From: Glaucostegus cemiculus
Lineage: Eukaryota
NCBI GenBank assembly: GCA_976551045.1
Contig: CDPCPM010000033.1
Coordinates: 5,146,001-5,210,000 of the forward strand
DNA: 64,000 nucleotides
Reading direction: 5' to 3'
In this document: positions 1-64,000 of the stretch, one piece after another
Numbering within the stretch: the first letter of the stretch is position 1
Layout: every line of letters starts with the position of its first letter
The notes under the pieces: model-generated
What the model saw: only the letters and a program-made list of their open reading frames with translations
What the model was told of the DNA's origin: nothing
The model's database searches: none
Made by a program: the position numbers and the translations under genes

Positions 1-165
1 ATGAATTTATTTTGATATATCCATATGTGCCAGTATTAAAACTCAAAAGTAGTTGTCCATAATCACAAATTAAAATGATTTTATGATACGTGTAATGTTT
101 AACATTGTGTTTAACAAGAATGAAAATTCATTTAGCAGAATGAGCACCTAAAAATGAAGAATTAA

Positions 166-482
166 GGGCAGGCACGGTAGTGTAGCAGTTAATGTAATGC
201 TATTACAGTGCCAGTGACCCTGGTGCAATTCTGGCCACTCTCTGTAAGGAGTTTGTACTTTCTCCCCATGTCTGTGTGGGTTTCCTCCAGGTACTCTGAT
301 TTCGTCCCACATTCCAAAGACGTATGGGTTAGGAAGTTGTGTGTATGAAATGTTGGCTCCGGAAGCGTGGCAAAACATGCGGGCTCCCCCCCACCCCCCC
401 AACTCCTGAACACTATGCAAAGATGCATTTCACTGTGTGTTTTGATGTGTATGTGACTAATAAAGAAATCTCATCTTATCTT
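166..482 (+). mobile_element. tRNA-derived V-SINE/HE1-like SINE, tail type A
   Basis: A/B-box-like head (ggtagtgtagcagtt...ggtgcaattc), core gtgggtttcctcc...cccacattccaaagac, tail tttcactgtgtgttttgatgtgtatgtgactaataaag plus (atcty)n; homologous to 58751 and 63001. Confidence 0.85.
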
Positions 483-2584
483 GAAAATAATCAAAAGTAC
501 CATAAATTTAAGCTGACCGAAAATAATTAAAAGGGGAGGTAAAAAAATCTCTCTCTCTCGGCCCCTTTTCTCCTCACCCCTTCTCTCCCTGTCTCAGCAG
601 ACAAGCACAATGGGTACCAGTTTTCTAACTTATCATAACATTAGTTAATCAGTCTAATCTCTTTCAGTATTAAAAATCTCATTGAAGTCTTCTCTTTGTA
701 TTCCTTGCTCCAAGGAGAGTGGAATTTTCCCAGCTAATTGTTTACTATTGTTCACATCATCCTAGGCAATCTATGCTGATGACTATTCAATCTCCATTCT
801 GTAATTAAATACCTAAATACGATCCAGGTTTCTAACTATGGCTGAATTAATGTCCTGTCTGATTCATCATTCCTTTCTCATGCATGCATTCTGTTCCCCA
901 GTTGTAGTAGCTGACATTTAACAACTTTTGGTTTTATCCAGCTGCATTCACACTCTCGGGGAATATTGTTTCTCGGGGGAATTTCTCGGGGAATATCCCT
1001 ATATGTTGACCAGCATTCAGCTTTCCATTAAGTACTTACTTCAAATCTTTTTTTCTCTTTTCAGTCAAGTATTACTTTATGTCCAATTAGTTGCATCTGT
1101 CACCCATGCTGCTAACCCAAACAGCTCACCCTTAATTCTTTTAGAATTTTTCTTACTGACTGCACACCATCTTCCACATTTCCCTTCAGTGAGACTTAAC
1201 CAATGACTAACTTAGCTGAATGGGGTGTTGGTGCTGCTGGTGAGGCTAAGTGTTGCCTTTCCACAGTTGCCTGCAGACGGTAGTTATGCTTTTTTCTTGA
1301 ATCACAGAGGTCCTCAGTGTAATCTCCTCCAAATAACCTGCAAAGCACCCTGAGGATGATAAGAGAAATATATTTTCAAATCAAGACACAATATATGAGT
1401 TGGAAGGATATTCTTCAGATGTTCATAACAATGCCACTGCATTACAGCTTTCATCTGTGTGTCATATATTGTGAAGGTGGGAGATGTTGTTTGAGATTTG
1501 TTGCTATGCCTCCTGTAGTTTGTAAACAATGCAATTAAACTATATTGATAATGTAAGGGATATTCAGTCCTTCACGAATGACATTGAGCAAGCCTGCTGT
1601 TTTAATTTCTATTTTGCAACATTAACTTTGGCTTAATTTTGTTCAGTCATTTCTTTCTAAGCTCTCAAGTCATGTTTCAATGCTTGCTTATATATAATAT
1701 CTAAACTAAGAATGGACTTGATATTGCACTGATGTGGGGAGCCTGGGCTAAAAATTATGTGACCAAAATAAGGAGATGAAAGTCATTATTTTTTAAGGAA
1801 ATAATTCCAGGATCAGGAAAGATCTACAAAAAATCCTTAAAAACATTTAACATGACAAGATAGAGAGTGAGTCAGGCTTAGGTGGAGGTTAGTTGTCAAT
1901 TCACCTCTCCTGGAGCTTTGCACTACACCCTCCTTTGGACTGTCTCTCAGTGGGGCTAATTAGAGTGTCTGTGTTACTACTTAAACTTCATTATGGATTC
2001 TGCTGTGGGAATTTTGGGTATTGATTTGCAATCACTTGGTCTCAGAGCTTCCAGTTTTAAAGGCCATCAATATGCCTCCCATGTAGACAACACAAACTGA
2101 AAATGATTCAGACATATTCTCTGTGAATTTTAGCCCTTGGTTAAATTATATACATTTAAAAGTGTTTGCATTTTATGCCAGCTTTGATAAAAAAAAATCC
2201 ACATTGTGGTGTTGGTTTTGTTACTACCTTTCAAGAGAATATATTCATTGTTTATGGGCATATGTATTGAAATGCAGATCAAAAAAGGGGCAAAAGTCAA
2301 ATAAAGTGTTAATGCTTAACCTGTGGCTGTTGATTCACCTGTAGGTCTCCAAAGAAAGCTGAAACAATCTTTCTATTTTTAACTTCTTGACTTGATTTTT
2401 CAATGTTGTCAAACTTGTTCTTACTCTTTTGCTGTTTTGGTTCAGAAAGATAGGGCAAAATTACAATTCATCTCCAAGATTATTCTGCATAGTCTTGAAC
2501 TTGTAACATTGCAGTAAGCATTTTGTTTCCAGTTGGATTTATATCAGTTCACAGTATGACTGCCCAAATTATTTTGTTGTTTTA

Positions 2585-3850
2585 TCAGTGGATGTATTCC
2601 TCATCCCTAAATGCCCTCAAGAAGACATTGAGGAACCATTGCAATCTATGTGATGGAGTTGCTTCATAGAAGGCGATCCAAAATTTTGATCTAACAATCC
2701 ATATTAGGATAATGCATGATGTTGGAGATCTTGAGGTGAAACTTTTCTCTTATGCTTTTTGTTTTTGTCTTTCTTGGTGGTAAAGGTCATAAATTTTACA
2801 GGCAATTACAGAATATTCTATCTCATTCCTGATGTTCTTTGAAGATGGTGGGAATTCATAAGGGAACCAGAAATATCATCATTCATCTCAAATACCTAAC
2901 TGTTCTTGTAGCAATGGTATTATAATAGCTCATCCAAGTAAGCTAGATTTTAATAATGACCTTCGGGACGAAAGAGGATTCAATTATGGACATATCATTA
3001 CATGTCAGGACCAGTTAGCTCAAAACTCACCTGTTTGATATGGTCATTGCCAGATACTTATATGGTTTAAATATTACTGTCTGTTCAAATGCGAATGTTA
3101 TCTAGATTTTGTTGCTTGATTATCCACAGTCGCAAAAGGTGTTAACACCATGCCATTATCAACATTTCTATTTTTTGAATTTAACATGAAAGGCAGATCA
3201 TTGGTGGTTTGCCAAGAATACAGATTTGATGAATTCCTGGAGCTCTGTCCAGGAGCTGAGACAGATTATTTTGTGCAACAACAGCCAACATCTTCTGTTG
3301 TACATCTCCAACCAGGGGAGAGTTTGCCTCATGACTTCACTTCTACAAGGGAATCATGATGACACCTTCATCCAAATACTGTATTGCTGGCAAGTACAGT
3401 CACCCTCCCCTTTATTCTGGCATTTGTTTATTTTTCACCATTTTTGGATCAAGGTATAATGATTACAGGAACTAAATAGTCCAGGGAGTCTTTCAAACTA
3501 AGCACCATTGTGTAGATTATTTGTGAGTCCCTTTGTTAGCTGGTGGGTTCTGCTTTTTGTGGACATCACATACCTCATCTGCTGATGACTAAGACCCAAT
3601 ATTGCCCAGTTTTGAGCTGCTTTATCTGTTCTGTTCTTTATCTGTGCTTCATCTCATTTTTCTGAATTAATCTCATTTAACATACTGGTGGGGATATATA
3701 ACATAATAGAATGTATACTCAGTGTGAAGATGACACAGTGATGGCCACTTCTGCCAACATTGTCACTAGCATCTGTTTAAAGTAGATTAGTGAAGAAGAG
3801 GTCAAGTAGGTTTTCCCTTCTGTTTGGTTTTATCATTACTTGCTGCAAAT
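2585..3850 (-). mobile_element. Highly decayed non-LTR retrotransposon fragment (CR1/L2-like)
   Basis: Recalled resemblance to an abundant shark LINE (catccctaaatgccctcaagaag, cttggtggtaaaggtcat, gatgaattcctggagct); no intact ORF; boundaries approximate. Confidence 0.35.
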
Positions 3851-4832
3851 CCAGCCTGTTGTGGTTTATTACAGTTATAAATGTGGTACTTGTCATTTTT
3901 TAAATTTATAGCAGATTAATTATGCAGCTAAAATTACTTTTAGTCTGCATTATGCTGCAGATACTGCACAGACATTCCAGCTTATATGCTTAAATATTAC
4001 TCAAACAGGTGTTCAATCAGTGAGAAAAGTTCTTGTTCCACTCAGTTAATGATCTAAACAAAAAGGCAGTGTGAAGGTTATTTGTGTGGCTGGTATTAAA
4101 CCTTGAGCATTAGGTGGTTGCTTTTCCCTAAGTGGAAGGACAGATTTGTGTAGTCCAACTAAAAAGAGCAAGTTCTGTGGCCAATTCCTCCTGCATATTG
4201 TACTTCAAGGGATTACAGAGAATTTTCTTCAGCTAACCACACACTTTTAATGAATTGGACTGGTGAAAGCACTGGAACGTTGCATAACAAATAAAAAATG
4301 CGGCACTAATGATGGTATCTGCAGTGATGGGTTGAAGGCTAAATTTAAATTTCTCTAGCGAATTTCCAGCTAAATATGTGTTTTCTCCTAAAAAAATACT
4401 ATTGGACAGCTTCAAAGCAGTAGAAGTTTGGGAATGGATCATCTGCTTGTGGGCAATTCATAGCACTGGGCTTCAAAGAAGAGAAACAAAGATGAAGGTA
4501 CATGTTTCAGACAAGCAATAAGGGTAACTATTAACTAAATGCACCCAGCTGAATATATAAAATCACACTAAGGTAAGAATGGTATCATAAGAAATAATAC
4601 ACACAAGACAAATGGGAATACCCAAAGCTAGGGTATTTTAGTTATGGGGAGAGACCAGTTAAACTTGGAATTGTTTTCGTTGTAAAGAGGAGTGCATGAA
4701 GGAGGACTTATTTTCTTAACAGAGTGGTGAATGACCAGGAAACATTGGTTTCAATTATTTGATAAAATAATTAGAGGCACATTAATGATTTATTTTCACT
4801 CAACAAGTAGTGAGATCCTGAAACTCACCACC

Positions 4833-5585
4833 TGTTGTGAGAAAAGGTTCTTTGAGGTCTTAAAGATAGAGGGCTCTGGGGTACTCCGGTTTCCTCCCAC
4901 ATTCTAAAGATGTACGGGTAGGTTAATTTGGGGGTTTAAAATGGGTGGTGTGGACTCGTTGGGCCGAAAGGGCCTGTTACCTCGCTGTAAATAAAACTAA
5001 AGACAAACGCAGGGACAGAATGAATGGGAACAGATGCACACTCACACGCACACACACACATGCAGGAGATCCCGAACATGAGGGAATCGCAACAGGGGGT
5101 TGAGATACACACACAAACAACAAATGATTAAGGAATAAACAATACGGAGCCCGACCTCCCGACTCTGGATGAACACTCCCTGGAATCTACTAGAACGCTC
5201 CTAACCCTTGTGGAAGTGCACACTCTTACCAATGGTCTCTTCAGCATTGTTCCACAGTACCTGGGGCAGTCAAGAGAGAAATAGCCAGGACCATGTGGCA
5301 CTTTTTATAGTACTGGGGGGCTGGGGGTGGTCCAGACCAGGTAATTCAAAAGGTCCAATGACTCGGTGCCAGCAAGGACAAAGATGCTTAAACAAGCCAA
5401 TTGTTAGGTGCCAAGGACAAAGGTGTTTTAAAAAAAACGATCCTTAGGTGTGCTCTTAATGGGTGGGGTGGAGCCAAACCTTTGACAGTGGTGTCACTTC
5501 CGACCCGATAAGCAATGCTGTCATCCGACCAGAGGGGTCAGCATTGTCACTGTCGCATGACAGCCATGACCTTTGTCCCTGTACA
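4833..5585 (-). mobile_element. Solo LTR (LTR retrotransposon/ERV) with 5-bp TSD
   Basis: Starts TG(ttgtg) at 4833, ends (tgta)CA at 5585; identical flanking CCACC at 4828-4832 and 5586-5590; minus-strand TATAAAAA near 5302-5309, GC box and short direct repeats. Confidence 0.75.
4878..5000 (+). mobile_element. 5'-truncated SINE, tail type B, inside the solo LTR
   Basis: gggtactccggtttcctcccacattc...gggccgaaagggcctgttacctcgctgtaaataaaa, nearly identical to the 3' half of 26841-27090. Confidence 0.85.
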
Positions 5586-8500
5586 CCACCCAAAGTGTGG
5601 ATGGAGTCAGGAACACCCTTTGCAACTTGGATGAATATTTGAAGAGCTATAAAATTAAATTAAGCTTCATAAAGTTATCTTTTTTATTCTTGAGGAGCTT
5701 CAAAATTATGAATCTGTTATGATGAGAATGCTGGCTTTATTTTTTGACAGATGGGTTGTCAGTGTTACAGTTACTTGACTGAGGGAAAACAGAATCAGTT
5801 TTTATTCTAGGGTATATTGATTGAAACATTCTGGACTTTCACTGCAAAATTTATGTTAAATAGACTAATGGTTCCATTAAAATAGCTAATATCCTATGAA
5901 TAAATTAATGTAATTGTGATCATCACCAAAACTAATTTTTGGTTATAGAGCAAAATTATGTTATCTGCTGTTAATGAAGGGACGCTTAATAATTTTATTA
6001 GAGGATGAAGAAACTTTGTATTGATCCACTTTATTATTCTGGTACCAATCACATTTGCCTGGCTTGTTTCAAAATATTAAATAAAAATAAACATTTCTGT
6101 ATTTATGATTATAAATTTAATCCTGGCATTATTTTTGGTGTTTCAGTTCCATTGTATTGTATGTTCCAACTTGCAGACGACAATCTGAATGAAAATTGTT
6201 AAAATGCTGCCCGGAGAACTTTCACCCACCGTTATGTAAACAGGACATATTTACACCATTTTATGTAAAGTGTACACATTGTTCAAATCCTTTTTTTTCT
6301 CACCAAGCTGTTATTTCTCAAAAGTCTAAGCAATTTACTTCTTTTAAGTTCAAGGTACAAAATGTGTAATGTTATTTGTAATTTCTGGAAGCTGTGATAT
6401 TTCCAGCAGGTGTGACAATTGTGCAATTTATTTCAAGTGGGGAAAAAGAAATGGTTTTAACCTAATCTACTTGGCAGGAATACTGCATTTTAGATTCCTG
6501 GATTGTTCTCATGTTGATCCACAATAATATTATTATAAGAACCTTAGAATCATCAGAAGAAAGCATAAGCAGCCCTTACACCATTTACACAGGGTTGCTT
6601 TGCTTCCCTCACTGAAGTTACGCCACTAGGTCAAGAATTGTTCCAGGAAAATGTTCTTTATTTATCATATTTGTCATTGATTGCAAATTTTTTTAAAAAA
6701 ATTATGAGGTTGGGGTTTGCATTAAAATGTGGGCAGCAATGGAAACGGTGGATTATTCCCAATATCCAGTTCGTGCATCAAGTCAGATAAACTTGCCATA
6801 ATTTATATCAAAATAAATGGAACCTTAAGCATTTAGTTCTGATATAGTTTTACTGGGATAAATACTGTCTTTCAGCATAATCCAGGAGAGAAGTTTCTTT
6901 ATGTGGATATTTATGCAAGTTATTTTTCATTAAACCACTCATGTAGTTATGCTTCTTTTGTGGTGTACTTACAGTAACATTGGTATCCTAATATTTGGCC
7001 TGCTGAAACAAAAAAATATTTATATTCTCTTAGTCAAAAAATAAAAGGTTTTATGATTTTACACACTTCTGAAATATGACAGGTAAGCACTGAATGATTG
7101 ATAAACTCGGCCCAGTAACATGATAGCTCAGCTAAATAAAAAAAAAATTGATCAATGCACAATTATATTAACAATATCTTGTGTAACCGCAGTCTTTTAT
7201 TAAACCCAACAGCCAAATTAGTTAAAATCAAGATGGGTCCTAAGTCTTGTCGAAACACTAATAGAAAATATTTTGTTGTACAGTTCTTCAGCTCGCAAAG
7301 GCATGAAAGATTGACTAACATGACTTACTTTCTTGTAGTTTCCAAGAAGTAAGTCATTTGTTACTCTCACTTCTTGTCAACCTGGCTGCTAAGAATAACT
7401 CGACATGCCCCAAAAGAGTAGAACACAACATGGTAGATTTAGCAGCTTGCAAAAGAATAAGGTCAAAATAGGTTGCTTAACTCCTCTACAAAATCTGAAG
7501 CCATTGTCAGACTTGTGTCCTCTTGCTTTATATTGTTGAATCCCTCATTCACCCTCTGCACTGTTTGCACGTCCTCAGCTACCACTTGCTATGATTTCTG
7601 TCTCGCTCAAAGCCACACTGTATTGGCCATGCCGTTGAGGGGTACAGGCCATGAACAGTGGGTGGACTTCAAACAGTGGAACCTGAAGCCTGCACCCAGA
7701 GCACCCAATGGCCTCTTGACAGCTCACTGCTGTCAAAGCCTTTACAGCACTCTCAGTTTACCAGAGACATTGCAATTTAAATAATTAAAAAGAACAATAA
7801 ATATACTTGGAAATAGCTTAACTATAAAAAACGAAATAAAAAAAAGTAAAAACAAAAATAAACAAAAGGTAAACTATATGCAAGAGGGGTGTCCTATTGC
7901 AAAGCTAAGGGACTGCTGGCAAAGCATGTCTGATTCCTCAACTCAGAACATTTTTACTTTGCCCTGGAGTCAGTGGTAAATCCAGCTGTAAGCAGGAGGT
8001 CAGATAATCCCACATCTGCCCGAAGCTTGTCTTTGACTTTCCTGTTACAGTGTGCATTGCAAGAGCATTTGACCTCTTGATCCACCCCTGGACTCATCAT
8101 TGGTCCACAACATAATAATCTGAGTTGAGGGGCTGATACACTTCGTAACTGGCCTCTCAGCTTTATGTCATCCATAAATGGCACATTTAATGTGGCTTCC
8201 TTCATTTTAATCGGTTCCTTACCTTCATTAAAATAAGTTTAGATAAGCTTTTCACTTATTTTTCCTTATTGAACTGTATATGTTTAAATTCATTCATAGT
8301 GTTTTACTTAACTTTCCTTTTTGAATATATTTCATTTTTCTTTAAACTATTTTCAAATATCACTCATCATCAGAGACTTTTGAGAACAGTTGGAGGACTC
8401 TGGTAGCATGAGTTACCTGATGGATCGGTGGACAGGTTCTCAGCTTGCACTGCTTGAGGTCTACTCACTGCTCACAGACTGCTCTACTTCACTGAATTCT

Positions 8501-10556
8501 CATGGCGGCAAGGCCTTGAGGCTGTAGTGGGTTTGCACGGGAAGGTCCCATGCGAGAACAAGAAATTAATTGATGAGTGAACCAAGGTGTCATGTAGGGA
8601 TCAGCCCACTTCAGAATGTTGAAGGGAGCAGAGAGAGGAATATATGTTAGTTGGTGGCATAATGCTGAAAGTGCCGAGACCAGCAGTGTATTATTCATTG
8701 AATGTGGATCCTAGTAGGGTGAACTTTCAATGCAAAGTCACTTTGGAGAACATTGAACTGGTGCTGGTTCTGGAGGCAGTAGTGCTTCTGAATGGCTATT
8801 AAATTGAAGTACTTGCCATTTGGGAAAGGAGACATGCACAGAATGCTCTACATTTACCTCATATCCTAACTTTCATATTGCTTTCAGTCAAAGTGGAAGT
8901 TCTGAGTTATCAACAAGATTATGATTTGAATTTACAGTACAATTACTGAAGCTGAATGTTTTAATCATCCAATGAAAATAAATCAACAATGAAGTTGTGC
9001 TTTGAAATAAAGATTGTGTATTTTGTAAGTTAATTATTATGAAATTAAATACATAATGAATTACAATGGCCTACAAAATCAGTATACAATCTCTTTGTTT
9101 ACATAATTATTACTTTAGGAAATCTCTGCCAAAGCTGTATTACTGTTACTTTTGTTTTCCCACATGTTATGATCTAGAATGATTTATAAATGGCTCATTA
9201 TAAAAAGTACTATGATTCACATACTGTGAACACTCATCAAGTAAGGCTTAAAACAAAAATTCTCAGAAGAATCCATGGCTGTTTCAAATTCATTTTTTCC
9301 TCCTCATTGTAATGTTTTGGAAGATCTGTGGCATTGTGCATGGACTTCTAGTTTACTCATTTTCATTTAATTACAATTGTTCCTTCCACTAAGAATATCA
9401 TACTGTTCCTGATGATATCTTGAGGACCAATTACAAATAACAAAATATCAGCTAGGATGCATGGAAGATGCATGGAAACACATACTAAAATTACCCTGCA
9501 TATGGAACCCAGCATCAGTTTCTTTCAGGGTTACAGGAGTGGATCTTTTATGCATATAGTACACAAAGGATCGAGCACATGAATGGCGCCATACTGATGC
9601 AATTACACACAGTAACTGTACGTAATTTCAGGAGTCACCCAAAAATTACCACACAGCCTCTGCAATCTGCTGTGGTGGGAAGTCGTTAAGTAACAATTCA
9701 CAGCAGATGCTGATATGGCAAGTTGTGGGGTTGAATTGATGGTCTATCACTGGGAGTGGCAGAATAGACTTAGGGCAGGCATACCAGATGAAAGATTGGG
9801 TGTACTGGCAGGTGAAGTTAAAGACTAGAGAAGTCAGGTTCCCCCTCACTCCAAGTGGTGGACCTTACCTGAAACATGGGGAGGCATTCAGCCCATTGAA
9901 GAAGAAGCCATGGATGAATTCCAGGTACAGAGCTTAAATGAGAGCACAAATAAGGACTATCACCTTGCCTAATGCTTGAGCAGGTCTTCACCCTGCTGTT
10001 AATGCCTGGTTACTTGATTGAAACCCATGTTGTTTTCTCAGTGTTTACGCATGCTTCAATGTTGCAGCATTGATAACAAACATTAATTACATGTTGATTA
10101 ATGTCATTGGTGTATTCCAATGCCCTCTGTGCAGGTGTGTCATGTGCACGGAAATGAGCAGATTCAAGTTGTTCACTATGCATACCCATAAATGCCAATC
10201 AAGTTTAGTAATCAATTTTACATTTCCCTTCACTTGTTTGTTTTAGTCTCCAAAGACAAGATGACTGAAGCCTGGAGAACTAGATCTGTTCAATATCTAG
10301 TTGTCCAATGGAGTAATTTGTAATGACAGCCCATATTGCATGCTAAGTAATAAATTAATGTTGCTGATGTTAATCTAACCAAAAATAATTTTTGAGTCAA
10401 TCATAGCCCGCAAAGGTGATCATCAATTTTTAAGTCATAAATACTTATGGTTCCTTATTAATGTTGTTTATCTGCAGAAGTTAAGATTGCTAAGGAAAAG
10501 TTAACCTTCATTACACAAAAAAAAAGATAGTTACTTTCCTTTTCTTTGAATTTTAG

Positions 10557-10744
10557 GAAGAAATTGCAACAATTCATTTTACCTGTGCAAAAATGGGAAG
10601 TGTATAAATGAAACCCTTACTTGTGATAAGCATAATGACTGTGAAGATGGATCAGATGAAAACAATTGCTTTGTCAATGAATGTGCGAATAAGCGAATCA
10701 GCGGATGTTCTCAAGACTGCCAGGACTTTAAAATTGGGTACAAG
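10557..10744 (+). CDS. LRP1B: Exon A (188 nt): last LDLa repeat of cluster III plus start of EGF repeat
   Basis: ttttag|GA AGA AAT TGC...TAC AAG|gttagt; [62 protein letters not shown]. Missed by the ORF track. Confidence 0.93.
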
Positions 10745-11069
10745 GTTAGTGCTGATATAAATTGTGAATCTAAACTATTTCCATCAAGATATAAAAGGCT
10801 TGCTACAGAAATGTATTGAAAAGATATTGTGAGGTAAATTCAAACTTTGATGTCAGAAATTGGTATTCCTGTTAATTAAATAATTCTTATAGTTTAGTTC
10901 ATTTACCTTTGATTTGGTCCATGAAACTTTAAGGTAAATAAATGACAAACACATTTTTGATCTGGAATTTTTTTGATTATTTTTGCCTGCATAAATATTT
11001 TGATTTTGACACGTTTGCTACAGATTGCCAGATGTGCTATTTGCTTTTTGGTATATCCCAGCTACAAAA

Positions 11070-12215
11070 ATAGAAATAAAAACAGCAACTGTTGGAAATA
11101 CTTAAGAATTCAATCAGTAGTTCTGGAGAAACAGATAAGTCAACATTGGTGAACTTTCATCAGAACTCAGAAAATTATAAAAATCAAAGATGTTCTAAAT
11201 TGCAATAAAGAGAGGGGTGGAAACAGAAAATTATAAAAATCAAAGATGTTCTAAATTGCAATAAAGAGAGGGGTGGAAAGGACAAAGGAAATGCTTGTGA
11301 TAGAGTGGAAAGCAAGAGAAACTAAATGGCACAAGTGGCAGTGGTGCTGGCTGAGTAAGGGTGATGAAAGCTTGTTAATCACAACTGGTCTGTCTGGAGG
11401 AAATGTAAATAGTTGGCAATGAATCAGGAAAGAGGAGAGAGAGAATATAACAACACCTGAACTGTGATATATAAAACAATTCAGGAATTCTGAAACGAAA
11501 GAGAAAGTACTCAGCAGGTCAGGTAATGAATGTAGCGAGACCTATAAGTTTGTTTCTTCAGGATATGGGAAACATTAGCAAAAGCAACATTCTTTAACCA
11601 TCCTTTTTGATATAAACTAAGTGGTTTGTAGACCATTTCAGATTCACATATAGTTTGGACCACGTGAGGAGTTCCTTCCCAAAAGAACATAAGTGAATCA
11701 GATGGATTTTTATGACAATTTGGCACTTTCATGTTTAGCATTATTAACATCAGCTGTTTTTTGAAAAAATCAAGACTGTTAACCAAATTTAAATATCAGA
11801 GTGGCGTGACAGGATTTGAAACCAAGTCTCTGGATTGTTTGAACAGTCCTTTGGTGACTTTAGAAAATTAACATTAGAAGTTGATTACCTTTCATTGGAT
11901 ACAAACTAGAAAAGCTGGTTATCTGAAGTAATTCAATTCAATGCTGAGTCTTGAGGGTTGCTTTATGCCCAGTTCATAGATAAGATGCTTTTCCTCAAGT
12001 TTGTGTCGTGGTTCATTGGAACCATATAAGAGGCCATAAGAGAAAGAGAAATAAGAGTGGGAGAAGGATGGTAACTAGCATGATAGGTAACTGGAAGTTG
12101 AATATTTTGTCACTAAACTTCCAATTAATTCAATTGCTTCTCTCTCTACAGATGCTTCCTGACATGCTGATTACTTTCAGCATTTTCTGTTTTTATCTTG
12201 GATTTCCAGCTTCAC
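11070..12215. mobile_element. Decayed Penelope-like remnant with oppositely oriented terminal repeats
   Basis: Left end aaaacagcaactgttggaaatactt...tttcatcagaac; right end agatgcttcctgacatgctga...cagcattttctgtttt (reverse complement of the same family); degenerate endonuclease C-terminus near 11918-12005 like that at 49989. Confidence 0.45.
11168..11279. repeat. Perfect 56-bp tandem duplication (2 copies)
   Basis: cagaaaattataaaaatcaaagatgttctaaattgcaataaagagaggggtggaaa at 11168-11223 and 11224-11279, identical. Confidence 0.95.
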
Positions 12216-13830
12216 AGACTTCTGCTAAATATTACTGAAATACCCGAAGCTGAATTTTAACACAATAATTAAGCATTGTACTCCACTTTCATAAGGAATA
12301 TGTATAATAGTCCTTCTTTAAGCATAGATATAATATTCTCTGTACACCCACGTGTGTGTTCATATTGTGAACCCGTTGGGTTGGGGGGGGGTCACGGTGC
12401 GGGGTTTCATATAACATTGGCAAAGACAGGTTGGACCTTCCAGTCTGCCAATTTGAAATCTCAACATATAAACAGATTGAGAGTGCAACCTTACAACCAT
12501 TAGATTTTGGATATATTATTAAATATATTCTAAGCTCCAATTCCTTTGGTGAAGTCATCTTAACCAGAAAGAGTAATATGATAGAGCATATGGTTTCTGA
12601 GCAACTATATAAGTCTCCTTTATACTGAATGTCATAAAGTTGTGAGACAAAATGGCATTAAAAAGCCCTGCAGTAGGACTAGACAATATAGCTGCTTGAG
12701 CCTACTTTGCCTTTCAGTAAAGTAGCTGATACTGTGCCAGAAAAAAAACTACTCCTGCTCAGTCCTCAAATCATCTGGTTCCTTTACTGTCCAAAAATAT
12801 TTCAATCTCAACCTTTAATGCACTCATCCATTGCCCTTTGAGGTACAGAATTCCAAAGATATACAGCCCTCTGCACAAAACTATTCTCCTTATCCTGAGA
12901 TGATGTTCCTAAATTTTTGAATTTCAATTTCATCTGCTGGGATTAATCCTTCTTAAAATCATGTCTGTCTTCATAAGAAATAACACTAGATGAGGGCCTG
13001 GAATGTGGTTTTGATGGAAACCAATAAGACCCAAAGTCCAGCCAATACTGAGTCCCAGAGTTTAAGTGCATGAGACCAGTAATAGATTGCCTTCTGCTGG
13101 GCATCCACAGGCAACATGTTGAAGAGGACTGTAAAATCAGACCTTTGCATCTATGGCAATGACCCTCAGAATGGTCTCGAAAAAGAGACTGAACAGTTGA
13201 GATAAGCAAAATGGGCAATGATGATGGGTGGAAAGGGACAATCTGGAATAAACCATTATGCAGAGTTGACATGGAACTTGTGTTTAATTGAGTATTTTTT
13301 AAAATACTATCTTTTATCCAACATCTAATATTAAATTCTTTAAAACCAATGTCTAAGCCATCTTTCCTGGTTGTCTGCTCAACTGACTAACAATGTTTAG
13401 GCTGACTGGTTTGATAAAACAAATAAAGGCACACAAGAAGAAAGGGCCTCCTACCTTGCACATAGAAACTGGCTAAAAACTGTTTCAACCATGCACCCAA
13501 GAAACTAATTTGGACAGCTGCACTCCACTTCTGGCTCTGAATGTATGGAATGAGCCATCTTCTCTATTTGATATTTGGGTCTGCTTTATGTCCATTAAAT
13601 TGGTGCAGTCTTATTATTCACGATATGCTTTGCTTGAACTTTTTGAGTACTTAATACATAAATTTTCTTTTTTTCCCCCCAAAGTAGCAAAATTCAAAGC
13701 CTTTCATTTTAATTAATTTTATACAAATTATATTTTTAAACTGTCAGTAATACAGTAAATAGACTTGAAGTGCTGGTCTTCAAATGAATTGCTGATGATG
13801 GTAATTTTGTTAATGATTTGTATTTTTCAG

Positions 13831-14014
13831 TGCAAATGCTGGCCTGGATTCAGACTGAAAGATGATGGCAAAACCTGTATTGACATTGATGAATGTGCAA
13901 CCAGCTTCCCCTGTAGCCAGCAATGCATCAATACTTATGGAACCTACAAGTGTTTGTGTGCTGAAGGTTATGAAGTACGAGCAGATAATCCCAATAGCTG
14001 CAAAGTTTTATCAG
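13831..14014 (+). CDS. LRP1B: Exon B (184 nt): EGF / calcium-binding EGF
   Basis: tttttcag|TGC AAA TGC TGG...TTA TCA G|gtatga; [61 protein letters not shown]. Confidence 0.95.
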
Positions 14015-14809
14015 GTATGATTTTTCTATTTATTCCCCCCTGCATTAAGTCTGTGGAAATTCACAAGAGAGGTAAAAGGAAATATGATTTAAAGGAAGGA
14101 ACTATCGTTAAAACCCAGTAGGCTGAAAAAACATTGTATTAGTAGCTTGCGTATTAACATTTTATTGAAGACTACTTTAAAAAGTGAACAAAGAAACTTT
14201 ATTTGGGTACATAAATATCTATTACTGATGTTGCCTCAGTCCAATTTCCATCTACAGATCTACTTATCGAAAAGCATATTATAATGTTGTTGCCATCTTG
14301 CACGATGGAGATCCTGAACATTGTCCCAGTACTTTTCATTTCAGTCAGGATTTTTGTTGTGGAAAATAATGAGTTTTCAGAGATGTGTTCTCCTATTGCC
14401 TATTAAAGTTAAGAAGTTAGTGAGCTGTGCATAAGCATCATTTTTTCCCTCATTGTGACTGTATTATACTTCAAGAAGTGTTTTCAGAGAGTATTTGAAA
14501 ACTTAGTCGTTGTCTCCTCATATAAGATGAAATTTTTACAACATTCCCTGGTGTATTCTGTAAAACCCACTGTCATAATGTAAAAGAATGTTTGCTCTAA
14601 CTTGTAACTTTAAACGAAGAGGAGTTGAGAGATGCTTCTGAGTGTATGACTGTTCTGCTACAGCACTTAGTATAATATAACTTATGAATACTCTTTTATG
14701 TCACAACAGTGAAAGTAAAACATTTATTTTAACCAATGTATTGTGTGATGTATGCTTTACATTAAATTTAAACATTACAAGCTTGTGAACTCATAAAAGC
14801 AGAAGAGAT

Positions 14810-16090
14810 GACAACAGGAAGAGGAGGTCTAAAGACTCTTCAAGCCTAATCCATGTTCAATTAAATCATACTGAAATTTTGCATTAGCACTTCTTGTATA
14901 ATCCCCAAATCTCTTTATTTGCTCAGAGCACTGAAATCTTATACTTTTGAATAAATTCAATGACTAAGCATCCACATTTTTCTGAAGTGGAGGATTCCAA
15001 ATATTTATCATGCTCTGAGTGAAGAAATTTCTCCTCATCTCATTTCCAATTGTCTTATCCTGACATTTGGGCTTATAAATTTGTCTTGTACTGCCCATTC
15101 CAAATAAGTGCTAAATCTGTGGCTACTCACTACACTCTCCTTCCCACATTTGTTTTGATTGAAGTCCACTGAATTTCAGAAGTGAGGTACGAAGTGCATA
15201 TGATGTTGTTATATTGCACACATAACTCAAGCAACCGAGGACAAATATCTACTGCATGACTCTCATTCTAGATTCCCTAACAAAGGGATTCCCTAACAAA
15301 AAAGTGGATTCTTTTCAGCATCCACTCCACAAAGCCCTCCAAGGCAACAACTTCTATACTTATAGGACTCTCCTCTTCATCCTAACATTTAGTTGCACTT
15401 GGCTCAGTGGGGAAGGACAACAGTCTAGGGTTCTTCTGCCACGGGAGAGGGAGGGGTGGGGTCAGGTGAGGAAGCCCTTCAAATGTTGTAAATAGGGGAT
15501 TGGGGTATCACCCCAGGGGGCCACATGGGTGGCATCAGTGCTGTGTTCTGTACATATATAAAAAGGTAACACTAAGAATGGAACTGTACACAAATTAATG
15601 ATTTGAACTGTTTTATTATTGTATATAGTTTTTTATTATGAATAAAGTTTATTTTGTTTAAAAAAATGTAGTTGCACTCGGCAAAAGGCACGTTTAACCT
15701 TCTTTAGGTAAGGAGACAAGCTTGCACATAGTACTTCATGTGTGGTCTCAACAATGGGAAAATACTTCATTAGTTTTATCCTGCAAACTTCTCACCATAA
15801 AGGCTAGCATAATATTTTCTTTCTGATTACTTGATGAAACTGATTATTAACTTGCTATGAATCTGATTATTAGTTTGCAATTTCAGAGACCAAAATCTCT
15901 TTGAATCCCATTCACAAGTCAATCACTATATCAATAAATAGATGGTGATTGATCTGCAAAATCTTTTTCCATTCTTTCCAACAGAGTTGCTAATTCTACA
16001 CTACCCCACATTATAACCTACATGCCACTTTCTTGCATAATAATGTATCTCATCTGCATTCTTTGTAGGCTCCACATGTTCTCCTCACAG
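14810..16090 (-). mobile_element. Old decayed CR1 fragments (interrupted)
   Basis: gattccaaatatttatcatgctctgagtgaagaaatttctcctcatctc and gcacatagtacttcatgtgtggtctcaac are degenerate minus-strand CR1 RT/3' motifs. Confidence 0.45.
15404..15666 (+). mobile_element. 3' fragment of an L1/Tx1-type LINE with poly(A) and long TSD
   Basis: Begins with ORF end QWGRTTV*, ends AATAAA...aaaaaaa; flanked by tagttgcacttggc (15390-15403) and tagttgcactcggc (15669-15682). Confidence 0.65.
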
Positions 16091-17374
16091 GATACTTCCC
16101 CACCCATCAGTGGGCTCATATTATCCCTTGAATTAAACTAAACTAAAAAAGTGAAGTTGCCTTCTAGGAGACTGAATATTTCCCAGAAAATATCATATGT
16201 AATAAATGGAACTGAATTATCAATGTTGCAGTAGAAATCCTAGAATTGAAAATGAATTCATGGGTCCAGACAGCCCAGGGAAGTAATTCAAATATGAATA
16301 AAATACAGAGGAATATAGCCAGAACAATAGAAAAAGTTTGCATGTTTAGGATGCCTATTAACATACTAGCTGGGACATACCTGAATGTTACATTTGTTCT
16401 GATGCCCTTAACATGGATCTAATCATATATTGGACTGGGATGAACAAAACAAAATAGTTAAAAATGCTGAAATTCTATTGTCTGAAAAAATGGCTGTGTT
16501 CCTCTAAGTGAGGAATGTTAATTATACAGATAAACATTATGAAGAAAACTTGAAGGTGATTTCAGTAACACATTTTAATCCCATTAAAATAAATGTTAAC
16601 AAAAATAAATATCTTTCATGAACTACCTTATTAAGACATTAGGAATACATTCCAGAGCAGATTAATAGAAAAGAAAAATATAATCAGCTTTTTTGAAGAA
16701 GTTAAAGGACCATTAAGGATGATCCTATACAATGGGAGAGAGCTGGTCAACAGATCACATTTTGCAGGAATTAGTTTGGATCACCAATAAGACGGAAAAA
16801 TTACCTTCTGTGCTTCACAGTTTGGTAGTTCACTGTACAAACTGAGAAACTAGTAGAATGAACTTTACTTAATTAAGTATTTGGCTTAATGTTTCTTATG
16901 TCCTCTTGTCTTATTAAGAATACCTTTGAGAATATGATTAATTTAATTAACAGTGATGAGGATCCATTGCAGAATGAAATTAGTTGTTCAAATTGTTAAA
17001 TTATTGAAAATACATGCATGTGTCAATGAATGACAAGTAAATTCATTCCAGTTCATTACCAATCCATGCATTCTGATTGTTAATATTTTCTCTTTATTAC
17101 CATTGGCTTGTTCATGGAGAACAGGTTAGACTTGGATAAGTATACAAAGGAACATGCATTAAGAGGGATTTCAACCTTTGCCATGTAATAAGGACCTTTC
17201 AATGATTATGTTTATCCAAAGTAAAGAAATGAATTCAAGTCGCATATGCAAAAATTTACCAGAATTAGGAGAAATATTTTTGTAAAGAATGTGAACATTA
17301 AATACTTTACATGACATCTTAAAATGCATGCCATTATCACACTTAATGAAGTTTCTTTTCTGCGTTGCGTTCAG

Positions 17375-17460
17375 ATGAGGAACCATATTTAATTTTTGCT
17401 GATCGACACGAAATAAGAAAAATGAGTATAGATGGATTCAACTACACATTATTAAAACAG
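17375..17460 (+). CDS. LRP1B: Exon C (86 nt): start of YWTD propeller
   Basis: gttcag|AT GAG GAA CCA...AAA CAG|gtaaaa; [29 protein letters not shown]. Confidence 0.95.
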
Positions 17461-17561
17461 GTAAAAGATGTTAAACTTTTAATTTCTTTTCTAGCATCAT
17501 TTGTTGCTTTGCATTTGAAATCTTCAGACACAGAACCAACAGCTTTTGTTTTATTTTACAG

Positions 17562-17681
17562 GGATTGAATAATGTTCATGCAATAGATTTTGACTACAGG
17601 GACCAATGTATTTATTGGGCAGATTTCACTACACAAGGCAGTACAATATCAAGGATCCATCTAAATGGAAGCAATCCTGAG
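17562..17681 (+). CDS. LRP1B: Exon D (120 nt): YWTD blade
   Basis: ttttacag|GGA TTG AAT...CCT GAG|gtagga after a 101-nt intron; [40 protein letters not shown]. Confidence 0.94.
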
Positions 17682-18424
17682 GTAGGAGGGTTTACTTTGG
17701 GAACATGAAAGTGAATAATTTAATCCTTGGTACCGCAAATATGTAATTTGAGTTCACATAGATTTTATACAGCTTTCATTCATTTTCAAAGCAGGTCTCA
17801 CAACAATAATGGAGATTAATTATACATTTCAATGAAATCAAAATAAATGTCTCGAAATTCCCTGTTCAAAAATGTCAAGCTTTGATGCGAGTAACCACCA
17901 TCTGTCTCCCATCCGATATTCATTACACCTTCAACTTTTGTGTCAACGCAGTGCAATGTTGACCTCCCAGACTGGAAGCGGATGCACTGTTGAGTCCATT
18001 GGCAGTTCCAGATCATACAGTGCTGATCAGACCTTGCACCTGGTCCTTTAGCTTCATACCAGCCGCAGCTAGTGTACAAAGACCCTGGTCATTTGAATAG
18101 GTTTGCCAACCCTCATTAAAAGATAATTTTAATAAAACATTTTCTTTTATTCTCCTTTATTTAATTTTATATTTGTCTTTTTCTCAATTTATTTGCAGTG
18201 GTTTAATGTGTCTTTACATTTATTATTTTTGATGATTGTTTTTTTTTTAACTTACTTAACTTTATTTCTGTTTTTTTTTTAATATTGGAGGCATTTAAAC
18301 ATATCAGTCCAGTGCTGTGGATAAAGCCTTGAGGTCGAGTTGCTATTAGTAGCCTGGCCAGTATTATAGAAGGATCAGGAAGTTGATCCCCTGGAGATAC
18401 AGAAGACTTGTTTTCTTCTTTCTA

Positions 18425-18905
18425 GAAAGTCCCTCGAGACTGAGGATGACTTACTTCTAGTTTTATGAATTCTGATCAGGTAAATGAGGTCAATGTGGGA
18501 ATTGCAGATGCTTCCATAGGTAAGGTAGGTGGTGGCCGCTGGAGTGGGCGGGTGGGTAGTTTGTGATGTAATGTGCTGTTTCTGCTGCTGACTTGGGGTT
18601 TGTGGCTGCCCCTGATGCATAGCCTTCAGGTTCTTAATGCCATCTCCATCTTGAAAAGTGCCAGGAATCACTAGTGATGCTGCATTTCTTCAACAAAGCC
18701 TTGACCACATCCTTGAATGTATTTTTGCTGTCTGGCCAGTAATCTCCTCCTGTGCTGGAGCTTGGAATGGAGTGTCTGTTTTGTAAGTGCAAGTGACATG
18801 GCCAACCTTATATAGCCGAATGAGAGTAACCAGAGCCTCAGTGTTGGGAATGTTGACCTGGAAGAAAACAATGATATTGTATGTTTAACCTACCAGTGAA
18901 TTTAG
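18425..18905 (-). mobile_element. RTE-clade LINE 3' fragment (decayed)
   Basis: Minus-strand frames give QVNIPNTEALVT, VGHV, KQTLHSKLQHRRRL and KDVVKALLKKCSITSDSW, matching the RTE ORF C-terminal pattern. Confidence 0.6.
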
Positions 18906-19650
18906 AGGAGACAAAACATAAAAAGCAAACAGAAGGCAGAGGCGAGGTCAAGCACAATCTGGTCCAATATACACCTGCCTGTCAGCAATAAGAGTGAAGG
19001 TTTGACCTTATTAAATGTTCAAACCTGCCATCATTGTCACACCTTGATATCTGAAATATCTAAAATAATTCCATTGTCAAATTAATCCTCACTCCAGCAC
19101 ACACAAAGTGGTTGGGAAGAAATGTTATTAGATCAGCATTTTCACTTTATTTACTTAGCCTGCACCAAGTTAACCCCTGAATTATTAACAATGTTTTGCA
19201 TTACATTATGGATACTCCTTTAAATATACAATTGCATACATTATGCATTGCAAAACAATTTTAAATAATTATGCTTAAGAGTTCTCAGAAGATAAGTGCC
19301 AAAGCAACATTTTACAAATGACTATCCAAACTGTCTTGCTTATGTAAGCCACATTTGTGCTTTTTATGACCTTCAGAAGTATCATTTGTTTCATTATGTA
19401 AGGCTTGGAGTAGTTTTCAAAACTGAGAACACTGTAAAAACAAAAGTCTGCCTCAATATCCTGTTGTATGTTTTATCTAATTCTTTCACAATAAAACCTC
19501 GATTACTCTTTAATAGGTCACCTGCAAGGGAAAAGAGTTCATACACAATCTGCAGCAGACCCAGAGCAGTATGAGAGGGTAATATGTTTTGGTAGAGGAT
19601 GTGTATCACCAAATTGATGTGGAAGATTGTAGAGCTCCAAAATGAAGGGG

Positions 19651-21038
19651 TGTGATTATAGTGAATGTAAATGTAAATTTAGAGTGTGTCCGTGTGTATA
19701 CTATTACGTTTGTTCTTCTTCAAGAGACAAATTTGGCGTGGGTTTAACATCTGTACATTTATTTAAACAACAACCGCACAGACTGCAACAGACAGGCTGG
19801 CTTGCTACCCACTCTATCACAGCCACTTCCTGTTCCATAGAACCATAGAACAATGCAGCACAAAACAGGCCCTTCAGCCCACCAAGTTGTGCCATCCTTC
19901 AAACATCTCACAATCTAACTCTTTCCTCCCACATATCCTACTATTCCACTTTCTTCCATGTGCCTGTCTAACAATCTCTTGAACCAGTCCATCGTATCTG
20001 CCTCTACTACCACCCCAGGCAGCGCATTCCATGCGCCAACCACTCTCTGGGTGAAAAACTTCCCTCTGACATCTCCCCTAAACTTTCCACCCAATATCTT
20101 ATAGCCATGCCCTCTTGTCTTGTGCATCTGCGCTCTGGGAAAGAGGTGCTGGCTGTCAACTCTATCTATTCCTCTCAATATCTTATACACCTCTATCAAG
20201 TCCACGCTCATCCTCTTCCTCTCCAACGAGTAGAGCCCTAGCATCTTAAGCCTCTCCTCATATTCCATACTCTCTAATCCAGGCATCATCATGGTAAATC
20301 GCCTCTGTACCCTCTCCAACGCCTCCACATCCTTCCTATAATGCGGCGACCAGAACTGAACACAATATTCTAAGTGTGGCCTAACTAGAGTTTTGTAAAG
20401 CAGCATCATCACCTCTCTGCTCTTGAACTCAATCCCACGATTTATAAAAGCTAACATCCCATAAGCCTTCTTAACTGCCCTATCCACCTGCGAGGCAACT
20501 TTGAGTGAACTGTGGATATAAACCCCCAGATCCCTCTGCTCCTCTACACTGCCAAGTACCTTACCATTTACCTCATACTCTGCCCTGGAGTTCTTCCTCC
20601 CAAAGTGCACCACCTCACACTTCTCTGGATTAAACTCCATCTGCCACCTGTCTGCCCAGCTCTGCATCCTATCAATATCCCTCTGTAAGCTCCTACAGTC
20701 CTCCACACTGTCTACCACACCACCGATCTTGGTGTCATCTGCAAACTTACCAACCCATCCTTCCACTCCTTCATCTAAGTCATCTATAAATATAACAAAG
20801 AGTAGAGGCCCCAGAACCGATCCGTGCGGGACACCACTAGTCACAGCCCTCCAATCGGAGGGCACTCCCTCCACCACAACCCTCTGCTTTCTACAGGAAA
20901 GCCAATTCCTGATCCACACAGCCAACCTCCCCTGGATGCCTCGACCTCTGACCTTCCCCCATGTGACCCCTTGCATTGCCTACTGGGAACTGTAGTTCTT
21001 TATTATAACTACATAACAACACATAGTAACACATAACA
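19651..21038 (-). mobile_element. Candidate short solo LTR (about 264 bp) split by a CR1 insertion
   Basis: Halves 19651-19838 and 20963-21038 rejoin at the CCAT duplication; TG...CA ends; minus-strand AATAAA near 19758; flanks gggg/gtgg (imperfect 4-bp TSD). Confidence 0.55.
19836..20962 (-). mobile_element. Young 5'-truncated CR1 LINE with uninterrupted RT C-terminal ORF
   Basis: ORF 19915-20976: SGVPHGSVLGP, KFADD, RPHLEYCVQFWSP, FFTQRVVGAWNALP; 3' end (ttctatgg)n repeat. Confidence 0.95.
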
Positions 21039-21363
21039 GTGGGGGTTTGTTGCCAGCCATCCTCTTTACTTTCCTTCCTATTAACCACTTATTCTATATT
21101 GCTTTATTTATTCTGGTGTTGGTGTAGGAGCAGAGTACCCAATATGCCAGATAGAACTGGTCTTCTAATTTCCTACCACATGGCCCCTGTCAACTTTGAT
21201 GTGAGCAAGAACAACATACATCTTGGAGTACATTCCAACACTTCGTCTGATTGCATTCATCACAAATGTTATTACTATTACATCTTAAAAAAGGCCTTGT
21301 TCATTAAGATTAAATATAGTCAATCACATTACAGCTACTTTGGATTGGAATTAGATTGGGTGT

Positions 21364-24300
21364 AGGAAGATTAGGCAGATTAATACGTGGCTGAGAGGAT
21401 GGTGTGAGAGGGAGGGCTTCAGGTTTTTGGATAATTGGGGTTTGTTCCAGGGAAGATGGGATCTGTTCCAACGGGATGGTTTACACCTGAACTGGAGGGG
21501 CACTGATATTCTTGCACGAAGGTTTGCTAGTGCTGCTCAGGGGGGTTTAAACTAAAGTTGCAGGGGGAAGAATGAGAGAGAGGATGGCGAGATAGAGGGT
21601 AGAGGACAGGTGGGGACTACACAATTTCAGAGCATTAATACGAATGGAGAGAGGAGAAATGGGTTAAAAATCCTATATCTGAACGCATGGAGCGTCAGGA
21701 ATAAGGTAGATGAGCCTGAAGCTCAGATATGAATGGGTAAGTATGATGTTGTTGGGATAACAGAGACATGGCTGCAGGGAGATCAGACCTGGGAAATGAA
21801 TTTTCAAGGGTATACATGCTATCGTAAGGACAGGAAGGTGGGCAGAGGGAGTGGGGTGGCCCTGTTGGTGAGGAATGAGATTCAGTCCCTTGCAAGGGGG
21901 GACATTGAATCAGGAGAAGTAGAGTCAGTGTGGATAGAAATGAGGAACTGCCAGGGCAAAAAGACCCTAATGGGTGTTATCTACAGGCCTCCAAACAGTG
22001 GCATGGATATTGGGTGCAAGCTGAATAGTGAGTTAACGTTGGCATGTGGCAAGGGTAATGTCACGGTAGTTATGGGGGATTTCAATATGCAAGTGGACTG
22101 GGAAAATCAAGCTGGTACTGGACCCCAGGAAAGGGAGTTTATAGAGTGCCTCCGGGATGCATTCTTGGAGCAGCTGGTATGAGAGCCGACCAGGGAGAAG
22201 GCTATTCTGGATTTAGTGATGTGTAATGAGAAGGATTTGATAGGGGATCTCGAAGTAAAGGAGCCATTGGGAGGTAGTGACCATAATATGATAAGTTTTT
22301 ATCTGCAAGTGGAGAGGGAAAAGGGCAAATCAGAAGGGACAATATTGCAGTTGAACAAAGGAGGCTATGGGGCCATGAGGGAGGAGTTGGCTAAAGTTGA
22401 CTGGATGGGCATCCTAGCAGAATTGACGGTGAAGCAGCAATGGCAGGTATTCCTGGGAATAATGCATAAGGTGCAGGTTCAGTTCATTCCCCAGAGAAGG
22501 AAAGACTCAAAGAGGGGAAAGGGGCCACCGTGGCTGACAATGGAAGTCAGAGATAGCATAGTGTTAAAAAGGAAGAGGTATAGCAGAACTAAGCGGAGTA
22601 GAAAGATAGAAGATTGGGTAATTTTTAAGGAGCAGCAGAATATAACTAAAAAGGTAATTTGGGGAGAAAAAATGAGGTACGAAGGCAAGCTAGCCAGGAA
22701 TATAAAGGAGGATAGCAAAAGCTTTTTTAGGTATGTGAAGGGAAAGAAGTTAGTTAGGAACAATGTTGGACCCTTGAAGACTGAATCGGGTGAAATTATT
22801 ACGGGAAACAGGGCGATGGCAGTCGAACTTAATAAGTACTTTGGATCTGTCTTTACTGAAGAAGACGTAAGTAACCTCCCAGAGGTACGGATGGATGGAA
22901 GGCAGAGGGTGACAGAGGAACTGAAGTGGATTGACATTAGGAAAGAAACGGTGATGGGTAGACTAATGGGACTGAAGGCTGACAAATCCCCAGGCCCAGA
23001 TGGTCTGCATCCCAGGGTACTAAAGGAGGTGGCTCTGGAAATTGTGGATGCATTGGTGATCATTTTCCGATGTTGCTTAGAGTTGGGGTCAGTTCCTGAG
23101 GATTGGAGAAAGGCTAACGTTATCTCACTTTATAAGAAAGGAGGGAGGGAGAAAACGGGGAACTATTGTCCAGTCAGCCTAACATCTGTGGTGGGGAAGA
23201 TGCTAGAGTCCATTATTAAGGATGAAGTAGCGACATATTTGGATAGCAATGAGAGGATTAGGTCAAGTCAACATGGATCTACCAGGGGCAAATCATGCTT
23301 GACTAATCTACTGGAGTTCTTTGAGAATGTAACAATGAAAATAGACGGGGGTGAGTCAGTGGATGTGGTGTACCTCGACTTTCAGAAGGCATTTGATAAG
23401 GTGCCACACAGAAGATTGGTGGGTAAAATTATGGCTCATGGAATTGGGGAGAGGGTATTATCATGGATAGAAAACTGGTTGGCTGATAGGAAACAAAGGG
23501 TAGGGGTGAATGGATGTTTCTCAGAATGGCTGGCCATGACTAGTGGGGTGCCACAGGGCTTGGTGCTGGGACCGCAGCTGTTTACCATCTATGTTAATGA
23601 TTTAGATGAAGGCATTGAGAATTAGTAAGAAGAGTATTAGTAAGTTTCCTGATGATACAAAGTTGGGTGGCAGTGCGACATGTGTAGAGGATGTTAGGAG
23701 AATTCAAGATGACTTGGATAGGTTGGGTGTGTGGGCAGATACTTGGCAGATGAAGTTTAATGTGAGTAAGTGTGAGGTTATCCACTTTGGGAGCAGGAAC
23801 AGGAAGGTGGATTATTATCTGAATGGTGTGGAGTTAGGTAAGGGGGAAATACAAAGGGATCAGGAGTCCTTGTTCATCAGTCACCGAAAGTGAATGAGCA
23901 ATTACGGCAGGCAGTGATGAAGGCTAATGGAATGTTGGCCTGTATTACAAGGGGAATTGAGTACAAAAGCAAAGAGGTTCTTTTGCATTTGTACAGGGCC
24001 CTGGTGAGACCACTCCTGGAGTATTGTGTACAGTTTTGGTGTCCAGTGTTAAGGAAGGATATCCTGGCTATAGAGGGCATGCAACGTAGGTTTACAAGGT
24101 TAATTCCTGGGATGTCGGGACTGTCTTATGCTGAGAGGTTGGAGAGACTGGGATTGTACATGCTGGAATTGAGAAGATTGAGAGGGGATCTGATTGAAAC
24201 ATACAAGATTATTAAGGGATTGGACAAGATGGAGTCAGGAAATATGTTCCAGATGTTGGGGAAGTCCAGGACCATAGAGCATGATTTAAGAATAAGGGGT

Positions 24301-24572
24301 AGGCCATTTAGGACAGAGGTGAGGAAAAACTTCTTCTCCCAGAGGGTTGTGAATTTGTGGAATGCGCTGCCTCGGAAGGCAGTGGAGGCCAGTTCTCTGG
24401 ATACTTTCAAGAAGGAGCTAGATAGGTTTCTTGTGGATGAGGGAATCAAGGGATATGGGGACAAAGCAGGAACAGGATATTGATTGTTGATGATCAGCCA
24501 TGATCTCAAAATGGCGGTGCAGACTCGAAGGGCCAAATGGTCTACTTCTGCACCTATTGTCTATTGTCTATA
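21364..24572 (+). mobile_element. Long CR1 LINE: ORF1 esterase C-terminus plus disrupted ORF2 (APE + RT)
   Basis: 21364-21555 reads RKIRQINTWLRGWCEREGFRFLDNW...DGLHLNWRG...LN*. ORF2 motifs [45 protein letters not shown]; stops near 21730 and 22180, frameshifts near 23620 and 23860; (ctattgt)n tail. Confidence 0.95.
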
Positions 24573-25783
24573 TAACCTAATGCTGAGTTAGAAAATGCAC
24601 CAGGAGAAATGCAGGATAGGTGAGAGAAAAGCCAAGTTAGTGCTTTGGATGTAAAATGCTACCTCTGCATGAAATACAATTTTATGTTTTTTTGTGTACA
24701 AATACAGATTGAAAGACATTATTTTCCAACATTTTCTATCATTGTTTCAAAATAACTATTTCTATCAACAAATCTGAGTCCTATAACCGCACAGAAAGAT
24801 GAGGAAGAAGTCTTTGTACTTGTCATCTCTAGTTTCCTAGTGCAGTTTACAGCTAACAAAAATATCTTGCACCCATGAGGTTCCAATTCCCTACATCAGC
24901 ATATTTTATCAACCAAAGATTGTAATTCTGAAAAAATCTCTGCAATATTAAGCATTATCATTGGAGTGAACATAATCATGGTTGGTCTTTAGCATGGATT
25001 CAGCAAAGCTTCATTCAGTAAATTCATTTTAACATAGTAGAACCAAACAAATCACCTCAATCATCATCTGTAACAGTAGTGGCAGATTAACAGCTGCAGG
25101 TGACAGAAAGTTAGATGGAAAACATTTTTGAAGTTACTGCCTGTTGGCTTTCAAAGTGATTTAGAGCATCTATACCCAATGGCCTTCTTTAAATAAAGTT
25201 TTGTGGAAAAACACAGCATAGCTGCTAACAACAAATTGATGGATGGAATCTTACAGTACAATTGAATTAGCCTGTAGCCTGAACCGATAGTGATAAGATC
25301 AGACTGTTCAGTGTTACACAGCAACACTGATCCATGAAAATGAGGGATGAAGGAGGGACGGAAGGGGAGGGGGTTCAGGTCTCTAGTAGGAGAGAGGTCT
25401 ATCCTTGATGCATGGTTCTTGGAGGGTTTATCTCTTGCAAAGTTTCTGAAAAAAACACACCTTTGTGGAATTTACCTAGCCCTGATTTTCCTTTGTGCTA
25501 AGTAGACCTGCACTGGAAACTTCTTCCGGTTTCCTGCTTTGGTCAGCATTGAAATTGCTGGAACATGATATAACCATGCAATAAAAGCAATCCTCCAGTT
25601 TAGTTGGATCTTTGCCACTTACTCAACTGAGAAAATTAATATCAGGAATCATGAGCTCCCAATGACTCCAAGGTGGCTAAGTCACCTAAATGACTTTTCT
25701 GACCTTCAGCTGTGGTTAGAAGTTAACCTTGTCTCCTCATTTTCAAAAGGAGATATTGAATGCAAATGAAAAATATAGCATTG

Positions 25784-26155
25784 AATCAGAATCAGTTTTA
25801 TTGTCACTTCCATATACACATTCAGTATGCATGGGAGAGAAGTACCGTACTCAACAGATCCAGGTGCTGTTCACATTAAAACAAAACAATGAGAGATGCA
25901 AAGACAGAAAGACATTAACGACATTGGAACCGTAAAAATTAAATAGAGACTCGAATAAACATTCTTAGAATGAGCATACTGAAGCAGCAGTCATCGGACA
26001 TTTAAAGTGCTGGTGCATTTCTGTACACCTAGCATCCTTTGGTGTTGGGGGGAGGGGTGGAGGGATGAGGGAGTTCATGGTTCTGATTGCTTGTGGGAAA
26101 AAGCTATTGCAGTCTGGTAGTCCTTGCCTGGATGCACTGGAGCCTTCTTCTGGAT
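25784..26155 (-). mobile_element. Rex1/Babar-type LINE 3' fragment
   Basis: Minus strand encodes DCNSFFPQAIRTMNS (typical NSFFPQAIRLLN C-terminus) and ends gtgacaataaaa(ctgatt)n; same tail as 61537-61660. Confidence 0.65.
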
Positions 26156-26840
26156 GGCTAAATAAGTAAGGAATGGGCTCATCCAATAGGGAAGTACATG
26201 ATCAACAATACCTGCAGAATGGAGGGAGACTAGATCCTGAATGGAAAGTTTGCAGAGCAGTTCTGTCTTGTAGCTTTATTGAAGAAAGTTCAGTTCAGAG
26301 ATGTAATTAATGAATTGTCAGATAGTAGCAAATTGTGTAATGGTTTCCTCTATGAACAATACTGCTTGCCTGCAGCTATAATGCTCTAAACCACCTAATT
26401 CCTTTTCTCCTGCTGGCTCAATCCAATCATTTGTTGGCAATTTTGCAGAATTATCCAATGATCGATATGCAGTTACATTGAAAATGTAACTGATGCAGAG
26501 TTGTACAGTGTGTTCAGGCTTATCCGTTTCAACAAAGGTGAGGGTAAAAATGTGAAGAGATGTCAATAACTTTATAAAGCATCTACTTTCCACAAAATAA
26601 TGTGTGTTGCTGATTGCAATTATATAGATGTTGAGGGATCCACAATCGATCCAACAACCTTCAGCAATCTTTAACATTCAGTCAGAATACAGGACTTGTG
26701 CCGTGTTCAATGTAATTGGTATAAATATGTGAATTGTTCAGTCTTCATTAATTATTTTTGTTTTCAGCTAGTTCTTGGAATATTTAGGTAATCATCTACA
26801 AATATAATTTATGATCATGATGCCAAACACAGATAGATTT

Positions 26841-27090
26841 GGGCGGCATGATAGCATAGCGGTTAGCGCGACACTGTTACAGCGCCAGTGATCGGGGTTC
26901 GATTCCCTTCGCTGTCTGTAAGGAGTTTGTACGTTCTCCCATGTCTGCGTGGGTTTCCTCCGGGTGCTCCGGTTTCCTCCCACATTCAAAAAGACATACG
27001 GGTAGGTTAATTTGGGGGTTTAAAATGGGCTGCATGGACCCGTTGGGCCGAAAGGGCCTGTTACCACGCTGTAAATAAAATTAAAAAATA
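26841..27090 (+). mobile_element. Full-length young SINE, tail type B
   Basis: CpG-rich tRNA-like head (tagcatagcggttagcgcg...ggttcgattcc), V-SINE core, tail gggccgaaagggcctgttaccacgctgtaaataaaa. Confidence 0.9.
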
Positions 27091-27584
27091 ACACAGTCGG
27101 ACACTAGCACAGGGTCTGCATCTCAAATTGTAAATCCAGTATCTTCATAACCCGACATCAGCATGAAAAGGCAAAGGAGAGGATTTCCTCGAGGAATGGG
27201 ATTAGAGAATGGCAGGATCCTTCTCACGTTGCAGACTGAGGACCAATCAGCATGCTATCATTTTAACATGTCAGTCTAACTTAGGCCTAACCTGCATGTC
27301 GCATGCTACCCAACAATTACCTGCTTGAAAGGGGTGAGAAATGGAGCATTGGGTGGAAATAGTGCAGGTGGCATGAAGCTTTGGAAGGGCTGCTAGCAGG
27401 TAGCTAAATCATGCAGGGAATTTTTTGAATGGGAGGCGTAAGGCAGGAGGGACTTCTCCTCATCCCAAAAGATATGTTAAAAAAATTACCTTGAACTCTC
27501 TTCTGGTTTTACAACTCAACCTTTGCTTCGGGGGAAAATACCTAATCTGCATGACAAAAAATGATGTCTGTCAGCCTTGGGTAT

Positions 27585-27731
27585 TTGGCACTCCTTGCTA
27601 CTGTTGAGAGTTGGCATTCTGTGTTGGGAGTTTGCACTCCGCATTGGCACTCCCTGCTGCTGTTGAGCATTGGCATTCCGTGTTGGGAGTTGGCACTCCA
27701 CGCTGGGAGTTGGCATTCCCTGCTGCTGTTG
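27585..27731. repeat. Minisatellite, 7 units beginning ttggcaYtcc
   Basis: Units of 13-26 bp, e.g. ttggcactccctgctgctgttgagca and ttggcattccgtgttgggag. Confidence 0.8.
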
Positions 27732-29370
27732 CTTTAAACGGCAGGTTAGCACTGAATAAGCCAAGATCCCAGCTTGGAGGTCATCCAGCCAATTTTAGCT
27801 GCACCACTGAACCTTTGCTTGTGTGCTTACTTTCAATCAAATGATTGAGCTATGAACTTAATTTTACTCGACACTGGAAGAAATCATTTCTTGGGAAGGT
27901 TCAGATGATCTTACCCAAATTATTATGGACAAAAAATCCATTTAGGCCAGTATATCACAATAAATCAAAGGAGTTGAAACAATCTGCCACTCCTTCTGAC
28001 TGAATTCTTTTGAGGATTGAAGCTGTGTGATGCTCCACAGTACTTTAATGATAGGAAATTTCTGAAGGAGGAAGCAATCTTTGGATTTAATTAAAAGTTA
28101 TTGAAGGAAATGGCATGGAAAAAATATGGAATAAAAATGACTGTGGCACTGACATACTATATAGATCCACAAGCATGTTTCAGAGATTTTACAATGAGTA
28201 GCATTCTTACAAAATTAATTTGGTACTTGATGTTGTAGTAACAACAAACTACTGAACAAAAGCATATGTTTCGCGGTACCAGTTGCCAAAAGCTGAATTT
28301 TTACAAGGCTTATTCAAAAAATGGTAGTTATGAAATGCAAAATGAGAAATGTAGCAGCTTGTTTGTGCACAGAAAGGTCTTAAAGAGTGATGATCGTAAT
28401 TTTGGACAAATTGCTAAAGATAATTTTCATGCTCTTCTTCAAGTTCTCACAACACTAGGCATTTCCATCTTCTTGGACGAGTTGGTTTTGTCCTTGGGGA
28501 TGGATTATGTCATCATGGAGACAAAAGTACGCAACTAAAGCATGGGCTTTGCCTTAAGAAATTCTCCTTTTTTTTCACTTGTATTCAGCTCTGTGAATAT
28601 AGGAGCACTAAAAATTGAACAGATAGTGTTCCAAATCAGTTCTGGGGATCTGGAGAGCACCAATACATCACATATTAGCCATAAAGAAACTTACTCACAT
28701 TGCTCCTACGGAAACCAAATAGCTTGGAGACCAGCAGAATGTGTCCAACAACAGTTAATGGAATATGACATTTGTTTGTCAAAGAATCACCCTTAAAATT
28801 ATTTGGTGAGTTTTAGCATTTCTTTCATTTGAGATAATGTAAATGGAAAGATGAACCTTCTCACTATTAATCCAATAGCTTTGTGTTTATTTTTTTCTTG
28901 GATTTTTTTGGATCTTTAAAATAATTTATGATTTAACTGTTTTCAACACATTCATTATATTTTTCACAGCAAAAAAAACTTAATTAATTTGTAATAGATG
29001 ATGTATTTCCGGAAAGCTGTTTGGCTGAGGTTAAAGGTGATACACTTCAGGTTAATCAGTCTTCAGGTTTAAAAACTTCATGATAGGCATTGGCATTTGC
29101 TCGGTTAATGAAGTAGCAACCTCTTCTGAAAACCAAACGGTCACCATGATAAATGTTCAGCTTTAATGGGCCTTCTGCTTCATAAGGCAAGTCACAGACA
29201 GGTGAATCCAGTGCAGAATTTTGTACTAACTTTATACAATATACGTTGATTTCCAAATTAAATGGAAATGCATTGTTACGGAGAACACAGAGTTGAATTT
29301 ACAATCAGGTCTGCTGTGATCTTATTGAATAGCATTGGCTCAAGGGATTGAGAATTCTCCTCCCATGCAG

Positions 29371-31455
29371 TTGGAATTGGAATTTATTTATTGTTGTCAC
29401 TTGTACCGAAGTACAGTGAAAAGCTCGTCTTGCATGCCATTCATACAGATCAATTCATTACACAATGCACTAAGGTAGTACAAGGTAAAACAATACAGAA
29501 TGCAGAATAAAGTGTCACAGCTACAGAGAGAAAGCATTGCAGGTAGACAGTAAGGTGCAAGGTCATAACGAGGCAGATTGTGAGGTCAAGAGTCCATCTT
29601 ATTGTACTAGGGAACCATTCGATAGTCTTAGCGAGATAAAAACTAGCCTTGAGCCTGGTGGTATGTGCTTTTAGGATTTTGTATCTTATGCCCGATGGGA
29701 GAGAGGATAAGAGATAATGTCCCAGGTAGGTAGGGTCTTTGGCTGCTTTACTAATGTAGTGAGAAGTATATACAGAGTCCACGGAGGGAAGGCTGGTTTC
29801 TGTGATGACCTAAGCTGTGTCCATAATTCTCTGAGGTTTCTTGCGGTCCTGGATAGAGCAGTTGCCATACTAATCTGTGATTTGTTCAGATAGGATGCTT
29901 TCTATGGTGCATCGATAAAAGTTGATGAGTGTCACGGGACATGCCAAATTTCTTCAGCCTCCTGAGGAAGTACAGGCACTGGTGAGATTTCTTGTCCATG
30001 GCATCTACATGTTGGACCAGGACAAGCCATTGGTGATGTTCACTCTTAGGAACTTGAAGCTCTCAACGCATTCAACCTCAGCACCATTGATGTAGTGAGC
30101 ATGTGCACTGCCCCCTTCCTGAAGTCAATGACCAGCTCTTTTGTTTTGTTGACATTGAGGGAAAGGTTGTTATCATGACACAATGTCACTAGGCACTCTA
30201 TCTCCTTCCAGAGCAGAATCTGGCCATGCAGTCATGAGTCTATAGCGAGTAGAGTAGGGGACTGAGGATGCAGCCTTGTGGACCACCAGGGTTGAGAATA
30301 ATCGTGCTGGAGATGTTGCTGCCTATCCTTACTGATTGTGGTCTGTTGGTCAGGAAGTCAAGGATCCATTTGCAAAGGGAGGTGTTGAGTCTCAGGTCAT
30401 GGAGTATGGTGATGAGTTTGCCTGGAATTATAGGTTTGAAGTTGGAGCTGTAGTCAATAAACAATAGTCTGACGCAGATGTCTTTACTGTCCAGATGCTC
30501 CAGAGATGAGTGTAGGACCGGGGAGGTGGCATCTGACGTAGACCTGTTTCGACGGTAGGTGAATTGCAATTGGTCAAGTTTTTCTGCGAGACTCGAGTTC
30601 ATGAATGCCATGACCAGCCTCTCAAAGCACTTCATGATGGTGGATGTCAGAGCCACTGGGTGGTAGTCATCAAGGCACTTTACCTTGTTTTTCTCAGGTA
30701 CTGGGATGATAGTGGTCTTCTTAAAGTAAGTGGGAACCTCAGATTAAATCAGAGAGAGGTTAAAAATGTCTGCAAGTACCCCCGCCAGCTAATCTGCACA
30801 AGATCTAAGGATGCGGCCAGGCACACCATTCGGGTCAGATATTTTCTGTGAGTTCACTTTCCCAAAGATTGATCTTACTTCCTCAATGGGTTCAGGTGCA
30901 TTGGAGGCTTTCAGGGTGGATGGTGACATACCAATCCCCTTCTGTTCAAAATGTGCATAGAATGCGTTAAGCTCATCAGGAAGGGATGCACTGTTCTCGG
31001 CGATATTGCCTGATTTTGTTCTGTAGCCAGTTATACTATGTAAACCCTGCCACAACTGATGGCTTGTCTGGAACTCGATTTTGGACTGGTATTGTCTCTT
31101 TGCATTAGCTTTAGCTTTACAGAGGCCATATCTCGATTTCTTGTAAAGGTCAGGGTCACCCAATTTGAATCCTGTGGTCCTGACTTCAGCAGGAAGAGGA
31201 TCACCCCGTTCATCCATGGTTTCTGGCTTGGGAACACCCAGGTTGTCCTCTTTGGTACACAGTCCTCCACACATTTGCTGATAAAGTCCATGACAATGGT
31301 GACATATTCATCTCAGCTGGCAGCTGAGACTTTGAACATGGACCAGTCCACCAACTCAAAGCTGTCAGGTAGAAGCTCACCTATTTCCTCAGGCGAGCAC
31401 TGTACAACTTTCTGCACTGGATCCTCTCGCTTCAACTACTGTTTGTATGGAAGAT
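29371..31455 (-). mobile_element. Rex1/Babar LINE, 5'-truncated and decayed
   Basis: Minus-strand [82 protein letters not shown]; 3' end stem-loop + aataaa + (ttccaa)n. Confidence 0.9.
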
Positions 31456-31789
31456 CTGGTGGAATCTTAAAAAGTATGCAATTATTTCAGTTAAGCTTTT
31501 CATTCTGTACTTAAATCCAGCTGTTAATCACTAGGTGACCAATAAGATAAATATCTGCAGATTTATTGTATGCTTGAAACATAACTGTGTTTTCAGAGAG
31601 TCCAGTTGTGCTCTATTTCAACAATGTGCCAGAATTATCCTAGCTGTTAAAAGAATATTTAAAATATTAGATGTCAGACCAGAATGCTATGGCATGGCTG
31701 CAGGAAAAGAATGGTGCATGGTTGAGCAACAGAGCTCATGCAGGATAGAAAGCTCAGATTCCTGGAGCAGGAGGATATACCCTGATTGC

Positions 31790-32510
31790 AACAAGACATG
31801 TACAAGCCAGGCAAGTTGGATCTTACTAAGGTAGGGTCCAACATCATTGTAGGAAATTTGACTGGTACTGTTAAGGAGAATTTAAAAAATCTTGTTGGAG
31901 ATGATAACCTGATCATATTTTGAAAGGACAAATGGCAATGATTAATTTAGAAAATAGGAGATTAATAAGGAAACTGGGAAAGTTGTGAAAGCAAAGCCTC
32001 AAAGAGGTGGTGTTTAATGGTATATATTTCAATTCAAGAAGTTTTGGAAATATGGCCAATGAGTTGAAGGCATACACAGATACACCAAGTAATGATATTG
32101 CAGATGTTATTAAAAGATGATTAAAAGCTCAGCTTGACGTTCCTCATTACGGTGCCTTCAGGTAATATTCAGATGGGAAAAAGGAAGATGTAATATTTAC
32201 TAAAAAAAATAACATCAGATATGAGAAAGCAGGGCATACCAGAAATGTCAACAAATGACATCATAGAAGTTGAATGAAAAACAAGAAGAGTCTGCCACAC
32301 AGCTGTGAGTCCACCACATTCACTAAATGCTCATGAGAAGATAGATGAAAAGTATGTTGGTAAATTTCTTAAAGATATCAATATGGCAGAATGGAATTTC
32401 AACTCTGCTGATATTGATAAGGAATGGAAGTGGTGCAAAAAGTTATGCAGAGAAATATGTTCACACCTGAGAAGTTATGTTAAAAATGAAGATGGACTAC
32501 CAATACAAAA
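31790..32510 (+). mobile_element. Very decayed CR1 5' region (ORF1 end / APE start)
   Basis: atatatttcaattcaagaagttttggaaatatggccaatgagttgaaggca = IYFNSRSFGNMANELKA, a CR1 APE N-terminal motif. Confidence 0.45.
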
Positions 32511-32880
32511 TCTTACTGCAAATAAATCCAAGGTGTTACGTGGAATACATCAGATCTTCCAAGATAATTGCTCTCAAGGGGTCATTTATAGAAAAAACTT
32601 CTGTTTCATAGCCAGCCAAAAAATCTATTCATTGTTGCTAAGAAATCGAATCACATTGTTTCCTTCTTTAGGTATTAACCATGCAAAATTGGATTTTACT
32701 TACAGTGGATCATGCTAGCAATTCCTTTCCTTGGTGAAATCATGCCAATTATAAAGTTGGTCCATGTTAACCTTTTTTCCCTCCATCAGACACATACCTA
32801 ATGAGGTCACCAATTCCACACTGCATGCTTCTGCCCATAGTAACATAAATTGAAGCACTGCATGCTTCTGCCCATATCAA

Positions 32881-33292
32881 ACCATAGAACAATACAGGCT
32901 CTTCGGTCCACCATGTTGTGCTGACCTTCAAACCACTCCTAAGACTATCTAACTCCTTCCTTCCTTCCACATATCCCCCTATCTTAAATTCCTCCATATG
33001 CTTATCTAACAATATCTTGAACTTGCCCAACATATCAGCCTTCACCACCCCAGGCAGTGCATTCCATGCACCAACCACTCTCTGGGTGAAAAACCTCCCT
33101 CTGACGTCTCCCTTGAACTTCCCACCCATTACCTTAAAGCCATGTCTTCTTGTATTGAGCACTGGTGCCCTTTGAAAGAGGCGCTGGCTGTCTACTCTAT
33201 CATTTCCTCTTAATATTTTGTATACTGCTATCATGTCTCCCCTTATCCTCCTTCTCTCCAATGAGTAAAGCCCTAGCTCCTTTAGTCTCCCC
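32881..33292 (-). mobile_element. CR1 3' fragment (same subfamily as 19836-20962)
   Basis: ERRRIRGDMIAVYKIL...FFTQRVVGAWNALP; 3' UTR closely matches 19843-19990. Confidence 0.9.
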
Positions 33293-34014
33293 TAACATAA
33301 ATTGAAGATCATAGCTCCACAATTCATCCATCATGGAATATTATCAATAGAACAAGAAACACATCACCCCGTTATTTGCTCATCTTGCTTTTAAAGTGAC
33401 ATTGCTGACCTCATTGGTCAGCTTCAGAATGAAGTGCAGATTGTTCAAACAATTCTAGAAGTTCACAGAGTGTCAAAGTTAAGAGGCAGTGCATTTTGCT
33501 GCTAAGATATCCATTCCATAGGTGCCCAAGTGGTGATATCATAAACAGTTCTAATTATTGTGATTAGTAAAGCTCTACATATACAAACATACTGTATCAA
33601 CATATTCTTCATCATTGAGGTATCTATGCCTTTCTACAAAATTCCAGTGACGTTTCCAGTGACCCTGACCTCTACTTTATGTTGTCTATTTCCACATCCG
33701 TAGAGCAGAGTTTTCTGCATTCTGGTTGATTTTGCAGGCATGCACAGATCAATACACTCATGAATGTGCATGCACATGTAACAAATGTGTGCGTACACAT
33801 GCATGCACACACACACATACATCAGTGCCAATAATTATGTTGATTTCCTTCAAGTGTTTCAGATCAATTACCTACATTTTTTTTAAATTCAGAGTAGTTC
33901 AGCGATCTTAAGGCAGGAATCATAAACTTGCCCATTATAACACTCTTTCACAAGTGCTGTAATTTCCATGTGAGCAGAATGGATAAATCAATCATAAAAA
34001 CACAATGAGCTTAA

Positions 34015-34355
34015 TGAGTGGCTAGAGTTGCTACTGCCTTACAGCTCCAGCGACACAGCTTCAATCCTTATCTCTGGAGCCATCTGTGTGAACTTCGCAT
34101 GTTCTCCTTGTCACTGTGGCGGTTTGCTCTGCATGCTCTCGTTTTTTCTCCCACAACCCAAGGACGTGCAGATTGGTAGGTCAATTGACTCCTGTAAATT
34201 GCCCCCAGTGAAGTGAGGATGGTAAAATCTAATGGGAATGGGTAAAGAGTAGGTCAGAGAGAAAATTTGTTGTGGGGGATGGGATTGATCCATGAGCCGA
34301 CATAGATTTGAAGGACTGAACATCCTCCTCCTATGTTATAGGGAAATATGGAAAC
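34015..34355 (+). mobile_element. Older HE1-like SINE (decayed)
   Basis: ctgccttacagctccagcgac...ctcccacaacccaaggacgtgcagattggtagg...tgtaaattgccc; homologous to 48412-48728 and 61226-61700. Confidence 0.7.
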
Positions 34356-36367
34356 AGGGAATTTCAACACAACTATGTAATCCTCAGCAATTCACAATAT
34401 GTAGACTTTAAGTTTTACACACAAAAATCACAGTCAATTAGTCACATATGAGTTATATTCCATAAAATGCAGCAGGGCAATTCACCAAAAACATCCAATT
34501 TTCAACTAGACAATGAGCAACATTGTGCAGGAGAAGCAGAAGATATCATCTCAGAATTGTCTTTTGGCCAGTCTCATTTTAGTCTCATTTTTCTTCTAAG
34601 AACAATAATTCTAAGAATTCATGTGGTTCACAAAAATCAGTGAAGCATTTGAAAAAAGTCCCACCATGTAACTCAAGGTCTCAACATGTAATCAAGCTTT
34701 ACACTATCAATGAAATGCCTACTCCCTGAGAGTCTGCAGGCATCATGCCTTGCTTGCACTTCTCTGATGAACAATGTAATTGCAAGTCTATCATCTGTGA
34801 GACATGTGACATTCTGTGGGAAATCCTTTGGCCACACCTTCAAGCCTGCATTGTTCTCCCCATCAAAATGAAGATCATGTTGAACTTTGGCCTCCTCGCC
34901 ACAAAATCTTTCCAAGCAGCCACAGAAAATCTCTGCAATGTCTGTGAATTTCCTGCTCACCCCTACATAACCCAGGCAGTGTAATTGTAAAAAAATTAAT
35001 TAATTTAGTATAAAATCTACTGTAATTTCTATGAGAAATGGGTAGTATCTCAGGAACTGGGATTTGCCAGTATTTCTGACTTCTAATAAATATAGGCAAC
35101 AAATGACTACATACGTGTGCTCATATAAGCTTTCATTAAGATGTGAAGACTTCATTATGCTTCCTGCATGCTTCACAGTCTTGTCCAGATGGTGCATAAT
35201 GAACCGACATCCACTGATTGTAACGAATGAATGAATAAGTCTCTATTCCAATGACTGAACTGGGTTTCTACAATATCTTCCAAAGAGAGCCACTTTGTTT
35301 AAAGAACTTAGAACTTGACATAAAATACACTGTCTGGTGAGGGTCACCACTGTAGGCGTAGAAAAATCACCCGAACATATCTTGTAAGGACATGTAACTT
35401 ATTTCTGCATTGTTCCATTGGGTATGGGTTCTCACTTCTGGAGGAGACCAATGCGAACAAGCCACCTCTTGCCACTGAGGTCTCCTGGTACATTAGTACT
35501 CTTTCCTACCATGTATTTCATAAACTCAAATGCAGATGTTCTTTGAGTGAATGTGGGACCTGTCTCTTTCTCCCCTGAAGTCTCTGTTCCCTCTATGGCA
35601 GCGACAATGTGTGTTGTGCAGTATGGCTGTCATGAGGAGTATCATTTGGGTAAGGTCCTGCTAGGATTCACAAGAATCTAATTTTATCACTTATTTCTTG
35701 GTGCAAATCACTGTCACACTGTTTCACTCTGGATATTAACCAATTTATCTTTTTTTTTACTGGAAACGTGATACGGTGTTAATTCTAAATGCAATGCTGC
35801 TTCAGTGCATTTACAAGTAATGCATTTTGATTTCCAGGCATGTACCTTGCCCCTTCCCAGAAGATGTGATACTTTTTATTCATGCAAGCATCCACTATAC
35901 CAGCCTTGTGGATGCAGTGCTATGTTTATTACTTTTCATAAATGTCATTACTATGTCATTACTTTTCAGCTTATTACTGTTTGTAAATTGTAGAAAGTTA
36001 TGACAGGAGGCTAGTGTTCAATCTTTTGAATCTGTAAAAGCAGATAAAGGGGTATCCAGCTTGATTCCATTTAACAGTTCTTGGGCTTTAGTCTTGTGTG
36101 GAACATTTTCTACTTGTTAAATATGGTGATGGTTTTTACCTCTGTACCTATTTTATAAGTGAGTTCCAGATCCCCACCCCTGTCAGGGCAAAAAAGATTT
36201 CCTCAATTTCTAGAAAATCCTATTACCTTAATTAACTCTCCTCAGTTATTACTGTCTGCTTGGAGACGAACACCCAACTTTGGAAGCTATATCAAAGTAA
36301 TGTAAGTCTTGACAGAATTGTACAGTACATTAACTGTATATGCATAAAAATAGATAAAATACTTGCA

Positions 36368-36738
36368 TGATAGAGGTATACAAAATTAGGAGAAGCATAG
36401 ATATGATAGATAGGCAGAGGTTTTTTTCCCCTCAGAGTGGAAATGTCAAATACTGGAAGGCACAGGTTTAAAGTGAGAGGGGGAAAGTTTAAAGGAGATG
36501 GGCAAGGCAATTTTTTTTTAAACTGAGAGTGGTAGGTGCCTGGAAATTGCTGCCTGGGAAGGTGGTAGAAACAGATATGATAATGTTTAAGGGGCATTTG
36601 GACAGACACATGAACAGGCAGGGAATAGAGGGATATGGACCATGTGCCGGAAGTGGAATTAGTTGGATTGGCATCATGGTCAGTGCAGACATGGTGGGCT
36701 GAAGGGCCTGTTCATGAGCTATTTGTTCCATGTTCTAT
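36368..36738 (+). mobile_element. CR1 3' fragment
   Basis: tgatagaggtatacaaaatt...gagagtggtaggtgcctggaa...gggctgaagggcctgtt...atgttctat. Confidence 0.85.
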
Positions 36739-37377
36739 ATCAGCCTGTTCAAATTGCTAATTTGTTCAAGTATATGGAAGAGATTAAGTTACTTTAAATC
36801 TTGAAAACTAAATATGAATAATAACTAATATCATCAAAAATCTAATATCTACATGTCCACAATATTTTATTTTTATATCACACTGCCTTGGGCTAACTTG
36901 CAAACTAGTACCACTCTGCTCATTTGCAAACAGGAAGACTCGATTGTTGAGAACAAATCAATAGAAATGTGCTGAAACACGACAAGAGCTAAAACCTACT
37001 GTGAATTACACAACATAAAAGTTACCTTTGTTTAATTTTTGCCTTTCAAGGTTCTATTGGCTGATTTCAGAATACTACAAATCTATAGAATCTAAGCAAT
37101 TGATTTAGCATTATTACAAATTCTGAGTACACCTCAATATTCAACTTCTCATGGAGATTTCTTGACTTCTGGCTGCCTCTGGGTACAGAATGAATTGTAA
37201 ATGGAATTCAACTAAAAGATTATATTTGTTCTCATTTGATCATATATATTGAAATCTGTCTGAGACTATCGATCCTTATTGCAGTGGTGATTGTGGTCTG
37301 CTGTTTTTGATGTGTTTGTCCATTTAGGCAAGAAATCTATTTGGTCAATATTAATGCTTCAGTTTACTTTTTCCCAG

Positions 37378-37565
37378 GTGGTCCAGCATACAGGACAAAC
37401 CATTCCAGAAGGATTGGCAGTTGACTGGATTGGCAAGAACCTGTACTGGTGTGACAAAAGCAAGATGACTATTGAAGTCTCTAAACTTAATGGACTTTAT
37501 CAGACAGTCCTTGTGAACACAGGGCTCAAGACTTTGAAGCATCTTGTGATCGATCCTCGCATTGG
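37378..37565 (+). CDS. LRP1B: Exon E (188 nt): YWTD blades
   Basis: tttcccag|GTG GTC...ATT GG|gtatga; [63 protein letters not shown]. Confidence 0.95.
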
Positions 37566-38483
37566 GTATGAGCCTAATATTACGAGCAACATAAAAACAT
37601 AATTAAACTATGTATTTATATTGCCTGAGCTACATCTAATTCTGAACAAGTATACATTTAATTTTCTTACTTTTCTAACTAATGCTAACCACTTAATGAA
37701 ACAAAACCTCCTTAGGTGTAACTCTGGCTTTTTAGGGGTTTCATGGCAACATTTTTTGATCATCACTTTAATCATCCAGTGTTTGAATTATCTGAGATAC
37801 TCATCTAATGTAAGCATGCCCATGAAAAGGTTAATTATAAAGTTTAATGTTTTCCTGTCCAATTACATATTGAGGTGGCAGTTCTAATTTCTATCTAAGT
37901 TATTGTCCCCATTATTTATGTGGCTCTATAATGGCAGTATATCAAATTAAAACATGTATTTCACTTTTCTATTTAAGATTTTTTTTATTCTATTGAAGTA
38001 AACAACCTTGTACTCTTACTTGAATGTTTATCTGAACACTAATATGTGAAAAATTAAGTGAAAGATATTCAGGCAAAGAATTTGCAGATGTAATAATGGC
38101 AAATTATAGACTTTCGCCATCATTAAACTATGAGTGAGAATCACCTTGCTATTTCTGCATCTGTTATGTAGAGTGGAAATACCAAAATCACTGTCAGTCT
38201 TACAGCCCTCCTTCACCAGCACGGCTTGTTCCCTTTTCTACTCCACTACCGGTGGATCAGTGAAATTGATGAGTGATCAATGATTTCATTTGGATCTTGG
38301 GTAGGCATCAAGGAAATAAATTTGCAGATTTTGGGGAATGGAGTGACAGCATGGAATTTATGTACAGGCAACCCCCACCTTACAGCAGTTCGGGTAACAA
38401 AAATTAGCTCTTATGGAATTCACAAATCACTACCAAAAAAATTCTGGGATATGGAATAAAAACCCACTCTTACTAAATTTCTG

Positions 38484-39832
38484 TCATAGATTAATACAGC
38501 ATGGAAGCAGGTTCTTTGACCCAACTGGTCCATGTCAACCAAGATGCCCCATCCAGGCTAGTCCTATTTGCCAGCATTTGGCCCAAAACCTTGTAAACCT
38601 TTCCAATCTGGTAACTGTCCAACTCTCTTTTAAAAGTTTTTATTGTACTTGCCTCAACCACTTCCTTTGGCAGCTCATTCTATATTGATACCACCCTTTG
38701 TGCAAAAAAGTTGCCTTTCAATTTCCCATTAAATCTTTCCCCTCTCACCCTAAACCTATGTCCTCTTGTTCTTGATTCCCAAACCGAGGATAAAAGACTG
38801 AGTGCATTCACCCTTCATGATTTTATACACCTCTATAAGATCACCTCTCAGTCTCCTATGCTGTAAGGAATAAGGTCCTCACCTGTCCAACTTCTCCCTG
38901 TAACTCAGTCCCTCAAGTCCTAGCAACATCCTTGTAAATCTTTTCTGCACTTTTTTCCAGTTTAATAACATTTCCTATAGCAAGGCAACCAAAACTGAAC
39001 ATAGTACTCCAAGTGCACCCTCAACAATGTCCTGTAAAACTGCACCATGACCTCCCAACTTTAATACTCAATGCCCTGACTAATGAAGGGCAGCATGCGA
39101 AAAGTCTTCTTCACCACCCTGTATTCCTGTGACTCCACTTTCAGTGAACCATCTACTTGTGCTCCAAGGTCCCTCTGTTCTGCAACACTCCCCAGGACCC
39201 TGCCATTCACTGTGAAAGTCCTACCTGGATTTGACTTTCCAAAATGCAACACAGTGCACTTATCTGAATTAAACTCCATTTGCCATTCCTCAGCCCATTC
39301 ACTCATCTGATCAAGATCCCCCTGTAATTATTGATAACCTTCTTCATTGTCCACTATACCACCTATTTTAATGTCATCTGCAAACTTACTAACTATGCCC
39401 TGCACATTCTTATCCAAATTGTTTATATAGATGATAAACAACGATGAGTCCAGCACAGATTCCTGGTACACCACTCGTCATGGGCCTTCAGCCCAAGAAA
39501 CGACCTTTCACCATCACCCCCTGCTTTCTACCATCAAGCCAATTGTGTATTCAGTTAGCCAGTTCTCCCCGAATTCCATGTGATCCAACCTTCCATAGCA
39601 GCCTACCATGTGGAACCTTATCAAAGGCCTTACTGAAGTTCATATAAACCACGTCTACCGCCCTGCCCTCAACAAGTTTCTTGGTCACCGCATCAAAAAT
39701 GTCAATCAAGTTTGTAAGACATGATCTCCCATGCAGAAAGCCATGCTGAGTATCCCTAATCAACCCTTATCTTTCCAGATGTTTGTATGTCTTATCCTTC
39801 AGAATCTTCTCTAATAACTGACCTACCACAGA
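38484..39832 (-). mobile_element. CR1 RT/3' fragment (decayed)
   Basis: [38 protein letters not shown] motifs in minus-strand ORFs 39551-39763 and 39061-39306. Confidence 0.9.
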
Positions 39833-40703
39833 CAATAGACTTAAAAAGATGTGAAAAGAACACTTTTTTTTTCATTTGCATCTCTTAATGCATGCACAGA
39901 TGATACGGTTTCTTGTTATAGAAAATTGTGATATGGAATATATTTCTAGAAACACATCCCAGTGTATTGATGAACAGAAAGCTGGCGTGGAGAGTAGGCC
40001 TAATAAACTCCCTTTTTGCCATACTCCATAAAAATGTCCCAAACCATAATTACTGCTTAGCACAATCCTATTGACCTAAGTTAATTTACTCTTCATATTT
40101 CAACATTACCTCATTCATGTGCTCTGAAAGTATGTAAACAATTAACTCATCATTATGCATTTGTTTCATGCTTTGACTGTGAGATCTCTTCTCTGAATGC
40201 TGTTATTTTGTCACTGGTTACAAATTCTACCCAATAGGAATATTTTTTTTAGAAAAAGTGGTGCCAGAGTTGAAAGTTAGTATACTGAATTTTGCAGCAA
40301 AATATTGCAGATTTAGAAATTTAATATGAAAGGTGGAAGTTCTTAAAACGTTCACTGGATCAGGTTCCAGCATTAAACATATAAGGTGGGGTTAAATTTC
40401 ATTCCTTATGATCTTTCAGCAAGAACAGAATAAGAACGGGTTATTCAGCATCAGCTCACCTTACTCCATCTCACACTCTCAACCTATTCTAATCCTTTCT
40501 CCTTGATGTCCCTCTTCAACTATTCCATGAGGTAGAATGTTCCAAATTGTAACCATACACTGAGTAAAGATGCCTTTCAGAGGGTCAATTGGTGCAGCAC
40601 AATAGAAGGTTCTTGTTGAAGTGCTGAACTTTTCCAAGAGTTTCTGTTTTTATATCTGAAACTGAGATCTATAACAGATTTTTCAATATCTATATTTGCT
40701 CAG

Positions 40704-40909
40704 ATATTTATATTGGACCGATCATGGTGAAAATCCACATATTGGCCGTGCAGGAATGGATGGAACTAATCAAAGCATTGTCATAAGCACTAAAATCTTA
40801 AAGCCAAGTGGTCTGTGTCTGGATTATGTGAATAACAGGCTGTATTGGGCTGATGATCAGCAAGGTTACATAGAGTTTGCTGACCTGGATGGATCCAATA
40901 GACATAGAG
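40704..40909 (+). CDS. LRP1B: Exon F (206 nt): YWTD blades
   Basis: tgctcag|A TAT TTA TAT TGG ACC GAT...CAT AGA G|gtaggt; [68 protein letters not shown]. Confidence 0.95.
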
Positions 40910-40986
40910 GTAGGTAAGGCTATTTTTTTTCCCATTTTGAGCTATCTATTTTGTTATGTAAACTTTGAGAAATGTAGAGTCATTAA

Positions 40987-41558
40987 TCATAGAGAAATAC
41001 GAGTCCAAGCCAATCACATGGTCCGCCTAGCTAGTCCCAATTTCCTGTGTTTGGCCCATATCCCTCCAGGCCACACGCCTCCATATACCTATCCAAGTGC
41101 CTCTTTAATGATGCTATAGTACCTGCCTCAACCACTTCCTCTGGCAGCTCATTCCACATACTCATCACTTTCAGCATGAAGAAGTTGCCCCTCAGGACCC
41201 TTTTAAATCTTTCCCTTCTCAGCCTAAATCTATGTCCCCTAGTTTTGGACTCCCCTACCCTGGGGAAAAGATTATTATCATACATATTATCCATGCTTCT
41301 CATTTTAAATACTTCTATGAGGTTGCCCCTCATTCTCCTATGTTCCAAGGAAAACTGACCTAGCCTGTCCAACTTCTCCCTGTAACTCAGGCCCTCTAGT
41401 CCTGGCAACATCCTCGTAAATCTTTTCTGCACTCTTTCCAGTTTAACCACATCTCTCCTGTAACATGGTGCCCAAAACTGTACACAGTACACCAAGTGTG
41501 GCCTCATCAATGATTTGTGTAACTGCAACATAATGTCCCCACTCCTATACTCAATACC
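40987..41558 (-). mobile_element. CR1 3' fragment immediately downstream of exon F
   Basis: ORF 41031-41603: GIEYRS, RPHLVYCVQFWAP, LERVQKRFTRMLPGL, WNELP. Confidence 0.9.
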
Positions 41559-44500
41559 ATGTTTTAAAAAACATAAAAAATTCCATTTTTGAAGTTTGCC
41601 CATACTAGATTCAGTTTTTTATAGGATTTTTTAAATATAAATTCCTGTTAAAGTTTAAAAAAAATATATGCCCTTTGCATTGAGTGATCTCTTATCAACC
41701 TGACATAATGACATCATCCAAAAACACAGTATAGTATCAAGAAGTATTTTGATGATTGCCAGTGCAACCTAACCATCCCCTTCCTTGATACCTCCACCAA
41801 ATCCATATCTCTAACATCCAGATTTTCTTAAAATAACTGTTGGGAAGTTGAAATCATTGTCCTCAGTCGTAATCACCAGCTCTCCGTCGGTGCTCAATTG
41901 CAAACTCCACCCAGAATGACTGATTTCTGCCTGCCTCATTTCGTGTCACCTTTAGACAGGAGCTGAACAGGAGTGAGGGACAACAGTTAAAAATGATAAG
42001 TTTGACACTCATTTCATTTTGTACTCACACCTTAACACTGAACTTAATGATTTTTAAACAGTGCGCACAAGTATTGGGGGAAAAAAAGAAAAAGCAAGAT
42101 ACTCTGAAGGGAGTAATTTATAATAATATTTATTATAAATAATTATTCATAGTATATAACAATAATAATTATAATTTAGCATTATCTGAAATGCTGATAT
42201 AGACACCATTATGAATATGCATCTTAATGGTTTGATTACAGTGGAAAAGAATCAAATATGTTTTCATTTTCAAGTGAAACTGCTGAATTTTGCATGTAAT
42301 GTTATTGCAAATCATCATAAATAACTCAGCTCTGTGGAAGAAATTAAAACATATTCAGCCATTTCAAATTTAATAGATTGCTCTTTTGATATATGTCACT
42401 CATTTAACATGTGGGAGGAAATCTGCTGGATTTTCCTTCTGCATTTTTTGATTCTTGAGGAAGATCTTCTATGAAAGTCTATCATTGGAAGATAAGCCAT
42501 GTTCGGTGATGCTCCTTGAACCTTTCATACCAATTTCTGATCTCAGAGCAGTACAAAGTAGCAGTAGTAGCAGCAGTAAGTGAGATAGAGCTGAAAAGTG
42601 TCAGACCAGAATTTAGTAATGGAAGATTTTTCATTTGCAGTTAAGTTTAATAGTTTTTTTTGCTGAATTTCAGGAAATAATATCAATAAAAAACAGATTT
42701 AGAATGAGGTCCTGTATTAAATTTTGATTCTGCCTTTTAAAAATTAATAGTTTCAAAGAAAAAGTCAGTTGAGATGACTTGCGATTTCTTTTTTGGCCTC
42801 ATTTCACAGGGAAAAGCTCATTGAGCCCTTGTTGCCCCTGTCAAGATTGGAGATTTACCAGATTGTAGATTGCAGGAGCAAACCCATTTTCTATCACTTC
42901 TGAGTGTGATGTGTTGAATAGAACGATTTACTGGGCTATATACGGTTGCCATTTAAAAATGCCATTGGTATTTTAAAATTGAATCTTCTGCTTTGTAGTG
43001 CAGATTTTAAAAATGTCCTGAAGATGTAGCATAGATTCATCATAATCTTAAAAGAAAGACTAGTTTGGTAGTTCTACTGAAGGGATATAGTCTTAAAGAT
43101 TAATTGATCATCTCTTTGAAGATGACCATGAGTGTATTGCATTTTTGCAGCATTTTAAGACTTTTGTCATTTGGAATTTGTCATTATTTATTTGTGATAA
43201 CTGACAGAACATTATCACTGTTGTAAAATATATGCACAGAAAAAATGCAGAATGCATCACATTTTGTAGGAATTCACATTTGAAAGTCATCAAAATCAGA
43301 GTAAAATATATTCTATATTGTATAGCTGTCTACCATGCTTAGTATTTATAGATTTGGGACAGGTAGGTATTTACAAGGAATCAAACTGTCAGATTTGAAG
43401 AAGTGCTCAGGGCTTGCTTTCTTGATATTGCAAGGTGGAATTAAAATTTATCCGAGGTTAATGATTGATTGTTGCAAGGTGTCACATTGAAAATAAGATG
43501 GCTATGTGAATTTTGTATCCTCATCAAGGGGATTTTCAAGATGCAGACCAGAGGTTCTTAAAGTGATAGAAGGATTTAGATTTTTAACTGCATGGCCAAA
43601 TTTTTGTCAGTTATCAGCAATTACATGACTTCCAGTGCATCATAGGCTTAACATTTGATATTTTTGTTAATTTCTTTTATTAATCAGAAGTCATATATAA
43701 AAGGATAGTAACATTAGGTTAGTAATGATAATATAAGCTTATTCAAATGAAGTCCAGAGAGTGAAGGAAAGTCAATGCAAAATAATTCTCACTCAATTTC
43801 CTCAGTTGTCATTAATGGAGTGAAATACACACAGCAGTTTTTGCTTAGATCCCCTGATAAATTAATGGTAAATGCAACTTTTGTGTGTGGCATTGAACCC
43901 TACTTAATGGAAGACCTCCAGCCACTGTTTCAAATCTTTGCTGAGTTAGATGAATTCAGTCAGACTGTTTTAACAGGTCTCTACGTCCTTCTGCAAATAA
44001 ACGGGAGTTCTGCCAGATTGTGCTGATATTTCCTGTTGATGTACGTCTGTATGAGAATTGAGTGTGGATGGAATTGGGTTTGGCCCTGATGGTTAATGGT
44101 TTCTTTTGAATTAGAATTTCCATTTGGTTAAGTGACTGTCAGTATTTGTGCAAGTGCATCCAAGTAAAACAGTGTTCTCAAAAGAGAGGGAAACATGGAC
44201 AAATTTGATTTCCATCGAGTGCACTCTATGTTAAGCCTGACCCTTTTGTTTTGTTGTAAATTGAGAGTTTTAGCAGATATAATAGGATTTCAGTTCAAAG
44301 TATATGATTTTTAAATGATTTTGTTATTTCATTTTGAAGAATCCCAAAATCACCTCTTGCCATCACCTGTTGGACCAAATAAAACCTCAAGCAACAAGAG
44401 TTTATGCTCTGTTCAACATACTTGAAGTAATTAAGGGAAGCCGTGGGAAGCCTGCATGTTGCCATAGCAGTTATTCATAAGGAATTGTATATAAACTGAC

Positions 44501-44581
44501 TCTGATGGCTTTTACAATATGGAATGTTGTATCTGGTGATCTCCCAATGTAGTACATTAATATAACCATATCCTATTGCAG

Positions 44582-44770
44582 TTCATAATCAAGATATCCC
44601 ACATGTATTAGCATTGACATTATTTGAAGACTACATCTACTGGACAGATTGGAAAACTAAGTCGGTCAGCCGTGCTCACAAAACCACAGGCTTGAACAAG
44701 ATTCCACTAATCAGCTCTTGGCATCAGATAATGGATATCCATGTGTATCATCCTCACAGACAACCAGATG
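44582..44770 (+). CDS. LRP1B: Exon G (189 nt): last YWTD blade
   Basis: attgcag|TT CAT AAT...CCA GAT G|gtaatt; [63 protein letters not shown]. Missed by the ORF track. Confidence 0.94.
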
Positions 44771-45683
44771 GTAATTGCTTGTGATATGCTATATGTTTTC
44801 AAGTTGCTGTTTAAGTCATTCATTTCATTGAACAGTTTGTATAATTATGATTAGGAAATCATTTTAATTAGAAACAAAATTGCAAGCAGGCAATATTATC
44901 ACTGAGGAAAAAAAGATGAGTATGATGTTGTAATATTTCAAAACTGTATATTTTGAACTATAAGCATGCAACAAACTCAGCAGGTTGACCCCACAAAGTG
45001 CCTCCAGTCAACTAATCATAATTTAATTAACCTGCAGGGATTACATCACATGTAATTGTCCCAATCCCAGTGAATGAACAGGATCTTTGTGGAGTGCCAT
45101 GGCATGACATTATCCAGGTTTAGAATCAAGTACTTTATTTTTACTGACTCCTCTTGAAGTTTAGAACAATGCCTTGAGAGTTCACATTTAATAAACTGTG
45201 TGATGTGTGCACTTGGCATTCGCCTACGCTTGACAATAGCAACCTTTATCCAATGACTCACTTGCTCTTGCTATTTCAGGATTTCAAAAGATGTTTGACA
45301 TTCACTTACAAAACACAGACAAAATTGTAAGCTTTGAAAGAGTCATGAGTTGTAGATCTTGAGCAATCCTGTCCTTATAAATTGCTGTTTCTAGCTGTCA
45401 TTTGAAAGTTATTATGTTCCAAAATGTACAGTATAAAAAACTCTGGTATTTATAAGAAATTCCACATAAAGAGAATATTTTATAGTTTTGAATGCGATTA
45501 GAGAAAGTAAAGTATGAAATATAGGAGAAAATCTGTAGGCAAAGGTAAAAAATAGTAAGAGTAATGGGATGAGACTACATTTACTTTAATGTGGAAGGCA
45601 AAACCTTTTGTGTCAACTCCAGTCAAGCATAGGGGTTAAACTCTGAGATTTATAAAAGCTTTAACTAGTGTTACTTTTCCTAA

Positions 45684-46152
45684 TCATAGATTTGTGGAGT
45701 TATATAGCACAGAAGCAGGCCCTTTGGCCCAGCTTGTCCATGCTGACCAAATGCTCATCTAGGCTAATCCCATTTGCCTGTACTTGGCCTGTATCCATCT
45801 AAACTTTTCCTAGCCACATAGCTGGCCAAATGTTTTTAGTAAATGTTTCAATTTTACCTGCCTCTCGCACCTTCTCTGGCAGCTCGTTTCATACACCCAT
45901 CACCTCTGTGTGAAAAATTTGCCCCTCAGATCCCCTTCAGATCTTTCCCTTTCACCTTAAACCTAAGCCCTCAAGTTCAAGACTCCTCTAACTTGGGGGA
46001 AAAAAAATGGTGACTATCTACCCTCATGATTTTATCATCCTCTGTAAGGTCACCCTTCAGCCTCCTTCACTCCAGGGGAAACAGTCCCAGCCTATCCAAT
46101 CATAACTGAAGGCCTCCAGTCCAGGCAATATACTTGTGGATCTTTTCTGCAA
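45684..46152 (-). mobile_element. CR1 3' fragment ending about 105 nt upstream of exon H
   Basis: agcacagaagcaggccctttggccc...ggcagctcgtttcatacacccatcacctctgtgtgaaaaa...ccaggcaatatacttgtggatcttttctgc. Confidence 0.85.
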
Positions 46153-46257
46153 CCTAATCATTTTGCTTTTGCATCTTTTCAACAATGCATGGAGATTTAT
46201 GGCACTGCAGATTATTTTTTTTTTGTCTCACACCATGCCTGTTATCTTCTGTTTCAG

Positions 46258-46406
46258 TTCCTGGTCATCCATGCAAAATATCCAATGGTGGTTGCAGCAA
46301 CCTTTGTCTGCTATCTCCAGGAGGAGGATACAAATGTGCCTGTCCCACAAATTTCTATCTGGCTGCTGATGGCAAGACTTGCCTTTCCAATTGCACCGCA
46401 AGCCAG
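46258..46406 (+). CDS. LRP1B: Exon H (149 nt): EGF repeat after the propeller
   Basis: gtttcag|TT CCT GGT...AGC CAG|gtattg; [50 protein letters not shown]. Confidence 0.95.
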
Positions 46407-48103
46407 GTATTGAATGAATGTGATAGGCTCAGTCTATAAACACAAGCATATATATACATTAAACTCACTGAGCAAATATTTTGCCTCCTTGTGACAACCT
46501 TGTTAGCCACTTTAAAAATCCTGTGCCTGGAGACTACACAGCAATATAATCAATCAGGTATTGCTGCCTGTCTGACTGAACAAACCTAAATGTCTTTTTT
46601 CAGTTAAAAATGTATTTTGGAAAGGTTGACTTCAATTGCAGGATATCTGTTGCAGTATTAACAAATGATAATCAACTTCTTAGTACTTCACACATTACTC
46701 TTTGAAATTGATAGGAATTTTCAGGATTTCTGTGCATATTATTGCTTAGCACACTTTCTGGTATTGAAATGCTATTCTTTATGGGTGTGAATTGTAATTA
46801 CCTCACAGAAACATCTCGAAATCTAATGGATTTTAAATCAAAGTAAAATACTTTAAGTAAATTGTATTCCAGGGGTACGGTGGCAAAGTGATGGGGCCAG
46901 ATTATGTTCGATCTGGCCTGCTATCTGTACTCAACCTTTACTTGTTTCCCATGACCATATTTATTTCCACAGCTCCATGGGATTGATCAACCTCACAGTC
47001 TTGATTCTATAGCCATACACAATGAACTGTGAACATAGACTAAGCCTGAGGTAACAGATACCGAGGGGCCCTGACAGCTTGCCACCATCAAAGGCTTTTT
47101 TAAAAGTTTTTCAAAGTCTCTGAATGTTATTTAGGAAAATAACTCAAAATACTTTATTAGCAATTAAAACATAACATGAAATAAACAGAAAATAAACAAA
47201 CTTCTTACTTGCACTTAACTTTTTTTAATCAAGGCTGGCAGCCACAACTAAATTTCTGCAGCTTAATATTGCATGGAATGGATAACAATGTGGGGTTTAA
47301 CTGGGATCACAGGCAGATGTTTCCTGCTGCTGCTCATCTCAGTTACCAAGCCCAGTACTTATAAAGCACTTAAAATGGGAACTGAGTATGTAATTGGAAA
47401 AAGAGAAGCAGAAACCAGTTCTATCTAGGGGTTTCATAATCAGATCAGGGAGTTCCAGTGAGTGAACAATTCCTACAATTCATTAACTATAAAGATTAAA
47501 AGCTTACCGTGATCATCTAAGATTGTTTATGAATGTAAGGAGGAACATGTATACTGGAAAATAATAATTACATTCTAATAGATCACAAAATCCATATGAA
47601 GAAAGAAAATATCAATGAATGTTCTCTCTTCTGATTGCCATCCTGTGTTCCTTTTGTGAATTTGAGCTGAAAACAGGACAAGCTTGGCTGTGATACTCTC
47701 CACTGTTAATTAGCCTTCCTACACTTGCTATCCAACTTCAGAGATGAGGATTATCCTCCAGCTGCCTGTAGGCAACCAACATACTCAAAGCCATGAGCAA
47801 CATGATCGACTATCTACAGACCCAGCAGAGAAGAATAAGAGAGGCAAAATACATAAAAGCTATTTGAATTTACTCTCCCCAAATACTCTGCACTTTGCCA
47901 AGAAAGACCTTATGCTGAGCAACAGTAACAGAGACCACAACTTTTAGCATGTTTTCACCAGGCTGGTCATTTTCTATGAGAATAGATATTCATGAGCAAA
48001 GAATATTTTTATTAATGGCTCATTATATATCTTTGCAATGTAAGCTGTATGTATTTTATAAATGGTCTAATTATACAATGTTTTCATTATACTATCTCAA
48101 TAG

Positions 48104-48197
48104 TTTGTCTGTAGCAATGATAAATGTATTCCATTCTGGTGGAAATGTGATACAGAAGATGACTGTGGCGATGGATCAGATGAGCCTGAAGATTGTC
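48104..48197 (+). CDS. LRP1B: Exon I (94 nt): first LDLa repeat of cluster IV
   Basis: caatag|TTT GTC TGT...GAT TGT C|gtgagt; [31 protein letters not shown]. Confidence 0.95.
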
Positions 48198-48411
48198 GTG
48201 AGTATTTTTAATCATTTTGTTGACAAATATTTTTTAACTTATAATCTTTTCCACTGTTCAAAGTATCTATCAAAAGGTATATTTGCTAAAAGGGCATCTT
48301 CCTGGAAAGATATTGCACTTTCTTGCTGCTTACATGTGATTACTACTGCCTACCATGCAAAAAAATCAATACTTTAGCATGTTCATTCATAAAACTGACT
48401 GCAGCATTTAG

Positions 48412-48728
48412 AGTCATAGAGCGTGGAAGCGGGCCCAGCGGGTCTGCACCAATTATCAACCACTTATTTACACAAATCCTCTATTAATCCCATTTTTATT
48501 CTGCCCATATTCTCCTCAGCTACCTCCATCCCCTTAAAATTCTCCCACTTACCTACGTACTAGATGCAATTTACAATGGGCAATTATCTTTGAGATGTGG
48601 GAGGAAACCGGAGCACCCAGAAGAAACACATGCAGTCACGAGGAGCACATGCAAGCTCCACACAGGTGTAAGGTCTGGATTGAACCCAGGCACTGTGAGG
48701 CAGTGCCTCAACTGGCAGTGCCACTGTG
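48412..48728 (-). mobile_element. Older HE1-like SINE in the intron between exons I and J
   Basis: gatgtgggaggaaaccggagcacccag...gattgaacccagg is the reverse complement of the V-SINE core and B box. Confidence 0.75.
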
Positions 48729-48932
48729 TCAGTCAATAAATAAGAACATATTATTCCTTTTATGAACCACCTGCGACACTGTAGTAGTAGTTAGGTGGAT
48801 GAAATAAATTGGTTACAATTCCTTATTGTTTATGCTGTGTTCTTCTTAATTATCAGAGTAATTATTCTGTTTGTGTCACTGATTGACCATAATTCCTCCT
48901 TTCTGTAAGTTATGCTTCTTTGAACTTCACAG

Positions 48933-49049
48933 CTGAATTTAAATGCAGGCCAGGTCAATTTCAATGTGGTACTGGAATATGCACTAAACCTGCCTTCATC
49001 TGTGATGGCGAGAATGACTGTGGGGACAATTCAGATGAAGCAAATTGTG
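48933..49049 (+). CDS. LRP1B: Exon J (117 nt): LDLa repeat
   Basis: ttcacag|CT GAA TTT...AAT TGT G|gtcagt; [39 protein letters not shown]. Confidence 0.95.
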
Positions 49050-49159
49050 GTCAGTACTGCATCTGAATTACTCAGCTAAGCATTCAAGATATTTATATGT
49101 TATTTGCATGATATTGATTATAAATACTGAGCATATTAAGTTTATTCTTAATTCTTTAG

Positions 49160-49279
49160 AGACGCATGTTTGCCTTCCAAGCCAGTTTAAGTGCTCACAG
49201 AAGAGGCGATGCATTCCCGTCATCTTCAAATGTAATGGTCAAGATAACTGTGGGGATGGAGAGGATGAAAGCGATTGCC
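49160..49279 (+). CDS. LRP1B: Exon K (120 nt): LDLa repeat
   Basis: ctttag|AG ACG CAT...GAT TGC C|gtgagt after a 110-nt intron; [40 protein letters not shown]. Confidence 0.95.
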
Positions 49280-49334
49280 GTGAGTTTTAAAATTCAGTAT
49301 TTGAGTATAATGACCCATCCACATAAATAAATAC

Positions 49335-50810
49335 TAGTGAAGCAGTTTGCTGGAGGAACTCAGAGGGTCAAGCTGCATCTGTTGGGGGTAAAGGAATTGT
49401 CTATGTTTTGGGTCCAAACCCTGCGTGAGGACAAAGAATGGAGAGGGAATATGCCCAGAGTATAAAGAGAAAAGGGGGAGTGGTGAAATGGGGCCAGAAG
49501 TGACTGGTGGGCTGAGGAGGGGTGAAGAATGATGGGCATATTGAGCAAGGTAGGGAAGGGAGCGCGGTGGAGGTTGTGAGACAGAGGCAGGTGGTTGATG
49601 GATGGAAGCTGATAAAATCAAGGTGAAAGATGGACCCAGGAGGGAGAAGTGGAGGGTGAAGGTGGAGAGAGCTGCTGGAGGGTGATGACACAGTAACACA
49701 GCGGCTTCCAGTGCTGTAATCTGATACATCAAGGAAGGTGATAATAGGATCTATTTGGGGAGAGGCAAAAGGCAGATGGAACCAGGACCAGAATGGGGGA
49801 AGGGAGGGTAGGAGGTGAAGAGCTGGTGGCTGAAATGTATGGGCAGTATCTGGACGGAACCAGAAGGGGGAGGAAAATGGGTGATGGTGGGCTGGAGGGG
49901 TGTGTGGGAAAGGGGACAAACATGGAAGGACCAGAGGAAAATCAGAAGGAGAGAAAGAGAAAGGGAAGAGGAAAACCAGAGGTGTGGCTTACCTGAAATT
50001 GGAAAACTTAATGTTTATACCATTGGGTTGTAGACTACCCAGATGGAATATGAGATGCTGTTCCTCTGGTTTTCTTTGGGCCATGCCCTGGCAGTGGAGA
50101 AGGCTGAGGATGTTCAGGTCAATGTGGGAATGGAAGTGGATTTGAAATGGCATGCAACCGGGAGCTCGGGATGTCCATTGCGGACAGAGTGCAATGAGTG
50201 ATGGGAGCAGTTAGAGAGTGAGAACGTACACAAAAGAACCTAGAGAAGAGAATATAGGAGTTGTGAAATGCAGAGCGGGAGGACAGGCCCAGCAGGTCAG
50301 GCTGGGCATGTCCTCCACTCTCAAAGAGAAAAAAAGGATCAAAAAACAGAGCTAATATCATAGATGGATGACTGATACAGACCGAGAAATCAAGTTATCT
50401 GAAATTGTAGGGCTTTAACATTGAATCCAGAAGGTTGCAATATGACCGGATGGAAGTTGAGGTGCTATTCCTGAAACTTGTTCTGTTCTGGAGGAGAGGG
50501 AGTGAGAATAGAAGTGCAGGAAATGCGTAAGATGAGCTGCCGGTCTGTCCTACTCTGCAATTCGCATCTCCTACATCCTTTTGTCTATGTTCTCATCTTC
50601 TAACTGCTCCCATTCAGTCACTGACCAGATAATCTTGTTTACACTTATTGCCATAGTCATCCTGCTTTCACCCTATCAGAGACATCCCCCTCCCCCACTT
50701 TCCCTGCAGCTTTGCAAGCTTCTTTTGTCTCCTTTTCAGTTCTGGCGAAGGTTCTCCGACATGAAACTTGATGTGGTCTGAGCTGCTGAGCTTTTCCAGC
50801 ATTTTGTATT
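49335..50810 (-). mobile_element. Penelope-like element remnants (GIY-YIG C-terminus plus terminal repeats)
   Basis: Minus strand 50176-49989: HPELPVACHF / HSHIDLNILSLLHCQGMAQRKPEEQHLIFHLGSLQPNGINIKFSNFR*; second degenerate copy near 50394-50480; terminal repeat at 49340-49435 and an oppositely oriented one at 50735-50810. Confidence 0.75.
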
Positions 50811-51877
50811 TGTAATGATTTCTAATCCTTTGAATCCAATGGATCCTACAATGAATTTTAATGATGCTCAATGCTCTTATCCACCCGTAGAATATCTAAG
50901 AGCTTGCCTTATTTAGTATAAATCTTTCTTTGAAAGTGAGTCTAATGATTTAAGGGACAACATTTTATTCATCTGAAGTTTTATTCATCTACCTATGAAG
51001 TGTTTAACACTGAATATCTAGATCAAATTTTAAAGTAGTTTAATTAATTCTATTATGCTGGGATTTAATTGATTTTTATATAGTAGTTGATAAATTTTAC
51101 AGTTTTTGGAAGTTCTAAGGTTGGGGAGTTGATATATGGTACACCTGTAGCTGTGTAGTAGAAATTACTACATTTTACTGTAAAATATGCACCTATCTAT
51201 ATTTGCTGGTATAACAATGCAAATTATACATTTTTCATTTTATTGTTTTCCTGGTTCTTTTAATGAGTAGTGATTTTTACAACCTGACTTTAGAACATTT
51301 ATGTCTGTTGCAAAACACTTAGCAATGCATGTTTTGGAAAATCTGAAGAATAAGGTTTCTTCAGTTCAATAAATGCATTATTATGATCCAATTCAATCAT
51401 TCAAAACTCTCTGTTCAAGCCTTATGCCAGCATTTTAACTCTGCTTCCCAAATATTCCTCACATCCAGCATTAAAGATAAATGCCAATCCTTTTTTTTTC
51501 AGTCGTGAGCATTACATGGTAAGTGCTGAAGAAGTCATTTACAGTTGAAGTTGATTAAGAATTGGTTTTAATTACATGATCAAATATAGGCTATTGCCTT
51601 GTATATTAGTTATTGAGCTTATTCTGAAGTAACTATTCAGAGCTGCAATTTGACTACAGATCCTATGACTATTTGTAAATTTACAGTGGTGGGTAGTTTT
51701 AATTTAAATTTAATGTTTTTCAGCCAGAATAAGAACTTTAATAAATCAAGGTATGTCCAGGACTGTGTTCTGGATTGACTATCTGTGCTCGGGATTGAAT
51801 GCATCAGCTGGAAAGTTTTGCCTACACTTCATTTTTCTCATAATGTTTTGACAAAAATTTTTTAACTTTGCCCCTAG

Positions 51878-51997
51878 CTGAAGTTACATGTTCTCCAAAC
51901 CAGTTCCAGTGTGCTGTAACCAAGCGATGCATTCCTGAAGAATGGGTCTGTGACAAGGATCATGACTGTGCAGATGGCTCTGATGAATCCAATTGTA
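51878..51997 (+). CDS. LRP1B: Exon L (120 nt): LDLa repeat
   Basis: cccctag|CT GAA GTT...AAT TGT A|gtaagt; [40 protein letters not shown]. Confidence 0.95.
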
Positions 51998-53455
51998 GTA
52001 AGTTATTTATGAATTCATTCAAATGCAAATGGGGATCTCATTATGGTTTCTGATTAAGGTCGTATTGCTGAATTTGATGGTGAGCAAGAGCCCCAGTTAA
52101 TTTGTAACAAATTTGAAGATAACATAAATATTGACTAATATATTAATAATGGTGTTCAGGAGAGAACATATCTTCTGCTACAAATATTTTTTGAAACTAC
52201 AATGAAGAAAGTTAGGCCTTTCTTCCAAAACTTACAAGAAGGTAGGTTCCATAAACTGATCAAATTCCCTCTAAAGTTATGAGTAGTGGAAATCATTACA
52301 GCCTTAAGTATGACAGAATTTTTCTCATAATTAATTCCTGTGAGCAATTCAGAAGTAAGCAGTTAGACATTTTTATGGTTGTTGAAGTTGAATTTAACAG
52401 TATTAACGTGCTTGAGGCAGACATATAGCAGTAACAACATTAAGAATTCACCCAGTGTTTTCAACGATTGATGCCTGGACTTGTCTATTCATTTTGTGAA
52501 CAAACGTAGTATGTTTTCACTTAAGTCCCTGGAACATTATGTAAAATGACTAAGACTATTCACCTCTTCCCCAAGCTGTATAACATGATGTCCTTTCCAT
52601 TCCCGCCCCTCTCCCTGGACTGAGCAGAAAAATGGCTTCTGTCATCATCCAGCTCTCGAGTGGAACAACATCAGAAGTCCTTTGCCCAACACCCGCTCTC
52701 AGAGAGGGAAGCATGGGACTGATGAAGCATAGTAGATAACACCATCTCCCAAATGAAAAGCTTAAAAGGCATAATAGAGGTTAATTCAGGTCCTTTGGCA
52801 ATTTAGCATACACACTTTAAAAATAATCCTCTGCAGCATTTTTTCCTGTACAATTGTCATTAATCTTCAGTAGAAGGCTTCTATAGCTCTTGGTCATGAC
52901 TGTTATATTATATTTCTACTGCTGCAAATTTTATAAAATGATAAAAGCAAATAGAATTTCAATCATTGTGTAGGATATTTATAAATATGTTGTGTATTTT
53001 AAATCATATATTTACAAATGTAATGGTTGCCTACTGCTATTGAAGTTTGGGAAGTACTTATGCTCAATAGTTTTAACTACTAACAAAGTCCATTTCAGAT
53101 TATATACATATTTGCAAATAAGATATGAGGAGTCCAAGCAAAGTGTATGTATGTGTATATATATATATTTTTTTACATGTTTCCTCATAGACAGTTTACC
53201 TAGGACTTTCTATAAAAAATATTGATATAATCCAGAGAGTAATTTCATGACACAATTCTTAAATGAATGACAACCTTTACATAACAACTATTGTTTCACA
53301 ATCAATATTAGCTATATTATAATTCTGGTTGCATTATTCTTACTGTTATTGACTCTGGTAATACGACCAGCTCAGTGATGCAAAGCATACAACCTTTTCA
53401 GCATTTCTCAGACATAGTGGCGAGTGCAAGGGTAGGCAGGAAATCCTCCTTTAAT

Positions 53456-53740
53456 AAAACAGAAAATCTTACAAATACACAGCAAGTCAGGCAGCATCTG
53501 TGGAGAGTGAAAGAGAGATAATATTTCAGGCCATTTAACCTTGAGGAAGTCCTACTGTCAGATTCAGCTTTTCTGCAAATATGGGTGACAACATTTTAAT
53601 GCTCCAGTCTAACTAAAGAAAAACAAAAAGTATTAAACAAACTGCTGGAGGGACAAGCAGTCACGCAGCATCTGTGGGGGGGGAAGAAATTGTCAATGTT
53701 TCACGTCGAAACCCTGCATCAAGACTAAGAGAGCGGAGGG
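53456..53740. mobile_element. Two Penelope-type terminal-repeat fragments
   Basis: aaaacagaaaat...cagcaagtcaggcagcatctgtggagag and actgctggagg...gcagcatctgtgggg...gtttcacgtcgaaaccctgcatcaagac, similar to 49340-49435. Confidence 0.55.
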
Positions 53741-53747
53741 GAGAGCA

Positions 53748-54212
53748 TAATTATCATAGATTTATGAAAGGAAAATTATACTTGATTAATCTTCTGGAGT
53801 TCTTTGAGGATGTGATGAGTAGAATAGATACTGTATGGGCTAAATTTAGATTTCCACAAGGCTTGTGATTAGTCCCGCAGAAGACTTGGGCAACAAAGAG
53901 GAAGCATGCAGAATTGGGAGTAATATACTGAGATGGTTTGAAGATTGTATAGAAACCAATGATTGGGAATAAACTTTTTTTTTTCCATTTGTTAGCCTGT
54001 GACTAGTGAGTTACTGCAGGGACCAATTTTGGCCACTGCAGTTCAGAAGAATGAGGAGTGATCTCATCGAAACTTACAAATTTCTTACAGAGCTCAGCAG
54101 GCTAGATACAAGAAGGATCTTTCCTCCATCTGAGGAGTCCAGAACCAGAGCTCATGCTCTCAATTTAAGGGGTTTAAGGGACTGAAGTAATCAAAGATTT
54201 CTTCACTCAGAG
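53748..54212 (+). mobile_element. Decayed CR1 RT fragments
   Basis: HRFMKGKLYLINLLEFFEDV and RMRSDLIETYKF motifs. Confidence 0.7.
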
Positions 54213-54228
54213 ATGAATCAAACACAGA

Positions 54229-55228
54229 GCATAGAACAGTACAGCACTGGACAGGCCATTCAGTCCACATGTTGTGCTAATCTCAATGCCAGTTTATACT
54301 AAATGTCCTCCTCATGTGTATCATCCATATCCTTCCATTCCCTTTATATTCTTGTGTCTATCTAAAAGCCTCTTAAACTCCACCAAACTGTCTATTTCTA
54401 CAACTACCCCTGGTAATCCATTCCAGGCATCTACCACTCTCTGCATATAAAACTTGCCCCTCATGTTACCATTAAACTCCCCCCCCCCCACCTTAATAGC
54501 ATGTCCTTTGGTGTTTGACATTTCTACCTTGAGGAAAAGATTCTTATTGTCTACCCTATCTACAGTATGTCTCTCATTATTTAAAAAATCTCCAATATAC
54601 TTCCCTCAGCCAAGTTTGTCCAAACTTTCCTGAAAGGTCATACCCTCTTATCCAGGCAGCATCCTGGTAAACCTCTTCTGCACCCTTTCCATTGTCTCCA
54701 TATCCTTCCTATAATGGGGCAACCAGAACTGCTCACAATACTCCAAGTACAGTCTGACTAAAGTTTTATATAGCTGCAGCATAACTTCCTTACTCTTATA
54801 CTCAACACCCCTGGCAAGCATTCCGTACACCTTTTTTACCACCTTATCCACTTGTGTAGCCACTTTCAGTGATCTATGGACCTGGACCCCAAATCTCTCT
54901 GTACTGCAATGCTTTTAAGGGCCCTACTATTAACTGTATACTTTCTCCTTTCATTTGACCTCCCAAAGTGCAACACTTCACACCTGCCTGGATTAAACTC
55001 CATCTGCCTCTCTCTGCCCATATCTATAACTGAACTATTTTGCTCAGTACTTCCTAATCCACCCATTGACATTTCCATCAAAACATTGATATATATCATA
55101 AACAACAGAGGTCTCAGCACTGATCCATGAAGAACACCACTGGTTACAAACCTCCAGCCAGAATAACAGCCTTCTACCCCTATTCTCTGTCTTTTATGGG
55201 CAAGCCAGTTCTGAATCCATGGGATCCA
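54229..55228 (-). mobile_element. CR1 RT/3' fragment
   Basis: WIQNWLAHKRQRI, SGVLHGSVL, LYKTLVRLYLEYCEQFWLPHYRKD, RVVDAWNGLP. Confidence 0.9.
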
Positions 55229-55902
55229 GGGTAAATTGCTTAGGCCAAAGTCCAATTTTCACTGAGATGATGATTTTCCACCAGCAGTTGATGTTTGTCT
55301 CAGTGTGCATTCCATGGTATACCCCATTAAATAGAGGGTCCCATGTTACACAGTTTTTTGGGATGATCATCAACAAAGATCACTGCATCCCTTTCCAAAC
55401 CCTCTTGGAAGACATGCACTCTGGAAGGAACTGAATGACAATCTCATCTGCATCTGCATTTACTTAGTGAGAGGTTGTGATCCAAATGTAGCTAATTCAA
55501 TATTTTGCATCACAAACCTCTTGCTGTCAACACCTTTCAGGACAAGGTACATGATAGGAAGCATAAATATTCAGTCACACAAGGATAGTAAGATAGAATA
55601 TTTTAAAGTTCTTGTTTGTTTCCAAAATTACTTAATATCTTGACACTTAGTATAGATATAAAATGTGCTGATTGGAAAAGTCACAGTAACTGTGAGATGC
55701 CATCAGCATATTGGTGCAATGATTCTCATAGCAGAATCCTGAAGCTGATATCACCTTTGTTCTTATCAAATGTGACAGAATACAAAGACCAAATGGATAC
55801 CAGTGCATTGGGAATAAGAATATTTTGCTTGTGTAATGATAAGCCTTTGTGACTTGAGGACTATAATAAAAGCTGTTTTGTTATATTTTTGATTGACTTC
55901 AG

Positions 55903-56028
55903 CTCAGATTGCTTGTGGCACAGAAGACTTTCACTGTAAAGGCACAAGCAGATGTGTTCCTGCACGATGGAAATGTGATGGAGAGGATGACTGCGGAGAT
56001 GGATCTGATGAACCAAGAGAAGAATGTG
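55903..56028 (+). CDS. LRP1B: Exon M (126 nt): LDLa repeat of LRP1 'TQMTCG...EPKEEC' type
   Basis: acttcag|CT CAG ATT...GAA TGT G|gtatgt; [42 protein letters not shown]. Missed by the ORF track. Confidence 0.94.
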
Positions 56029-57399
56029 GTATGTTTTGTTTCGGGAATCTAAAGTGATAGCAAAACAAATTTAAATTATCAATGTCAATTATTGGTTATC
56101 CAGTGATTTCAAAGTATGTGTTCAAAGTCAACCCATGAGAAGATTTGATTTCTGAAAATCAGGATGAATTTTGCCATTTGGTTTTGAATATCGTTGCTTC
56201 CTGTCAGTCTTCCTGTCACCAGTGTTCTGCATGAAAACTCATAGGTACTTCAGAAAATTCTGACAGAGAAGAGGGTGTGGTCTACATTCCATTCAAAAAT
56301 TCTATTTATACCCCTACCCCTGAATTCCTGTCTTGAAGGGAATATGTCACTTGAAGAACAGAAATTTGTCATGACTCTGAGATGTCATTTCTATGATGAA
56401 TGTGAGATTGCGATCGATAATGCATGTTGTTTGGCTGCCTTAGGAAGCATTCAGGATCCAAAATAGCATCCAGTCTGTTGAATCACTTCTACCATGAACC
56501 ACACTGGATATGATTTGGTGAGTGGATTAGCCTATCTGCAGTAAATGTCAGAAAGGAAATATGCAGACCTGGAAAATGATGACATCACATTACCTCGATG
56601 CCAGCACTGCACTTTGGAGCTTAACATTCCAGCTAACAATCTCCCTTAGCCTTGCTTAGATCTCCCTTAGCCCCCTTAGCTTGCCAGGAATGACAACTGC
56701 CTGGCAATTCACTTACACCCTTCCCTCCACACACATATGAATGCTATTAAAGGGATCGTCAAATACTTATAAGCTGGTTGGTTGCAGCTGACTGGTGATA
56801 CACTTGTTTAATTGATCATTGCTTTCTACAGCAGACATGGTGTCTGAATTACAATCAACATACATGAATTAATTTTGCTTCACATTTCCTGATCCTGCTT
56901 TCAGGGGCTTTAACTCCCTATAACATCAGGACAGATCATACTGACCCATGTTGTGCTTTGCATTCATCTCTGCACACTCCTATGGCTGCTTTCAGTTTTT
57001 GTGACCCTCCAGCTCTAATCAAACTTGCAGCCTCATTTCTGTGGCTGTCCTTCAAAACAGATTAGTCTGTGAATGGTGACCAGATATCAAGAGGGGGAAC
57101 CTGAGGCTGCACCCCCAGGCCATTCCAACAAACTTCAGACAATTCACTCTGCCAAAGGATTTATAGTTAGGTTTCTTTGCAACCTCAAAGGAGGTCAATC
57201 AACTTTTTTTTAGTTATTTCTAAATGTTTCTGGTAATCAGATGTATATAAAATCTGTTCAAAGTGATAACTATAAAAATAATTTAATTTTCCTGCATGAG
57301 TATATCCAGATTCCTCTATTTTCTGCTTTACAGTTTCATTTACTAGTTTTTCACTATTTAAAAATACATTCTCTTTTACTCTTCCTTCCACTGAGGTGA

Positions 57400-57930
57400 A
57401 CATCTTATTTTTCCACATTATAGATATATGCCACCTTCATGCTTGCTCACTCACCCAATCCATGGCTCTCTGCATCTCCTCTCAGCTCATTTAGCTGTCT
57501 GATTTTGTATCATCAACAAACTTGACCACGTCACTATCTAACCTTTTGTCTAAATCATGAAAGTAGTAGGTAAATAGGTCAGAGCCCAATACTGATCCTT
57601 GTAGCATCCTGCTGGCCATGGACTGCTAACCTGAAAAAAAGCTCTGTTTATTCAACCATAAATGCTAATTCATTACTCCACCCCAATTCTTTGAATCCTT
57701 ATTTTTTTGTTACAACCTTTGTTAGGTGCCTTATGCCTTTTACCTTCATCGTAAATTACACCCTCAAAAACCTGTATGAGATTTTTCAGACACAATTTCC
57801 CTTTCATAAAACCTTGTTGATTTTGTCTAAATATATTACTATTTCCTGAAGGCCCTGTCACCATGCATTTAATAACGGATTTTGGCATTTTCCAACAACT
57901 TTGTCATATTAACTGGTCTGTAGCTTCATC
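57400..57930 (-). mobile_element. Decayed CR1 RT fragment
   Basis: QQGFMKGKLCLKNL motif in ORF 57673-57888; tcatcaacaaacttg is a degenerate KFADD. Confidence 0.6.
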
Positions 57931-57993
57931 TTTTCCCTCTTCAATTGCAATTGAGCACCTAGTACAATTGCAAGCATTGCAATGAAGACAGTA

Positions 57994-58255
57994 ATTAAAT
58001 TTAAAATTTTAAATTTTATTTACAGCATGGTAACAGGCCCTTTCGGCCCTCTGAGTCCACGCCGCCCATTTTAACCCCCCCAAATTAACCTACCCGTACG
58101 TCTTTCAGAACGTGGGAGGAAAACGGAGCACCCGGAGGAAACCCACGCAGACACGGGAGAACGTACAAACTCCTTACAGTCAGCGAAGGGAATCGAACCC
58201 CGATTGCTGGCGCTGTAACAGCGTCGCGCTAACCACTACGCTAACGTGCTGCCCC
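57994..58255 (-). mobile_element. Full-length young SINE, tail type B
   Basis: Near-exact reverse complement of 26841-27090 with CpGs retained (gggaatcgaaccccg, gcgctaacc). Confidence 0.9.
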
Positions 58256-58750
58256 AATGACACAGATATTTTTTAAAGTATGGAATGTATTGTGGATAAG
58301 CATTGAATTTTAATATATCAACAGCCACTAAAGTCATATCAAACCTGTGAAATTCAGAATACTTGAAGGAAAGTTATTCAACGAACATGACTCTACAGAT
58401 TTTTCATAGCATTAGGCTTTTAGTGTGGAGCTACCTGCAAGATTTCTTGGGATTTAAAATCAAGAAAGTAGTATGAGGAACTTGTAAGCAGAAATAATAT
58501 CTTCTGTACACTATGTAAATCCCATTGTTTGGTCTATCAGTTATTCATAGCACCATGCTTAGTGCAAGGCCCATGGCATGCCTTAGTGGTTTTTGGTTGA
58601 AAAGAGAGGTTAATCTGTTCTCTTGAAACAAGCAAGACTATTCGATTTATGTATTATATATATCCCGTGGAACTTTCCATTATAGACCTTTGACAGTTTG
58701 GTAATTGTAAGACATTCTTTTTTCCTTTTCCTGATTCATCTTCAAAGTAC

Positions 58751-59010
58751 ATTGTAGTAGTTAACGTAACATTTACAGCATCAGTAACCCGAGTTCAATT
58801 CTGGCCACTGTCAGTAAGGAGTTTGTACATTCTCCCTTTGTGTGGGTAGGTTTCCTCTGGATACTTCGGTTTCCTCCTCCATTCCAAAGACATAAAGGTT
58901 AGGAGCTGTGGGCATGCTATGTTGGTGCCAGAAGAGTGACAACACTTGCAGGCTGCACCCAGCATATTCTCAGTAACGCAAAAAAAGGATGTGTGATGAA
59001 TAAATAAATA
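58751..59010 (+). mobile_element. SINE, tail type A (decayed)
   Basis: gagttcaattctggccactgtcagtaaggagtttgtac...gggcatgctatgttggtgccagaag...acacttgcaggctgc. Confidence 0.8.
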
Positions 59011-59757
59011 TTTTGAAATAAATATATATATTTTGGGTATGCACTCATTTTGAAACAGTCAATCATAGAGCTCCTGGTTCATATAGTAATATTACATGTT
59101 TTACATTTTATGCAGAAAAATATGTCCCCTAAGTAAATTACTTATTTTGGTGAGAATTATGGATCTATTAGTTTTTGATAATTTTGATGGTAATAGGTAA
59201 ACAGATTTAATAGCCATTATCCTCCTTGGAAAAGGATAATAAATCAATATTTTATTTCAAACAAAATAATAAATCTTTTTAATATTTTGTTTCTTTCCCT
59301 TGGGATTTTTGTTCTTTGATTCACGCATCAGCATTGCCTAAGCTTTCAGAATCTAAATTTTTATTTCTGAGGCTGAAATATGTGTTTCATCAAATCTCCT
59401 GATAGTGAAAGGCTCCTGGCACTTTCTCAGAGCTGGTGTCAGCCTTTATACTTGAAAACCTATCTTTACTGTCTTAATCTTCAAATAATAAAGTTGATCT
59501 TTTAATGTTCTCCTTTTGTATGTGGAAAGCCTGCAATCATTACCATAATTTCTGTCTGATTTGATTTTCAATTAAATGTTCCCTCTTGAGCCTAGCTTAT
59601 CTGTTTCAGCATTCATATCTGTTTTATTTCCTAAACACTTTCTTATAGACACTATCAGAAGTATTACAGATGATATTAGAGTCTGGTGAATATTGAGCTG
59701 TATCTTCCTCGAAAAGCAACTGTGAGTTCACAGTAAATGCCAGTGTTAATGTGCAGA

Positions 59758-59864
59758 TTTTAAAAGCTACCTGATATGTAGCTTTTAAAAGGAATGGAGA
59801 TTTTAAATTGTTAAATATGAGTAAGTTTACTGTTAACTAAACTTGCTCATATTTAACAATTTAA
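59758..59864. repeat. Two adjacent inverted repeats (13-bp and 27-bp arms)
   Basis: ttttaaaagctac-ctgatat-gtagcttttaaaa (59758-59790, perfect); ttaaattgttaaatatgagtaagttta-ctgttaac-taaacttgctcatatttaacaatttaa (59803-59864, one T/G pair). Confidence 0.9.
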
Positions 59865-61225
59865 GTATCCATTTAACAATTATGATAATTATTGGTTCAA
59901 AGTTAATTGACTTCTTCAGTTGTGTGTCTTTGTTGTGCCTTAACCCTTGATGAGGCAAATTTCGTGATTGTAATTTTTTTGTGCTCATTTCCCTTTCTAT
60001 TTGACTTGCTCTGTCCCTGAATCTTCACCTTCTGTCTCCCTTCTTACTTCTTAATTTTTACATTTTGACCCAAATTCTTCTTCAGACCTTTATTTCTTTC
60101 TCAAACCACATTGTTCAAAAAGTTAGATTGTTCAGCTAGTCACTCATTAATGCCTAAGTTGCCCTGTTGCCTTTATTCCATAGATACATCATTCCACACA
60201 TCACTTGCACATCAGTAGGATATGCTGAAAGTGTTGTTCAGACTGAAGGCTGATAGAAATATCGGACCTGTCATGATTCTGAGTACTGGCTCATGATTTG
60301 GTTCCTTAGATGCCTCGTTGTACAGCACATGGATTCCATGCTGGACTGATTGCATAATGACACACACCTGAGCCCCATTCGGGGCCTAGCATAAGTACCT
60401 GGGTTTCTCTAGCACTAGTTGCCAGAAGATTGGTCAACCTTCAGGTATACTTCAGCTCCTAGTTGCTTAGAGTGGTCTACTCCAGAGCAGTCCTGTGTTC
60501 TCTATTCCTGCTTGAAGATTCAGTTTGTGTTGGGATTACAACTCAGATCTCTGAGGCAAGATTTGCTTCCAGTGTTGCCTGTGTCTGGTCCTGAGGAAGT
60601 ATCCTGACTCCAGTCTTGTACCAGTGTGCCGCATTTGGGTTTTCTGTGATCTTGCTTCTCAATCAACATTGCGACAGGACTGAAAGTTTCTCTGCATTAA
60701 TTACCATCTGGATGCAGAGGCCTACCTTGTTGGCCCAAAGTGTTCCAGACTTCAGACCATTAGAAGGGTCTCCAGCAGATTTGCACACTGCCAAAGCTGT
60801 GAGAAATTTTTAATCAATCTATAAGTTCCTATTGCATTTAAAGACATTAACATTAATTAAATTATAGGAAAACTAGTTGAATGTTTTAATTATTTATCTT
60901 CTGTAATTTTTAGACTTAATTTTTAAACAGCCCAAATATTAAAAGTTGCTATATAACTACAATCCCCATTGGGCTCTCAGAACCTATGTCTTATATGATT
61001 GGGGATAAATACTGCAGAATTTCAGCAAGATGAATATCTGCCAATGGATTACACATAAGGTCCAAAAATAGATGAATCTGTCAATGGGTTCAGAATTCCA
61101 GATTTGGAAATGCATGCTTGGATGCCCAGTGCTAACTTTCATTTAAATTAGTAAATGCCAGCAGTTTCAAACAAAACCTTTTCAGCTGATTTAGCCCAAT
61201 ATGTTTCTGAGCTCTGAAATAAAAT

Positions 61226-61700
61226 GGGTAGCACAGCAGTGCTCCAGGTAATGCAGCTGCCTCACACCTCCAATGGCTTGGGTTTGATTTTGTCAACTGG
61301 TGCTGTTTCTGTGGAGTTTACGTGCTCCTTGTGGGTTTCCTCCACATTCCAAAGACGTGCTGATTGTTATGTTAATTGGCCCTTGTAAATTTCTCCACAT
61401 GCAGGTGGCTAATGAAAGAATCAGTGGATATGAATGAGAAGTTGTGAGAGAATAGATTACAGGGAAATAAGTATGAGAATGGGATTGGTCAGATTGTTCT
61501 GAGAGCCAGAATAGATTCAGTTAGTTAAGTACTCTCAGAATCAGTTTTATTGTCACAACCATATACAGACAGTATGCATAGGAGCGAGATACCGTCCTCC
61601 TCAGGTGCACGTCCCATTAAATAACAAACAGAAGAGACACACAGACACACTGAACAAAAAAAAACTCTCTTTCTACATCATTGGGGAAATATGGAAAACA
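61226..61700 (+). mobile_element. Older HE1-like SINE interrupted by a Rex1/Babar tail fragment
   Basis: gctgcctcacacctcc...ccacattccaaagacgtgc...tgtaaatt; its end gggaaatatggaaa matches 34341-34354. Confidence 0.7.
61537..61663 (-). mobile_element. Rex1/Babar-type 3' tail fragment
   Basis: agaatcagttttattgtcac..ccatatac..cagtatgcat..gag is homologous to 25788-25840; flanked by actctc at 61531-61536 and 61664-61669. Confidence 0.65.
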
Positions 61701-61970
61701 ATGTTGTAGCTAATCCTTAATTCTGCTCTGGAAACATATCATACTTCTATCAATCTTTATTGCACCATGTATTCTCATAGAATCATAGAAACATGCCCTC
61801 AGCCCATTGATCTCATGCTGACCATCAAGCACCAATTTACGTGAAACCATTTTATTCTTCCCACATTACTATCAACTCCCTTCAGAAACTACCACTCACC
61901 GAAATGTAGGGAAATGTCAATTACAATTAGCATACCAACCCAAATTTCTTTATGAGATGAGATGAGATAT

Positions 61971-63000
61971 TCTCGTATTCTGAGTAAGGATTGTATTCTG
62001 AGTGGAGGTCAGTGACCAGTGGTGTGCCTCAGGGGTCTGTACTGGGACCCTTACTCCTTGTGATTTTTATAAACAACCTGGATGAGGAAGTGGAGGGTGG
62101 GTTAGTGAGTTTACGGATGACACAAAGGTTGGGGGTGGTGGAGGGCTGTCAGAGTTTACGCAGGGACATAGATAGGATGCAGAGTTGGGCTGAGAAGTGA
62201 CAGATGCAGTTCAACCCAGAAAAATGTGAAGTGGTTCATTTTGGTAGGTTGAATATGCTGGCAGAATATAGTATTAATGGTAGGACTCTTGGCAGTGTGG
62301 AGGATCAGAGGGATCTTGGGGTCCGGGTCCATAGGACGCTCAAGGCGGCTGCGCAGGTTGACTCTGTGGTTAAGAAGGCATATGGTGCATTGTCCTTCAT
62401 CAGTCGCGGGATTGAATTTAGGAGCTGAGAGGTATTGCTTCAGTTATATAGGTCCCTGGTCAGACCCCACTTGGAGTATTGTGCTCAGTTCAGGTCTCAT
62501 TACTACAGGAAAGATGTGGAAGCCATAGAGAGGGTGCAGAGGAGGTTTATGAGGATGCTTTCTGGAATGCAGAGCATGCCTTATGAGGTTGCAGGAACTC
62601 GGCCTTTTCTCCTTGGAGAGAAGGAGGATGAGGGGGGACCTGATAGAGGTATATAAAGATGATGAGAGGTATTGATCGGGTAGATAGTCAGAAGCTTTTC
62701 CCCAGGACTGAAATGGTGGCCACAAGAGGATATAGGTTTAAGGTGCTGGGGAATAGATATAGAGGAGATGTCAGGGATAGGTATTTTTACTCAGAGAGTG
62801 GTGAGTGCGTGGAATGGGCTGCCGGAAGCAGTGGTGGAGGCGGATATGATAGGGTCTTTCAAGAGACGGTTAGATAGTTGCATGGAGATAAGTAAAATAG
62901 AGGGCTATGGGTAAGCCTAGTAATTTCTAGTGTAGGGACATGTTCAGCACAGCTTTGTGGGCCAAAGGGCCTGAATTGTGCTGTAGCTTTTCTATGTTCT
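61971..63000 (+). mobile_element. CR1 RT/3' fragment
   Basis: SGVPQGSVLGPLL, MQFNPEKCEVVHFG, RPHLEYCAQF; 3' end gggccaaagggcctg...ttctatgttct. Confidence 0.92.
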
Positions 63001-63283
63001 ATATCTTTATTAGTCACGTGTACATCGAAACACACAGTAAAATACACTTTTTTGCATAAAGTGTTCTGAGAGCAGCCCGCAAGTGTCACTACGCTTCTGG
63101 TGCCAACATAGCATGCCCACAACTTCCTAACCTGTATATCTTTGGAATGTGGGAGGAAACCGGACACCTGGAGGAAACTCGCAAACACAGGAGAGAATGT
63201 ACAAACTCCTTACAGACAGTGGCCAGAATTGATTCCCAGGTTTCTGGCACTGTAATAGCATTAGGCTAACCATTACACTACCA
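63001..63283 (-). mobile_element. SINE, tail type A (its (atctc)n tail displaced to 61952-61970 by the CR1)
   Basis: Reverse complement of the 166-482 family; begins atatctttattagtcac. Confidence 0.88.
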
Positions 63284-64000
63284 TGTGAGAAAACCCACAG
63301 AGTCATTGGGGGAACATGCAAGTTCCACACAGACAACAGTGGAGGTCAGGATAGAATCTGGGTCACTGTAGCTTTGAGACAGCAGCTCTACCAGTTGCAC
63401 CACCATGCCTTCCATTATAAACATTGTTGTAAATTCTCTGAATCTTTTCCACAGCACAGCACAGTCTTAAGAGTTCAATCCTGGATTCTTTGTATTCCCT
63501 GGGGTACTTCAAAAGTCAATGAAGGTGAAGAGCAAATATATTTGAAATTCAACAGCTCTCCATGTTGGTATTCTCAACACAGATGTCCTCCCTGTGCGTG
63601 ACTTTTTTTTTCCTGAAACTGTTACTGCACTACTATGAACTTCCTATTGATTGTTTTAGCTGGAATCATTGGAATTCCAGATGTAGTCAGTAACACTTCA
63701 CTTTCTTGGTTAGAATTATAATAATAACTAGTTTGGCAAGCCAAGTTATATTTTTCATAATTTTAATGGGAGAAAAACAATGTAATTTTCACCTGTAGAT
63801 ATCCTAAAAAATTTCACATATATTCAGCAAATTCTTCCAGCAACAAAAGATCTGATGACCTGCTAAAAGCTCATAGTTCTGCTAGGAACTGTTGGCGTTG
63901 ACCTCATTAATTGAGGACAACCTGCATGATCACATGAGTATTTCAAGTGAGGTTAACTGGACAGTGGGTAGAAGAAAACATTTTGGATGATTTCCCTTGC

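Follow-up and report, generated by a model that had tools for sequence, protein, structure and literature searches.

Symmetric LDL-receptor class A (LDLa) modules, encoded by phase 1-1 exons, can be gained or lost without a frameshift. Each LDLa repeat has three disulfides and folds around Ca2+, and its tryptophan and acidic residues grip the lysines of a ligand together with a neighboring repeat. LRP1B, one of the genes most often altered in cancer, is described in the available text of the reviews (PMC8469001, PMC1563464) as LRP1 with one extra repeat in cluster IV and a 33-residue insert in the cytoplasmic tail, and its ligands have mostly been studied with a minireceptor made from cluster IV, read as LRP1 with a single repeat added. 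According to the accessible part of PMC8469001, RAP and uPA/PAI-1 are among the LRP1 ligands that cluster IV of human LRP1B continues to bind. For LRP1 itself, PMC8239462, in the sections available, reports that strong RAP binding requires the tryptophan in both repeats of a doublet and that the aromatic residue is absent from CR30 and CR31. The accessible text of PMC9804390 counts CR24-25 among the four strongest factor VIII doublets of LRP1, and that of PMC12839305 names CR25 as the single repeat that bound one viral glycoprotein best. The evolution of LRP1B at the level of single repeats was not found in the literature searched (subscription journals lay outside its coverage), and the available text of PMC9935665 and PMC11772764 does not treat it.

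The window, a 64,000-nucleotide stretch of the genome of the ray Glaucostegus cemiculus (contig CDPCPM010000033.1, here G000:C33, positions 5146001-5210000; adding 5,146,000 to window numbering gives C33 coordinates), contains at 55903..56028 (+) a 126-nt exon of phase 1-1, flanked by an AG acceptor and a GTATGT donor. It encodes one LDLa repeat (PF00057 Ldl_recept_a, E 2e-13, 50.5 bits against a cut-off of 24.1) with the features by which such repeats are recognized, about 40 aa, six cysteines, and an acidic C-terminal cluster, and its cysteine spacing is 6,5,6,5,10. The reading frame of the exon continues from that of the repeat-4 exon (51878-51997) and leads into that of the repeat-6 exon, which lies past the window's end, and once the junction codon is spliced its first residue is Thr; that it is spliced as modeled is what the DNA and the database gene models indicate. 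Among the position-specific profiles described below, profile 5 gave 80 bits and the others 52 or less, and 38 to 41 of the 41 residues are identical in eight other cartilaginous fishes. By sequence, we assign the exon to cluster-IV repeat 5, the equivalent of LRP1 CR25. The earlier note on this DNA had described an intact symmetric phase 1-1 exon whose peptide starts with Thr, as we find, and the human sequences that it quoted match the fetched proteins P0202 (LRP1B) and P0282, which we take to be human LRP1 from its accession series. Its statement that the exon aligns with human LRP1 almost residue for residue was too strong, with 30 of 41 residues identical (73%); identity to chondrichthyan LRP1 is also 73%.

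Using the window and the next 200 kb, we modeled 12 exons that start with the EGF repeat and run through the whole of cluster IV. Spliced together they give a stop-free peptide of 486 aa, identical without gaps to Mobula P0054 at 465 of 486 positions. On the forward strand of the window, the EGF repeat and the start of repeat 1 (46258..46406, phase 1-0) precede the remainder of repeat 1 (48104..48197, phase 0-1), and repeats 2 (48933..49049), 3 (49160..49279), 4 (51878..51997, next upstream of the repeat-5 exon), and 5 occupy one phase 1-1 exon each. Beyond the window, with its numbering continued, lie the exons of repeats 6 (74605-74721, phase 1-1), 7 (81101-81207, phase 1-0), 8 (91439-91568, phase 0-1), 9 (92617-92739, phase 1-1), 10 (93778-93900, phase 1-1), and 11 (98914-99048, phase 1-1). 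These 11 repeats correspond one to one with LRP1 repeats 1 to 11. A six-frame profile scan of 44-101 kb recovered them at 44.6 to 60.1 bits and found nothing else above 6 bits that could be an extra LDLa exon in the cluster-IV introns. Upstream, on the same strand and with approximate limits, are the last cluster-III repeat with an EGF exon (10556..10744, tblastn limits), another EGF exon (13825..14013), two beta-propeller exons within 17371..17684 (17371-17460 and about 17550-17684), and three YWTD propeller exons (37375..37569, 40714..40908, and 44581..44769). The introns also hold retrotransposon-like fragments (19915-24483, 30240-31307, 32767-33291, 41031-41618, and 54866-55258); the three tested match reverse transcriptase and one matches endonuclease, and in the element at about 21733-24483 (+) stops break up both the endonuclease part and the reverse-transcriptase part. 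There are intronic tandem repeats as well, a perfect 2 x 56 bp repeat at 11168-11279 and a 20/59 bp minisatellite at 27585-27725.

The gene was placed both by phylogeny and by its neighbors. A maximum-likelihood analysis of 28 proteins over 1199 columns outside cluster IV placed it as sister to Mobula within the LRP1B clade (100/99), and the chondrichthyan group (100/100) as sister to LRP1B of bony vertebrates (100/99); the sole outgroup row, Saccoglossus, is partial and long, and bootstrap support for LRP1 is weak (52/99). Forcing the chondrichthyan genes to group with LRP1 cost 181 log units and was rejected (p-AU 1.2e-7). In the human genome the order of the region is NXPH2, LRP1B, KYNU, as given in the available text of PMC3407782. 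The ray gene has corresponding flanks, with upstream kynureninase exons at C33:3.53-3.60 Mb, on the opposite strand (exon pieces scoring under the family cut-off, and the genome's sole kynureninase matches), and a gene of the neurexophilin family downstream at 5.91 Mb. Separate LRP1 proteins are present in Mobula, Carcharodon, and Callorhinchus (P0063, P0189, and P0190). On the basis of the tree, the AU rejection of an LRP1 grouping, the flanking genes, and the separate chondrichthyan LRP1, we identify the ray gene as an LRP1B orthologue, in agreement with the earlier note, which had called it LRP1B-like and had named LRP1 itself as the finding that would overturn this. It extends over more than 520 kb from the first LDLa matches on the contig to the stop, and its C terminus is of the LRP1B type. 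Two large multi-cluster LDLa genes elsewhere in the assembly, at G000:C33 13.02-13.15 Mb and G000:C14 14.59-14.78 Mb, are presumably LRP2 and an LRP2-like paralog.

To map repeats across lineages, we used one profile per cluster-IV position, trained on 144 LRP1 and cyclostome arrays with no LRP1B among them, and applied these to the non-LRP1, non-cyclostome members of the 316 of 348 fetched proteins that have a cluster-IV anchor. The counts draw on the best 120 of 1037 and the best 120 of 1262 matches; of the 348 proteins, all of at least 400 aa, the 32 without the anchor were left out (17 of them long, including the LRP1 models P0166 and P0167). All counts are of protein models, isoforms included, and not of species. 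Paralog bins were set by similarity upstream of cluster IV rather than by the tree, and two Cercocebus models binned as "other" nevertheless show the bony pattern.

Repeat 5 was matched in 24 of 25 chondrichthyan LRP1B entries, 21 of which read 1 to 11 in full (among the matches listed), and it is present in all eight other cartilaginous fishes sampled. By contrast, among the matches listed no repeat in any of the 131 bony-vertebrate LRP1B models had position 5 as its best-matching profile (best score 51.8 bits, versus 80 to 83 in chondrichthyans). These models span monotreme, marsupial, and placental mammals, birds, squamates, a tortoise, frogs, salamanders, a caecilian, lungfish, coelacanth, bichirs/reedfish, sturgeon, gar, and teleosts. 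Eleven cluster-IV repeats were read in amphioxus, Saccoglossus, and 34 of 35 cyclostome models (among the matches listed), and the LRP1-like proteins of lamprey, hagfish, and amphioxus have the same repeat order as ray LRP1B; within cluster IV of LRP1, repeat 5 is the most conserved position (97-98%). Given 11 repeats in amphioxus, Saccoglossus, and cyclostomes and the absence of repeat 5 throughout bony vertebrates, these comparisons argue that the 11-repeat cluster is ancestral and that the change occurred on the bony-vertebrate stem, with the loss of repeat 5 likely falling before the split of ray-finned and lobe-finned lineages. The earlier note had recognized the exon as an ancestral LRP1-type repeat, and had described human LRP1B as passing straight from repeat 4 into a repeat-6-type unit; both statements stand, since the exon matches LRP1 and no repeat of human LRP1B has it as best match. 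Its dating of the loss to the mammalian LRP1B lineage was too recent, as lungfish, gar, and birds are among the 131 models without repeat 5. Its suggestion that the repeat count might differ from both human paralogs also fails, because 11 is the count of LRP1, human LRP1B having 12. The gain of two repeats in bony LRP1B, the source of the human 12, had been overlooked.

This gain was read from the same profiles. Twelve cluster-IV repeats were found in 115 of the 131 bony models and in 0 of the 25 chondrichthyan entries (among the matches listed). The commonest bony reading (49 models) was 1-2-3-4-6-7-8-7-8-9-10-11, and the others differ mainly in the assignment of the diverged inner repeats 7 and 8. 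A map with one loss and a pair duplication beat the best single-insertion map in all 115 twelve-repeat models, by 15.7 to 35.8 bits. When bony repeats were compared with five chondrichthyan LRP1B arrays, positions 5, 6, 8, and 9 were assigned to repeats 6, 7, 7, and 8 in 69 of 69 cases and position 7 to repeat 8 in 58 of 69. The cysteine spacing of repeat 5 (6,5,6,5,10) occurs at no bony position, and bony LRP1B contains two copies of the 3-residue linker that is peculiar to the 7-8 junction. In the repeat tree the ray exon grouped with LRP1 repeat 5 (97/94), no bony repeat being included, while bony repeats 6 and 8 were sisters (96/95) that joined chondrichthyan repeat 7 (96/88), a nesting that places the duplication after the chondrichthyan/bony split. 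Bony repeat 5 grouped with repeat 6 in two trees, with support of no more than 84/79 and 94/95. The map is least secure for the inner pair, because the repeat tree does not join bony repeats 7 and 9 as sisters and the LRP1 profiles often place bony repeats 7 and 8 at other positions (7 or 11). On this evidence the 12 repeats of human LRP1B are best read as 1-2-3-4-6-7-8-7'-8'-9-10-11, and its well-known "one extra repeat" is likely to be the net outcome of losing one repeat and gaining two, early in the history of bony vertebrates. We give a probability of roughly 85% to the reading in which the ray repeat 5 belongs to an LRP1-like 11-repeat LRP1B, and bony LRP1B lost exon 5 and duplicated the 7-8 pair before the ray-finned/lobe-finned split. 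In the 28-protein tree, which excludes cluster IV, the stem of bony LRP1B measures 0.32 and the chondrichthyan stem half of that (0.16), so the whole C-terminal region of bony LRP1B evolved faster when cluster IV was remodeled.

Of the other ways to read these arrays, the one that deserves most thought, although we consider it unlikely, is that bony repeat 5 is a diverged descendant of the ray exon or a 5/6 hybrid and that repeat 6 was the one lost, in which case an orthologous repeat would survive in human LRP1B. AU tests did not reject a grouping of bony repeat 5 with repeat 5 (p-AU 0.50, 0.17, and 0.09, from single-repeat trees of about 40 columns), and bony repeat 5 looks like repeat 5 at three diagnostic columns, of which two fall within the N-terminal third. 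Against this, 11 of the 14 diagnostic columns, among them the two indels and the residues at the start of the exon, follow repeat 6, bony repeat 5 is 39 aa long rather than 42, the profile votes for repeat 6 were 69 of 69, and with linkers included the free tree was better by 11.7 to 16.4 log units. The gar repeat-5 row in one of the AU and diagnostic data sets is 30 aa, shortened by an extra cysteine, and was retained. It is hence the profiles, the length, the indels, and the 11 versus 3 diagnostic columns, and not the tree tests, that make the loss of repeat 5 likely. A second alternative is a 12-repeat array as the ancestral state of LRP1B, from which cartilaginous fishes would have reverted to the layout of LRP1 through loss of the pair or conversion from LRP1; nothing favors it directly, other than that bony repeats 7 and 9 were left unpaired as sisters, and we hold it to be quite improbable. 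The two bony repeats of type 7 pair with each other and leave chondrichthyan repeat 7 outside, and the ray introns hold no extra LDLa exon. Conversion within cartilaginous fishes is disfavored by the equal identity of the exon to chondrichthyan and human LRP1.

A comparably small chance goes to the idea that the exon exists in the DNA of cartilaginous fishes and is mostly skipped in their transcripts, giving a protein without repeat 5. Being symmetric, exon 5 is skippable, and one Callorhinchus model (P0220) does lack repeat 5, omitting exactly these 42 residues. That model, however, also reads into the intron following repeat 7 and looks to us like one forced onto a bony-type template; in addition, the strong conservation across the eight other species and the presence of repeat 5 in 24 of 25 entries speak against skipping. 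Least credible of all is that the gene is simply LRP1, or a third paralog lost in bony vertebrates, so that LRP1B lost nothing. Its cluster-IV layout and 35-residue NPxY spacing are LRP1-like, chondrichthyan LRP1B orthologues are mostly labeled "LRP1-like" in databases, and no separate LRP1 was found in the ray assembly, where neither conserved exons nor a shark LRP1 fragment as queries gave a match better than the LRP1B gene. These points are outweighed by the LRP1B clade, the AU test, the kynureninase and neurexophilin flanks, the C terminus, the length of the gene, and the presence of both genes in other chondrichthyans. The missing LRP1 is either an assembly gap or a true loss; unlike in this assembly, LRP1 was found in other rays, sharks, and chimaera.

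Loss of exon 5 together with duplication of the 7-8 pair, the reading we favor, would follow readily from the exon phases, which were read in the ray gene, those of bony LRP1B introns being deduced from gene models and not from genomic DNA. Exon 5 is phase 1-1, and deleting it alone would preserve the frame. Exons 7 (1-0) and 8 (0-1) would do so only together and would have been duplicated as a pair, giving a net change of 11-1+2=12. In six of the seven ten-repeat bony models, repeats 7 and 8 are skipped as one in-frame unit, the joint of the skip falling at the same point as the phase-0 intron of the ray, and six of the seven have filler at the place of repeat 5. Such models, which we read as forced onto an LRP1 template, fit the map, although indirectly. 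In the reedfish models P0305-P0307, a 31-residue filler between repeats 4 and 5 scores 12.5 bits on the repeat-5 profile, a value reached by 0 of 500 shuffles. It is probably an annotation artifact, since six of the seven ten-repeat models carry filler and the others have no evident likeness to repeat 5; less probably, it is a decayed repeat-5 exon.

The remodeling bears on the tryptophan doublets through which the receptor would grip its ligands. As a check on the method, the tryptophan pattern extracted from LRP1 shows CR30 and CR31 without the aromatic residue, in agreement with the available text of PMC8239462. A conserved tryptophan lies two residues before Cys4 of repeat 5 in 21 of 21 chondrichthyan LRP1B arrays, and repeat 5 sits within a run of six tryptophan-bearing repeats (4 to 9) in ray LRP1B, as in LRP1. 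Among the matches listed, five Trp-Trp doublets were counted in 110 of 111 LRP1, 34 of 34 cyclostome, and 21 of 21 chondrichthyan LRP1B arrays, whereas the 115 bony LRP1B arrays have two (108 arrays) or one (7 arrays). From LDLa chemistry, ray repeat 5 would fold around Ca2+ and grip ligand lysines with a neighboring repeat. With five doublets as in LRP1 against two in bony LRP1B, ray LRP1B is predicted to resemble LRP1 more closely than human LRP1B does in the binding of cluster-IV ligands, and human LRP1B is predicted to have fewer strong sites despite more repeats, with weaker canonical binding. The effect of the remodeling on function may nevertheless be modest, because human LRP1B still binds many LRP1 ligands. 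It is a tentative proposal, which we rate at somewhat under even odds, that on the bony stem LRP1B lost its CR25 counterpart, gained two repeats, and lost the binding tryptophan from two central repeats, going from five doublets to two and being retuned from an LRP1-like scavenger to a weaker or differently selective binder. Among the PDB matches listed (60 of 72), no cluster-IV chain of LRP1 or LRP1B was recognized.

The consequences are mainly for comparisons between the two receptors. If the map is true, the two arrays fall out of step at the fifth repeat, and binding data for single LRP1 repeats, when carried over to LRP1B by position, are misassigned from there onward; CR25 then lacks a counterpart in LRP1B, whose central repeats make fewer canonical doublets. 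If the retuning is also true, LRP1B of sharks, rays, and chimaera offers a living ancestral state for direct comparison. The result dates the remodeling of cluster IV, and the "LRP1-like" labels in databases are seen to hide chondrichthyan LRP1B. Orthologous proteins that include the exon are already in databases, while the repeat map and the dating were not found in print in the literature searched.

With human LRP1B (NP_061027.2, P0202), its orthologue by tree and gene neighborhood, the ray gene shares the LRP1B-type C terminus, the large introns, and the shorter repeat-4 spacing common to bony LRP1B, and full-length chondrichthyan models (P0054 and P0216) have clusters I to III of 2, 8, and 10 repeats as in the human protein. 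Lamprey LRP1-like P0064 and P0108 have three cluster-I LDLa repeats, versus two in jawed vertebrates and hagfish (profile count). The differences lie in the cluster IV of 11 repeats with repeat 5 and without the duplicated 7-8 pair, in the five Trp-Trp doublets, in the tail, and perhaps in the furin site. The 12 repeats given in reviews mark LRP1B of bony vertebrates only. The cytoplasmic tail of the ray is encoded at G000:C33 5,305,650-5,307,720. The NPxY spacing is 35 residues in three chondrichthyan LRP1B models, without the 33-residue insert, and tblastn of this insert gave no convincing match in 7 kb around the ray tail exons, where a short diverged exon could escape. Tail inserts are present in reedfish, gar, axolotl, and human models and absent from several bony isoforms, and the insert may be a bony-vertebrate addition as well. 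Reviews of human LRP1B also place a furin site between cluster IV and the membrane. At the site equivalent to the LRP1 furin site (G000:C33 about 5,256,100; window numbering ~110,100), the sequence is basic in the ray and Mobula and does not have the R-X-K/R-R motif; the site varies among chondrichthyans, there is no basic cluster in reedfish, gar, or eel LRP1B, and LRP1B may go uncleaved in several lineages. With LRP1 (P0282, P0063) the ray gene shares the 11-repeat order, a near-identical cysteine spacing in cluster IV, the six-tryptophan run, and a repeat 5 that is 73% identical, but it is a paralog from a different clade and neighborhood, with a per-repeat identity to human LRP1 of 55 to 92%.

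Measured against the duplication and loss of LDLa exons in general, the remodeling of LRP1B is a known, ordinary process acting in one gene and not a new kind of system; what is offered is the corrected history of that gene. As elsewhere, a phase 1-1 repeat exon was apparently lost without a frameshift. Unlike in the general case, two asymmetric exons (1-0 and 0-1) appear to have been duplicated as a symmetric pair in bony LRP1B, and the loss there was masked by the gain.
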